Assembly (NCBI GenBank): GCA_973895155.1
Contig: OZ316895.1
Coordinates: 19,544,803 to 19,608,802, forward strand
Direction of reading: 5' to 3'
DNA from: Marsupella aquatica
Taxonomy: Eukaryota; Plantae; Marchantiophyta
DNA length: 64,000 nucleotides
In this document: in pieces, positions 1-64,000 of the stretch
How the letters are laid out: every line of letters begins with the position of its first letter
How positions within the stretch are numbered: position 1 is the stretch's first letter
Made by a program: the position numbers and the translations under genes
Notes under the pieces: generated by a model
Seen by the model: the letters and a program-made list of their open reading frames with translations, nothing else
Databases searched by the model: none
What the model was told of the DNA's origin: nothing

Positions 1-1
1 T

Positions 2-529
2 CGTAGTCGGATTGTTGCCAGTGTTCACCAGGTGAGGTCTTGGATTGGACCTGCTGTGTTATTGGATGTTGCACGTGTGGGTTCTCGTGCACATCGTCCA
101 CACTTGTGGTGGACTAATTTGATCCCATGTGAGGTGCTGAAGCGCGCATTTGACAGCATTCCACGCTCACCCGCCTTAGTGGTGGATGATATTTTGGATC
201 CAGGGCGTCGTGCACAGGGTGTGACCCAACCTGATAGACCTCCATTGGCAATGGTCAATGCAGTTGGGCGCCCACGTTGTGCATTACCCACTCTTGTAAG
301 CCACTTTGCTTCATATGCATTCAGAGTAGGTGGCCCAGGACTTGTGTGGGACACAACTCTCCAACAGTTAGTGGAACCTACTGCTGATGAGAGAGAGCGT
401 GCTATGGGATTTTTGATTGGCACCACTGCAGTTGCCTCTATGTTAGAGGGTTTGCGGCGCCAGGTTCTTGGTCAAGTAATGGACCTGAATTGTTTGACTT
501 GGATTATCAGCTTGGGAGTAGCTGAATAG
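2..529 (+). pseudogene. C-terminal half of a C5 DNA cytosine methyltransferase (DNMT3/DRM-like) inside the retrotransposon pol frame
   Basis: LLDVARVGSRAHRPHLWWTNL resembles DNMT3 motifs VII/VIII (IDAxxVSAAHRARYFWGNL); EPTADERERAMGF resembles motif IX; RRQVLGQVMD resembles motif X. Same frame as the RT N-terminus at 785, separated only by TAG/TGA stops. Confidence 0.8.
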
Positions 530-784
530 TTATGGATGCGCTCTGCTGGAATTACTGATTGTCCCTTGGTGAGCTTGCGGTCCACTAAGATAGTACTGAC
601 CACAGCTGGGGGTGAGCAGATAGTCCATGGACCTATGGCATGATTGGCCAAGGCTGGACAGATTGTTGAGTAGGAAGGGACTACTCAATCTACTGCTAAA
701 TAGCAATCATTGGCTATCTCTTCTACCCTACAAAGAGATATTAGGGATTTGGTGGAGAGTTGGGAACCATAGCTTGGCCCTAAG

Positions 785-2200
785 TTGACAGGGGAGGAGA
801 GACGTCGCATGCATCAATTTCTGAAGAGTTACTGGAATTGTTTTGCATTTAGCATGAAGGATTTGGGGACATTAAAGGATCCTGGTATTCAGATTGAATT
901 GGCTAGTGATGCGCCAATCTTTTGTAGGCCATACCGTTATAGTGACATGGAAAGAGCTCTGATTCAAAGCAGAACTCAAGATTTGTTGGAGGCTGGATTG
1001 GTGGAGATTCATATGGGGAGTATGCATCTGCCACAGTGATGCCAGCCAAGAAAGATGTGCATGGCAATTACACAGATAGGCGCATGTGTGGTGATTACAG
1101 ACCCATTAATCGCCAGACAAAATCTGATAGATATGCCATGCCCACACCTGAGGAGATCTTTGATGTTGTGGGGCATGCAAAGGTTTTCAGTTCATTGGAT
1201 CTGAGGGCAGGGTACCATTAGCTTCCAATTAGGCATGCTGACAGGTCCAAGACAGCATTCTGGGGGATTGCTTCTTATGGCAAAGATCGTTTGTATCAGT
1301 GGTTATTCTTACCATTTGGGTTGAAGAATGCACCAGTTGAGTTCCAGAGAGTCATGGATCGAATCCTTGCAGGTTTGGAATTTGTCAGATGTTATATTGA
1401 TGATATTTTGGTCTATTCTTCTACAGTGGAAGAACATCAGCAACACTTGCAGATTGTGTTGGAGAGATTGAGAGCACATGGGTTGAAGCTCCATCCTAGC
1501 AAGTGTAAGTTCTTCCAAGACCAGATTGAGTATTTGGGCCACACTATATACCCAGGGGGATTGGGTGTACAGCAGACTAAAGTGGAGGCCATTACCCAGA
1601 TTCCTTGTCCTACTGATGTGAGTAGAGTTCGTGCATTCTTGGGATTGGCGAGCTACTACAGGAGGTATGTTAAAGGATTTAGCCAGCTTGCTAAACCTTT
1701 GACCATACTCACTAAGTTGGATCAGGAATGGATTTGGGGTGATGACCAGGAGCATGCCTTCCAGGAGTTGAAGCAAAGGTTGGCATCATCCCTTATTTTG
1801 AGAAGACCCATTTTTGGCAGACCATTTCAGCTACACACTGATTGGAGTGGAGTAGGACTTGGAGCAGTGTTGACTCAGAAGGATGATGAGAGGAATGAGT
1901 TTGTTGTGGCTTATGCCAGTAGATCAAACAATTTCAGTAGAGGCTAAGTATAGCTCTTATGAGGGAGAGTGTTTGGCGCAGTGTGGGCTGTTGCACACTT
2001 TTGTTGCTACTTGTTTGGTAACCCCTTCACCTTGATCACTGATCATCAGCCTCTTAAATGGTTAATGGAGTCTGATAAGCTTATAGGGAAGCTTGCACAA
2101 TGGGCATTGTTGTTACAGGAGTATGGTTTTCAGGTGGTGCATAGGCCTGGAAAAGTGAACTTGGATGCAGATGGATTAAGCCGCAATCCATGTACCAGTC
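785..2200 (+). pseudogene. Reverse transcriptase + RNase H of Gypsy pol (frameshifts and stops)
   Basis: RMCGDYRPIN, LDLRAGYH, LPFGLKNAP, YIDD, FLGLASYYRRYV; RNase H motifs TDWSG, TDHQPL, DADGLSR. Confidence 0.95.
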
Positions 2201-2559
2201 AGCAGGATGAGACTGGAGCCAGATGGCATGATGAGTCAGATAAGGAGATGGTGCCAGGATGGCATGCATCTGCCTTTCTTTGTTGGGTGCCAGCATACAG
2301 AGGATCTGTGGACTCTACCTCATTGGATGGAGTGGATGATGAGTCTTTAGATGTGGATGTTGGTGAGGTAACTTTTGGACAACAAGATATTCACAATGAT
2401 GTGAGAGTGTTGGAATATCTGCGCAGTGGTTCTATTGTTGGCAGTGTTGATGCCAAAGAACGTGACAGGGTTCTACAGAGAGCCAAGAGGTTTCGATGGG
2501 AGGGAAACCATCTTTTAAGAGTACTGCATGATGGTAGGGTGTTGGTGGTACCAAAACCA

Positions 2560-3690
2560 TCACAACGAGTACATTTGGTGTGACATGCACACGAGGAGTT
2601 GGGTCACTTTGGTGTGAAGTGCACTTATAGCTTGCTGCAGACACAGTATTGGTGGCGTGGTATGCACACTCATGCCCAGCAGTTGATAGCTAAGTGTGTG
2701 GTATGTGATAGAGTGAGAGCATCATTTAATGCTCCCACTCCCCAGTTGCACCCGTTACCGATCATGGGTTTGGGATATTGTTGGAGTTTGGATTTTGCTG
2801 GTCCATTACCTCTTACCCAACGTCATAATCGGTATGTTTTGGTCATGGTGGAGCACTTCTCCAAGTGGATTGAGCTAGTGGCATTGCCAGATAAAGCCAG
2901 TGGAGGAGTTGCTGCTACATTTTTGGATCGTGTACTCAGTCATTTTGGAGCACCAGCTGAGGTGTTGACTGATCAGGGAACTGAGTTCCATGGAGAGTTT
3001 GAGAGTTTGTGTGAACAAGCTCTAATTGATCATCGTACTACCTCTCGTGATCATCCTGAGGCAGATGGATTAGCTGAGAGAGTTGTGCAAACTGTGAAGA
3101 GAGGATTGCGTAAGTATAGCTTGCAGGTTGGTCATCTAGGAGATTGGGATCTCCAGCTACCTTGGTTAGCTATGGGCTACCGTTTCAGTTGGCAAGCATC
3201 ACTTGCATCCTTTTCACCTTACTTTTTGCTCTATGGTAGAGAGCCAGATTTGCCAGCAGCTATTCGTCGTGATGCTACACCAGTTGTGAACTTGGATGAT
3301 CATCCTAATGTTTGGGTCAAGGTGTGTTCAGAGAGAGCACGGGTATTTCAAAGAGTGATGCCCATGGCTTTTGACAACCTTGCCATTGCCCAACATTGTG
3401 ATACTTTGAGGTATGTCACTATTCGTGGAGGAGGTTACCGTGCAAGCATTCAACGATTTCATCCTGGTGATTATATTTATTTGCAGCAGACAGCACCCAC
3501 GACACTTGATGTGACCGCAGGCCGAACAATCTTACGTGTGCGTGAAGTGTTGCCTTTTGGTGTCCTGATGTTGGAGGGACGCGATGGTATGGTTTGGAAG
3601 GATCGTGTGCGCAACTGTGTGCCATGTCACCTTCCCAATATTGATGGTACAGTAGATCCAAGCTTGGCACATGTTCGTGCTGGCTTGAAA
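2560..3690 (+). pseudogene. Gypsy integrase (HHCC zinc finger + DDE core)
   Basis: HAHEELGHFG...CVVC; WSLDFAGPL, TDQGTEF, GLAERVVQT; SPYFLLYGREP. Confidence 0.95.
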
Positions 3691-3831
3691 TGTATGTTGT
3701 GTGGATCTGCTCAGGGAGTAGCTACTATGTTGATTTGTGATAAGTGTTCTAGAGGATGGCACATGTCATGTTTGACACCACCATTGCAGGTGATTCCTAG
3801 TGGATCATGGTTGTGTCCTTAGTGTCGGTGA
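3691..3831 (+). pseudogene. PHD finger (C4HC3) fused to the integrase C-terminus
   Basis: CMLC...LICDKC..GWHMSCLTPPL..IPSGSWLCP*C; the last Cys lies just after a TAG (likely CAG>TAG). Confidence 0.9.
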
Positions 3832-4005
3832 CGCCGACTAGTTATCATTTGTGTTCTCTTGGCAGATATGAATTGCAGGTAGGTGATCGATGGGGCTCAC
3901 TTGCACCCGGCCTCCTGATCTTCACACCTAAAAAGGTGTATATCAACCTTGTAGAACTCATGGCTAGCTAGAGTTAGGGGACCTTACTCCCAGCTAGGGG
4001 GCGAT

Positions 4006-4607
4006 TGTGGGTTTTGGACATGTGTGGACATGAGTTCCACTTGTATTCCATTCTCTTGTGTTTGTGGTGTGGCAGTGTGACTATGTTTGGATGTATGTGA
4101 CAAGCGATGTATGTTGTGTAGCGATGTGTATGCGCACGACAGCTATCACACCATTCTAGGTAGTATTAGAGTGTATTGTACTATCTAGATCCGTATGTTT
4201 GGTATGTGTGCTATATGAGCCGATAAGGTTTCATCAGGTTTGTGCAAGAGGGTACTTCTCACTTGTGAGGCATTGAAAGGTCATCTTTCAATGTTGACCC
4301 TTGGAGAGGGGAGCTTGTGTGGTGGCTATGGTGGCTGAGAGCTCTCTCTCTATGTAGCGTGGATTCCTTGAGTGCAAGGTGCGTTGGCTTGACATACATG
4401 TGTGATCGGACCGGACGGGATTGAGTGTGTATTGTTGGCGTCGATCGTTGTGCCGATTGTATTGAGATTATTGTGGGTTTTGGACATGTGTGGACATGAG
4501 TTCCACTTGTATTCCATTCTCTTGTGTTTGTGATGTGGCAGTGTGACTATGTTTGGATGTATGTGACAAGCGATGTATGTTGTGTAGCGATGTATATGTG
4601 CATGACA
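4006..4607 (+). repeat. 3' LTR (602 bp) whose two ends are copies of the same 136-bp sequence (4006-4141 and 4472-4607)
   Basis: Follows the PPT; starts TGTGGG and ends GACA; the two 136-bp units are near-identical. Confidence 0.75.
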
Positions 4608-7221
4608 CCTTGACTATTGGTTTGGTAATAGCCCAAACCCAGGCAGACCATCATCCACCTCAACACCGCTCAGCTTCCCATCTGGAATGTCGGGTCCTAT
4701 GGCACCTCCCCCAGCAACACCGGTGGCCAGTGCAATGCGTAGACCCCATCCTGGGCACCCTCAAGCCACTCCCCACCACCAGCCACACCACCCGCTCTGG
4801 TAGGATCCATGGTGAACGCGATCAATCTAAGCTCGGAGGATGAGGAAGTCCCCCCACCTCTTGTCCGGAAACCGCCAGGGACTCATCAACCCAGGATGGG
4901 TAACGCATTGTCATCCTAACAAGCCCAAACCCGGGAGGTGGCCCCGGTAGACAACACGATGACAGTTGCAGCCCCGACACCAATTCTAACGGTGGTAGCA
5001 CTACCACCGCCAGATAGAGAAGATGGGGAGATGTCCCCCTCCAGGACTCACCCCGAGAAAGAATCTCGGAGTAGGAAGAGGAAGGAGCCGGCTTCAGTAT
5101 CTGGCTTACCCGTGGCCATCGTCGTATTGGCCAAATTGACTATGCATTGCATGGGGGAGAATTCCACAAAAACATTCTTCACCCGAAGCATGCATGTTAC
5201 TTGAAGACCCAAGGGTTTGAACACCTCACCGCACTCCCTTGGAACACTTGCAGGTACTACGGGCAAGATATGATGGAGTTTATCTAGAATTTTGATGAGG
5301 CCCGCCAACAAACCCGTGCACACGGATGGGTAATGTCCTTGACCGAGGGGCGGCTGAAGCTCATCTTTGGTCTACCCAAAGGACATAATCGGGTGGAATC
5401 GCAGACACCAGGGGGCAAGGGAGAAAAGTACCAATCTTCCAACTTCCCGGCCCAGGGTTCGATGGACAACGGCTTCCTGATGAGGACATGCCTCATCCCA
5501 GAGATAGCGGAGTGGCTGGAGTTTCAGAGGTATGCTCTCCACATGATGGAGCCGCAGGGCGAGATATCCGCCGCCCAAGTGATCTAGGTCGAGAACTACC
5601 GGCCTAGGAAGTGGGCTTCTTTCTTCGTCAAGAAGTTCCATGAAGAGATGGAACGACGAAGGAAGACCTTGTACCTCGGGGGAAGGCGTACCTCGCAAGC
5701 CACATCGAGATCACATAGAGTGGTACGCCCGTTTTGATTGACCAACCCTTCCGAGGTGCAACAAGCCCAAACTCACCGCCAGGTGGGTCTTCTTAGCTCA
5801 GGAGAGGCGGCCACAACCCAAAGCCTCAAGTCCAGTGCCTGTGGAGTCCACCCTGACCCCACCCCCAACTTTTGGGGCACCTTCTTCTGTGCCAGACTTG
5901 GCAGTCATTGCAACCTTGGATGCCCAAAACCAAGCCCATGCAATCACAGCCGATCGGGTTGAAGTTGGCCCCAAACCAGAGGCCGTGATCCTAGAGGAAA
6001 CCTTGGTACCCTCCACACCTGTACAAGCGGGTCACCTTTTCCCTTTTGAAGAACCCTCTCCCTCTACCCTTACCACCCCAAGGCTGGACGTAAAAACTCC
6101 GGCCTCTGCCCGAGTCGAGGTCTGTCCCTACCCTAACTCAAGTGGGCACAGCCTGGTAAACCCAAAAATCTTTGCACTAGGCACATATTTGAATGGGTTA
6201 TTGGGCGACTTCTCCCAACAAGTTGGTCGAGATATGGGGGAGTTCATGGTCCGCAAGGTGGCTTACTTCTTCAACCAAGAGCTGGTGGCAGCAATGAAGG
6301 TAGGGGCATGCTCAGGCTGAAGCCGCGCAAAGATTGAGCAGTATCAAGTTGAGGCGACCCAACTATTAGATGAAGCCTCAAACCAAGAAACCGAGCTGCA
6401 ACTCCTCCAACCTCAGCTTGCAACCGCTCTGACCCAGGTCACCGATGCTAAAGCCAAGTTAGCCTTGGCCGTACAAGCCCGAGCCAAAAAGGACGCTCAG
6501 ATCTCACGGCTTTGGACCCAGATTGACAACTTGAAGGGGCAAGCCGTCATCTGGCAGAAGGACGTGGAGGAGGCCGACACTCGGGCCCAGAGGGATGCAA
6601 ACAAGGTGGACGCCTTGAAAGCGAAAGAGGCACGGCTTCTACAAGAAACCACTAAGCAAGACCAACTCATGGCGCAGCTGACGAGCGACGCCCAGTAGTT
6701 GGAAGAGACGTGCCAGGAGGCCGCAAAGGAGACGGACACGGTGAAGCAAGAGAATGAATCTCTCCTGGACCAAGTCAAGATACTCAAGCAGGATGCCGAC
6801 CGGTGAGGAGACAATGGGACGGCTGCTCCAAGTCCAGCTCGGGCGGGTCTGGCAAATGTGCCAGACATTAGCGGCACGACAAGTTTAGAATAGAATAGGT
6901 TTAGCCAGGAAGGTCAGACACTGAGGACATGCGCTGAAACTAGTTAGCGGCGCTGTCCTATCTAACCAACCTTCTTTTAGCATAGAATCTAAGTAGAATA
7001 AGACACGCCATTTTATGGCCTGACAGTTAGCAGAATTTAGGGTAGACTACTTTCGAGCACATGGCCGTTCCAGGCCGTGTCTCTTAGTTAGTATTTAGTG
7101 CACCCCCCGATAGAGGCAAGGGGGAGATTTTAGGTTCAGAACCGGGTATCCACAAGATGTGCGGGGAGTTTCGGCCTTAGTGAATAAAAGAGCACCAAGG
7201 AGTGAGGGTATGACTAATCTC
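4608..7221 (+). mobile_element. Fragment of an ORF-containing LTR-like family (broken TE accessory ORF with a coiled-coil C-terminus)
   Basis: About 6190-7221 aligns by eye with 33440-34460 (RKVAYFFNQELVAA / RKVACFFNQELVAA; LTSDAQ); the LIFGLPKG and WASFF motifs match the ORF at 58712-59212. Confidence 0.7.
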
Positions 7222-10200
7222 GTGGAACTGATGACACTATTTGCGGATGTCTTCAAATGAGTAAAACTGCATACATCATCTTCACAAGTACGATTACAGT
7301 GGCCTACAAGACTCATCTTGAACCATTTGCACTTGAATACCACTTCCTCCAAAGTAGTATGTGCATGGTACTTCACTGTTAGGATCTCCACAATCTTCCC
7401 ATAATGGGCCACGGTGGAGCGAATGAGATTCATGTCTAACATGCTACTCTGGGAATCTTGGGTGAACCAACCCATCACCCCACAATCCTGTGTAGCTGCC
7501 CTCATCTCATCAAGTCGTTCCACACAAAAATGTCTCCCTTTGACCACATGGCAGTCGGAGTTGTGACTATAAGTAGTGGACCATGAACCAAGGTACGAAG
7601 TTTATCTGTCACGTTTGGGTAGTGTAATACACTCTCCCTTGTACCCACCAGGGCATCCACTTCTAACAACTTCTCCTTCATGTATGGGTGAAACTTGGGA
7701 AATAACCATGGGCGTCGACTGTTTTGCTTCTCCTCCTCATAAAATGTTGTCCACTCGACAACCTCGGGTGAGTTATACAACATAAATGTTGTGAGCTGTA
7801 AACGCTCAACTGAGCCTATGAGACGCTCTCCAGATGCCTCAGTGAGTTTATCATCCTCGTAGTTAGCCTCTCGTGCCGCCTCATCTATCCATCCCCTAGG
7901 AGCACTAGGATCTAGTGTGGCAACTATGTTTGTACAGTAAAACATACTCTCTGCTCCAAGATGACACTCTGCAATGCTACCTTCCACCCTAGCGCGATTA
8001 AAGACATATGACTTCATCACCCCCATATAACGCTCTACCCAATACATCCATCGACAATGTACTGGGCCTGCAATTGCAACCTCGCGCACTAAATGTATGA
8101 GGAAATGAACCTGACCATCAAAGAATGAGGGAGGGAGTGCCTTCTCCAACTTGCAGACAACCTCTACTCCAAATATCTCCATAGCAGCAATGTCATCCTC
8201 CTGTACCTCCTTTTGACATACCCATCCTAAGAGCTTACCCAATGACCAAAGGGCATCACGAAGTTCCTCACTACCCAATCCAATAATAGCAACTGGAAGA
8301 ACATGTTCAAGCAACCGATGATAATCATGTGTCTTCAAGAAAGATGGCCATTTTGGAGAATCCTCCCCCCCCAAATGCCTTCCAAAGATTGGTACCATAA
8401 CCTATGGGAAACCTCATCGACCCAATACGTCTGCAAAACTCAATGCGCTCTGCTAGGGGGAGCAGCAGGGGGGTCCAAAGATGGCCAAAAACCCAAAAGA
8501 CCATGCATTCCCATCTCCTCACAACTTTCTCTCCAATTGTTATTTTTCTCCCCATATAGATGGCAAATCAATGATTTCCCCACATTCCCCTCAATGTGCA
8601 TAGGGTCTAACAAGTGATTAATGGGCATATCTGACCAATATGGCAATTGTGACAATGCAGACAAACGGGTCATGCCACATCTGAATAATGGTAATGGATC
8701 ACTCGGATCGTGAACTCTCCCCCATACCTCTCTCCAATATGCTGGATCCTTCCGTTGAGGTTGAGGACAAATATCAGGTTGGCCCTCATCAGTATCATAA
8801 AGGAATGGATCACTCCTCCAAGGATGGTCTGGTGAGGTATGACATGCGTGACAGTAAATAGGAAACAGGTTTACTGGTACCAGTAAAAATTTATTGTTAC
8901 CAGAAAAATGACAATGTAAAAATATTTCCTAAAAAATCACATTTCTCAAAAAAAAAATTGTCGACAACTTTTTTTGGCTAGCATTACCAGCGTCGGGCGC
9001 TAGCAAAAAAAAAATGGCAAAAAAAAAAAAACTTTTTTTTTTCAAAAACAAAAATTCCAAAAACAAATTCCAAAAAATTCAAAAAAAATTACCACTCATT
9101 TTCCTGTTACCAGTTTCTGTTTCCTGTTACTGTTTGTTGTTTCCTATCGTTTGTAAATACTTCGTCTGGTGGAAGATATTTAGTATGACCAATGTAAACA
9201 ATTTTTTGCGGAGTACTTGACTTGGGCCTGGCCACCCCCTCCAAATCGGGTCCACATGTAGAGCAAGCTCGATAGCCTGATGTTTGCAATACAAAAACAT
9301 ATCCAAACCCTGCCCAGTGCATAGAAAACACATTCATAAAATAAAGTTCATCAAGGCAAAAATCTACATAATTGCAATTAAATGCAAGGTTTAGGTACTA
9401 GAGGAAATAAGGGTTTACCATACCTGGTAAATCATGCATGGTCCACATAAGGATGGCCTTTAGAGTAAATGCGCGGGATAAACCTCCTGTGTTGTGATGT
9501 CCATCATAACAATCCACTCCTCTCCATAGTTGTATCAACTCATCAATCAATGGCTGCAAGTACACATCAATCTTTTTAACCTGCTTAGGACCCGAAATAA
9601 TCATGGAGAGTAGTAGGTGACCTTTCTTCATGGCCATCCAAGGAGGGATGTTGTAGTTTGTCAACACTACTGGCCACACCGAATATGGTTTGGCTTTTCC
9701 TGCCAATGCAAAAGGGCTGATACTGTCTGCCGCCAAGCCTAGTCGAACATGTCGTGGGTCAATTTTGAACTCTCCCCATCTATCCTCTACAAATCAATTG
9801 GCAGGAGAGTCAACCATCATTCGCATGGCACTAGAGGGTACAGCCATATCAGAACAATTTTGTGAGTGCCATACCATCATCTCAGCCAACTCTGCACATC
9901 GGAATTGATGTTGCAATCGAGGGATAAGAGGAAAGTACCTCATAACCTTTTGCGGTACCTTCCCCGTCAACATGTCATCACGTTAACGTGGCTTCTGACA
10001 TTTAGGACATGTAGTGGCATTTTCATGCTCACCCCTAAAAAGAATGCAAGATCATCCACACATGCATGTATCACCTCATACTTCAGGCCAATGGACCTTA
10101 ACACCTGTTTAGCCTCTTTCCAAGAGGCTTGCATTGCGTTGCCTACTGGCAAAATATGATCATGCAAGGTACGGAAAACATCATCCAAAAGTAGATTGTT

Positions 10201-10593
10201 TGCCCCATGTCTTTGCTGCAAGTTGAGCAACAACATTATTGATGAGAGCCGAGATAACCTACTCCCCTCGAATATGCGAGTACGGGCATGACGTTGCGCC
10301 TCCTCCCATTCCTTGTCTTGGGACCCCCTAGAAGGATGTGGATGACTAGTCCTTTCATGGGTTGAACCAATGTCCTCCAAACCAATGTCATCATGATCAT
10401 CATAGAATTGGTCCATGAGCTCATCCATGGCCCTCTCCTCATCAAGATGGTCTTGGATAGGATCATCACCATCATGTCGTACCCCATCCTCTTGCCTTTG
10501 CGGTTCATGCCCACGGTTGGCCACCATGGCCTCAACAAGGTGTTGTCGCATAGCTCGTGATATTACCCCAATATCAGGCGTTACATATTTATT
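7222..10593 (-). pseudogene. CACTA TnpD/Tnp2 transposase, copy A (Transposase_21, DUF4218- and DUF4216-like regions); frameshifted, MITE-interrupted, 3' truncated
   Basis: LSSIMLLL..., EVIHAC, ADSISPF, YSVWPV...NIPPW, IDVYLQPLIDEL, HDLPG, DPMHIEGNV, LKTHDYH, PPSFFDGQVH, WMYWVER, VFKCKWF; intron 9310-9423 (GT-AG). Confidence 0.93.
8834..9163. mobile_element. MITE (about 330 bp) inserted in TnpD copy A
   Basis: Flanking direct repeat GTCTGGT(G) at 8827 and 9164; imperfect long TIRs (GAGGTATGACA..ACAGTAAATAGGAAACAG / reverse complement GAAGTATTTACA..ACAGTAACAGGAAACAG); removing it restores KYLPPDHPWRSD. Confidence 0.85.
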
Positions 10594-10714
10594 CTATCAT
10601 ACAACATCAATTAATTAATCTCATCAACACATGCACTGCTGAACAACATCATTCTCATGTAAACATGTAAAATAAACTGACATATATATACATGTATGTA
10701 AGTCCAAGAAACTA

Positions 10715-12039
10715 TCATGGACGACAACGCAAGGACAATTTTGGTGCATCCCACTCATACTCACACAATAACTCCTCACCAACTCTAATGGTCCTAACAG
10801 CTACTGTCATGATATGGTCGTCCATATGTTTCACAAAATATGGATGTCTAGGTGGACCAAACATTTGAATCCACTCTACATTAGCCTCCAAACCTCTATC
10901 TCTACCTGTGGTACTATTGATGTACCCTGCTAAATTACCGTTCCGAATAGGGTCACCATCAATCATTCGGCAATGCCACGGCCTAGTGAAGACCTCATCC
11001 GGATCTGAGTCCATCCTCAATGCATACACCCCCCAACTTGGGTGTTGACGCAACAAAATATTCCAACTCTTGGAGTTATGTACAGCCCCAATGTAAGGAA
11101 AGAGGTGCTGAGCTCCATCATAACCACGTCTCCATGGTTTTGGAGGGACCACAATATCCTCCAAAGCAAAAGACCATATCCTATATCAGGACCAATAGAG
11201 GATGCCTTCACTGTCCAAGGGCGACCCCATATCTGAACTGGTTCATCTGTAGGAATAAAATCTGGAAATTTGAAGAGACTTGGAGAAAAGTCCTTCAAAA
11301 CTTTGGCAGCCCTACTAGTGAGATAGGATAGTCCAAACTTGCCCTCAACGCAAATATAATCTACGTTGCCGGCTGGTCGATCACTAGTACCTAACACCTC
11401 CTCTTGGCTGTCCACCTGGTCTAGTGGTCCATACTGCCGTCTATGTCTACGAGATCGTGGTTGTGTACGTAGGACCCTAGTAGTCACAACCTCGGGCCGA
11501 GAGACCAGTTCCCCCTCTACATGCTCATGTGTGGGCATGGGAGTGGGGATAGGAGCGGGTGGGCTAAGAGGCATCTGGGCAGGAGGAACTGCAAGCAACT
11601 CCCTGGCCTTTGCTAGAAACCCTTCCAACCACACAGCTTCAGGAACCAAAGGAGGTGGGGGCCTATGAGGCACCTATTTCAACACACGTACAATGGTTTT
11701 ACACAAATCAATAAATTAAGTAGTGGGATGTAAATGCAAGATAATTAAGCAATACCCTAAATTGGAATGCATATATGGAATGAATAGGGGACATAAACAT
11801 ATCTGTACCTGGCTAGGCAAATACCCTAGCATATCACCCTCGTGGCGGCCATAGTTCTCGATGTGCTCACAAGTCTCCCACGCATGTCAAACCACAAGTC
11901 CCTTACATCTCACACACCAGCAAGGTATGGGTCCTAGTGGAGCACGAGGATGATTTGGAGGAAGGGGTGGAGGAACCTCCCCCTTAGACGAGCTCGTGTC
12001 TGAGTCTGAATCTAACGTGGAACTATCAGAAGTAGACAT
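10715..12039 (-). pseudogene. SET-domain protein gene, copy A (exon 1 11809-12039 with a CxCxxC..H motif; exon 2 10715-11673 with SET); one internal stop and one frameshift
   Basis: GYGL(F)ALEDI, YIG, GNLAGYINST, ANVEW, VAVRTIRVGEELLCEY; GT-AG intron 11674-11808; 1-nt loss near 11168. Confidence 0.85.
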
Positions 12040-12354
12040 CTGCATGCATGAAGTACACTCATTCATGTAAGCTGCATAAAAGAAGACAAGTGTTGGAGTA
12101 TCAAAATAGAATTAATTAATACATGAGATACAAAAGTCCTATTGTACCTCAATGATACCCGCACTTTGCCAGCCTATTGTGTTGTATTTTCTACACACAA
12201 GGTGTGGGACATCCAAAATCTCTGCATATATGGGTGAGCATTTTGCTAATGAGCATACATAATCTATAAGTGCGAAAGAGTGTAGGAAGAACACACCACA
12301 TATAAAAAATGCCAACATACAAATTAAGTGTAAATGATGAGGCTCGTGAAGCGG

Positions 12355-13059
12355 GGACATCATACCTCGTGGATGCGCGGTCTCACACTATGTATAGTGC
12401 ATTGTCCAAAACAAAACCTACCTACCCCCTCACAAACATCGAACCACCCCTCCAAACGCAAGGTACTGTGCATCAAATCCAACACAACCATTAGCCTAAT
12501 ATATGGAGGTTGAACCTTATCCTAAGAAAAGGTGTAACCTTATCCTAGTGAAACCCCATACTTAACCCTAAACCCATAAACCCCTCCAAAGAAATGATCC
12601 AAATAGCTTTCACCCAGAAATGGTTAGTACAAAAACTTCTTGTAGTATTTTGTCTATCATATATCATAGTATTGAGTTCCCATCACCACAACCATCCCTA
12701 AACTTGCAAGGAACTTGCAAGAGGACATCATACCTCCTAGATGCGCGGTTTCATGCATAGTGCATTGTCCAAAATTGAAACCTCCCTACCCCCTCAAAGA
12801 AAAGTTAACCACCCCTCCAAAAGCAAGGTACTACACATCAAATCCAAACACCAAGATTAGCCTAATGGAGGGGTTTAATATTATCCTAATAAAAGGTATA
12901 ATGTTATACTAATAAAACCTCTACGTACATCCATAATCTCCTATAAAGAAATGAAACAAAAGGCTTTCACCCAAAAATGGTTCATACAAAAACTTCTTGT
13001 AGTATTTTCTTGATCCTATATTACATATCATAGTATTGAGTTCCCATCACCACAACCAT
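12355..13059. repeat. Diverged tandem duplication (about 368-bp unit) in the divergent-promoter region of CACTA 1 (also at +8433)
   Basis: GGACATCATACCTC...GAGTTCCCATCACCACAACCAT present twice (starts 12355 and 12723). Confidence 0.8.
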
Positions 13060-13688
13060 GGTCCCTAAAACACCAAGACTCTATACACAATTGCATCATT
13101 AATTAGAGCCCAATATATTAAGCATGCAAGACCATGGCTTATCAAAAAAATTACATAGTCCGGTACAAACCCCAAAATTTTTTCTTTGCAACAAAGAAAC
13201 TTGCAAGAGGTCCCTCTACATGCATGACACGTTCACTGTCCCGTTCACATATGTAGAGCCCTACAAAACGCCAATTCAAATATGAAAGCAAATAATAACT
13301 CCAACCATGTGCCCTTACCCCATACAAAACCTAAATATCCTAAATTATACTCTAAACCCTCCAATCCCATACCCAACCCAAATTCAAAATATTATATTGG
13401 ACCCCCTTTGGGAAAGCCAAGAGGTATCTGATATAACTTCATGAGGGGTCCGATGCAATAGGAAACGGACCACACTTGGTAAATACATGGCCACAAGAAA
13501 AGGAGGAGGGGTCCGAAGCAGATAGTTTCGGAAAGTCCGATTGTGTGTCCAATACCTATGGTTTTGCAAAGTCCGAAACAAAAAGAATCGGAAGCAGCAG
13601 GTTTCGTTTCGGAAAAAAGAACCGATGCAGATGCGAAGACCCGCGCGTCGGGCCCCATTTTGCACTTGGTGTTTTTCAAAAATTTTGA

Positions 13689-15654
13689 AGTTGGATCAAG
13701 GAGGAGAGCTTGAAGGAGGAGGAGAGATGGAGGGGGCGGGGCATCAGGTGGTGGGGGAGACCAAGGGGGATCAGGTGGTGGGGGAGAGCAAGGGGGACCG
13801 CCCTAGCCATACAATGAGGTTATGAAGGACATTTTTGTGGCCAAGGCAGGGCTGAGTGTGGAAGACGCGGAGAGAGTAGTCCCACTCCCCCAAACGCTGA
13901 TTGATGCCTCTCGGCGTGAGGCAGAGAAGACTGTTGCTGCAAGCATTGCAAGTGAGAAGTAGGCAAAGAAGAGGAAGAAAGAGGCAAAGAGAGGCAAAGA
14001 GAGGCAAGGGGGATGCTGAGGAGACACTGTCTCCAAGAAAACGAGAGAAAAAGCTTTGAAAAGAAGCTAGGGTAATTGAGAAGGTGCGATTGGAGGAGCA
14101 AAGGCGAAAGGAGGCAGAGAGAGCTCTCAGGCCTGAGCTAGCTCGCAATTTGGGTGGTGGCCCATTACCTAAGAGCTACCATCTATTCCAAAGCCAATTC
14201 AAGCAGGTGCTGAGGGCCAATTTGGGGCCACTGGATTACTGGGGCAAGGAGGAAGAGAGATTGAGAATCAGAGAGCAGGTGAAGGAACGGTTCAGGAACG
14301 GGGCCTACATTGATGACAGGTTCCTAAACAAACAAATTTCAGCATCACTCTCAGACATGGGCAATCATCAACGAGAGAAATTCAGAAAGTACTTTGGAGA
14401 TATGGCAGTGGATGCAGAGGTGATCAAGGAGGAGGGTTGTCCAGACGATGTTTCCCCCAATGAGTGGGCGGCTTGGCTTGAGGAGAAACTCTCAGTCCGA
14501 GCTTGGCTGAAAAGAAGACATTGGGACAACAAAATTAGGCTGGCAGAGGAGAAGCAAAAGGCTGGGGAGAATGTTGATATCCTCCCCCTTCAACAGAACC
14601 TGCAACAATGGGCAGTTCAGGCAGAAAGACTCCCCAAACCACCAAGGCACATCATAGCAGCATTGGAGAGAGTGCAGGGGAGGCCAACCATCACTCACCG
14701 GATGGGGCAAGGCAACTCCAATTGATTGAAGGCTGAGTTTGTAAGTGCCCTCCCTCTCCTCCCACCTCAACTCCCTGATCACCTGACTCCTCGCACGAAG
14801 AATGAGTTGTTTGTGCCTTATGTTTTTTGTTTAAACCCTTTGCAAAACGTGTTTTTGCTCTCGGGCCTGTTCTTTCCGATACTCATCCAATAGGTTTTGC
14901 ATCGGAAGCAGCATCGGACACCGTGTTATGCCATTTTTCCTGTTACACATCCGATAGACGTCCGATGTAGGCTGTATCGGACTTTGCATCGGACCCCTCG
15001 GCAAAACATTTAAATTTTTGAATGAACGTACTTAACATTAATTTTTTACTAGGGTAGAGTATAAGTTAGGGTAAACTATGGTTTTAGGTTACATCAGGGC
15101 TATGTAGGGTGGCTTGGTTTAGGGTAGGGCACGCTAATACTAGATTTGATATTAACCTGGCCTCTATGGTTTGGATCTTTAAATTTCAGGAGCGGGAGTA
15201 TGGTCGCCCTATTGCGCCGTTGGAGAGGAATTTGGCAAAGACGGATGGAACCCGCGCTCTAAAGCGCCACCTTGAGGATGAGTTGGGAGAGGTAAGTGTT
15301 CACCCTAGGGTGACATAATGTTTAAGGTTGTCATGAATTTGTTAGAGTTATGGTCGGGACCATTCATTCTAACCGCTTGCAATTAAACCCTATTGCGCAG
15401 GATGAGGAGGGGTCAGGGTCGGAGGAGTTGGACTCAGATTCTGAGCAGGATGCTGAGGCAGGGTTGGGGAGGGTGCCCACAGTCACCCCTACCCCTCAGG
15501 TCCGAGGTGTTGTTGCCCCATCAGCAGGGAGGGGTGGGTCACATGCTGCTAATGGTGTGGGCTCCCATCGCTCTGGAGCATCACGGGGTGCAGGGTCCAG
15601 GCACTCAAGGTGATGGCATGGGACGAGGCCATCGCGCAGGAGTATCTGGTGCAG
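13689..15654 (+). pseudogene. TnpA/Ptta-like ORF2, copy A, truncated at the duplication junction
   Basis: CPDDVSPNEWAAWL and THRMGQG resemble Transposase_24-type motifs; spliced; identical to copy B. Confidence 0.7.
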
Positions 15655-18600
15655 GTGGAACTGATGACACTATTTGCGGATGTCTTCAAATGAGTAAAAC
15701 TGCATACATCATCTTCACAAGTACGATTACAGTGGCCTACAAGACTCATCTTGAACCATTTGCACTTGAATACCACTTCCTCCAAAGTAGTATGTGCATG
15801 GTACTTCACTGTTAGGATCTCCACAATCTTCCCATAATGGGCCACGGTGGAGCGAATGAGATTCATGTCTAACATGCTACTCTGGGAATCTTGGGTGAAC
15901 CAACCCATCACCCCACAATCCTGTGTAGCTGCCCTCATCTCATCAAGTCGTTCCACACAAAAATGTCTCCCTTTGACCACATGGCAGTCGGAGTTGTGAC
16001 TATAAGTAGTGGACCATGAACCAAGGTACGAAGTTTATCTGTCACGTTTGGGTAGTGTAATACACTCTCCCTTGTACCCACCAGGGCATCCACTTCTAAC
16101 AACTTCTCCTTCATGTATGGGTGAAACTTGGGAAATAACCATGGGCGTCGACTGTTTTGCTTCTCCTCCTCATAAAATGTTGTCCACTCGACAACCTCGG
16201 GTGAGTTATACAACATAAATGTTGTGAGCTGTAAACGCTCAACTGAGCCTATGAGACGCTCTCCAGATGCCTCAGTGAGTTTATCATCCTCGTAGTTAGC
16301 CTCTCGTGCCGCCTCATCTATCCATCCCCTAGGAGCACTAGGATCTAGTGTGGCAACTATGTTTGTACAGTAAAACATACTCTCTGCTCCAAGATGACAC
16401 TCTGCAATGCTACCTTCCACCCTAGCGCGATTAAAGACATATGACTTCATCACCCCCATATAACGCTCTACCCAATACATCCATCGACAATGTACTGGGC
16501 CTGCAATTGCAACCTCGCGCACTAAATGTATGAGGAAATGAACCTGACCATCAAAGAATGAGGGAGGGAGTGCCTTCTCCAACTTGCAGACAACCTCTAC
16601 TCCAAATATCTCCATAGCAGCAATGTCATCCTCCTGTACCTCCTTTTGACATACCCATCCTAAGAGCTTACCCAATGACCAAAGGGCATCACGAAGTTCC
16701 TCACTACCCAATCCAATAATAGCAACTGGAAGAACATGTTCAAGCAACCGATGATAATCATGTGTCTTCAAGAAAGATGGCCATTTTGGAGAATCCTCCC
16801 CCCCCAAATGCCTTCCAAAGATTGGTACCATAACCTATGGGAAACCTCATCGACCCAATACGTCTGCAAAACTCAATGCGCTCTGCTAGGGGGAGCAGCA
16901 GGGGGGTCCAAAGATGGCCAAAAACCCAAAAGACCATGCATTCCCATCTCCTCACAACTTTCTCTCCAATTGTTATTTTTCTCCCCATATAGATGGCAAA
17001 TCAATGATTTCCCCACATTCCCCTCAATGTGCATAGGGTCTAACAAGTGATTAATGGGCATATCTGACCAATATGGCAATTGTGACAATGCAGACAAACG
17101 GGTCATGCCACATCTGAATAATGGTAATGGATCACTCGGATCGTGAACTCTCCCCCATACCTCTCTCCAATATGCTGGATCCTTCCGTTGAGGTTGAGGA
17201 CAAATATCAGGTTGGCCCTCATCAGTATCATAAAGGAATGGATCACTCCTCCAAGGATGGTCTGGTGAGGTATGACATGCGTGACAGTAAATAGGAAACA
17301 GGTTTACTGGTACCAGTAAAAATTTATTGTTACCAGAAAAATGACAATGTAAAAATATTTCCTAAAAAATCACATTTCTCAAAAAAAAAATTGTCGACAA
17401 CTTTTTTTGGCTAGCATTACCAGCGTCGGGCGCTAGCAAAAAAAAAATGGCAAAAAAAAAAAAACTTTTTTTTTTCAAAAACAAAAATTCCAAAAACAAA
17501 TTCCAAAAAATTCAAAAAAAATTACCACTCATTTTCCTGTTACCAGTTTCTGTTTCCTGTTACTGTTTGTTGTTTCCTATCGTTTGTAAATACTTCGTCT
17601 GGTGGAAGATATTTAGTATGACCAATGTAAACAATTTTTTGCGGAGTACTTGACTTGGGCCTGGCCACCCCCTCCAAATCGGGTCCACATGTAGAGCAAG
17701 CTCGATAGCCTGATGTTTGCAATACAAAAACATATCCAAACCCTGCCCAGTGCATAGAAAACACATTCATAAAATAAAGTTCATCAAGGCAAAAATCTAC
17801 ATAATTGCAATTAAATGCAAGGTTTAGGTACTAGAGGAAATAAGGGTTTACCATACCTGGTAAATCATGCATGGTCCACATAAGGATGGCCTTTAGAGTA
17901 AATGCGCGGGATAAACCTCCTGTGTTGTGATGTCCATCATAACAATCCACTCCTCTCCATAGTTGTATCAACTCATCAATCAATGGCTGCAAGTACACAT
18001 CAATCTTTTTAACCTGCTTAGGACCCGAAATAATCATGGAGAGTAGTAGGTGACCTTTCTTCATGGCCATCCAAGGAGGGATGTTGTAGTTTGTCAACAC
18101 TACTGGCCACACCGAATATGGTTTGGCTTTTCCTGCCAATGCAAAAGGGCTGATACCGTCTGCCGCCAAGCCTAGTCGAACATGTCGTGGGTCAATTTTG
18201 AACTCTCCCCATCTATCCTCTACAAATCAATTGGCAGGAGAGTCAACCATCATTCGCATGGCACTAGAGGGTACAGCCATATCAGAACAATTTTGTGAGT
18301 GCCATACCATCATCTCAGCCAACTCTGCACATCGGAATTGATGTTGCAATCGAGGGATAAGAGGAAAGTACCTCATAACCTTTTGCGGTACCTTCCCCGT
18401 CAACATGTCATCACGTTAACGTGGCTTCTGACATTTAGGACATGTAGTGGCATTTTCATGCTCACCCCTAAAAAGAATGCAAGATCATCCACACATGCAT
18501 GTATCACCTCATACTTCAGGCCAATGGACCTTAACACCTGTTTAGCCTCTTTCCAAGAGGCTTGCATTGCGTTGCCTACTGGCAAAATATGATCATGCAA

Positions 18601-19026
18601 GGTACGGAAAACATCATCCAAAAGTAGATTGTTTGCCCCATGTCTTTGCTGCAAGTTGAGCAACAACATTATTGATGAGAGCCGAGATAACCTACTCCCC
18701 TCGAATATGCGAGTACGGGCATGACGTTGCGCCTCCTCCCATTCCTTGTCTTGGGACCCCCTAGAAGGATGTGGATGACTAGTCCTTTCATGGGTTGAAC
18801 CAATGTCCTCCAAACCAATGTCATCATGATCATCATAGAATTGGTCCATGAGCTCATCCATGGCCCTCTCCTCATCAAGATGGTCTTGGATAGGATCATC
18901 ACCATCATGTCGTACCCCATCCTCTTGCCTTTGCGGTTCATGCCCACGGTTGGCCACCATGGCCTCAACAAGGTGTTGTCGCATAGCTCGTGATATTACC
19001 CCAATATCAGGCGTTACATATTTATT
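15655..19026 (-). pseudogene. CACTA TnpD transposase, copy B
   Basis: Duplicate of 7222-10593; retains ADGISPF. Confidence 0.93.
17267..17596. mobile_element. MITE, copy B
   Basis: Duplicate of 8834-9163. Confidence 0.85.
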
Positions 19027-19147
19027 CTATCATACAACATCAATTAATTAATCTCATCAACACATGCACTGCTGAACAACATCATTCTCATGTAAACATG
19101 TAAAATAAACTGACATATATATACATGTATGTAAGTCCAAGAAACTA

Positions 19148-20472
19148 TCATGGACGACAACGCAAGGACAATTTTGGTGCATCCCACTCATACTCACACA
19201 ATAACTCCTCACCAACTCTAATGGTCCTAACAGCTACTGTCATGATATGGTCGTCCATATGTTTCACAAAATATGGATGTCTAGGTGGACCAAACATTTG
19301 AATCCACTCTACATTAGCCTCCAAACCTCTATCTCTACCTGTGGTACTATTGATGTACCCTGCTAAATTACCGTTCCGAATAGGGTCACCATCAATCATT
19401 CGGCAATGCCACGGCCTAGTGAAGACCTCATCCGGATCTGAGTCCATCCTCAATGCATACACCCCCCAACTTGGGTGTTGACGCAACAAAATATTCCAAC
19501 TCTTGGAGTTATGTACAGCCCCAATGTAAGGAAAGAGGTGCTGAGCTCCATCATAACCACGTCTCCATGGTTTTGGAGGGACCACAATATCCTCCAAAGC
19601 AAAAGACCATATCCTATATCAGGACCAATAGAGGATGCCTTCACTGTCCAAGGGCGACCCCATATCTGAACTGGTTCATCTGTAGGAATAAAATCTGGAA
19701 ATTTGAAGAGACTTGGAGAAAAGTCCTTCAAAACTTTGGCAGCCCTACTAGTGAGATAGGATAGTCCAAACTTGCCCTCAACGCAAATATAATCTACGTT
19801 GCCGGCTGGTCGATCACTAGTACCTAACACCTCCTCTTGGCTGTCCACCTGGTCTAGTGGTCCATACTGCCGTCTATGTCTACGAGATCGTGGTTGTGTA
19901 CGTAGGACCCTAGTAGTCACAACCTCGGGCCGAGAGACCAGTTCCCCCTCTACATGCTCATGTGTGGGCATGGGAGTGGGGATAGGAGCGGGTGGGCTAA
20001 GAGGCATCTGGGCAGGAGGAACTGCAAGCAACTCCCTGGCCTTTGCTAGAAACCCTTCCAACCACACAGCTTCAGGAACCAAAGGAGGTGGGGGCCTATG
20101 AGGCACCTATTTCAACACACGTACAATGGTTTTACACAAATCAATAAATTAAGTAGTGGGATGTAAATGCAAGATAATTAAGCAATACCCTAAATTGGAA
20201 TGCATATATGGAATGAATAGGGGACATAAACATATCTGTACCTGGCTAGGCAAATACCCTAGCATATCACCCTCGTGGCGGCCATAGTTCTCGATGTGCT
20301 CACAAGTCTCCCACGCATGTCAAACCACAAGTCCCTTACATCTCACACACCAGCAAGGTATGGGTCCTAGTGGAGCACGAGGATGATTTGGAGGAAGGGG
20401 TGGAGGAACCTCCCCCTTAGACGAGCTCGTGTCTGAGTCTGAATCTAACGTGGAACTATCAGAAGTAGACAT
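19148..20472 (-). pseudogene. SET-domain protein gene, copy B
   Basis: Duplicate of 10715-12039. Confidence 0.85.
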
Positions 20473-22121
20473 CTGCATGCATGAAGTACACTCATTCATG
20501 TAAGCTGCATAAAAGAAGACAAGTGTTGGAGTATCAAAATAGAATTAATTAATACATGAGATACAAAAGTCCTATTGTACCTCAATGATACCCGCACTTT
20601 GCCAGCCTATTGTGTTGTATTTTCTACACACAAGGTGTGGGACATCCAAAATCTCTGCATATATGGGTGAGCATTTTGCTAATGAGCATACATAATCTAT
20701 AAGTGCGAAAGAGTGTAGGAAGAACACACCACATATAAAAAATGCCAACATACAAATTAAGTGTAAATGATGAGGCTCGTGAAGCGGGGACATCATACCT
20801 CGTGGATGCGCGGTCTCACACTATGTATAGTGCATTGTCCAAAACAAAACCTACCTACCCCCTCACAAACATCGAACCACCCCTCCAAACGCAAGGTACT
20901 GTGCATCAAATCCAACACAACCATTAGCCTAATATATGGAGGTTGAACCTTATCCTAAGAAAAGGTGTAACCTTATCCTAGTGAAACCCCATACTTAACC
21001 CTAAACCCATAAACCCCTCCAAAGAAATGATCCAAATAGCTTTCACCCAGAAATGGTTAGTACAAAAACTTCTTGTAGTATTTTGTCTATCATATATCAT
21101 AGTATTGAGTTCCCATCACCACAACCATCCCTAAACTTGCAAGGAACTTGCAAGAGGACATCATACCTCCTAGATGCGCGGTTTCATGCATAGTGCATTG
21201 TCCAAAATTGAAACCTCCCTACCCCCTCAAAGAAAAGTTAACCACCCCTCCAAAAGCAAGGTACTACACATCAAATCCAAACACCAAGATTAGCCTAATG
21301 GAGGGGTTTAATATTATCCTAATAAAAGGTATAATGTTATACTAATAAAACCTCTACGTACATCCATAATCTCCTATAAAGAAATGAAACAAAAGGCTTT
21401 CACCCAAAAATGGTTCATACAAAAACTTCTTGTAGTATTTTCTTGATCCTATATTACATATCATAGTATTGAGTTCCCATCACCACAACCATGGTCCCTA
21501 AAACACCAAGACTCTATACACAATTGCATCATTAATTAGAGCCCAATATATTAAGCATGCAAGACCATGGCTTATCAAAAAAATTACATAGTCCGGTACA
21601 AACCCCAAAATTTTTTCTTTGCAACAAAGAAACTTGCAAGAGGTCCCTCTACATGCATGACACGTTCACTGTCCCGTTCACATATGTAGAGCCCTACAAA
21701 ACGCCAATTCAAATATGAAAGCAAATAATAACTCCAACCATGTGCCCTTACCCCATACAAAACCTAAATATCCTAAATTATACTCTAAACCCTCCAATCC
21801 CATACCCAACCCAAATTCAAAATATTATATTGGACCCCCTTTGGGAAAGCCAAGAGGTATCTGATATAACTTCATGAGGGGTCCGATGCAATAGGAAACG
21901 GACCACACTTGGTAAATACATGGCCACAAGAAAAGGAGGAGGGGTCCGAAGCAGATAGTTTCGGAAAGTCCGATTGTGTGTCCAATACCTATGGTTTTGC
22001 AAAGTCCGAAACAAAAAGAATCGGAAGCAGCAGGTTTCGTTTCGGAAAAAAGAACCGATGCAGATGCGAAGACCCGCGCGTCGGGCCCCATTTTGCACTT
22101 GGTGTTTTTCAAAAATTTTGA

Positions 22122-24488
22122 AGTTGGATCAAGGAGGAGAGCTTGAAGGAGGAGGAGAGATGGAGGGGGCGGGGCATCAGGTGGTGGGGGAGACCAAGGG
22201 GGATCAGGTGGTGGGGGAGAGCAAGGGGGACCGCCCTAGCCATACAATGAGGTTATGAAGGACATTTTTGTGGCCAAGGCAGGGCTGAGTGTGGAAGACG
22301 CGGAGAGAGTAGTCCCACTCCCCCAAACGCTGATTGATGCCTCTCGGCGTGAGGCAGAGAAGACTGTTGCTGCAAGCATTGCAAGTGAGAAGTAGGCAAA
22401 GAAGAGGAAGAAAGAGGCAAAGAGAGGCAAAGAGAGGCAAGGGGGATGCTGAGGAGACACTGTCTCCAAGAAAACGAGAGAAAAAGCTTTGAAAAGAAGC
22501 TAGGGTAATTGAGAAGGTGCGATTGGAGGAGCAAAGGCGAAAGGAGGCAGAGAGAGCTCTCAGGCCTGAGCTAGCTCGCAATTTGGGTGGTGGCCCATTA
22601 CCTAAGAGCTACCATCTATTCCAAAGCCAATTCAAGCAGGTGCTGAGGGCCAATTTGGGGCCACTGGATTACTGGGGCAAGGAGGAAGAGAGATTGAGAA
22701 TCAGAGAGCAGGTGAAGGAACGGTTCAGGAACGGGGCCTACATTGATGACAGGTTCCTAAACAAACAAATTTCAGCATCACTCTCAGACATGGGCAATCA
22801 TCAACGAGAGAAATTCAGAAAGTACTTTGGAGATATGGCAGTGGATGCAGAGGTGATCAAGGAGGAGGGTTGTCCAGACGATGTTTCCCCCAATGAGTGG
22901 GCGGCTTGGCTTGAGGAGAAACTCTCAGTCCGAGCTTGGCTGAAAAGAAGACATTGGGACAACAAAATTAGGCTGGCAGAGGAGAAGCAAAAGGCTGGGG
23001 AGAATGTTGATATCCTCCCCCTTCAACAGAACCTGCAACAATGGGCAGTTCAGGCAGAAAGACTCCCCAAACCACCAAGGCACATCATAGCAGCATTGGA
23101 GAGAGTGCAGGGGAGGCCAACCATCACTCACCGGATGGGGCAAGGCAACTCCAATTGATTGAAGGCTGAGTTTGTAAGTGCCCTCCCTCTCCTCCCACCT
23201 CAACTCCCTGATCACCTGACTCCTCGCACGAAGAATGAGTTGTTTGTGCCTTATGTTTTTTGTTTAAACCCTTTGCAAAACGTGTTTTTGCTCTCGGGCC
23301 TGTTCTTTCCGATACTCATCCAATAGGTTTTGCATCGGAAGCAGCATCGGACACCGTGTTATGCCATTTTTCCTGTTACACATCCGATAGACGTCCGATG
23401 TAGGCTGTATCGGACTTTGCATCGGACCCCTCGGCAAAACATTTAAATTTTTGAATGAACGTACTTAACATTAATTTTTTACTAGGGTAGAGTATAAGTT
23501 AGGGTAAACTATGGTTTTAGGTTACATCAGGGCTATGTAGGGTGGCTTGGTTTAGGGTAGGGCACGCTAATACTAGATTTGATATTAACCTGGCCTCTAT
23601 GGTTTGGATCTTTAAATTTCAGGAGCGGGAGTATGGTCGCCCTATTGCGCCGTTGGAGAGGAATTTGGCAAAGACGGATGGAACCCGCGCTCTAAAGCGC
23701 CACCTTGAGGATGAGTTGGGAGAGGTAAGTGTTCACCCTAGGGTGACATAATGTTTAAGGTTGTCATGAATTTGTTAGAGTTATGGTCGGGACCATTCAT
23801 TCTAACCGCTTGCAATTAAACCCTATTGCGCAGGATGAGGAGGGGTCAGGGTCGGAGGAGTTGGACTCAGATTCTGAGCAGGATGCTGAGGCAGGGTTGG
23901 GGAGGGTGCCCACAGTCACCCCTACCCCTCAGGTCCGAGGTGTTGTTGCCCCATCAGCAGGGAGGGGTGGGTCACATGCTGCTAATGGTGTGGGCTCCCA
24001 TCGCTCTGGAGCATCACGGGGTGCAGGGTCCAGGCACTCAAGGTGATGGCATGGGACGAGGCCATCGCGCAGGAGTATCTGGTGCAGGTGGTCCTTCCCG
24101 ACGAGGTAGTGGCGACGTGCCGGATGGTGGATCTAGAGGGTGCGCACCATCTCGTGAGTATGGTGGGAGTACAGCACGACATGGGCCACCCACAGGATAT
24201 GTCGGCGCACCATCCCATCACTCTAGCAGGTCGGCGGGAGGAGCTGAGGCCTCCTATCACTCTGCCGTGTCGGGGGTTGGTGGGACATCTACCTTGCCTG
24301 ACCACCCTAGCGGTGCATCTAGTGGGTCAGGGTCTAGGCCTGCATCAGGCCAACCCATGCCATCTGGTGAGCAGGTGGCTGCCATGGTTGTGGGCAGCCA
24401 GAGGGAGGAGGGCTCTCATGATGCTAGACCTGTACCCACCCTTCGTTCTTGCCCAAAGAAGAAGAAGGGACGCAACACACCTTTTTAG
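22122..24488 (+). pseudogene. TnpA/Ptta-like ORF2, copy B, full extent (exons end 23172; 23623-23724; 23834-24488)
   Basis: GT-AG introns; Gly/Ser-rich tail ending in basic PKKKKGR; homologous to 27342-30261. Confidence 0.72.
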
Positions 24489-24849
24489 AGGTTAGTTGCA
24501 TTTAGGTGGGTATCTAGTGCTAGACAACTTTGATTAGACACTCACTAGGAGGTACCTTGTATATAGCTAGTGTAGTCTCTAGTCAAAGCTCTCTTTACAT
24601 CTTCTATTGTGCCATCACGACCAGGATGGGTCTACCCGGTAGGCCTAATCCATTTTGTACATATATTGGGGTGATCCCCTTTTTGAATATGATATTTTGA
24701 CCTCGTGTTTAGAGCATTATCTTTGGTTCCTAATTGGTGTATGTCACCTTCAACCCTAAACCAATACCCAAACCCCCAAAAAACCACCCATGAAACCCTG
24801 TATTCCACCCCCAAAACATTTGATAATCCGTTGCAAGTCCGTTAGCATC

Positions 24850-25335
24850 CGTATCGGTAATACAGCAGTGTCCGATGCTGCTGCCTTTGAACTTTCCCAT
24901 CCCCAATGCATCGGACCCCTCCTTCAAGGTTCCCATATTAAATCTATCGGATAGTCCAATACCAAACATAACGCACTTTCCGTTTTTCTAACTAATGCAA
25001 TGTCCGATACTAATTACTTTGCAAATTGCCATATGAAATCTATCGGACATTCCGATTTAAATAGGATTGGACAAAGGAAGTCGTTGTGTGCCGTCGTGTG
25101 TTAGTTATCCTATTCATTTTACATCGGACATAAAATATTCGTAACATGTTACAACGGAACGTCCATTTCCCAAAATATCGAAAAGTCCGATGGAAGTCCG
25201 ATGGTCGATATGCGATGGTTTGGGCATCGCAAAGTGCATTGGGAATTGCATCGGATGATATAAATTTTTGCGTCAATTTTCCTGAAGGGATTTGATGTAA
25301 ATCCTATCGAATAAAGGCCCAAAAATGTACTAGTG
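24850..25335 (-). repeat. CACTA 1 terminal inverted repeat and subterminal TCCGAT/ATCGGA array
   Basis: TAGTG at 25331-25335; many TCCGAT/ATCGGA copies in both orientations. Confidence 0.88.
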
Positions 25336-25600
25336 GGTCAGCATCCAAGTTACCTACGAACTCCATTAAATCCCAATTAGGAATGTCCTTATCGGGGTCC
25401 TATTGAGCCATGGCAACCGAATGAAACCCTCCAACCCTGAATTCTTCATGAAGTTCAAAAACTTGTTTGATTGCAAGGCTGCTATAGCCTCAACATTCTT
25501 GGTGGGTATTACCAGCCTCAATCTAGCCTTTGTAGGTGAACTTTTCATCCACCTCTTCAGTTCCAATACTTGGGTGGTGTCGCAATTGCAACGACTTTAT
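25336..25600 (-). pseudogene. TE accessory-ORF fragment cut by the CACTA 1 insertion
   Basis: NFMKNSGLEGFIRLPWLN resembles YLKTQGFEHLTALPWN (about 5200-5245); the resemblance is distant. Confidence 0.4.
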
Positions 25601-26579
25601 ATTGCTATATACTTGTCAACTGATTTGACAAGTTCATTGCTGACAAGTTCCTCCCTCGGTCCCAACCCCCTTGGTTGGAGTTTTGTTACTTTTTTGTTGG
25701 TGGCTCTATCTCAACAACTTTGTTTGATACTTGCTTCTTACTTATGGCCTCAACTTTACGCGCCATCTCAACTTTGGTAGCAATACACTTTTGAGGTCGT
25801 TGAGAATCCTCTCCTCCTAAGATTGTCTTGTGTGCTCACTCCTTGCATGGTAGTTCCATGTAAATTTCAATGCTCTATTGAGCATCAATAGACAAATTGT
25901 CAAATAGATTGTAGATTCCCGCCCTCAAAGCAAAGCACATTCAATCCTCAATATTGGGTTCCCATTTGAACGTTGCATGATCAATGTACTCCTTAGTGAT
26001 AAATGCAGTGGATATATGTAGCTTCCCACAAACGTGCGGTGTCTGCCCGCTCTCACTCAACTTGCGCAGGATCGATCTCCTTGTAAGTTTCCACTAGTTT
26101 CCGTGAATAGTTGAGAAGTATTTGCCAGAAAAGCCTTGCCTAATTGACCTTAGCCATCAATACTTAGACAAAGAGATTACAGTGCTTGAACCCTAAACCT
26201 TGCAGTTGACAGTCCCTAGAGTTCCACCCAATAAGTAATATTCAAGGGTGCAAGAGGCAAAATGAATAGTGACTCTCCAAACTCTGTCCCTTAGAGCATC
26301 TCTAGCGGTCCTACTTTAACGCCCGTAAATGCCAAATATTTAGGATGGCGGTCAAATATGGAGACTTGCACCTCCCATGGGTGCCCCGTATCCCTAAACT
26401 CATAGCGGCCAACTAGCCCCTTGGTTACACTAGCCTCCAGTTTTGGCATCATTGGAAGTCGCAAGACAGACCTGCCATCCTGCCCCCCATTGTAATTGAT
26501 GGATTGCACATCACCATGCGTCATCATCTGGAAGTGACCCTCTCCGTGTTTAAGCAGACTGGCAAGTTTCAAAATGTAT

Positions 26580-29500
26580 CACTAGTACATTATGAGGCCA
26601 ATTTCCGATATGGACACCTTCGGATCCCTTTGTAAACTTTTGCCAAGAAAAATATCTCATCCGACTCTAAACGTATCGCAAATTCCGACTCTCAACCCAT
26701 CGGATAACGACAATCGGAAGATAATCGGACTTTGCGATACAAAAATTAACGCACTTTGCGTACCCAACAATAACGGAAAAGAAGCCTTCCAATGTTCTGA
26801 AAATCGGAAATGGAAGAGGGGAGCCGATACACTTCCGATACAGTTCCGATCCGTAAAGAATCGGACTTTGGGTAACTGCGAATATCGCATATTGCATATC
26901 AAAAGGTTACGCAAAGACCGTAAATAAACGTATCGAACATACCGTCGTTTGAAAGATCAGAAATACCGTTACTAGGAGTATCGGAAAGACCGTAACCGAG
27001 AATATCGGAAAGATCGATTCTTTGGGGATGGCAAATTCCGAGTTTTAGAGAATCGGACATTCCGATATTTTTAAGATCGGAGGAGTATCGGATAATTGAA
27101 GGGGTAAAATTTCCGATTATTAATTTTGGGGGTGTGGGGGTTACAATGTTGGGATGCATGGAAGTGAGCATGGGTAGCAAGAATGGTACAGTGAGACTCA
27201 AAAGGGGGAAAACCCCTGCCATTATATATACAAAAGAGGATGGCCTCCTCTAGCATGGAAAGTACAACCTTTACATGTACAGGTGTATAATCCATCTCAA
27301 CCTGCATGGTATCGTGGCCTACCTACAAATGGTCACCTGGCCTATCCATATGTTGGTGCATGTCGTCCCTTCCTCTTCTTGGCACGAGGGCGATAACTCT
27401 CTGGTCGGGTAGTGGCATCTGGCACTAACCCTAGGACCCTGTCAATGACAGCATGAGATCCAGTTGCAGCTGTGGTGCTTGGAGCTATCGCGGTACCAAC
27501 GTCACCAACATCACCTTCTAAGTCATGAGAAGGCATTGTAACACCCCCAGCATCGGAGCAAGTATGAAATGATGCACTTCCACTACCCCCTTGGGCTGCA
27601 GAGTGGTGAGACCCTGCACCTCCACTAGCCCCTGACTGGTGAGATGGAGTCCCATCACCAATGCCACCAACTGCAGTCCCACTCACCCTATTGGCCCCTG
27701 AATGACCACGAGCAGTGCTCCCACCCCCACTAGCCCCTCCACCACTAGCCCCTGAATGGCGAGAACCATTCCCGCCAACAACCCCTGAATGGCGGCGAGA
27801 ACCACCATGGGGCCCACTACCAACCCCCCCACCAGACCCGGGCCTGTACGTGAGAACCACTATGGGCCAGTGTACTACCCCGCCCACCAGCACCTGCAGA
27901 TCGATCAAAACCGCCCCGACGCCCACTACCACTTGTCCCAACACCACCTCCAGCAGCTGTAGCACCCCCACTACCTCCTGCTACTCTACGGCCACCTACA
28001 TCACCATCAGTCCTCCGTCTGGAATGACTACCTCGAGTCCCTCGGGATGTGCCGCCAATCAAGCGAACAGGGGTGGGTGCCACACTCCCCTCCTTAGCCT
28101 CAGCCTCAGACTCTGAATCTGAGGCCCCCGAACCCTCCTCGGCTGAGTCCAAACCCTCCGACTCCTCATTTGACTCCTACATACATGTAAGCAACCATGA
28201 ACCCAAGTGTTAGTGTTACAAATGACCTACAAGGGAGTGATTATAACCATATTGCATTCAAAGGTTAGAAATATGGTTTTCAATTGTGCATATACTTACC
28301 GACCCCAACTCGTCCTGCATGTGAAGTTTCAGAGCCCGCGTTCCAAATTTCTTAGCCAACTCTCTCTCAGGTGGCAAGATTGGGCGTCCATGCTCTCGCT
28401 CCTGCACCATACCCAAGATAATAATTAACCCCCCTCCCCGGCAAATGAAAATAAAATTGAAACCCCCCATTACTTGAAATACATTATTTTAAAAGTTAAT
28501 CCCTACCAAATCCCCCACATTACTTAATGAATAATAATCCCTACCTAGCCCCACACATTACTTAGAAAAATTCCCTAACACCCCCACATCCCTTTCAACT
28601 CATGGGTATCACTACCCACTCTACCTATATAAAATACTCCCTTATTATCGTGGTCTAACTATCGCAAAAAGCAACGACAACCTAAGCCCGACACTCCTTA
28701 AAAAAAACAAACCCCCCGGCGTGGCCTAAAACAGTCAAATATTCAAAATTTTGAATTTTCCCGATGCTTCCCTAATCGGACCCCTCCACCCTAAACCCCA
28801 AAACCTAAGGTCCGATGCAGGGTCCGATTCTCAGGTAATCGGACCATAATCGGAAGCCTTGTGTCCAAAACCCATAAGAGAGAGTCCCACTCCATTTCTG
28901 TCTCTTCAGCAATCGGAATAGAATCGGAAACAGAAAAAAATAAGGACAAATCAAAACTTGCGATACAGGCTCGATAACAAACGCACACGGATAAGAGGGG
29001 AGGTCTGGGAGGACTTATGCAGGCATAGCCAAGGTTGTGCCTGAGGTGATCAGGGAGAGGGAGGACCCAATTTCAAGGTGAAAATTCAGCAAGGAGGCGA
29101 GCAAGGAGGAGGGGAGCAGAGGACTTACAAACTCTGCTTTGAGACGATGCGCTCCACCCTGCCCCATTCGGTGAGTAACTGCAGGTCTCTTCTCCACCCT
29201 CTCAATTGCATTTTGAATGTAAAGTGGAGGGTCTCCAAGCAGTGCTAATTTGGCCTCCATTCCATTAAGTTTTGCTGCAGGAGGGGGATGTCAACAGTCT
29301 GTCCTGAAAGGACCCTCTTCTCTGCCTCATCGAGCTCAGCCTGCCAGTGACGTCTTGCTTGCCAAGCACGAACATGTAGCTCAGCATCAATCCAAGCAGA
29401 CCAGGCATCAATTGGTATCTCATCCGGGGGATCTCTCTACCTGATCACCTCTGCCTCCTCCTTACAATCTGCCAGGTACTTCCTCATCTTTTCTCTCACA

Positions 29501-32500
29501 TTATTACGTCTATCTGCAAGTGAACGTGAGATCTTCTTATTCAGCCATCGATCATCCAGGAAGCAGCCATTACAGAATCGCTCCTTCACTTGCTCCCTTG
29601 CTTGAAATTTCTCCTCTTCTTTCTTCTTCCCCCAGTAGTCTAAGGGGCTGAAATTTGCCCTCAACACCTGCCCTAGCTGACTTCTGAACAAATTGTAGCT
29701 CTTTGTCATCGGAGCTCCTCCCTTATTAATGAACAATTTTGGCCGTTTGACCCTTTCCTCTGCTCGTAGCCTCTCTTCCTCAATCCTTGCCCTCTCTGCA
29801 GCTCGAGCCTCCTTTCTAAGCCTCTTCTCTCTTTCTTGTGGTGAGAGGGCCTCCACTGGCCTGCCTTTCCTCTCCTCCTTCCTCTTTCTTTTTTTCTCCT
29901 TTCCTTTCTCTAGCCTCTCCATGAAAGCCTTCTCTGCTTCACTTATGGCAGATTGCCTGGATTCGTCAATCAGGCCCTGGGTCAATTGAGCTGCTATGGC
30001 TGCAGCTTCAACAGACAGGCCTGCTTGCCTCTTGAAAATCTCTGCCATAATGTCCGAGATCTGCTGTGACGGCCCTGCTCCATCTCCACCCACCCTGGCT
30101 GCTCCGTCTCCTCCCCCCCCCAGCCGTGCCATTCCCCTCCATAGCCTCGACCTCCAATGCGTGCTCCTCCACTTTGTGTTCACTCGGCAGCTCCTCCCAA
30201 GTTGCATCCGAAACCAAGCCCGATACAAAGACATTCGTACTTTAGTTGGGAAAAGTACCAAACCCTATTGTGCCCTCCATCCGACTTTTTAAGAATCGGA
30301 ACATCCGATACTTGAACTATCAAAAACGGGATCGGAAATAGCGATGCTTAAAGTATCGGACCCCTCTTCCAATATGATCGGACTTAGCTTGTCCATTATT
30401 TTTTATGCCTTTAAGGATGGATTTATAATAAGTTAGTCAATGGGGGGGGGGGGGCTGGGGATGTGGTAAGGAAATGTAAGTTTAGTTGATGTGAAAACTT
30501 GCATTGTAATTGTAGGCCTGGTTGAGTAGCCGGATTTTGTTTGGGCGGTGGGGTTCTTGAATAAAAGCCGGTTATAGGTGCGGTAACGTCCCCCTTACGA
30601 CAACATACTTTTGGGGTTGAACGGTATGATCATTGACCCACTCACATTAAAAGTTTTGACAAATTTGTCCACCTTGTATGTGGATTTAATTTTGGGGGCC
30701 AAACAAAGTTAACCTCATGTGCGTGTATTGTGCAGTATTTTTTTGCGGAGGGTTGGGTCGTTCTCTTTGTTTGTATTTTTGTAGGTCCATTTTTGCAATG
30801 CATTATGCATCACGATAGGCCGTGCATCCGAAAGGTATGATATACTCCCTTTATCATTTGGAGGTGAGCACTTTAAGTATATATTTGGCTAAACTTTTTT
30901 CATTGATGGCCACAATATATAGTGGATATGATTCTATGGGGACATATGTATAGATAAATTCTGATGGTATTCCTTTAATTGTGCAGACATTTCGGATATT
31001 GTCTTAGCATATATTCTAAGGCCAAGATCCTAGTAGGCATTGTTCAGTGCGGATATCATTTAGGTAAGATGCACAGTCATTATTTTTAATTATTCGCTTA
31101 GTGTAAACTAGGTTCCAATCTTGACATATTGTATTTAGGGTACTTAATATGAGTGGGAACGATTTTTGACATGTGATTAATTTTCACATTGATGGGCAGA
31201 TGTCAAATTCTGGGAGTTCCGAGTCAGATTCTGACTCGGACTCGTCATCTTCTGAGGGGGACATTCCTCCCCCCCCCTCCAAGGCCGCATCATCCTCCTC
31301 CTCCTCTAGGCCCCATTCCATGTTGGTGTGTGCGATGTAAGGGAATGGTGGTTTGTCAAGCTTGGGAGTGTATTGAGCATATTGAGAATTATGGGCAACA
31401 CCAACCTGATTTACCAGGACATTCAGCTCACCAAGTATGCACCCCATACTCTCATCCCACACATTTTGAAGGAAACATAATTTGCCACTTACAATCATGG
31501 CCACTATCATCATATATTTATTAATTTTGGATTTTTTTTGAATGAATAGGTGCCCCGTAGGCCCCCTCCTCCATTGATCTCTAAAGAGCTATGGCTAGAC
31601 ATATTCTTGGCTAGTGCAAGACGGATGCTTGCATCAACATCTACACCCCCTCCTCCTGCCCCGTGCCCCAATGGTGAGGGCGGGAGTGTACCTGTAGCAA
31701 GGGTGGAGGACATTGAGCAAGGTGACCTGGAGGTACCTCCATCTAGGGTTCTACGCACCGGCCCACGCTCCCATAGGCATAGGAGACATTACGAACCATT
31801 GGGCACTCGTGAGTCTCAAGACCCAAACTTGGTAGGTCCGCCTATGATGAAGCCAGGTGAGGGTTATGTGGTAGTGGAGGGTAGGTTGGGATTGTCATAT
31901 CTCACTGGAAAGGCGTTGCCTCTTGTGAAGGACTTCTCGTCTGAGATATTCAAAATCCCTCAAGGCATACCCACTAATGCCCCTATAGAGATATGGGGCC
32001 GTCATTGGATAGTGCAGTCATCTTCCCTTGGTGTTGATGTAGGATTTGGGTTATTTGCTTTGGAGGACATTGTGGTCCATCCAAAGCCATGGCGAAGAGG
32101 TTATGATGGGGAACACTTATTTCCTTATATTGGCCCTATATACACTGCCAAGAATTGGAACATTATTTTACGGCAACAACCATCATGGGGAGTGTATGCA
32201 TTGCAAATGGATTCCGATCCGGATGAGGTCCTCAAGAGGCCTTGGCATTGTAGGATGATTGATGGTGATCCTGTGCGATGTGATAACATCGCTGGGTATA
32301 TCAATAGTACCAAAGGGAGAGGACGAGGACTTCAACCAAATGTAGAGTGGGTTCAGATTTTTGGGGCACCGCCACCACCTTACTATGTGAAGCATATGGA
32401 TGACCATGTTATGACTGTAGCCATTAGGACTATTAGGGCTGGTGAGGAACTCTTTTGTGACTATGATTGGAACGCGCCTAAGATGGCCATACGGTGTCGT

Positions 32501-32502
32501 CC
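26580..32502 (+). mobile_element. CACTA/EnSpm DNA transposon 2 (diverged relative, opposite orientation) carrying a SET gene; TnpD half missing
   Basis: Starts CACTAGTACATTATGAGGCC at 26580; dense TCCGAT/ATCGGA array 26600-27120; ORF2 and SET genes homologous to CACTA 1. Confidence 0.92.
27342..30261 (-). pseudogene. TnpA/Ptta-like ORF2 of CACTA 2 (donor at 29128; exon 28300-28401; last exon from 28176)
   Basis: KSYNLFRSQLGQVLRANFSPLDYWGK, THRMGQGG, RAKKRKGR; same 102-nt middle exon as CACTA 1; frameshifts. Confidence 0.75.
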
Positions 32503-32587
32503 TGTGACACGGGCAACGTGTCACTTGACCGAACCCAGGTCGAAGATTAGGACTTATACGGTCATAAGGACCGTAGCCATAGCGTAG
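31200..32587 (+). CDS. SET-domain protein of CACTA 2 (exon 1 31200-31434, exon 2 from 31550); near-intact; last 27 aa come from the inserted LTR
   Basis: Uninterrupted 345-aa exon-2 ORF: GFGLFALEDI, YIGPIY, DNIAGYINST, PNVEW, VAIRTIRAGEELFCDY; exon 1 has one extra C in the C9 run at 31269-31277. Confidence 0.88.
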
Positions 32588-35014
32588 AATAGCACGTATA
32601 GCCGCCAAGTTGCCATTATGATTAGATTAGGAGTAGGTTAAGATAATCGAATAATTACGAGTTCAGGAAAGGGATTATTACGCACGACCGAGGTACGGTG
32701 GCGGCAGCGGAGTAAAAATCAGTTAGAAGAATCACGCTTGGACTGAGATGCCGACTTCAGCTCGTTATCAATGACCAAACGGCCTGACCTTCTCACACTC
32801 GGGCTCGTCCTGGCACCCCCATAAGAGAGGAGCCGATGGCACTGCGGGCCATTCGCTCACATTTACCTTTTTGGAATTCACGGACGCTGCCATCCGCTCG
32901 CCTTTTTGATTGAATCCAGTCGACCTTTACGAGGAAATTATCGAGGGAGAAGAGCGGAATGTGGCGAGATTTAGTCAGGACGAGCGAGGCCTCCGCGAAA
33001 AAGGACCAGCCAGGTGGGAACGTGGATGCAACAAACCGGACTACGAGGTTAGTATGACCCTCACAGCCTTGGGATTTTGGACCTTGTTTGGCGAGGTAGG
33101 TGCTAAGTTCTCCGAGACTTACTGGTACTCTTGCCCCGAGAAAGCCGCTTACGAACGAAGGTACGCGAAGCTGGTAACCAAGGTAGCACTGGTTAATTGC
33201 GAAAGGACAGCCATCACCAGGGATTCTAGCTATAACGAGCTGCGAGACTACATCACCGAACTATATCTCAGCAGAAAGGGCTTAGATCGGTAGCAGAGGC
33301 GATTCTTGAGGTTCCAGCTAAGTTCTTTAAGCTGAAGGGCAACCAGCGGCTTACTCAAGCGGAGTTCGACAAGATTCCGGGGTACCTAGACCAGCAGATC
33401 GCAGCCGAAAAGCACCAAGAAGACATCAGCAGACAACGGAACGGGCTTCTGGGAGATTTCTCTCATCAAATTGCCCGGGATACCGGGGAGTTCATGGCCC
33501 GGAAGGTAGCCTGTTTCTTCAATCAGGAGTTGGTTGCCGCCGTAAAGGCAGGTCGGGCCCAGTCGGAGGCCCTTCAGAGGATAGAGCGGTACCGGGTGGA
33601 GTCCGTGTACCTAAAGAACGAAGTGGCGGCTCAAGAGGCTGAGCTTCTGCAACTACGACCCAAGGTTGCAGCCGCCGATGAGTTGTTAGCAAAGGCGTAC
33701 GCTCTTACCGCCCTAGCCGAACAGGCCAAAGCTGGGAACGAGGCCGAGATTACACGACTCCGGAACCAGATTGACAGTTTGAAGAAACAAGCTGTCACCT
33801 GGCAGAAAGACCTGGAGGAGGCCGAGGAGCGAGCCCAGCGGGACGCGACGGAGATAGCCACGCTGCAGGCCGAGATGGCGTGGCTCCAAACCGAGGCCGA
33901 GAAGCAGGACCAGCTGGCAAGTAAACTGACGAGCGACGCCCAGCAGCTGGAGGAGGCATGTCAGGAGGTAGCAGAGGAGACGGACGCGGCGAGGCGAGAG
34001 AACGAATCTCTGCTGGACCAGGTCCAGCTCCTCAAAGCGGACAATGATAGGCTTCGAAGGTAGCGGGATGGCCGTTCCCATTCGGGCGGCTCTGGCAAGC
34101 GTGCCAGGCATTAGCGGCGGAGTAGGAATAGATTAGGATTAGGATTGGCTTAGTCAGGCTCTTGGGACAGGCACCTGCCTTAGGTACAGCAGCGCTGCCC
34201 TGCTGTCCAGCCTGCGTAGATTAGGATCTTCTAATAAGACACAGCCGTTTTCCGGCCTGACTGTCAGCTTAGTTAGGACCTTGGTCAGCGGATCTTCGGC
34301 GGGAGGACGCCCCGTTCCTCGGCTCTTAGTATTTAGTGCACCCCTCGGTAGAGGCAAGGGGGGGGTTTTTAGTTTCAGAGTCGGACATCCGCGGGACATG
34401 CGGGGAGTCCCGACCTCTGGGAATGACAGAGTACCAAGGGGAGGGGGTAGGACTAAGCTCGCCGGGCGAGTGCGGAGCCGGGCTCCGTTGTAGTGTGCAC
34501 CCTTGGCCTTGAACCTGTGCATTCCAGGGCTGTCGTGTCAACTAAGTGTACGCATATGTTCCCTTTGTAGTAAAATCCTTTCCCATCATTTTTCCTTCGT
34601 GTAAATCGAGATTGTATGCATGTGTGCGCATATGTGTGTGGGTTTCTCGTATATGGGTGGCAGCGCCGGGCCGAACGCACTACCCGAGACGTGCACAGGG
34701 TGCAGCCTGCGGGTAAGTGGTTGCGAGCACGGGTTGAGGACCTGTATCATCGAATTCGGATCGAAGGCGGACAGCACAAAGGCTTAGAAGCCCTTAAGCC
34801 GGGGTCGATCCTGCTATCGACTAAGGTACGTTCCGGCGGCGGAACACAAACCATACCTAGGAGGTGTCCATATTTAGCAGTATGCGCACTTAGCGCTAGT
34901 TTACGAGAATAAGGTGCATTACGTGCTTCCCTTCCTGCCCGAACCCTCAGATTTATGAGGGATGTGCCCGTCTAAGCTGAAGTCTGAGTTAAGGCCGAAG
35001 CCTACGACGTGACA
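32503..35014 (+). mobile_element. Solo LTR-like element (2.5 kb, TGTGAC...GTGACA) containing ORFs; no TSD
   Basis: 5' end TGTGACACGGGCAACGTGTCAC matches the reverse-strand end at 60722; flanks CGTCC and GTGGG differ. Confidence 0.75.
33494..34063 (+). CDS. Coiled-coil ORF inside the LTR-like element
   Basis: Open 189-aa ORF rich in A/E/Q/K heptads; homologous to the broken ORF at about 6247-6806. Confidence 0.6.
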   Translation: MARKVACFFNQELVAAVKAGRAQSEALQRIERYRVESVYLKNEVAAQEAELLQLRPKVAAADELLAKAYALTALAEQAKAGNEAEITRLRNQIDSLKKQAVTWQKDLEEAEERAQRDATEIATLQAEMAWLQTEAEKQDQLASKLTSDAQQLEEACQEVAEETDAARRENESLLDQVQLLKADNDRLRR

Positions 35015-36100
35015 GTGGGTGGTGATCTAACATGAAGAAGGTCGGATGGAAGTAATGTGCAACCTGTTGCCCAATGTATGTTGCCAAGTCCCATGATAGG
35101 TCCTGACTAAACTTCTGGACCAGATCATAGGCCAAGGTCTCGGGGACTACTTGGTAGTCCTCCACTCGCTCAGGCAAAGGTGCATCCACGGTTGGGGCGA
35201 CAACTTCCTCCGTAGTCTACACAGGGGAAGGAATGGGTCCCTTAGGTGGGGGTGGAATCAAGGGTGGTTGCATTGGGGGTAGCGGGGGTTCAACGATAGG
35301 GGGTGGTGGTGGCCCATTGTTCACAATGGTGCCGAACAGAGTAGAAGATGGGGGAGCAGGCTGCGACGTAGCGGGGTTGGGGTTTACCCAAGCCGTGGTG
35401 GTCGGGGCACTTGACGCAGTACTTCTTGGGGTGGGGGTGGCATCGGTTGGGGCCAAGGTGGCCATATTCTTCCCTCTGGTCTCACGCCGCTATTTGTACC
35501 AGCCTAGGATGATCGCGATTTGACTCCCTAGGTAAGTCTTCCCCCCAATAGGCTTGCCTGTCTGAGCTCGCTTGAGCTCCCCCAAAAACCGGCGGCTAAA
35601 GAATTGGACCCAGTTCCGCCGCTTGTACTGCTCCACCTGCACAATTGTGCAAAGGGAAATCTCAGACCAAGGTTCAATCATGTGCGGGGTAGTCCGTATG
35701 AAGTTTAGCCGCTCTATAGAGACTAAGTTGGTACATGATCCCTGTTTGTACCCATTGTCCATTTTGCCCTCTAGTTTGAAGTGCTTGGGCGTGTACTCGT
35801 TATCCCTAATCCGGAGTTTGATTGACACTGGTCTGGTTGGCAGACCGGTACTCCATGAGGGACAGAGTTTGCCCCCATACCTTGGTGGCAAGCGTATATA
35901 TAAAAATTGGAGATGAACTCGTACACCTCCCTTGCCCCGGAGGCGGTAGTCCTCTAGTTTAAATGAGAAAATTGCTCCAACTGATGCTCCTTAAGATAGT
36001 CCGTGTGTGATGGGTTCTTGATCACGGTCCAAACCACCTCAGGGATGCGGATTACTTGCAGCAGGTTTGGCTATGTGGCAGGGGGCTTGCGTTTGTTGCT
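35015..36100 (-). mobile_element. Fragment of the same LTR-like family (homolog of about 58330-59420)
   Basis: LVQKFSQD...YIGQQVAHYF and FFSRRFLGEL shared with ORFs at 57826-59212; nucleotide similarity visible by eye. Confidence 0.8.
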
Positions 36101-37027
36101 TCCTTATGCTCCATCCCGACAACACAAACTCTAGTCCGCTGATTCAAATCAATTGTCCACTACAATCTAGTCGATGATTGCCCTTGGTCTACTGCTGCAC
36201 ATCAGCTGCAAAAATTCCATCCCTCTCATCCTCTAATGATCAACAGTAGCTCACCTTATTTCACAATCAATCAACATAATTCATCTTGAAGGTCTCCTTC
36301 ACATAAAAGAAGTCTTCCTCCACCATAACACTCTTCACGTGCTTCAAGAACTTCAAACAAACTCGCAACAATTTGCGCAGAAAAATCACCAACATACCTC
36401 CCTCCAACATCTGATTTTTCTCTCACCAACCAGATCTCAGTTGGTGCTCATACTTTTCCAAAAGGTGCGCCTACTTCCCTTCTAACTCCACAAAACATAT
36501 CAGCCAATTTGGTTGAATGAATGTGGCGCTGGAAAATTTTTGCCGTTGCTGATTTTTCCTACCACGAGTTTTCCAAGATTTTCACTTTGGTGACTTGTTA
36601 ATTTGACATTGTTTTCCAATTCGACTTATCTCTTCAACCATGCTCCTTGCAATTAGTGCATTTCCCAACCACCATATCTCACCAATCAATGGTAGGTTGA
36701 GTCTTCATTCCTACCTAACTCCACGTCTTAATCAGGTTCATCACCGATAAAATAATTCTCTAAATTTTCTTTATTCCTTTGATTACCCTCTTCCTCTTTT
36801 TTCCTTCTTTTGAATACCCTCAATGTTTTTAGAGTATCCCAACATAATAGAATACCTTGGGCAAATTTTAGATTACCCTAGGTGCCATTTCCTGTGTGTA
36901 TATGATTACCCTTGTCCACATTAGAGTACCCTAGTTGATTTTAGAGTACCCTGCTCGACTTTAGCTTACACTGTCCCAATTTTAGATTACCGTGGTCATC
37001 TATTTTCCAACTATATTTGATTACCCC

Positions 37028-37580
37028 TGTCGCAGACGTAGTTTTGACTAAACCCCTAACTTTGGCAAATTTTCAACTCCTTAAACTAAACTCCAAAAGT
37101 GCTACAATTTTTCCAGCTTCTTCTACTACATATAATCTATACTCTGGAAACTTTTAAGACTTTTTGGACTAATCTAAGTCTACTAATAAAATATCAAAAG
37201 ATGTCATTATAGTATAAAGTCGCAAAAAACAGTATTAAGTGTCAAAGAGCCAAAGTGTTAACTTGCGAGATGGTAATGGCCATAACTTCCGAACTCCATG
37301 TCAATTTTGCCTAAAAAAATTAGGGTAGACTTCTCTATCTAAAAATCTATGTACTCATTAAAAAATCAGAGTTTTTCATGACCTACAAAGATTTGATTAA
37401 AATGTCACCAAAGGGCAATTGCTACTCTACCTTAAATTTAACCCTATTAACTTCTCACTCAATCTTCTAGGTTTAAAGTTGTCTCACGCCTACAGCCTTA
37501 CACTACACTAAAATTACATACAAAGAGGTAACTATAATTCTTAATAAGCTCAAAAAATTATCTAACAACCCTATGTGACA
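37028..37580. mobile_element. Possible small solo LTR (TGTCGCA...TGTGACA), AT-rich, abutting the Harbinger Myb gene
   Basis: Inverted TG..CA termini (6/7 match); Myb-like coding sequence starts abruptly after 37580; no TSD. Confidence 0.4.
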
Positions 37581-38460
37581 TCTTTAAGGGGGCGCACAAA
37601 GGTGAGGGGGAAGAAATCACTTGAAGGCAAGTGGCATGACATCAAGCACGATGTCTCCAAATTCATTGGGTGTTTTCAGCAAGTAGATTCACGTTAGACT
37701 TCAGGGACCAACAAGGCGAATACATTGAGAGCTGCGAAGGAGTTATACAAGGATAACCATCCAAAGCACAGGAATTTTTCATTTGAATCTTGCTATTTCA
37801 TTTTGAAGGATTGCCCTAGGTGGAGCAATACAACCAACAATATGGCAAAGTGGAAGGGCAAGAAAAAAGTAGCAGCAAAAGGTGTAGAGAAAGATAAGGA
37901 CAGCTTGAGGGCTCCCAACTCCAGAGGTTCTTGAGACATCAAACGATGACATTATAGCACAAGCAGTTGATGACTATGAGTGACCAGGATCAGCAGGCAG
38001 GAAGAGACCTACAAGAAATCGAAGGGCAAAGGAAGAGTTAAAGCGAATGAAGCACCAAGAAGATGCTCTGAAGACGACAACATTGGCTTAGAAAGAGATG
38101 GCCATTGCCAATGTGCAACGTGCTCGAGTAGCTGAAAACAATTTCAGTGTGACATTGCTTTCATTACCTACAAATAACATGACACCACAGTTGCAAGCTT
38201 TCATGGAGGAATGGAAGCTGGAAATTGTCATCAATTTGAAGCAACGAATGCAACAACATATAGATGTCCAGCCAATTCCTCCAGTGACACACAATCCACT
38301 GCCAAGCGTCCAATAGCCGACATTCCCAATGCCAACGCCACCTCCAAATGTTGTTCAGGAACCAGAGGAGTCAGAGGATGAAGGGGACGAAGCAATTGAA
38401 GTTCCAGTTGGGGAGCAGCCCATCCAAGATGATTTTATGGCAATGCTTGAGCAGACATAA
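37581..38460 (+). pseudogene. PIF/Harbinger Myb/SANT-like (NAM-associated) protein, 5' truncated
   Basis: KSLEGKWHDIKHDVSKFIGCF, AKELYK...FSFESCYFILKDCPRW; lies convergent to the Harbinger transposase. Confidence 0.78.
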
Positions 38461-39750
38461 GTTTAGGTAGAAATTCGCTATCTAGACTTCATACAGGGGT
38501 AGCTTTGGTGTAGCAAGAATCACGCTTGTAAAATTGGATCAATTTAATATGAGGAATTTTGTGTGCTTCAGGCATTTCATGGCATTGTCGTGTAGGACTA
38601 TTTATACATTCCAACAAATCTGCACTGTCGGTTTTCCGCATCCCTATCCACTCACACAAGACTGATAATTAATCAAAAAATTCCAGAACATGGATTGTAT
38701 TACAACATTGTCACATCTGGTTTACAAAATTGGAGCCACCCTCAGGCCTGCCTTCACAATTTTGAAGTACATCGGACTACTCTATGTATGTGTTGCTCGA
38801 TATATTCGCCAATTGAAAAATTGGGACTGTACCAGCTGAAACATTGAAACTTGCAAATACAAAACCTGCTCTACAGTAGAGGACTTATGTCCCCAATCCG
38901 TCCCCAATCAGTCCAATCCCTTCACTTCAGTCTGATGGCCATCGCCAATTGTAAAATTTGCCATCAAATTTGTCATCTTCGCCATTCTCTGAATCAAAGA
39001 ATTCCACCCTCACCCTCCTCGCACGTCGAGGCTTCTTCCTCACTGCCCGAGTCTACTTCTTCTCCATGCCTGTTTGGGGAGGCGGAGAGAGAGGTGCTTC
39101 CTCTTTTGCAATGACCAGTGGGAGCAATGCAGTTACATCAGCCTGGGTGGGAGCAACATCGGGTGTAGGATGTGGAAGTGAAAGGGGAGTAGGCCTCTCC
39201 TGCCTCCTGCGCTCATCCACAACTTGGATTGGAGGTGCCATAAATAAGACTAGGGAGGAAACCGCTCTTCCAGTACTGAAGACAATCACCCTCAGAGTCT
39301 CCCTCCACAACATCGAGGCGCAATTGCAAATGGGCAGCAAACGTCGAGGCACAATTGCCTCCAGGCAATAAACATCAAGGCACAATTGCCTCCAGGCAGC
39401 CAAAGGTCAAGGCACAATTGCCAATTGGAATGCCTCACTAGAATCCTCATTACATAATGTATACAAAGGTTTGCAGCGAGCGTTGGCTCCACCTGCAAGA
39501 ATAGAAGCTCCTGGTGAAAACGTGTTGGCAGTCCTACGCAAAGCAAACATAGAATGGGACCTGTCCTGTAGCTTCTTTAATGTTGAAGTGACCTGTCTAG
39601 CTTGCCATCTCATGTGAATCAGGACACGATGCTGGACACAATTGACATGCCCTCAATTAAAGATGGTGACACAAACAAAGCTGGGCACAATTGACTATAT
39701 GCCCTAAATTAATGATGGTGACACAAACAAGACACTCACCCCAAGGTCAA

Positions 39751-41070
39751 TCAATTATCAACATAACCTGAGCCCCTTTGATGCCACAAGTGGTCGATTA
39801 AATCATTTCTCAAGCGAAAATGGTTTTTGTTTTTGTGAATTTCCCTATTGGCCTCAAGGAATTCAAGCCAGGGCATTAACCCTCGTCTCACATTTGGTGT
39901 CCTCACCCTCAGATATGGAGAAGACTCTTCACCTCTTTCATCCTCCAATATCATAAATTGTGGAGGACCACACATGCCATGAGAATGTGAGTCAAGTTTG
40001 GCTCATACCAAGATCTTGCAGGCCTCTTGATAATTTCAAACCTGGCTTGGAGCACACCAAATGCCCTCTCAACATCTTTCTTGGCATCTTCTTGGCATCT
40101 GGCAAAGTGACTAAACTTTTCATTCTGTGGAGAATGAATAGTGGAAATGAACATTGACCACTCTGGATAGATGCCATCTACTAGAAGATATGCTCTATTA
40201 TACTCAACACCATTGACATGGAATGAAACATTAGCAGAATCATTGGACAACCATTCATTCAAAAGAGGGGATCTATCAAGCACATTCAAGTCATTGTTGC
40301 CCCAGCCAAACCCCAGAATGCATGCCAGATCCAAAGTTCCTAATCTGCAATTGCCTCCAATATGATAGACTTGGTCTTATCCTTGTCACTGTATTGCCCC
40401 TGCCAAGCAACTGGGCAATTTTTCCATTGCTAGTGCATGCGATCCAAGGATCCAAACATTCCTGGAAATCCCCTCTGTTGATTAATTTCCATATGATTAT
40501 GAAAATCTTGAGCATTTGGCTTTCTCAAGTACCTGGCTTCATAAATTTCCCTAACATTTGGCTTTTGTAAATCGATACAAAGACTCCAAGGCTGTGCTAT
40601 CTCCGATTCTGCAATATTCATCCATGCCATCTGCCCCTATACCATAAGCTAGTTGTCGTAGAGCTGCTGTTATTTTCTGGTGTGGAGATAGACCTGGTTT
40701 TCCTGCAGCATCAAACTTCAAACAAAAATAATCATCATGTTCACATACTCCAAGAAGGATTTCGTTGAATAATCTATTGCTCATTCGAAACCTTCTTTGA
40801 AATTTGAGTTCTCCATATGAAGGATTGTCAGAGGAATAATTGTTCCACATATCCTGTGCACCCTTCTCTTTATTCCGGTTGACATTCATGCTTTTGCCTG
40901 GCCTTGACCCTCCATATTTTGTTATCGTTGGAGGTGCCAGAATATGCTGGATGGACCCGGTCCACTATACATCATCATCCCCCAAAATCGATCCTCCTCA
41001 TCCCAATCGTCTTCATCATCTTCCACCATGTTCAAGAAATTTTCCCTCCATGCCTCCATTGGATCCATAG
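39751..41070 (-). pseudogene. PIF/Harbinger DDE transposase (frameshifted)
   Basis: FQRRFRMS, GLSPHQKITAALRQLAYG, RGFPGMFGSLD, NDLNVLDRSP, DGIYPEW, KDVERAFGVLQARF, LRNDLIDHLW. Confidence 0.93.
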
Positions 41071-42078
41071 CAACAATCCACTACCCACAATACCCATCCC
41101 ATTCACACACATGTATCCTCTCTACACCCGGGTGTGTGGAGGGGGGATTGAACCTAGCACGTTTTGGACCATAAACGTTGTATTGGTGTAGGACCAAATT
41201 ACAAGCACACAGAGCTGTTTCCTGATTATAAGTATCCGAGAGAAACATTCTCTGCCAACTGCATCTTTTATCAAGATTTGTTGGTGTCAGTAGCGATTCA
41301 AGTGATCAGGTTGGTAGGTTGTTGACGGCAAGGCACCGACTCGCAGTCTAAGAGCAACTGGTGCTTCGCAGAAATGTGAGATCATTCACTGTCATGATCC
41401 CCATCTGTCGGAGGTGGATTTTTTTGAGGTCTAGTGAAGCTTGTTCAAGTGGGCATCAAGATGAATCTCGTGCGAAGGGAGGCTATGACGTACAGTAGTT
41501 TGCTTGGTGACAGACTGAGAGCAGTGAGTGTTCCATGGAGATTTGAGATCCGCCTGGTGTCACTTTTGCCTCTACTCTCTGCGTATCACCCGCAACGGCG
41601 CAACCACTAGTCTGGTCTGGGTGATTGGGTGTGGCACTTGACGTATCTCTGTGGATCACTTGTTGCTCCTAGTTCGGGTAATGATTTCTATGAATCACTT
41701 GTTGCTCCTAGTTTGCGAGAACTTTTCATGGCACTTGTTGTAAGAACACGAGCTCGACATCAAGCACTGCCTAGTTCATTACACATGTCTGATGCTTGCG
41801 GAAACACATGATTGATTTATTCACGAATGCCCTCGGAAGGCACATGGATGACGGTGAAATCTATCGGAGCAATGGTGTTCGAGGTGTTTCCAGGTAAGAG
41901 TGAGCAGCTCTGTCGACAGATGCAAGAATTGGAAGGAGGTCTCTCTGATTCGCAGGTTTAGTTTGCGATCTCAATGGAATGACTATTGTGTACGGCCTGG
42001 AGCATTCGTCCCAGGTAAGATAATCTTGTTTTACAACCTCCCTCATGTTGGGTCTTTCTCTTGCGCTCCAGACCCGAT

Positions 42079-42223
42079 TTCAATGAGAAGGACTCAACAT
42101 GTGGGAGTTTGTAATGATTGCCTGATTGCATTTCCACTTGAGTACTGACTTCAATGAGAAGAACTCAACATGTGGGAGTTTGTAATGATTGCCTGATTGC
42201 ATTTCCACTTGAGTACTGACTTC
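42079..42223. repeat. 71-bp tandem duplication
   Basis: TTCAATGAGAAG...GAGTACTGAC at 42079 and 42150. Confidence 0.9.
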
Positions 42224-45200
42224 TCAGTAACATCGTTGGGCATGCTCATCGCTGCAGCCGTGATCATCTCTCCACTTTACATTGTCATGCAGATTCGTCA
42301 CAGGAACCGGGACTGACACTGGATGACCGACTTTAATGGTTGCAGTACAGCCATGATTCCTCCCGGCGTCCTATTGGATTCGAAGCTGTTTGTGCGAATT
42401 GCTGGGTTGTTCGTCTGTCTTTCTCTCTGGCCCTTCCTTTTTGGCAATCTCTCTTGCCTCCTACCTACAATCCGTTGTAGTCGAGGATGTATTTTTAACG
42501 CTCCGTTGCAGATGTTATAATGTATTGGAATGGAATGGTAACCTGGAGTTACGTCATGTGAAGCACAGGTGGCAACTCTATCTGAGATTACGTCAGGTGA
42601 AGCACAAGTGGCAACTCTATCTTCCGAGCGCTAACAAATGACTTCCTTGATAATTTTTGGACCATTTAAACTTGCTGGAGTAGATTATGATACATATCAC
42701 GTCCATTTTCTTGTTACGGCCATTTCAGATTTGCGAATGCTTTCATGGGAAGTCCAGTGTAGGCAGATGAAAATGGGGCTTAACACATACTGGTCCATAG
42801 CAACGCCATCAATAGCACTCCGCAATCAGCAATCAGGCTTCGTAGCGGCGTCTAGATTGACTGAAAATCAGTTAGGAAAGAGACGGATACCTCGAAGAAA
42901 TGCCGGTACGAAGCTAACGACCAAAGAAATTCCGTTACCAGTGCTTCTAACAACCCTATGTATTACCCAAAACAAAGTACTGCAAAACACCGGCCCGGAG
43001 GACAATAGCTAAGCCCCTTGAATATGCTTTCGTTCTGAATATGCTTTCGTTCTGGGCCGTTCATGAGTGTCGTTGTTACCTGTTCATGACCACGACCTCG
43101 TTGTTAACCAAGTTGTGAAGTCACTAGGGACTTTTTCCGGAGATGAACGGAGAACCTTTTCGCGTCAGTGCAATTCCAAACTTCACAACACTCCGTTCCT
43201 GCCCTGTTACGCAAGATCAGCAATGGGGACAAAAATGCTGACATTGGCCTAGATCGTATGTGCACAGTAGCCACAACGTTAAGTTACTGGACCTCAGACT
43301 AACAATGGTTATGATCTTGAACCATTCTGGATGCTTTTATTTTGCCTTCATTTAGATTGAAAATCACAGCCACCTCATACATCAAAAAGCTGTTAAAGAT
43401 ATAGAAATGAAGGACTGTACAACTACAAATGTACCCATTAATCATAGAACTTCACTCTGGGTCTATGATTTGTCCATCCTGAGATGGTACAGTATTATCC
43501 ATTCGCAGCCAAAAGATATTATTTCAAGTCCGTTGAGTGCGCTGCTTTCGTTATGGATCCCACTAGAGGTCCTTTCCAAAATTCTTGGTACCATAGTGTG
43601 CATGTCAACAACAATCGTAATAAACAAGATTCATTGATTTTATGAATTAAATTTATAATTTTCATTTGATTTTATGAATCAAATTTATAATTTTCATTCG
43701 TGTTTGTGTCAATTTGGGTGTAAATTTTGGGACGCTGTGTCATAAAAAGAAAAAGAAAAATATTGAAAATGTTAGATATTATTGTAATTTTGTAACTCAT
43801 GAGTTAATTATAATTAGACTAACTCGAATTAGGATTTAGTTAATGTTAACGATAGTGTTATTGTGCATATAATCAGGGCTAATGCTAGACCTTGGTGAAA
43901 TTTAGGCTCATTGTTACGGAGTTAGTTGAAAGATAGGGAGAGCTTGTGCTGTGAATGCTTGGTATGGTCGCTTTTGTGTTCCTGTGGACGTAGTCTCATG
44001 TGGAGGTGAATCACGTATCTCTCTGTGTCGATTGTTGTACGTTGGATGGTTCATGGGCTTGCCATTACGAATGTCATTTATGTTCAACAGAAAATACAAA
44101 GAACAAGACGGTTAAAATTGTCACTATAACCATTTTAGTTACATTTTCAATTTTAAAACTTAAATTCAAAAATTTATAAAAAATATTTTTTATATAATAA
44201 ATAATGACTAATAATTAATTTAATAATTTTCTTGTTAAACCATAACTCCCAGTATCTAAGGATCTCTTGTATTGTATGGCCATTAATGCTAAGAAGAGCA
44301 CATAAAAACCCAGGATCGAAGAGGAGGAATGACTAGAATCTTGAAAGTTCATCAAATTTTATATTCAAAATTATTCATTCATTTTCAAAACAAAAAATAC
44401 CCAGTCGTAGATCTCATTGATCTTTTTTTTGCACCCTAGATCGTCTTCTAACATAGATGAATAAAATTTATAGATGCATTATAAAATGAACGACAAAGAT
44501 CGTAAAATCAACAAAATCGACGGCTAAAAAGACTTGGATTTATTTAATTTTTCATTTAAAAAATATTAACCTATTTGCAAAACGAACAGAACCCATCCAT
44601 AGATCTATTTGAGATCTTTCGTTTGAACCATAGATTGATCATTATGATAGACAAGCGAGATTTCTGGAAATAAAAAATGGAGACGGCTCAGATCGATTCT
44701 TCCCCCTGATTTTATTAACCAAGGGGTCCACGAACTAATTTTACTTTCATCCTGATGGTCATTGGGTTAGATTTTCTTATATTACTTGTCCTTGGCCACT
44801 CCTTGTCATTCGCTAATGCTCGGTTAAAATTTGGTTAGACTAGGTTAAAATTTGGACCGGGCTTCCAGTTCACGGGAAGCACACACAGAAATTCTACATC
44901 TGCTGCTTAAACAGATACATGACAACATGCCGAATTGGCTTAGTCTAAGTTTGTCAAAGAAGCTAAACCTCAGATTTACGAAGTCGCTCGCACAAACAAC
45001 GTGGATCTGAGGCACACCAATGTGGCATTTCAAATAACAATAGAAAACCCCCAATCTAAAAGCAACCATGCGCAACTGATTTCAACCGCTGGGGCAGGAA
45101 GGCCGTTAAATGGGGTATGCATTACAATTACAATGGCCCTCTTTCTCTCTCGAATAAGTATTTGGCCCTCTTTCTCTTCCGAATAAGTATCTGCTATGGG

Positions 45201-45387
45201 GAATAACAAAGAGTTCTGCTAGCTGTCTTCGCTGCAACTTCATGGGTCTGCAAGTTTCCTGTCACTAAGAGTATGCATCTACGCTGTGCTGCAAGTTGTG
45301 GCCAAAGACACGTAATTCTACCCAACCTAAATCAAAGAAAGAAAAGGGTTTCCTATATGACTTTGTAAAGTTTGATCACATTCTATA

Positions 45388-48300
45388 TCAAGGGACGTCA
45401 TCAACTTTTTTGTCCCCATCAAAGTGTCCCCCGTTCCCAAGTGTGCCAAGGTGATCTTCGGTATCCATATCAATCACTTCTAGCTCTTTCATTGTTGACA
45501 GCATGAGTACCTGTCATTTAAAACCCACAGAAACAGTTCACTGGATACTGCTAAGTGAAATACGGCACCGTACATCACCATTTACAGCTCACTCACACTT
45601 TTAATTGATCTGAAATTATTATTTGTTCTAGACAAGCTCACGGAACTAAAAGTCTGAACGGTAGAGGCCAAGTTCTGTACACTATCCATATCAAATAGGA
45701 TAACTTTGGCTAGGGCTGGCTCCATTCTCCTTTCCAAAAACAAAGGGAGGATTCCAACAAACTGAAAACATTAGATTATCTTTTGTCTCCTTCTCATGTG
45801 CTGACATGAAATGAATGTTGCATGCTGGGCATAATCATCCTGAACATAACTGCAACACAATCCAGGTGTGTAGACAGCAACTAGCATAGGCACATCTAAT
45901 AAGATATCCTTATTGAAAAGCCAGAAGACGTCTTCAAACCTTCAGTTCCTTTTCATGAGTTTTGAGACGCTCTGAGCTTTCCTTCACTTGAAGGATTCCT
46001 TTTTGCAGCTGTAGAAATCAATGAGTTTCCACGCATCAGATTTAGACCATCGGAAACATATCAATGCTCAAATCAGAACCCAGACAACTACTAGTACGTA
46101 TCTAAGCATGTCAAGGGTTAATCGCTGAGATGAATTCAATTTAATTGTTTACTACAGCAATAATTTAAACCCACCTTTTTTAGTTGCTGTTGACGATGTG
46201 AGGCTGTAGCTTGTGCGTTGGCCAGAGACTCCTCCAATTTCTGTACAATAGGAGGATTCCGTTGAGAATTTAGAATTCAAGAAACGCTTGAATCAAGTGA
46301 GCTCCAATCTCAAAGGCTACTGATATTCTTGACAAAATGGTCAAGCTCAGTACCAATTTTGGTGCTGTGATATGATGATGCACAAAATAGTCTGCCGTTT
46401 AAGAGAATCATACAATCATCTACCTGATAACAATTGTCCTTTCCACTGGACAACCTAAACGCAAAGTACCTGTGTTTGGGATTGAAGAGCAGCGACTGTC
46501 TCCTTCGCCTGATCAACAGCACTCGTCAGACTGCTAACCTGTGATCATGCTCAACAATACGAGAGTTCCACTTAAAAACAACTATTCAGACAAATCTCAC
46601 ACCTAATCTTATTAGTAACTGTCCAATATCTTTGCCCAGTATGACCAGTCGTTCCCTTCTTGACCAAAACAATCAAAGTTAATTGTTTTGCAAAGCTAAT
46701 GTTACGATAAATTACATTTGACAGCTGACCGTTAGGCCACAACACCAACCTTGTCTTCGAGGTCCTGTCGACTCTGGACGGCTCTGTCCAATTCTTCCCT
46801 GACCTGATTCAAAGGAGACGATCAAACTAAGAACTAATCATGTATGCCAGTCACACAAAATCTAAACCCATAGAGTGACCACTATCCTCTGCAGGAAGAA
46901 ACAAGACAGGTTTGTTACAAAAGTCTAGACTCCTCGGTAAGCGGTAAGAACGTATTTTATAGAAAAGGGCCCCGACTAGTCTTCAAGTGTACATACTGGA
47001 GGCAAACTACCTTTCCCGGGATACTATTTGAAACTAGTATCTATTGCAGAACAATTGGGCCAAATCCTATCATAAGGTATGCGACCTACCTACCAGTTGG
47101 ACACCTACATTGCGTACTTTCGCTGATATGATCAACGAATCAAATCGATGAGACTTTTGACATCTCACATCTACTCGTTTCTTATAGCATGAGCTTCTAC
47201 TATACCTTGATAACGTCGGTTTGTTCCCGTTTGGCTATCCTGCTGCTCAGAGCTGATGTTCTATGAGTACTCTCCTCCACGTGATGAATACTGTTACGAA
47301 CAAGGCCAAGTTTGAGACCGATAACTCAATTCGTGATAATCAATCCCATGACATGAAGAAATATCAAGTATTCTACTCACTACCTAGTTGGATCACAGTG
47401 GAGTTGTGCTTAAGTCCACTCAATTTATCGGAGATCTTGGAAACATGTGTGTATTTATGAAGGGAGCAACTAAACAACTAGGAAACGAATTTATAATGAG
47501 GGAACATGGACTTCAAATTTCTCACCGATCGGAGCTTTGAGGAGATTGTGAAGTTCGTGAACTGTGTGCCCTAGGTCTCCCAGCTGAGGATGAATTGAAA
47601 GAAGGACTTCGGCCTAAAATCGATGATTGCAACAGATGTCAACATGCAGTAACATCTTACAAGGTGCTAGTTCTGGTGCAAAACAAGCCAGCATATCCTG
47701 AACTACTCCAACCAGCATAGATGTCTCGTCCAAGAACGCCTTCCACGAGGGAGCATACTGCATCAACTGGCCGTCGTCCACAAAGGGCGAAAATGACCAA
47801 ATGGGTATATTTGGTCGAAAACTTGGTTTTCACACAAGTAGCAGCTGATGTGATATAAACTGTCTAGTGAACCAGGACAACACAACAAACCTAGAGGGAG
47901 AACAATCATATGTATCTCCATTGATCTTCACCAGTCTCAAAACTTTCATGGGATATGAACCATAAACTATCAGCTCCTTATATTTACCAGCTCGAGGAGA
48001 GCGACTCCGGCGATGTCCGGGTGCTCGTCCTGGGACAGGAGATGTCCCAGAGGACCTAGCCCGAGCAGAACGTCCTGGGCCAGGAGACGATGGAGGAGAA
48101 CGACCTCGATTGGAGCGCCTTGAGAGAGGGGATAAACGGCGGTTGCGCTGTGGGGAGAAGTTACGACCACGTCTGATGAACCCAAACCATTTTTGTCAAG
48201 ATTACCTTTATTTGCAGTGGAGCTGTTAAGCAGTTAACATATATCTTTAAATCGAAATTGAAATTTGACAAGAATTTTTTTAAAGCATTACCAAGAGCAG

Positions 48301-51300
48301 GGTTACGTGTGTAGCAAACATACCCAATACGGTCTCGGTCCCTGCTCTCTCTGCGGTCACGATCTTTATCTCCTCTGTCTCGGAAGGAACCATCCCGATT
48401 TAATGTCTTGCCACTGTTCTTTTTTACTTCATTCACTCGAATAGTTCTCCCACCCAGCACCTGTGGAACAATGACCCAGCATAATTCATCGAGATATAAG
48501 TTTGATCCATATGTTGTCAGGCATAAGATAGTATAATGTGTTTTCGACATTTTCCAATTCTGAAGTTTCTCAGATCTTCAAGACCAGAAATAATCAATCA
48601 ATTTTCGATTTCACTTAAATAACAAAAACGAGTGGTTTGACTGATTGAGGATAGATTCCTGCCTAAGATCATATCGTTTAAAAGAGACTGGAGTGCCACT
48701 TGTTTTCCTGCATAATACTGTACGGAAAGACTTGGACACTGCATTTTGCATAAACGTTTCAGCAATCGAACGAGTAAGCATGAAGTCAAGAGTAGTGTTA
48801 AGCACCAACTATTTTTTCCTCAGCCAGCTGTGCATCCCAAATGTAAGGTTTCCAGACTCTCGCATTTTGCAATACAAAATCATTTAATCTCCCAGACAAC
48901 TGGAAACAGTTGTGTGGAAGACCATCGAGCCCTCTCAGTTGTGGAGCATAAGTTGTTCAAAAAATATCGGTTGTTCAAGAGGTCGAAAAGCTTACCCCTC
49001 CATCTAAGCCATTTATAGCTTTGGCAGCAGCTCGTGGATTAGTGAAGGTGACAAAACCAAAACCCCTTGACTGTCCAGATTCTCGATCATAAACAATCTG
49101 CATCATAACCAATTCTAATTAATAAAATGATAAAATTGCTGAAGGATTGACTAGTGGAAGACGGAGCTCTCTGCAAAATAACAGCTGCTACTGCTCGAAC
49201 AGAACTACACTATTGACATTTCTTTTTACAATCAAATAGGAAAGGATCTCGTTTCCATACCAGAAACCAGTATTATGCAAACCACACAACAGGAAAAGTC
49301 CTAATACCCGTGCAACTGTAGAGGTCGTAACGTTTTTAAGGAGCATAGCAAACACTCAATGCAAGACAAAGATAAGACAAGCAAATAACTTCTGGTCAGT
49401 ATAACTGCAAAACGTAACAGGAAAGTCGGACTCACTAATTTCAAAGGAAGTGAATAGTAGGACTAAATCATGCTATGGACAAGAAAGAGACCACTCATAA
49501 CCGATTGGGATGTCTTCAGAAGAATCTAATCTGTTGAATTCGCATTTTAAAATGTCTGCAGACTCCTCCCCAAATAGCAAATGTATGGTTTGGAAAAGCC
49601 CAATCTGTGCAAAGTACATGCAGAACCCTTGTTCTTTCAACAGCACAAACGTCCATATCATAAAACAATGCACTCACACAATAAGCGGGATGGATAGAGT
49701 CCGCCAACCTAGGAGAACTCCTCGCCCATAACCTTGTTAACTTATATTTTTTGGACAAGCTGTATATATAAACCCATCCTTCAAAGACTGGGGAGACCTG
49801 AGAACAAGAGGCTACTAACATTCAATACTTACCAGATCATGCGCGATTAACATCAGGAGAAGTGGATGGAGTTGAACAAGTGCAGTGCTGTTTGTCTCCA
49901 AAGGAAAAATGAAAAGACAGTTTCCTCAGAATATTTAATGGAAGATATCTGTTGATGAAGAGATTATGCTCAACAACGACAAACTTACAGGAGACCGACA
50001 CCCTTGACCGGTCTGACTTGTCAAGCTTTGAATTTCAACACTGTATGGATCGCAGGATGACTGCCACACAAGAATAGCTGGTGGGTGCTGACCAGTTATC
50101 CTAAAATCACCACAAACGACAAACCTTGCAATCGCACAGCACTGCTTCCTTAAGCTCACCACCATCCCAGCATTGATATGAAACGCGTAAAAAATTTGAA
50201 GTATAGTAGACAATTAGTGTACATTGGAGATTAAACGGGCTAACGGAGTGTTCAAGAGATAATTAAGCTGTCTTGGGAAAAAGTTGAATAGAGAGCACCA
50301 TTGCATGTGCATTTAAAAGCTGTGCGAGAGATAAGGCTCTGAGATATCCTGACAAGGAACACACAGTTTCATGAACAGTTGCCCGTCCGAATTACAACAA
50401 TCTTCAGTGATCGAATAAGGAATCACCAGATGGACGTCTGGTTTACACAACCACAAAGCAAGCATAGCCCAAGTCCAAGGATTGCCTACGCATACATGTC
50501 AGATCAGGCTTATGGCTACCAGTACTCACCGAAGGAAAAGGAAAAGAATCAGCTTCTCAAGTCCTCCACTCAGACTGATTATGGACACATCAACTATTCT
50601 CAAACCCTGACGGGCTTCCACATCGAACCCCTTTAGCCTGCCGCAACCATTATTAAAGTAAAACTGAGACGCTGGAGAGCTAGGAGATGAAAGGATGCCG
50701 TCGTCCCAAGAAGCCACAGTCGGTTTTGAATGAACCAGAGTAAAATTGGTCGTGTGGCATACAGATTACCCTCCAATGTAGAAAGACAGGAAAATTCGAA
50801 TTGTTAAGAGAGTGGCAGAAGATGATTACTGCTGACTACTCCAGTGAAAGATGACTGCTGTTGACTACTCCAGAGAATCACCAGAAAGTAACCGACCGCC
50901 ACAACAAACCACTTCGGTGCTTCAGAGGAAAGAATGTGGTTGCATGCGAATAGAGTGGAAATTGATGAAGCAGCGCAATCAGCCCCCACCACCAATAACC
51001 AAGTGTTGAAAACGTTTCGAGGATGGGCATGTGAGCCTAAGAGTTCTTCACGTCATGCTGAAATAGTCTTAGCTAGCGCGAAAACAATGATAAAAGCACC
51101 AGGGAAAAATCCTTGGAGGATAGCCCCGGGTAAATATGACCAGATCTTCACAACCTTTCTGATGGAGATTCTGCAAATAGAAACGTTTTAGTACGGACAC
51201 TGAGAGCCTTGAACAACGACGACAGCCACAAGAATTGGTCAGAGGGGAGGAAAGGGGTGCAGGCGGAACCTTGATGGAATTGATGTCCCCATATGTCTCA

Positions 51301-51380
51301 AAAGCTTTTTGCAGCATATCCTCCGTGCTATCATAAGCGAGACCACCCACATAAACTGAACACTCGTCGTCTTGAGTCAT
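45388..51380 (-). CDS. Host gene: RRM + Arg/Ser-rich + C-terminal coiled-coil RNA-binding protein, 11 exons (51270-51380, 48996-49097, 48324-48460, 47988-48172, 47526-47613, 47206-47290, 46750-46803, 46470-46538, 46175-46240, 45940-46008, 45388-45510)
   Basis: RNP2 SVYVGGL and RNP1 RGFGFVTF; all introns GT-AG and phase-compatible with an open frame to TGA at 45388; from memory resembles Arabidopsis AT1G22910-type proteins (unverified). Confidence 0.9.
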
Positions 51381-52603
51381 TTTTCTGAAATTCTTGATGT
51401 GCCAAAAATATTCTTGAAAGCAGCCAAATTTATTTGAGGATGAAAATCATGTTGTCAACGCTCCTGCGAGGTGTGCGTCCCCACTGTTCATTTTGTGGGA
51501 CAAATGCGCCACAAATGCGGATATTCAAAAAGGTTCTCCGAAACTTCAGAATATCCTTCACTTTTCAGCTCTTGAGATTACCGTATGCAAGAGCTCGGAC
51601 AAAATCAACAGTACGCCAAACGAAACGCTCAAGCAGAAACCGAAGCACACTGTTTACAACCGTTACCAAGACCAGAGCAAAAGCAGAACCTAACCTGGTC
51701 AAGAAACAAAAACATATCTCTTGGTCAGTGGTGGCTAAGAGGAAAGAAAAGCTCATTAAAACAGATCCACGGTTCTCATAATGCCCGCCCCTTCTTTACT
51801 CCGCAAAACTGACCTGACTTCTATCATCCCGTGCACAAGGTTCTGTAATTTTAGCGATAATGTTCTGGCAAAAACGAGACATGCTATGCCTTCCCGTTCT
51901 TCTTTCCGGTGTTTCTTCCTTCTTATTCCTTGTTTAGAAGTAATCGAGCTCCATTACATTCACCACGGGGCGGGGCAGAACTCGTCGCGTGCTGTAATAA
52001 AATCTAACTCAATTGCCTCGAGGAAAGAAAGCCTTGAAAGTCAAGATTTAACAATTGCAGCAATTGCTTTGGGACCGGATCAAAAGAAGCGTGCGTATTG
52101 GCAAGAAGAAAAGGTTGGAGGTTGGGAAGGTGGTGGTGATTTACCTGAAGGATCATTACTTCGTCACACCATAGATGATAAATTAGGCAGTCTTGTGCTC
52201 ACACGATTGCCACACGACCTTCACGGAAGAAATGCTGACCCTCGTCATCCGCCTCTGCCCTGTTCGCTCATGTAACGAAGAATTTGTTTTGTCGCAGATC
52301 TATCTCTCTCTGCACACGCAAACTGGCAAACTGTACCAAATCTCTCCAGCCAAGGATTTGTTCTTGTTCCACGCTTCCCGTACAGTACTGTAGTGGTCAT
52401 AAGTCATCATAAGTGCGTGCCCAACTAACTGCCCTAGCCCACCAGCCCACCAGGGTTAGTCCTTAGACACCCATGGTAGAAAATTAGAAATTCACGACGA
52501 AAATGAGACTCCCTTACTCTTTTTCCTACGACCTGCTGCCAATTTTTCCATTAGTTATACTTTTTCTAAGTGTAACTAGACTGTGAATGATCCCAACTTT
52601 TGG

Positions 52604-52717
52604 GTTGGGTGAATGATAAAGGTATCTGCACTAGGCAAGATGTGAACCTGCCTCATCCCTGTTGGGTGAATGATAAAGGTATCTGCACTAGGCAAGATGT
52701 GAATCTGCCTCATCCCT
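52604..52717. repeat. 57-bp tandem duplication
   Basis: GTTGGGTGAATGATAAAGG...CATCCCT twice. Confidence 0.9.
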
Positions 52718-53911
52718 GCGACCCCCTCTACCACCCAGCCTGGGGTAGTTGGTTTCCAGACTGATTCGCACAGGTATCTAACCTTATATAAACATTAGGA
52801 ATACTGGGCAGTGAGCAGCCAGGTATGGGGCTAATTGGTAGAACACAATAAAGTAATTCTAGTGTAGTTAACTTAAACCACAGGTAATTCTAGTGTAGTT
52901 AACTCAAAGCACAGCTACCCCTTCAAGAGCTATGGGTTATTGAGAGAATCTAAATTTCACTCTTTCAAGTAAAATTTTCCCAAAGTTGTGGAGCAGACTG
53001 GCACGAAGAGGAAGAATTGAGTGGAATGGAATATGGAAAAAGTGAAAAAGTCTTGGCACAATTTCCCCTTCTATATGGGCAATTGTGGTTTAAAAAGATT
53101 CAACCATGAACACTTGGTCAGGTTTCAATGTCACAGTCCTAAGTCACCCATGGTAGAAACACAATAAAGTAATTCTAGTGTAGCTAACTTGGAAACATTC
53201 AGCAATAACATTCTGTCCGGTTCCTATCACATATCTAGCCCAATTGTAGCATCCTTTCCAACCAGTGATATTGAGTTGAGTCTCTTAATTTGCTCCACCC
53301 CTCCTAGGTAGCGGGGTCTCTTAATTTGCTCCACCCCCTCCTAGGATGGCTACCACAGTCCTCTTGTCGCTCTTAGTCAGATGTGGATGAGGATGTTGAG
53401 GTTAAGTTGAGGATGATAACATTAGTGCAATGATGAAATCTGGTGGGATGGTGTTGAGACAAGTATTTTTTTAAGTGGCAAATTCTGTCAGATTTTTGTA
53501 GTCTGTTAGCCAAAATTTCAACTAACCACAGACCTTATAAAGATAGGGTGGGGGGGTGGGCGGGGGTCTCACTATCCAAAATAAACAAAGGAAGAATATT
53601 ATTAATATCTCCTCCTTTGCAAAATGTAATTTCTATGCAGGTTACCCATGTGTAGCCATTTTTGGAGGCATCTGTTATTTCCACAATCTCTTGCCTGAAA
53701 GTAACCCTTTTTCAAACACTAATTATATACTATGATGTAAATCTGGGCAAGGGTTCAAGAAAACTCAAAGAACTTCCCAGCTGCCACCTGTAATGTTTTT
53801 CTTCATTTTCTGGTCATAGAGCCTTGGTTTTTTGTAAATAATATCAGTGCCATGGTAAGGCAATGGCTGCTATCTCTCTAGCCATACAGAATTCTGACAT
53901 TAATATGCATT

Positions 53912-54380
53912 GACGAGCCCTATGCCCATGTGTTGCACGACGCAAGGAGGGCCGGCCCATAGGGAGTCGGGCCGGGGCATTTATGGGGTAGTGTGGGGAA
54001 GCACATATGCACCAGGGGTGCCCATTTTCCCCCATCAATGGTCAGGGAAAACAGTCAAACAAATTGAACTATTGTGGATCTTTCCCGCCCAGGAGCTGTT
54101 TTGTATTGGGACTAAGGACGGAAAAACATGAGATCCCTTTATTATAGTTGTAGACGAGCCCTATGTCACTGCATTGCACTGTGCAAGGAGGGCCGACCCA
54201 TAGGGAGTCGGGCTAGGGCATTTATGGGGCAGCGGGAAGCACATATGTGTCAAGGGTGCACGTTTCTTTCATCTATGGTTAGGGAAAACAGTTAATCAAA
54301 TCCAATGGCTGTGGATACTCCCCACCCAAGAGTTTTTTTTGTATTGGGACAAAAGACTAAAGGATCCCTTATTATATAGT
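53912..54380. repeat. Diverged tandem duplication with a unit of about 241 bp
   Basis: GACGAGCCCTATG...GATCCCTTTATTATA at 53912 and 54153. Confidence 0.85.
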
Positions 54381-56853
54381 TATAGATAGATATTGCCACT
54401 TGCTCTAGATTATAAATTCGTCACACTAGCAATTGATAATTAATAAGGTTCAGACCCGCACTCAATCTCGCGACACTCGCGACACCATAACTCTGGTTGT
54501 GAGACCCACCCGAATCCTCTGGCCCCCAACTACGGTAGTGTATCTAGCAGCCGCAGTTACGCCTATGGTAGTGTCTAACCGCGTACTGTAGCAGCGGGTT
54601 TGCACACCGTTCAATGGGGCCAAAATAAGGACAGGTGATTTCGGACCAAGTCCTGTACTCATGTGTTCGGGCTTGTATCTTGTTGCCACCTCGTGCTGAC
54701 TGTGACGGCTGACCTCATGCAAGTACGGGGTGTAATTATGCAATAAACATCTTGGAGTAATGGAGTGCTTCATTATTGTACTCATATGGATGACACCCAA
54801 TAAAGGGCTTATCATATGCGATATGGTCACATGACTCAAACTGTGCTGTACCCTGGAGGCGGTCGACGCCTTCTACTGTAGCTTGATCGAAACTTAGGGG
54901 GGCTTTGCAAAACTCAGTGACATGTTCCTTGAAGTAAAACTCAGTGACATTTTAGGTTTCATATTTTTGGGATGCAATCTTAGCCATTGCTTGATCCAAA
55001 CTTAGGGGGCTTTACAAAACGGTGACAGATTTTAGGTTCCATATGTTCCGGATGCAATCTTAGCCATTCAAATGAGGGACCAGGGTGTACTCTACGTGAA
55101 CTAGGTTTGTGGATAACCATTAGATTCTAGCTAATGGGGTCCATGATTTTGGTGGGGATCTGGCTAATGATACTAAAAAAATCTAGCCAGATTTTGCCAA
55201 CAGTGGCAAACACTTTCTGGGGAGGTAGAATTTGGCAAAAACTAGCACCTACAAAGAATTTGGCAAAAATTTACACCTAATAAATAAACTGCCTCTAGAT
55301 CCAGATTTCAGGTTTCATATGTTCCAGATGCAATCTTAGTCATTCAAATGAGGGAACGACATACACTCTTTACCTGAACTTGGGGCAACAAAGGACTAAA
55401 TAGTCAGATGCTAGTGGGTCCCATTTTTGGTGATGTGTTCCTGTTTCCTTATTAAAACTTAGACCACCTCTAGATCCAATTTTTTAATATTTTTTTGACA
55501 CATTTCAGCTCCAGCATCTTCATTTTAGTGCACTCAATAGTTCAATACTTGTGTGTAGCATAGAAGATGTGTTTGTGTAATGGATATTCTAGCATAAAAA
55601 CTATTCTTGCACAAAAGATATGATTGTGCAAAAGATATTAGTATGTAAAAGATCATGCTAGATAAAATTTAGTCGTGCAAAATATGACAAAAAATGTCAT
55701 TGCCAAAGGTGTAGTTATGCAAAAGATGTTGTGGGGGAAGGATTATGTAAAGAAGTTGTATGAAGTTGTCCTTGCTTAAAAGAGATCATTCTACAAACAG
55801 TTCTTTCAAGATTTCATTGCATAAATGACATTGTTGCATAAAACATGTTATTTAGTAAATAATAACTTACATAGAAGAGATTACAATGCACAAAATGAAA
55901 GAAAAACACAGTGAATATTGAAAAGCAAACAGAAAACAAGTCAAGAAGTTTTTATTCATTTCAATAGAGCGATGTAAACTCTGGTGAGAAGGGGAAGGGG
56001 AATAAAGGGGAGTACATACTTCTATAGGAGGCGAGAGGGGTACGGATTGAGGAATATTTTGTCCCTTGGATCCTTGCCCCCACACCCCACCCCCCGCCTT
56101 TCTTGTTTTCTTGGGCCTTCCCCTCCCCTTTGTGCTTCATAGTCTTTCCTTGGCAGGCATGTGTCAAATTTTGCAATATGACCATGGTTAAAAAATCAAT
56201 GTGTCATGCCGAGGGACAGTGCCTCTTGTGCACATCGGCATGTCCCTCGCATGCCCGCTAGGTATGTAGTTAGGGCTAGTGTACTACTTGAGTTAGCGAC
56301 ATGTTCTTATAGCAAATTCCAGGCATTCTTGAAGAAAACGCGCTTGTTAGTGTGACGCCAATACTTTGCTTGCTTAGGGCACGTCGTTCTTTGTTGGGTT
56401 TCAGTTCTTCTTGAATCGCTGTTGACAGAGCTCAAACAGTGCTCCTCGGTTCCGTACACAGGATTCACACAGTGATTCGTTAGATGCTCCCGATCGATCT
56501 TTGCATCTCACCAGTTTTTGATTCGATTTCAGTATGTTTGTTTCTCTTACGCCTTTTACAGGCCTTGGAGAGGCCTCATCACCTTATCAGTAGCATGCTA
56601 GCAGCTTGGACAGTGGAGAGGCTGGCACTTCTGGCTCTTCAAGCACGAGTACATCAGGTCCTATTCTGAGTAAAAGACAAGGGGGGGATACAGAGGTTTA
56701 CACCTCCACTACGTACATACCACTTCATTTGCTTTTTCTTGGCACTTGTAAATGTGATGGGACTTTTTCTATGCATGTTGGTTGCTAGCAACTTGCATAT
56801 GTGCATGGTCGGTGCCTTGTATGTTTTGGATACACTATGGCTACGATACTATA

Positions 56854-59800
56854 TGTCACGACAAAGGAACTATTTACTGTAGTCTATTGTGCCAACAACC
56901 CGGGTTAACGCTTTGGGGCACGCACGACCACCAGTAAAGGTGAGGTTTCGGGCAACGAGGGGTGTATTGGCCCGGGTTAGTCTAAGTCGGACTATATGTA
57001 TGTATATCTTTACGTATCTACGGACATCATAGGTATGTTTAACTCCATCGTTGGAAGATACTCACAATTAGTGACTTGGACTAACTCCCGGCTTAGGGAC
57101 TTTCAAGCCATTGCCAACAACCAGAACTGACAACGTATTTAGCATACACTTCCTTAGTTACAATCCCAACCATTAGTCCACACCCGGTACGTCCCTTGAA
57201 ATGGTGCCTTTTTCCGAGGCAAGTTATACTCAATACACATGTTACCTAAGCGACTAGTAAGCCTAACTACAGTCGATACCTAGTCTCTACGAGACCCTAT
57301 CTCACACTTGTCCAGCAAACTCAACTCTGGCTCTCATTCCTTAGTGCTCTCTAATCCTACTCAGGCGGGGACTCCCAACGCACCATACAAGCTTCTTCAC
57401 TAAAATAAACCAACAGCATCCGGGCAAAAGGGGGGGTCTTTAATACTACTTGCCAAAGGGTTGGGGAAGATGCTACCTCCCCTGGAAAATCCCTGACTAA
57501 ATACCTAACTAGTTGCAACATCCAACTGTCAATAGGCTGGGGCGGTTGACTGCGATATTGTCAATCACCATCACACGTTGATTGACATCTACACTACGTC
57601 TGATGGTCCTAATTGGTTTTGTCCTAATTATCCTATCTATTGTGCTGCTAATTGGCGCCTAATGATAGATATTTTGTCACTACAATTAACCCAAAAGATG
57701 CCATTGTATCGCTCCTGTCCCATGCGGCTGCCTAACCGCCCCCTTCTCTAACCACCCTTCACGTGTGTTATGCTGCTGGCCTAGGGTTTGTCCCATTGTC
57801 GGGTCGGGACCTCTAGCCGCCTTAGTCAGAGGCATTTCCCGCCCGGTCCCGCTGGCTCACCAACAGCATAACCCAATCTTGCAAGCCCGCCTGCAAGGCC
57901 TGGTTTCCCGAGCTGCCTCCTCTGCCTCATTGGAGGTCCCTTGTATACTTCTGTTTGTAGACGTGCCACCTCCATGTTGAGTACACCAATCATTTTGAGG
58001 TCAGCCTGGTTCTGTGCCAAGCACTTATCCCAATCGGCGATGATGGTGTTCACCTGCTGGGCCACCTGCACAAACTGGTTGTTTAGATCAGCTAGGCTTG
58101 TAACCTGAGCCGCGAACTCCTCTTCTAGTTGAGCTACAACAGCCTCTAGTCCCTTAAGGTTTGCTTGAACCTTAAGTACTTGGTTTAGTCCATCCCGCTG
58201 ATTTGAGACGCGGACTAAATCCTCCTGGTGGGTGGTGGTTGTTGTCTCCAAGCGCTCCACAGTAATTTGGAGGGCCCCGATATCATTTCCCTTGGCCATA
58301 AGCTCATCTTCCAAGCAGGTCATAAGCCACGGGTGATGATCTAACATGAAGAAGGCCAGTTGGAAGTAATGAGCGACCTGTTGGCCAATATACTCCGCTA
58401 GCTCCCCCGACATGTCTTGACTAAACTTTTGGACCAGGTCGTGGGCTAAGGTACCGGGAAGTACTCGGTATTCCTCCATGGTCTTTGACAAAGGTGCCTC
58501 CACGGCTGGGGCTACGACTTCCTCCGTAGTCTGCATAGGAGAAGAAATGAGTTCCTCAGGTGGTGGCAAAATTGATGGTGGCTACGTTGGAGGCAGCGGG
58601 GGTCCACAACGGGAGGCACGGGCGGTGGCCCCTTGTTCACAATGGTCCCAAACAGAGTAGGTGGCAAGGAAGTGGGTTGCAACCTCAGTTGCAACGGAGC
58701 GGGGTTGGGGTTTACCCAAACTTTGGTGGCCGGGGTGCTTGTCGTGCTATCACTAGGGGCGGGGCCGGCGTAAGCCAAGGCTGAGGTGGCAATATTTTTC
58801 CCTCTGACCTCACATTGTTGTTTGTGTCAATCCAGAATGATCGCAATATGACTTTCCAGATAGGTCTTCCCACCGATAAGTAGGCCCGACTTAGCTCGCT
58901 TAAAAGCTCCCCTAAAAACCGGCGACTAAAGAACTTGGCCCAAGTTTGCCGCTTGTACTGCTCCACCTCCATAATTGTGTAGAGGGAGATCTCAAAGCAA
59001 GATTCAATCATGTGCAAGGTGGTCCATATGAAGTTTAGCCACTCCATACAGATCAGGTTGGTACACAAACCTTGCTTGTACCGGTTGTCCGTTTTGCACT
59101 CTGGCTTGAAGTGCTGGGGAGTATAATCCTTATCCCAAATCCGGAGTTCAACTGACACGGGTCCCGTCGGCAGACAAAAGATCTGGGCTAACGAGTACTC
59201 CATGAGAGACAAGGTGTGCCCAATACCTTGGTGGCAGGCGTATCGATATCAAAGTTTGACATGAACTTGTGCGTCTCCCTTGCCCCAAAGACAGTAGGCC
59301 TCTAAGTTACCTGAGCAAATTTATCTAATTGATGCTCTTTGAGATAGTCCGCATGGGCCGGATTCTTGATTGTTGAACTAACACGGATTATCTGCAACAA
59401 GTTTTGCTGCGGACTGGCGGGTCCTTTCTTGGACTGGGTATTGGGGGGGTTGACTGGCGCCAAAGTCGAGGCTAGTATGAGGTTAGGGGTAGTCCGCGCA
59501 AGTAGTTCCGGTCCCTACGTCATCCTAGTCGGCTTCCTTGAATGTTGAGTTTTAAGCGCAAACTTCCATTTCTGGCTGAGTCCAAAGAATACTCAACATT
59601 GCTCACCGCGCATACCTGGGCCTAATTGACTGGTATTCGCTTGGCGAGGATGATAGGCCGGTTAGTAGTTGGTTCCAAAGGAGTAGCCATATCCCAGTTG
59701 AATGTGTTAGAGCTTTCTCCAAGGAAGGTGAGATTTTGCGCTACCTTCCGCTGGCAGTTGATTTTCTCCTCCCACCTCTTGACGCAAGCTGCTGCTCGAT

Positions 59801-60722
59801 GTACCCCAAGATTTTGTCAAACTTTGCTTGAGTTAGCTTTCGGCCGCCCTTCAACTTATAATACTTTGCTGGCACTACTAAAATGGTCTCAGCTACAGAC
59901 CGGAATCCTTCTTGAGTTCATTAATGTACAACTTGGTAATGTAATCCCGCACTTTGTTGTAGTTTGTGTCCTTGGTGAGTGCGACCTTCTTGCAGTTAAT
60001 TTGTGCTACCTTAATCACCAATTGTATGCAGCTTTCTCGGGGCAAGAGTACCAGTAAGTCTCAGACAGCTTGGCGCCTACCTCCCCAACTAGGGTCTAGA
60101 ATCCAAGAACGATAAAGGTCATACTAACCTTCTCAGTCCGTTGGTTGAGTTTGTCTCCCATGCCCCTTTGCTATCACAATGCCGTAGGTCCACAGTTGTC
60201 CACAAAGAGCTCCCAATTTCCTCTGTGTGTCGCTCAGACTAAATCTCACCACAATGCGCGCTTATCCTTTGGTTTCCTTCAATAAAAGTGAGTTTGATCA
60301 AGAGCAAAACTGATGTGCAAGAGAAAACTGATGAGGACTAGGTAACAATGATGGCAATGCGCGAGATAGCAAATGAGTTGCCGCACCACCAAATGGATTC
60401 TTATGAGGGTTCCTGGGCAAGCTCGAGCGTGAGAATATCGAGGGCGGTCGACCGCCATCGCCTGATTGAGCGTGATAGTCTAGGTTCCAGGGTGAATCAC
60501 CATAACAAACTTTTACTCCACCACCATCATAGTACAGTGAACGATCATAATAGTGCGCATCATAATTAGTACTCATTAAATTGACTAACTTATTCCTAGT
60601 CTAATTATAATTGCAAAAACTGCGACTTGTATTGTCCTATCTATATGGATACGGTCCTAATGACCGTATACATCCTAATATGACACTTGCGTCATGTTAA
60701 GTGACACATTGCCCGTGTCACA
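56854..60722 (-). mobile_element. Solo LTR-like element (3.9 kb) of the TGTGACACGGGCAA family with a broken internal ORF
   Basis: Reverse complement starts TGTGACACGGGCAATGTGTCAC at 60722 and ends CGTGACA at 56854; no TSD (CTATA / TAGTC); the left boundary is less certain. Confidence 0.7.
57826..59440 (-). pseudogene. TE accessory protein (globular domain, Pro-rich linker, coiled coil), frameshifted
   Basis: ORFs 58712-59212 and 57826-58569; homologs near 5200-6800 and 35015-36050. Confidence 0.65.
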
Positions 60723-62624
60723 TAGTCCGTGAGTGAAAAAGTCTCATCATTTTGGATGGATTGTTATTGTGATGAGAATGATATCATGGTCACTTTTGCT
60801 GTTGTCAAAGTGTGGGGAGGGCAAATGTTAGAGCACATGGAAGCGAGATGGGTCATGGCAATCACTCTCTAGTGGAGTCCAAGCATGGTAACTAGTGCCA
60901 TAGGAGGGAGTATTCTTATTTAAGTCTTGTTTGCTTTTGAAAAACAAAGCAAAACAAAATCTATGCATTTAAATAAAGCATGAATAAAATATAATTAGCT
61001 TTTGTATATTCAAAGTTTCTCTAACAAACTTCAAGATATAATTTTCAATGAAATTTACTTTTGGTATATTGAATTATTTTGTAATTTAGATTATATATTG
61101 TCATTTATTCTATTTTTTTGTTTTGGGCAGGCAGAGCAGTTTTGTATATATTTTGAGATTGAAGGAGTATCCAGATAGATTTGATGCTAAAAATTCAGGA
61201 TGGATTTGATGGTGCTAAAAAATCTTTGATGAAAGGCCAGGATTACTCGGTCATTTTTATTTGATAAGTGGGTGGCAAATGGTTTTTGGCCTTGAACTGA
61301 AATGCAGAGGAGAAGACTCTCCCCACCCCAATAGCTATATCGTTTCATTCTAAGGAACCAATTTTAGGGTGAGCCCTCACAGATCGAATAGGGACCCGCA
61401 CCACAAGAGTAGAGAGTATTAAATCAGGGCTATATATAGAGTGGGAAGTTCTATATAACCAACTCACTGGCTTATATTAGGGGTTTAGCTTCAAACTGAG
61501 ACGTCCCAGGTTGAATCACCCCCTCTACACAGTGGGATGGGTTTATTGTGGGTAGTCTGTGATGTTCTGATTTCTCCTTCACCCAAGATCAACTTTGTTT
61601 TTGGCCAAATAGGGTATTATTAGAGTGTTTGATCTACCTCAAATTTAGAGTGGGTGAACACTGAGTCTCTTGTGAAGGCCCCTTTATTGGTTAATCATAG
61701 TTATGTTAGTATTAATATTAATATATATAACGGGCATTTCAAACTAGGTGTGCTGTGGAGGTTTTTGGTGACCAAAATGTTGTGGCCCGGTCATGGACCA
61801 AAAATTGATGGTTCCCGTAAAACATGACCGTCCACACAAAAGTGGCTCCACACAAAATGCGGGGGGGCCCTTTGAAAACCCATGATGTGCATTGTTCGAG
61901 AGCCCTTTGAAAACCCATGATGTGCATTATTCGAGAGCCCTTTGAGAACACATGATGTATACGCCAGGGCAATGACAACTTGGTCTGGGGTTACTGGTCT
62001 GTAACCCTGTGGCCATAAAGTGAGGAAATGTTAACCGGCTACAGTCACGATGTTTTTCTGAGCTTTGTGGGAACAGGTTTTGGACACTAAACCCAGTCCA
62101 AACAGTCATTATCATACTTAATACTTGTCCGAAAAAAGATTATTGGACAAAATTTTCTGGGCACTGGATTATGGAATGGTGGCATCTATATAGCATGCTC
62201 ATCTTGGAACATGCTTTATTTTTTGTCTTGTAGTGATCTAAAAGTAAATAAAATATGAGAGCATAGAAGTGTCTGCCAAGAAAAGCACAGTGACCAAGAA
62301 AAGGTACAGTCAAACAATGCTACTATGTGTGCACTTAACTCAGGGTGCCTTATGAATGACACTCCTTTCAATAAAAACCATAAACCTAGGAAAGAAAAAC
62401 ATGAGGAGAACTTAAGAGGCTATGCATTCATGTTCTCCAGCTCTCTCACTCGTGGTGGTGGAGCCTTTGGTTAATCTCTAAGAAAACACATACTTTGAAA
62501 GGGGGCTGCCAAAATAAGTTCAAAACACTCTAGAATACCTAAAACTAAAGGGGTCTAAAAATTAATTAAAAATGTATAGAATACAAAGGCTACCCCTTGA
62601 TAAGGCAGATTGAAATGAAAATAA

Positions 62625-62816
62625 ATGACACAAAAATCTGAATAAGACAAAATCTGAAAAGTGCATTCACCATATATTCACCATATAGCAACTTCAAAAA
62701 TCTGGGCACTGAAAATGGCACTGGAAATACATGACACAAAAATCTGAATAAGACAAAATCTGAAAAGTGCATTCACCATATATTCACCATATAGCAGCTT
62801 CAAAAATGTGGGCACC
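62625..62816. repeat. 106-bp tandem duplication
   Basis: ATGACACAAAAATCTGAATAAG...TTCAAAAA at 62625 and 62731. Confidence 0.9.
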
Positions 62817-64000
62817 GGATTATGGAATGGTGGCACCTAGTAGAAAAGGTTATACTAGGTGACCTTTCTTATGGACAAGAATTACGTGAATAATTAGGGG
62901 GTGTTGTGACCAATCTGAGATATATGCTTGATGGGCCCCCTAGTGAACCTTTCTTACCTGATGGGCCCCTAGGGAACTTTTTTTACCAAGTAGGACCCCT
63001 CTTAATGACCAGTACACCTATTCTTGTGTGGTGCCTACACCTGTCCTTGTGTGGTGTCTACTATGTATGGTGACTCCAAACAAATTGCACAGTTGAACCG
63101 TGCAGTCAACCTTGCATGGTCGACCAAGAAACCACGAAGATGATTCGGGAGAAACCGCGAAAAACGACTGCCGCTGTCGAAACTATGATTTGAAAACAAT
63201 ATGGATTATGTCTTCGGACATATGGATACCAGCTGCCCCTGGTCTTGGTGGTAGAGGGAACTCACTGGCATGGGGCAGGTTCCTGGTTCGAATACTGCTG
63301 GTGACAATGCGTGATTTTTGTCAATCATCCCACTCACTGGCAGCGGGTGTGGGCAGTGGACGGCGAAAAGGTACGGGATTGATTTGGCGGTTATGCCAAA
63401 GAGCGCCAAAGTGGTGATTGTCCCCATCGGCGCAGCGGGTCCGTGGACGCGTGGCCGATTGGTACTAGTGGGGAGCAGTCGAACTGATGCCACGTCCGCG
63501 TCTTGACGGAGCGTCGGGACGCGCCATGAATGCCAAAGCGGGAGCTCCAGTGACCAGTTCTGTCGAGCGAAAGGACAGGATGATGGAGTTTATCAATTCA
63601 GTCGTTTACTGGTTTCGATTGCAGCAGATCTATCATTATATATCGCCTTCAGAGAAGTAGGAATACTACTCGGGTGGTGTTTTATGGCATTCATGATTGT
63701 GTCTCGGCATCGCAACGCAAATCGATTGGGAGCGCAAACTACGGAGTACTTCCCATTTTTTTGGCAGATACTGACGGATACTTTTGCGTATCAGTCTAGT
63801 CTGTCGTGTGGTCTGGTTTCCGTTGACGAGAAGGTTGACGGTACAATTGAAGCACTCGCTTGTGTAGTTTCCTAATTTTGCCACAGAGGTTTGCGGTTTG
63901 ACCCTGTCTTGATGTGGATCAATCTGTCTCGCGAACTACTTTGGATTGACGCGAAGGTTGACGCGAAGGTTGACGAGACGATTTCCGAGCCCCGTCGTTT

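What the first reader, a model, noticed from the sequence alone, without database searches (positions are those of the whole stretch)
2..1039. Cytosine methyltransferase (DNMT3/DRM-like) domain in frame with RT in a land-plant Gypsy element
Seen: motif VII/VIII-, IX- and X-like segments at 2-529 run in the same frame into the RT N-terminus (785), interrupted only by five stops (527, 641, 671, 701, 770), all TAG or TGA and so derivable from CAG/CGA by C>T. Known: retrotransposons carrying DNMTs have been reported in dinoflagellates and a charophyte alga but are not a typical feature of land-plant LTR elements. Inference: the ancestral polyprotein delivered a methyltransferase with RT and IN, which could methylate the new cDNA or the insertion site.
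Basis: partly seen in the sequence, partly recalled or inferred. Interest (0 to 1): 0.85.

Follow-up and report, generated by a model that had tools for sequence, protein, structure and literature searches.

The report
Gypsy element with Gag-linked DNMT3 methyltransferase
This is a dead copy of a jumping gene, with close relatives in mosses and liverworts, that carries a gene for a DNA-methylating enzyme just in front of a conserved and likely leaky stop signal, so the enzyme would be made in bulk with the particle's shell protein and would probably mark the element's new DNA copies.

Summary
Observation confirmed; interpretation needs two corrections. Window 2-526 is the C-terminal half (motifs VIII-X) of a DNMT3-type, not DRM-type, cytosine methyltransferase in a decayed Gypsy element. 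Relatives from liverworts, peat moss and metagenomes show Gag-protease-DNMT3-RT-RNaseH-integrase-PHD with catalytic motifs, a DNMT3A fold and purifying selection. One of the five stops (701) is not decay. None of 40 in-frame copies (39 loci plus the window) is open between DNMT3 and RT, near-identical public copies keep it, and four divergent subfamilies follow it with the CAR-YYA readthrough signal. The main product is therefore Gag-protease-DNMT3, and RT-integrase is likely made by readthrough. The element ends in B-A-B repeats. Relatives read A-coding-B-A-B with TG...CA ends and 4-bp duplications, which fits integrase opening a 2-LTR circle at an internal site. The kind is in print from the alga Klebsormidium (KnitGypsy-Dnmt3). 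My literature searches found no land-plant description and no mention of the stop. This scan noted the methyltransferase and the permuted ends before on other DNA. Activity, readthrough and host are untested. New variant of a known kind.

The parts
2..526 (+). C-terminal half of a DNMT3-type C5 cytosine methyltransferase (end of motif VII region, motif VIII, target-recognition region, motifs IX and X; motif numbering recalled). The N-terminal half with motifs I, IV and VI is off-window. One conserved motif-VIII residue is substituted in this copy.
527..700 (+). C-terminal tail of the Gag-PR-DNMT3 reading frame, with three stops (527, 641, 671) that relatives or near-identical copies mostly lack
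   Evidence: Aligns to the end of P0001 (P0001 494-726 to window 2-700)
701..709 (+). Family-wide in-frame stop TAG followed by CAA TCA (fits the CAR-YYA readthrough signal); predicted programmed readthrough site
   Evidence: signal as described in PMC2194720
710..1560 (+). Reverse transcriptase: N-terminus in frame +2 (773-1009), core in frame +1 (1021-1560). Broken by stops at 770 and 1219 and a frameshift near 1010.
   Evidence: Pfam RVT_1 E 3.7e-27
1735..2124 (+). RNase H, broken by frameshifts near 1930-1980
   Evidence: Pfam RT_RNaseH_2 E 6.6e-19, RT_RNaseH E 9.3e-13
2584..3240 (+). DDE integrase (H2C2 zinc finger and rve core); stop at 2581 just before it
   Evidence: Pfam Integrase_H2C2 E 7.4e-12, rve E 7.2e-14
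3691..3819 (+). PHD finger at the C-terminus of integrase
   Evidence: Pfam PHD E 2.9e-09, above the gathering cut-off
3996..4003 (+). Purine-rich tract directly before repeat B1 (predicted plus-strand primer)
   Evidence: Seen in the sequence; same tract before B1 in relatives
4004..4141 (+). Repeat B1, ending in CA
   Evidence: Direct repeat with 4470-4610, 96% identical
4142..4143 (+). Two-base spacer of the internal CA-NN-TG/TA junction (predicted integrase cleavage site)
   Evidence: Exactly two bases in 7 of 7 loci of the main subfamily that hold B next to A, and in the window
4144..4469 (+). Repeat A2. Its partner A1 is expected at the off-window 5' end; in relatives A carries a TATA-like box and forms the element's left end.
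   Evidence: relatives
4470..4607 (+). Repeat B2, ending in CA: right end of the element. Bases 4608-4611 are the predicted right copy of a 4-bp target duplication.
   Evidence: public contigs end their match at the B end with unrelated flanks (loose ends at 4141, agreement 0.39 in X2 and X5)

Best explanation
The window starts inside a decayed copy of a high-copy Gypsy-type retrotransposon whose first reading frame (Gag-protease-DNMT3, seen whole in relatives) ends at a conserved stop, which is likely read through now and then to make RT-RNase H-integrase-PHD, so the methyltransferase would be packaged at Gag-like abundance and would probably methylate the element's own new DNA. Shown: the domain, its DNMT3 type, its place in the family, purifying selection, the shared stop and its context, the A-coding-B-A-B ends with TG...CA termini and 4-bp duplications. 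Inferred steps: (1) readthrough at the stop, about 0.7. (2) Ordinary LTR-type reverse transcription with B+A as the true LTR (purine tract before B1, possible self-priming site after A1), about 0.7. (3) The linear DNA closes to a 2-LTR circle, and integrase opens it at the internal CA-NN-TG site and inserts it, which gives A-coding-B-A-B, about 0.6. (4) The DNMT3 domain writes 5mC on that DNA before or at insertion, about 0.5, while the PHD finger would read host chromatin at the target. This copy is dead: at least six private stops and two or more frameshifts.
For: DNMT3 type: a stop-free relative (L005:9551-10525, 70% identical to the window piece) matches DNMT3A at E 1e-11, DRM2 at 0.07 and HhaI at 4e-4. 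The family profile gives 9e-25, 1.5e-12 and 2e-8. Its AlphaFold model (pLDDT 81, pTM 0.84) matches DNMT3A at E 7e-18, TM 0.67. Of 105 proteins with a full domain, 89 have the motif IV PC, 8 have EC, 97 have ENV-like motif VI and 91 motif VIII. dN/dS of the window piece against seven closer loci is about 0.12-0.15, with dS near saturation. Architecture: 80 loci (best 80 of 159 confirmed) repeatedly show GAG-PR-DNMT-RT-RH-IN-PHD. Stop: of 58 sequences with both the DNMT end and the RT start (57 loci and the window), 40 are in one frame and 0 of 40 are open; 53 of 58 have a stop 15-31 codons before the RT start. Four subfamilies only 49-74% identical in the DNMT (window, L007, L061, L067) have exact CAR-YYA after it, against 1 of 920 other stops. 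Linker lengths differ among six subfamilies, but all keep the frame. In near-identical public copies no difference at 701-709 reaches 10%, whereas the stop at 770 is absent from 96-100% of depth in four runs. Many long homologues end 54-165 residues after the DNMT, including Marchantia P0009 and P0012 and Calypogeia P0004. The window frame has no ATG between 704 and the RT N-terminus. Ends: 4 of 5 independent sites with both ends have an exact 4-bp duplication (L011, L046, L056/L058, L066); the fifth (L040) matches 3 of 4. 0 of 14 left ends have a B copy within 500 bases upstream.
Against: No activity, translation or RNA data. The Klebsormidium relative gave no methylation in yeast (called inconclusive in PMC5890265). 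The dominant subfamily has CAA CCC ATG after the stop: 41 of 55 listed contexts read CAACCC, one base off the signal and with an ATG two codons on, and 15 of 55 listed stops are TAA. More distant relatives (P0058, P0061, P0067, P0078, P0119, P0173-P0175, P0185, P0211, P0214) hold DNMT and RT in one stop-free protein, so the stop is not universal. Five plant gene models (P0005, P0006, P0011, P0015, P0059) run from DNMT into RT with shortened linkers. The 40 in-frame sequences fall into only 8 clusters at 80% DNA identity, 33 in one. The self-priming match is 8 or more of 10 bases at the expected place in only 8 of 14 loci. L046 and L048 share one insertion site but end in B and in B-A-B respectively, so the short form does not show integration of 1-LTR circles. 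Motifs I, IV and VI of this very copy are off-window.
Confidence: 0.65

Rival explanations
1. The stop is firm, and RT-RH-IN-PHD is made separately, from a spliced RNA, an internal promoter or reinitiation. The DNMT3 is then never fused to RT, though still made with Gag.
For: An ATG lies two codons after the stop in the dominant subfamily. Five plant gene models skip the stop region. The Tca2 gag-pol junction has promoter activity in reporters (PMC2194720 passages). Ogre elements splice out stops between gag-pro and RT (recalled, no call).
Against: Exact CAR-YYA in four divergent subfamilies. Frame kept across linkers of six different lengths, which splicing would not need. No ATG before the RT N-terminus in the window subfamily. 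The gene models join at different points.
Confidence: 0.2
2. The DNMT3 domain is conserved for a role other than methylating the element's own DNA: methylating host chromatin at the target, binding RNA or DNA in the particle, or restraining the element's own copying.
For: No activity for KnitGypsy-Dnmt3 in yeast, and the same paper lists these options. CpG depletion of the window element (observed/expected 0.31 against 0.55 in the rest of the window) is equally explained by host methylation.
Against: Catalytic motifs are kept in most full domains. Retrotransposon DNMT3s of SymbioDIRS methylate CG de novo. A position at the end of the Gag frame puts the enzyme where cDNA is made.
Confidence: 0.3
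3. The split repeats are copied as in DIRS/PAT elements: the RNA runs from A1 into B2, and template switches on the internal B-A copy rebuild the ends or a circle, with no true LTR and no ligated 2-LTR circle.
For: Same repeat order as SymbioDIRS (A-coding-B-A-B). No tRNA primer site was noted after A1 (judged by eye).
Against: Purine tract exactly before B1 and not before B2. TATA-like box inside A with a complement of the bases after A1 about 30 bases downstream. L066 has extra bases at the A2-B2 joint while the B1-A2 joint is always two bases. DDE integrase and 4-bp duplications.
Confidence: 0.25
4. One reading: one continuous DNMT-RT-IN polyprotein in the ancestor of this copy, with all five stops arising by decay.
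For: Distant relatives do have open DNMT-RT proteins.
Against: 0 of 40 in-frame sequences are open; the stop at 701 is kept in near-identical copies; the closest protein P0001 ends at the same place.
Confidence: 0.03
5. The methyltransferase segment is a captured host DNMT3/DRM fragment or a separate insertion.
For: No Pfam hit on the window piece alone.
Against: Same position between protease and RT across dozens of loci; intronless; purifying selection. Host plant DNMT3s carry a C-terminal DUF3444 (PMC6453930), which Pfam did not report in the relatives scanned.
Confidence: 0.02

Closest known systems
KnitGypsy-Dnmt3 of Klebsormidium nitens (de Mendoza et al. 2018, PMC5890265); called 'streptophytes (Gypsy-DNMT3)' in bioRxiv 10.64898/2026.05.21.726589
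   Same: Intronless, unpermuted DNMT3 inside a Gypsy element; purifying selection; repeats arranged as in DIRS. K. nitens proteins P0073, P0180 and P0208 are hit by the window piece or the family profile, and P0180 is zinc knuckle-protease-DNMT ending right after the domain.
   Different: Nearest named relatives are liverworts and peat moss (60-70% identity, against 42% for K. nitens). The paper places the DNMT in the Pol ORF and, in the text read, mentions no stop, PHD finger, target duplication or land-plant copies. Here the DNMT is upstream of a conserved stop. I could not see the paper's figures.
SymbioDIRS-Dnmt3 (PMC5890265)
   Same: Retrotransposon-borne DNMT3; A-coding-B-A-B repeats; shown there to methylate CG de novo in yeast.
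   Different: DIRS elements with a tyrosine recombinase; this element has a DDE integrase, TG...CA ends and 4-bp duplications.
Retroelements with an in-frame stop between frames: MuLV, SIRE1, Tca2; TMV CAR-YYA signal (PMC2194720)
   Same: In-frame stop separating an abundant upstream product from a rarer downstream one; exact CAR-YYA in four subfamilies.
   Different: Here protease and a methyltransferase lie upstream of the stop; readthrough is not measured.
Foamy virus integrase cleaving 2-LTR circle junctions (PMC1180852, abstract only)
   Same: Precedent for an integrase cutting a palindromic CA...TG site in circular DNA.
   Different: There the site is the LTR-LTR joint; here it would lie inside the LTR, giving a permuted insert.
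Troyka LTR retrotransposons (PMC12440569)
   Same: Gypsy-like domain order.
   Different: CG...CG ends, 3-bp duplications, animals only, no methyltransferase mentioned: rejected.

Membership tests
DNMT3-type C5 cytosine methyltransferase | Motifs I, IV (PC), VI (ENV), VIII, IX, X in linear order | tested here: met
   Met in relatives. The window holds only VIII-X; its own I, IV and VI are off-window.
DNMT3-type C5 cytosine methyltransferase | Closer to DNMT3A/B than to DRM, DNMT2 or bacterial enzymes in sequence and fold | tested here: met
   Pfam PF00145 above cut-off in L005, P0001, P0009
DNMT3-type C5 cytosine methyltransferase | Methylates cytosine in DNA | not testable with these tools
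   No assay
DRM methyltransferase | Circularly permuted motif order (VI-X before I-V) | tested here: not met
   DRM2 aligns only through its C-terminal part to the N-terminal part of the relative; motif X is followed by linker and RT, not by motif I
Ty3/Gypsy LTR retrotransposon | Order Gag-PR-RT-RH-IN with DDE integrase | tested here: met
   RT-RH-IN in the window; Gag and PR in relatives
Ty3/Gypsy LTR retrotransposon | TG...CA ends with a 4-6 bp target duplication | tested here: met
   4 of 5 sites with both ends, in relatives; only the right end is in the window
Ty3/Gypsy LTR retrotransposon | The same LTR at both ends | tested here: not met
   Ends are A (left) and B (right); 0 of 14 left ends have B upstream
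Ty3/Gypsy LTR retrotransposon | Placement in a named plant lineage (REXdb) by RT phylogeny | not testable with these tools
   No named reference RTs on hand; PMC6317226 has no occurrence of 'PHD' or 'methyltransferase' in its main text
KnitGypsy-Dnmt3 / streptophyte Gypsy-DNMT3 | Intronless DNMT3 in the coding region of a Gypsy element, under purifying selection | tested here: met
KnitGypsy-Dnmt3 / streptophyte Gypsy-DNMT3 | DIRS-like split repeats | tested here: met
   B-A-B in the window; A-coding-B-A-B in L056/L058 and L066. The paper's figure was not seen, only its legend.
KnitGypsy-Dnmt3 / streptophyte Gypsy-DNMT3 | DNMT inside the Pol ORF | tested here: not met
   Conserved stop between DNMT and RT. 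K. nitens P0180 also ends just after its DNMT, so the published wording may be loose.
KnitGypsy-Dnmt3 / streptophyte Gypsy-DNMT3 | One clade with the K. nitens elements | tested here: inconclusive
   Midpoint-rooted FastTree without host DNMT3 outgroup: both lie on the 'DNMT before RT' side but are not sisters; no K. nitens RT in the RT tree
DIRS/PAT retrotransposon | Tyrosine recombinase instead of integrase | tested here: not met
   rve integrase E 7e-14; no recombinase hit in the six window pieces scanned
Troyka | CG...CG ends and 3-bp duplications | tested here: not met
   TG...CA and 4 bp against PMC12440569
Chromovirus | Chromodomain at the integrase C-terminus | tested here: not met
   PHD finger instead; no chromodomain hit at E<=1

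The most novel reading that the evidence does not exclude
An old, high-copy lineage of land-plant retrotransposons packs a de novo cytosine methyltransferase into its particle at capsid stoichiometry by placing it before a leaky stop. It methylates its own circular cDNA, then integrates that circle through an internal palindromic site, so new copies arrive pre-methylated and circularly permuted. Natural stop-free Gag-PR-DNMT3 frames in Marchantia would make transposon self-methylation testable in a genetic model plant, and the elements may contribute to bryophyte methylomes.
Probability: 0.3. Interest if true: 0.85.

Novelty: new variant of a known kind. Interest (0 to 1): 0.6.

Why it matters
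Why a transposon would carry the enzyme that hosts use to silence transposons has been open since 2018, and the known carriers are algae with few genetic tools. This family has many copies in land plants, including stop-free Gag-PR-DNMT3 frames annotated as hypothetical proteins in Marchantia polymorpha (P0009, P0012), where the question can be tested. The conserved stop changes the prediction: the methyltransferase should be as abundant as Gag, not as scarce as RT. The permuted ends would also be missed by LTR finders that look for two like ends, which may explain why the family is absent from the plant classification text I searched. Counts of DNMT3 genes in bryophyte genomes may be inflated by these copies.

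Tried and rejected
Pfam and PDB searches with the window piece alone gave nothing; relatives were needed. No genome is held for the window, so the 5' half of this copy and the host's own DNMT3 could not be read. The search of 50%-identity representatives never ran. No RNA holder was listed among 21 runs; this says nothing about expression. Troyka was a lead from memory and proved wrong. DRM identity rejected. I first read A-coding-B copies as integrated 1-LTR circles; L046 and L048 share a site with the two forms, so recombination between B copies, or assembly collapse, explains them as well. The trees lack a host DNMT3 outgroup and named RT references, so they do not show a single origin with Klebsormidium or a donor; they leave out unnamed short fragments and all but 12 of the 80 loci, and P0047 is mislabelled there. 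CpG depletion does not discriminate self- from host methylation. The Atlas search gave two unnamed clusters first and a PF00145 cluster third (33% of members): a lead only. Literature searches for a land-plant description or for the stop found only PMC5890265, PMC12344493 and the 2026 preprint as relevant. The library lacks most subscription papers and Repbase. Figures, some supplements of these papers and the preprint's supplements were not seen and may list bryophyte copies.

Full report
Observation. Frame +2 is open from base 2 to 526, has stops at 527, 641, 671, 701 and 770, and continues into the RT N-terminus to 1037. Downstream lie RT, RNase H, integrase and a PHD finger (Pfam E 3.7e-27, 6.6e-19, 7.2e-14, 2.9e-09), with further stops at 1219, 2581 and 3820 and frameshifts near 1010 and 1930-1980. 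The copy is dead. No genome is held, so everything upstream of base 1 is known only from relatives.

The domain is a DNMT3. The 175-aa piece has no Pfam or PDB hit alone. It finds 83 homologues among 1676 candidates, led by an unnamed protein at 82% identity and named proteins of Calypogeia (70%), Marchantia (up to 68%), Riccia, Sphagnum and, at 42%, Klebsormidium; many carry PF00145. It scores 285 bits on a profile made without it, against 7.6 for the best of 200 shuffles. A stop-free full domain from locus L005 matches DNMT3A at 1e-11, HhaI at 4e-4 and DRM2 at 0.07; the family profile ranks them 9e-25, 2e-8 and 1.5e-12. The predicted structure matches DNMT3A at E 7e-18 and TM 0.67. Motif order is linear, so 'DRM-like' falls. 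Of 105 proteins with the whole domain, 89 keep PC and 8 have EC in motif IV, and 97 keep motif VI. dN/dS between the window piece and seven closer loci is about 0.12-0.15, with dS near saturation; RT is about twice as constrained. The motif numbering is recalled, not from a call.

It belongs to the element. A metagenome scan confirmed 159 of 392 candidate stretches and returned the best 80. They repeatedly read Gag-protease-DNMT-RT-RH-IN-PHD. Most sit next to named Sphagnum proteins in the tree, while the window groups with P0001 inside a clade of liverwort and peat-moss elements. Four public runs hold hundreds to thousands of contigs like the window element (12,892 laid in X1), so the subfamily is high-copy. 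The host is likely a non-seed land plant, but I cannot name it.

One stop is by design. Of 58 sequences with both the DNMT end and the RT start, 40 keep one frame and none of the 40 is open; 53 of 58 have a stop 15-31 codons before the RT start. The window's stop at 701 is that stop: P0001 ends there, and near-identical copies show no variant at 701-709 at the 10% level, while 770, 671 and 641 are private. The window, L007, L061 and L067, 49-74% identical in the DNMT, all follow it with CAR-YYA; 1 of 920 other stops does. That hexamer directs readthrough in tobacco mosaic virus (PMC2194720, passages). Dozens of long homologues end 54-165 residues after the DNMT, and Klebsormidium-type ones end directly after it. 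Against this reading: the 40 sequences form only 8 clusters at 80% identity; the commonest context is CAA CCC ATG; 15 of 55 listed stops are TAA; eleven distant proteins fuse DNMT and RT without a stop; and five plant gene models bridge the junction with shortened, differing linkers, which I read as predicted introns without having seen their DNA. Readthrough is my best reading (about 0.7); splicing or an internal start is the main rival. Either way the methyltransferase is part of the Gag-protease product.

The ends are permuted. After the PHD the window has a purine tract, B1 (4004-4141), two bases, A2 (4144-4469) and B2 (4470-4607). Relatives with both ends read A-coding-B-A-B (L056/L058, one site; L066) or A-coding-B (L011, L046, L040), start TG (or a decayed form of it) and end CA. 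Four of these 5 sites have an exact 4-bp duplication, and the fifth matches 3 of 4. No left end (0 of 14) has a B upstream. The B1-A2 joint is CA, two bases, TG or TA in 7 of 7 loci and in the window. The simplest mechanism takes B+A as the true LTR: the purine tract precedes B, and A holds a TATA-like box and, in 8 of 14 loci, an 8-or-more-of-10 complement of the bases that follow A1, a possible self-priming site. Reverse transcription would give BA-coding-BA. Closing that to a circle and opening it at an internal B-A site gives exactly A-coding-B-A-B. Foamy virus integrase cutting circle junctions is a precedent (PMC1180852, abstract). The short form need not come from 1-LTR circles, since L046 and L048 share a site with the two forms. 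All of this is inferred from sequence.

Function. By position, the enzyme would be present in the particle in many copies when cDNA is made. SymbioDIRS DNMT3s methylate CG de novo in yeast, while KnitGypsy-Dnmt3 showed no activity, which the authors call inconclusive. I put self-methylation of new DNA at about 0.5. The PHD finger as a chromatin reader is general knowledge, untested here.

What is known. PMC5890265 (read: parts 1-4 of 7 of the text, term passages, three supplements searched; figures not seen) describes KnitGypsy-Dnmt3 with the DNMT in Pol and DIRS-like repeats, as an acquisition in the K. nitens lineage; 'Marchantia', 'moss', 'fern' and 'PHD' do not occur in its main text. PMC12344493 (passages, one supplement searched) and bioRxiv 10.64898/2026.05.21.726589 (part 1 of 5 and passages) refer to these as streptophyte elements without naming land plants in what I saw. 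PMC6453930 (passages) describes host plant DNMT3s with DUF3444. PMC6317226 (passages) mentions neither PHD nor methyltransferase. PMC12440569 (parts 1-3 of 5) excludes Troyka. Earlier notes of this scan report the methyltransferase (e1-7364918, e1-7304653) and the permuted ends (e1-7364823) on other DNA. I had reached both readings before seeing them (notes for the ends); they are unchecked AI notes, not support. The lines shown from them place the DNMT in the replication protein and do not mention the conserved stop.

Verdict. A real, well-supported land-plant variant of the algal Gypsy-DNMT3 elements, with two features I did not find in print: a conserved, likely leaky stop that ties the DNMT3 to Gag, and ends that fit integration of a permuted circle. 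New variant of a known kind; interest 0.6.

Noticed in passing
window 7222-15658 and 15655-24091: Head-to-tail duplication of 8437 bases at 99.988% identity: very recent, or an assembly artefact. The unit holds a DUF4218 frame (7502-8401, minus strand, E 1e-30), a domain I recall from CACTA transposons.
   Followed up: partly
window 31550-32587 (+): 345-aa frame with a SET domain (E 1.3e-07). Decayed paralogues lie at 10719-11349 and 19152-19782 (74% DNA identity, opposite strand) inside the duplicated unit, so a DNA transposon family here may carry a histone methyltransferase-like domain.
   Followed up: partly
window 39954-40964 (-): Remnant of a PIF/Harbinger-type transposase (Plant_tran E 1.6e-44, DDE_Tnp_4 E 6.7e-07).
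   Followed up: no
window 51072-51446 (-) and 47833-48195 (-): Partial RRM (E 5.7e-07) and an Arg/Ser-rich frame further on: possibly exons of a host RNA-binding or splicing-factor gene, which could help name the host.
   Followed up: no
window 6191-7222, 33439-34461, 35017-36022, 58331-59370: Dispersed repeat family (67-75% identity) with coiled-coil-like frames and only weak Pfam hits below cut-off; it flanks the element's right end.
   Followed up: no
proteins P0060, P0063, P0080, P0179-P0207 (part), P0212: A second architecture with the DNMT between RNase H and integrase (RT-RH-DNMT-IN-PHD): 28 such proteins form the other side of the DNMT tree, and one similar protein is named from the green alga Monoraphidium. 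Some have EC in place of PC in motif IV. The domain has moved within related elements.
   Followed up: partly
protein P0210: Carries PF00145 together with PF05869 in the precomputed domains; may be a dual-methyltransferase element like those of the 2026 preprint.
   Followed up: no
L046:13482 and L048:8171: Same right flank (95-97% identity), but one copy ends in B and the other in B-A-B.
   Followed up: yes

Follow-up and report, generated by a model that had tools for sequence, protein, structure and literature searches.

Features of the locus

The window, by which we mean the whole 64,000-nucleotide stretch of Marsupella aquatica DNA that was analysed, contains a CACTA transposon, identified by its matching termini and by the Transposase_21 and DUF4218 domains that are still recognizable in its decayed transposase gene, TnpD (PF02992, E 1e-38; PF13960, E 1e-30). 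An 11-nucleotide terminus is common to positions 25335–25325 on the minus strand and 26580–26590 on the plus strand, providing a CACTA-type terminal inverted repeat with one end per copy inside the window. Beside these termini, subterminal hexamers typical of CACTA elements occur at 21 and 26 per kb, versus 0.2 per kb elsewhere. The far ends of both copies, where a 3-bp target-site duplication would be sought, have been removed by later insertions. The only named close relatives of the element come from the liverwort Calypogeia fissa.

The copy described here in most detail (copy 1) reads, in order on the minus strand, as a set of leader blocks, an exon encoding a Cys/His finger, a SET exon with its own stop, a short spacer and TnpD; one phase-0 donor is followed by two phase-0 AGs (Table 1). 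Pfam domains in this copy comprise SET (10718–11185), Transposase_21 (9793–9401) and DUF4218 (8401–7505), with a TnpD intron located near 9417–9310. Copy 1 is a fossil that can make neither a finger-SET nor a finger-TnpD protein, because it carries a TGA at codon 51 of the finger exon, a frameshift in the SET exon and several lesions in TnpD (shifted frames, stops and a 337-bp insert, with the gene cut short near 7222). The insert, at 8827–9163, is T-rich with imperfect inverted ends, has 8 ambiguous bases at its joint and resembles a small non-autonomous element; it is absent from contigs of all four sequencing runs that were inspected (4/4, with DNA-like coverage). These runs come from two studies and none is recorded as RNA; their contigs cover 30/30 bins, introns as well as exons, as expected of DNA, and among 15 of 73 joints displayed none connects 11809 with 10593, a join that DNA would not reveal.

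Table 1. Positions of the features of the CACTA copies within the window
Feature	Position	Strand	Description
TnpD, decayed	7222..10593	-	acidic N-terminal part, Transposase_21, DUF4218; first Met 10551
Spacer	10594..10714	-	121 nt, AT-rich; inferred to serve as SET 3' UTR and as predicted end of the 1,215-nt finger-TnpD intron; candidate acceptor TAG 10596-10594
SET terminal exon	10715..11673	-	helix, low-complexity linker, SET domain (PF00856)
Finger-SET intron	11674..11808	-	135 nt, GT-AG, 31% GC, 42% identity to copy 3
First coding exon	11809..12039	-	231 nt, ATG start, phase-0 GT donor
Leader exon B, likely non-coding	12148..12221	-	74 nt (copy 3: 77 nt, 30987-31063); both splice sites conserved
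Conserved block with leader exon A donor	12358..12404	-	last exon base 12366; 30834 in copy 3
Divergent multi-exon accessory gene	13800..15654	+	complete version about 22250-24488
Second unit of tandem duplication	15655..24091		8,433 bp, one mismatch; same finger (20472-20242), SET and TnpD lesions
Element end	24850..25335		hexamer repeats, 10 in 486 nt versus 5 in 24 kb elsewhere; terminus CACTAGTACAT on minus strand (25335-25325)
Copy 3, diverged family member	26580..32503	+	begins with the 11-nt terminus at 26580; minus-strand accessory gene

Much of copy 1 is present twice, in head-to-tail units (7222–15658 and 15655–24091) whose junction runs via 4 shared bases from the accessory gene to the 3' part of TnpD; this tandem duplication is either very recent or an assembly artefact. 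Its second unit extends to the dense hexamer repeats and the CACTA terminus at 25335, which lies 1.2 kb from the related end at 26580, the two being in opposite orientation, end to end. The latter end belongs to copy 3, in which the finger exon (31200–31434) is frameshifted within a C run and the SET exon (31550–32503) is open until another insertion cuts it just ahead of the stop. We found no TnpD belonging to copy 3 within the 64-kb window. The accessory gene lies on the opposite strand in both families, is 54% identical to its copy 3 counterpart (29814–29147) with a pN/pS of 0.32, and matches no Pfam family in the pieces scanned; it is TnpA-like by position only.

The surrounding DNA contains further mobile sequences. 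Three related insertions carry a coiled-coil ORF (5742–7222, 32503–36022 and 57826–60147; 56–58% identical), and members of that family cut both CACTA copies, in one case just ahead of the SET stop. Fragments of a PIF/Harbinger-type transposase (Plant_tran, DDE_Tnp_4) lie at 39951–40964 on the minus strand, and exons of a host RNA-binding (RRM) gene at 48161–51446 on the same strand. Another chromatin-related domain is found nearby, in a Ty3/Gypsy-type reverse transcriptase and integrase (1222–3822, plus strand) that bears a C-terminal PHD finger (PF00628, E 3e-9).

The finger exon and its splice to SET

The finger exon encodes a Ser/Asp-rich stretch and a Pro-rich stretch, followed by the finger itself, CWCVRC-x13-HIENYG. 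The preliminary description of this DNA had placed a Cys/His-finger exon at 12039–11809, ending in a phase-0 donor, and both coordinates and phase are borne out by the sequence. That description had also called it exon 1, which is correct insofar as it is the first coding exon; it is not the first exon. Its ATG is directly preceded by CAG in both window families (the outside sequences P0020 and P0022 read Gln-Met at this point), and two splice units upstream of it are conserved between the same two families. We examined a coding role for leader exon B and rejected it, its only open frame, in copy 1, having stops in copy 3. Leader exons A and B are likely to be 5' untranslated exons. The presumed promoter region includes a direct repeat of ∼350 bp (12355–12695 and 12723–13059, 80% identical), each unit of which contains the leader donor; the conserved block of leader exon A recurs at ∼12734.

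Downstream of the finger exon, the SET exon is entered in phase 0 behind an AG at 11675–11674. The earlier placement of a phase-0 SET acceptor at 11673, and of the end of SET at TGA TAG, was correct; the TGA occupies 10717–10715, and the TAG follows directly and extends through 10712. When copies 1 and 3 are compared, identity reaches 73% in the finger exon and 74% in the SET core, while the intron that separates them is only 42% alike and yet retains both donor and acceptor; we therefore regard the finger-SET splice sites as conserved beyond chance. (The copy 3 donor is shifted by an alignment gap; both finger exons nevertheless end in Gln followed by GT.) At the donor position, all three finger ORFs from outside the window (3/3) read Gln-Val and then diverge, and an annotated Calypogeia fissa gene model, P0005, joins the last 30 residues of the finger exon to the SET exon at the identical junction. 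A splice of the finger to SET is thereby strongly indicated.

The SET exon encodes a putative enzyme under purifying selection

In copy 1, translation from 11673 runs into a stop at 11017, because a frameshift near 11170 has moved the SET core into a different frame. The SET sequence of copy 3 scores 32.5 bits against PF00856 (cut-off 22.4), and 15 relatives of this SET family were identified at 41–65% identity. Comparison of copy 1 with copy 3 gave a pN/pS of 0.32 for the finger exon (95% interval 0.17–0.64; 43 codons) and of 0.24 for the 3' part, or core, of SET (0.17–0.32; 150 codons). As judged against this diverged copy, both exons are under purifying selection.

SET domains are characterized by a Gly-x-Gly motif, an Asn-His motif and a terminal Tyr. 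In the window's family the glycines (G165 and G167) are nearly invariant, and N252 and the terminal tyrosine, Y305, are invariant (14/14); the residue after Asn252 is a Ser in all 14, and post-SET cysteines are absent. An AlphaFold model of the SET protein (mean pLDDT 62) has a SET fold, matching COMPASS Set1 with a Z score of 11.6 (rmsd 2.6 over 124 aligned residues), and SETD8, MLL, ASH1L, EZH2, SET7/9 and PRDM5 all fell within ∼1 Z unit of that value (Z 10.3–11.6), so that scores tied across families do not permit a substrate class to be called. A search of PDB sequences with the SET profile returned only weak matches to EZH2 and MLL (E 0.018 or worse). When the SET alignment was used to search for loci, one real relative (L001) was recovered among 7 metagenome loci and none in viral contigs, and prokaryote genomes yielded 2 matches, both short and generic to SET; the corresponding searches with TnpD alignments returned no viral contigs (0).

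The candidate acceptor of TnpD

The preliminary description had the TnpD frame opening in phase 0 at 10593. This is the case: the TAG at 10596–10594 opens a 208-codon TnpD N-terminal frame that lacks a Cys/His finger. The first Met is codon 15 of this frame, leaving 14 codons between it and the acceptor. The 40 nucleotides upstream of 10593 (42% T, 28% GC) are inside the range of the element's other acceptors, and 31% of resampled spacers contain, by chance, a phase-0 YAG within the frame that is open ahead of the first Met. Taken alone, the acceptor is weak and not above chance.

A Pro-Asp-Ile in the 14 codons before the first Met is also found in P0026 and P0028, a few residues into what look like exon starts of those proteins (shuffle p 0.13 and 0.08), and the corresponding segments of 7 other relatives have no likeness at that place. 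In L001, which is 39% alike in SET, one phase-0 AG likewise precedes SET and a second lies 128 nt past the SET stop (compared with 121 nt here), the latter opening an acidic frame; that frame gave no alignment to TnpD (probability 0.2%). The Calypogeia fissa TnpD model P0002 begins, without a finger, at a Met equivalent to 10551; it looks unspliced, since it also reads into the next intron. On the minus strand an AATAAA occupies 10593–10588, directly past the candidate acceptor, and is absent at the matching place in L001. The 3' splice site could therefore be in competition with this motif acting as the poly(A) signal of the SET transcript.

A separate finger between SET and TnpD had been named as an observation that would count against a shared finger exon. 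We looked for one and found none, either in the 121-nt spacer or in the related gene models that span the region (3/3).

The finger resembles that of TnpD transposases

The earlier suggestion that the finger exon encodes the transposase-associated domain (PF13963) fared unevenly. Pfam's own model did not detect it: five versions of the finger gave no PF13963 match with hmmscan at E values up to 1 or 10, and the gathering score over the 74-position model is not reached by the finger, nor by the fingers of the sister group described below. Since Pfam gave no match, the finger was compared with TnpD proteins themselves. The 150 best matches of the TnpD profile were collected and the three that bear SET were left out, giving 147. 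Within the first 200 residues, 49 of these contain a CxCxxC..H..G motif, and in 37 of the 49 the last Cys and the His are separated by 13 residues, as in the window finger. A profile was built from 45 distinct TnpD fingers and run against 2,130 six-frame chunks of the window, in which chunks of the finger exon occupied ranks 1–5 (12.1 to 8.3 bits; the next scored 7.6). None of 2,000 shuffles reached the score of the real finger, and hhalign returned a probability of 94.4% over 32 columns; the match is inflated and the test partly circular, because the sequences used for training were selected with a motif to which the query itself conforms.

The CxCxxC-x13-H-xxx-G core that the finger shares with the TnpD N-terminus corresponds to the first half of the PF13963 domain; the match covers that half and the second half is absent. 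Among motif-bearing TnpD proteins compared with PF13963, 7/11 pass the cut-off, 3/11 fall below it and 1/11 has no match. In the Atlas, PF13963 is present in 78–87% of the members of four Transposase_21 clusters that resemble the N-terminal half of the family's TnpD, and a search there with the finger itself gave no usable match. A profile of the five fingers, run against the 150 TnpD matches, picked out P0026 (E 0.002) and otherwise just weaker, partial matches. The structure model of the finger is poor (pLDDT 60, pTM 0.26) and had no match in the PDB. We take the window's finger to be a divergent version of the transposase-associated finger of the TnpD N-terminus.

Relatives that carry SET ahead of TnpD

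Of the five best TnpD matches, three (P0024, P0026 and P0027) carry the window's SET family upstream of TnpD. One of them, the distant model P0026, has the order Ser-rich leader, finger, SET part, TnpD. The SET matches in P0024, P0026 and P0027 end at profile positions 142, 225 and 255, and because SET is left at three different places the joins to TnpD look like merged gene predictions. The start of P0006 resembles the end of the finger exon of P0022; we did not count this likeness, which an intron-end reading fits equally.

A FastTree tree of 148 sequences was midpoint-rooted; of 153 proteins, 6 with short matches had been left out, and the window fragment was added. The window's TnpD belongs to a 10-member clade (support 0.94; a clade of 11 has support 0.97) that holds all three of the SET-bearing models among the 150 best matches (3/3); P0002–P0004 also group with it, as expected of sequences that were the query. 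No member of this clade has a finger directly on TnpD, most of them starting too far downstream to tell, and in the sister group 3 of 34 proteins (P0044, P0052 and P0060) have finger and TnpD in one chain. A SET-bearing clade beside a sister group with finger-TnpD chains makes it likely that SET was inserted behind the finger in the window's CACTA clade.

Proposed splicing of the element and alternative explanations

The preliminary description had cast SET as an alternative terminal exon inside the first intron of TnpD. Its finger-SET half is strongly indicated, the splice from the finger to 10593 is suggested by inference, and copy 1 itself makes neither product. We consider it probable that intact copies splice one finger exon either to SET or, skipping SET, to TnpD; for finger-TnpD the case rests on the identity of the finger, the tree and the geometry of the locus. 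Use of the near acceptor (135-nt intron) would very probably give a finger-SET protein of ∼395 residues that ends before TnpD, and use of the far acceptor (1,215-nt intron) would give a normal finger-TnpD. SET, having probably entered behind the finger, would in this way have become an alternative terminal exon, with the choice of splice site and poly(A) site setting the ratio of finger-SET to finger-TnpD.

The main rival is that the finger now belongs to SET alone and that TnpD is made without one, from the Met at 10551, via a splice from the leader to 10593 or from a promoter of its own. The leader exons upstream of the finger offer it a possible route, as they could be the part that the two transcripts share; the start of P0002 at the equivalent Met and the lack of significant conservation in the codons before that Met would both suit it, and Arabidopsis EN/SPM families are described as switching between spliced and split-gene layouts (PMC13547354). 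Against this, a finger is common at the start of TnpD and is kept by sister-group proteins, the Met is differently placed in P0004 and P0025, and a promoter lying outside SET coding sequence would have little space in the 121-nt spacer. We judge a finger-less TnpD to be decidedly unlikely.

Two further explanations treat SET differently. A single finger-SET-TnpD fusion, made by a splice that leaves from within the SET exon and enters at the TnpD acceptor, would account for the predicted proteins P0024, P0026 and P0027, with their SET parts followed by TnpD, but those models leave SET at three different places, as merged predictions would. The SET frame is moreover selected to its end and closes with two stops, and among the GT sites listed in both SET exons no conserved strong donor was singled out; such a fusion is very unlikely. 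SET might instead be a captured host fragment, a passive passenger without a role for the element, as with the host fragments carried by CACTA elements such as Tgm-Express1 (PMC2613891), and the damage seen in both window families would agree with that. It is opposed by purifying selection on finger and SET between copies whose dS is above 1, by the 15 SET relatives at 41–65% identity, and by the position of SET ahead of TnpD across the whole clade. The passenger explanation, extremely improbable in our view, is largely refuted by pN/pS values well below 1.

Returning to a shared finger exon, finger-SET would be a putative SAM-dependent lysine methyltransferase. We tentatively suggest, as a possibility not far short of evenly balanced, that it marks the chromatin of the element's own copies and so counters host silencing, being brought there by the finger or by the accessory protein. 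In maize the subterminal repeats are bound by TnpA (PMC2613891), so targeting could be ascribed just as well to the divergently encoded accessory protein. Alternatively, finger-SET might methylate the element's own proteins or damp the element itself. A more specific version, that this bryophyte CACTA lineage has its own sequence-targeted chromatin writer, made from one promoter by a choice of splicing, with a putative finger-SET protein that finds the copies via its finger and writes an activating mark, is speculative and on balance unlikely.

Escape from silencing is known for few transposons, and VANDAL is the proven case according to the portions of the literature available to us. A CACTA clade with a selected SET enzyme, likely sharing the finger of the transposase, would permit a direct test of an element writing histone marks on itself. 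If true, the proposal would give the transposase-associated finger a function, and would illustrate how an element can acquire an accessory gene that needs no promoter of its own, by placing it within the transposase gene as an alternative terminal exon.

Comparison with known systems

SET genes, proposed to affect the chromatin of the transposon, have been described as cargo of other elements: in oomycete HarbingerS and MuDR (PMC12730594), and in red-algal Plavaka elements of the EnSpm superfamily (as PAG2) and Helitrons (bioRxiv 10.1101/2025.02.11.637652). The window element resembles these carriers in retaining a SET gene. In the sections of those reports that were accessible, their SETs are described as separate accessory genes (PAG2 also having an adenine methylase domain), and none is described as sharing a transposase exon or as belonging to a land-plant CACTA element with Transposase_21. 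In the literature searched (Repbase Reports and most subscription journals lay outside its coverage) no account came to light of a land-plant CACTA element whose transposase gene contains a SET exon; SET cargo and CACTA alternative splicing are each already published, and a layout combining them was not found there.

In its proposed action the finger-SET protein would resemble VANC of VANDAL elements, as another element-encoded factor acting on the chromatin of its own family (cited in PMC12730594 and bioRxiv 10.1101/2025.02.11.637652). By those secondary accounts VANC has a demonstrated anti-silencing action and is not a SET enzyme, whereas the action of finger-SET is a proposal drawn from sequence.

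A transposase N-terminus common to two proteins is also seen in soybean Tgmt*, cDNAs of which fuse the first 346 bp of transposase exon 1 with exons further downstream that belong to a second protein (PMC2613891). There the partner is a putative DNA-binding protein encoded downstream of the transposase, not a SET domain, and the join was called non-standard.

Finally, in maize En/Spm and in Arabidopsis EN/SPM3 and EN/SPM7, a single transcription unit gives rise, by alternative splicing, to the transposase and a second protein (PMC2613891; PMC13547354). The window element shares with them CACTA termini, subterminal repeats, Transposase_21 and DUF4218. Their arrangement differs in that the second product of En/Spm-type elements is the DNA-binding TnpA, with TnpD located within TnpA's first intron, whereas in the window element, known here from its DNA, the second product would be a SET enzyme whose exon precedes TnpD, and the accessory gene is separate and oppositely oriented.
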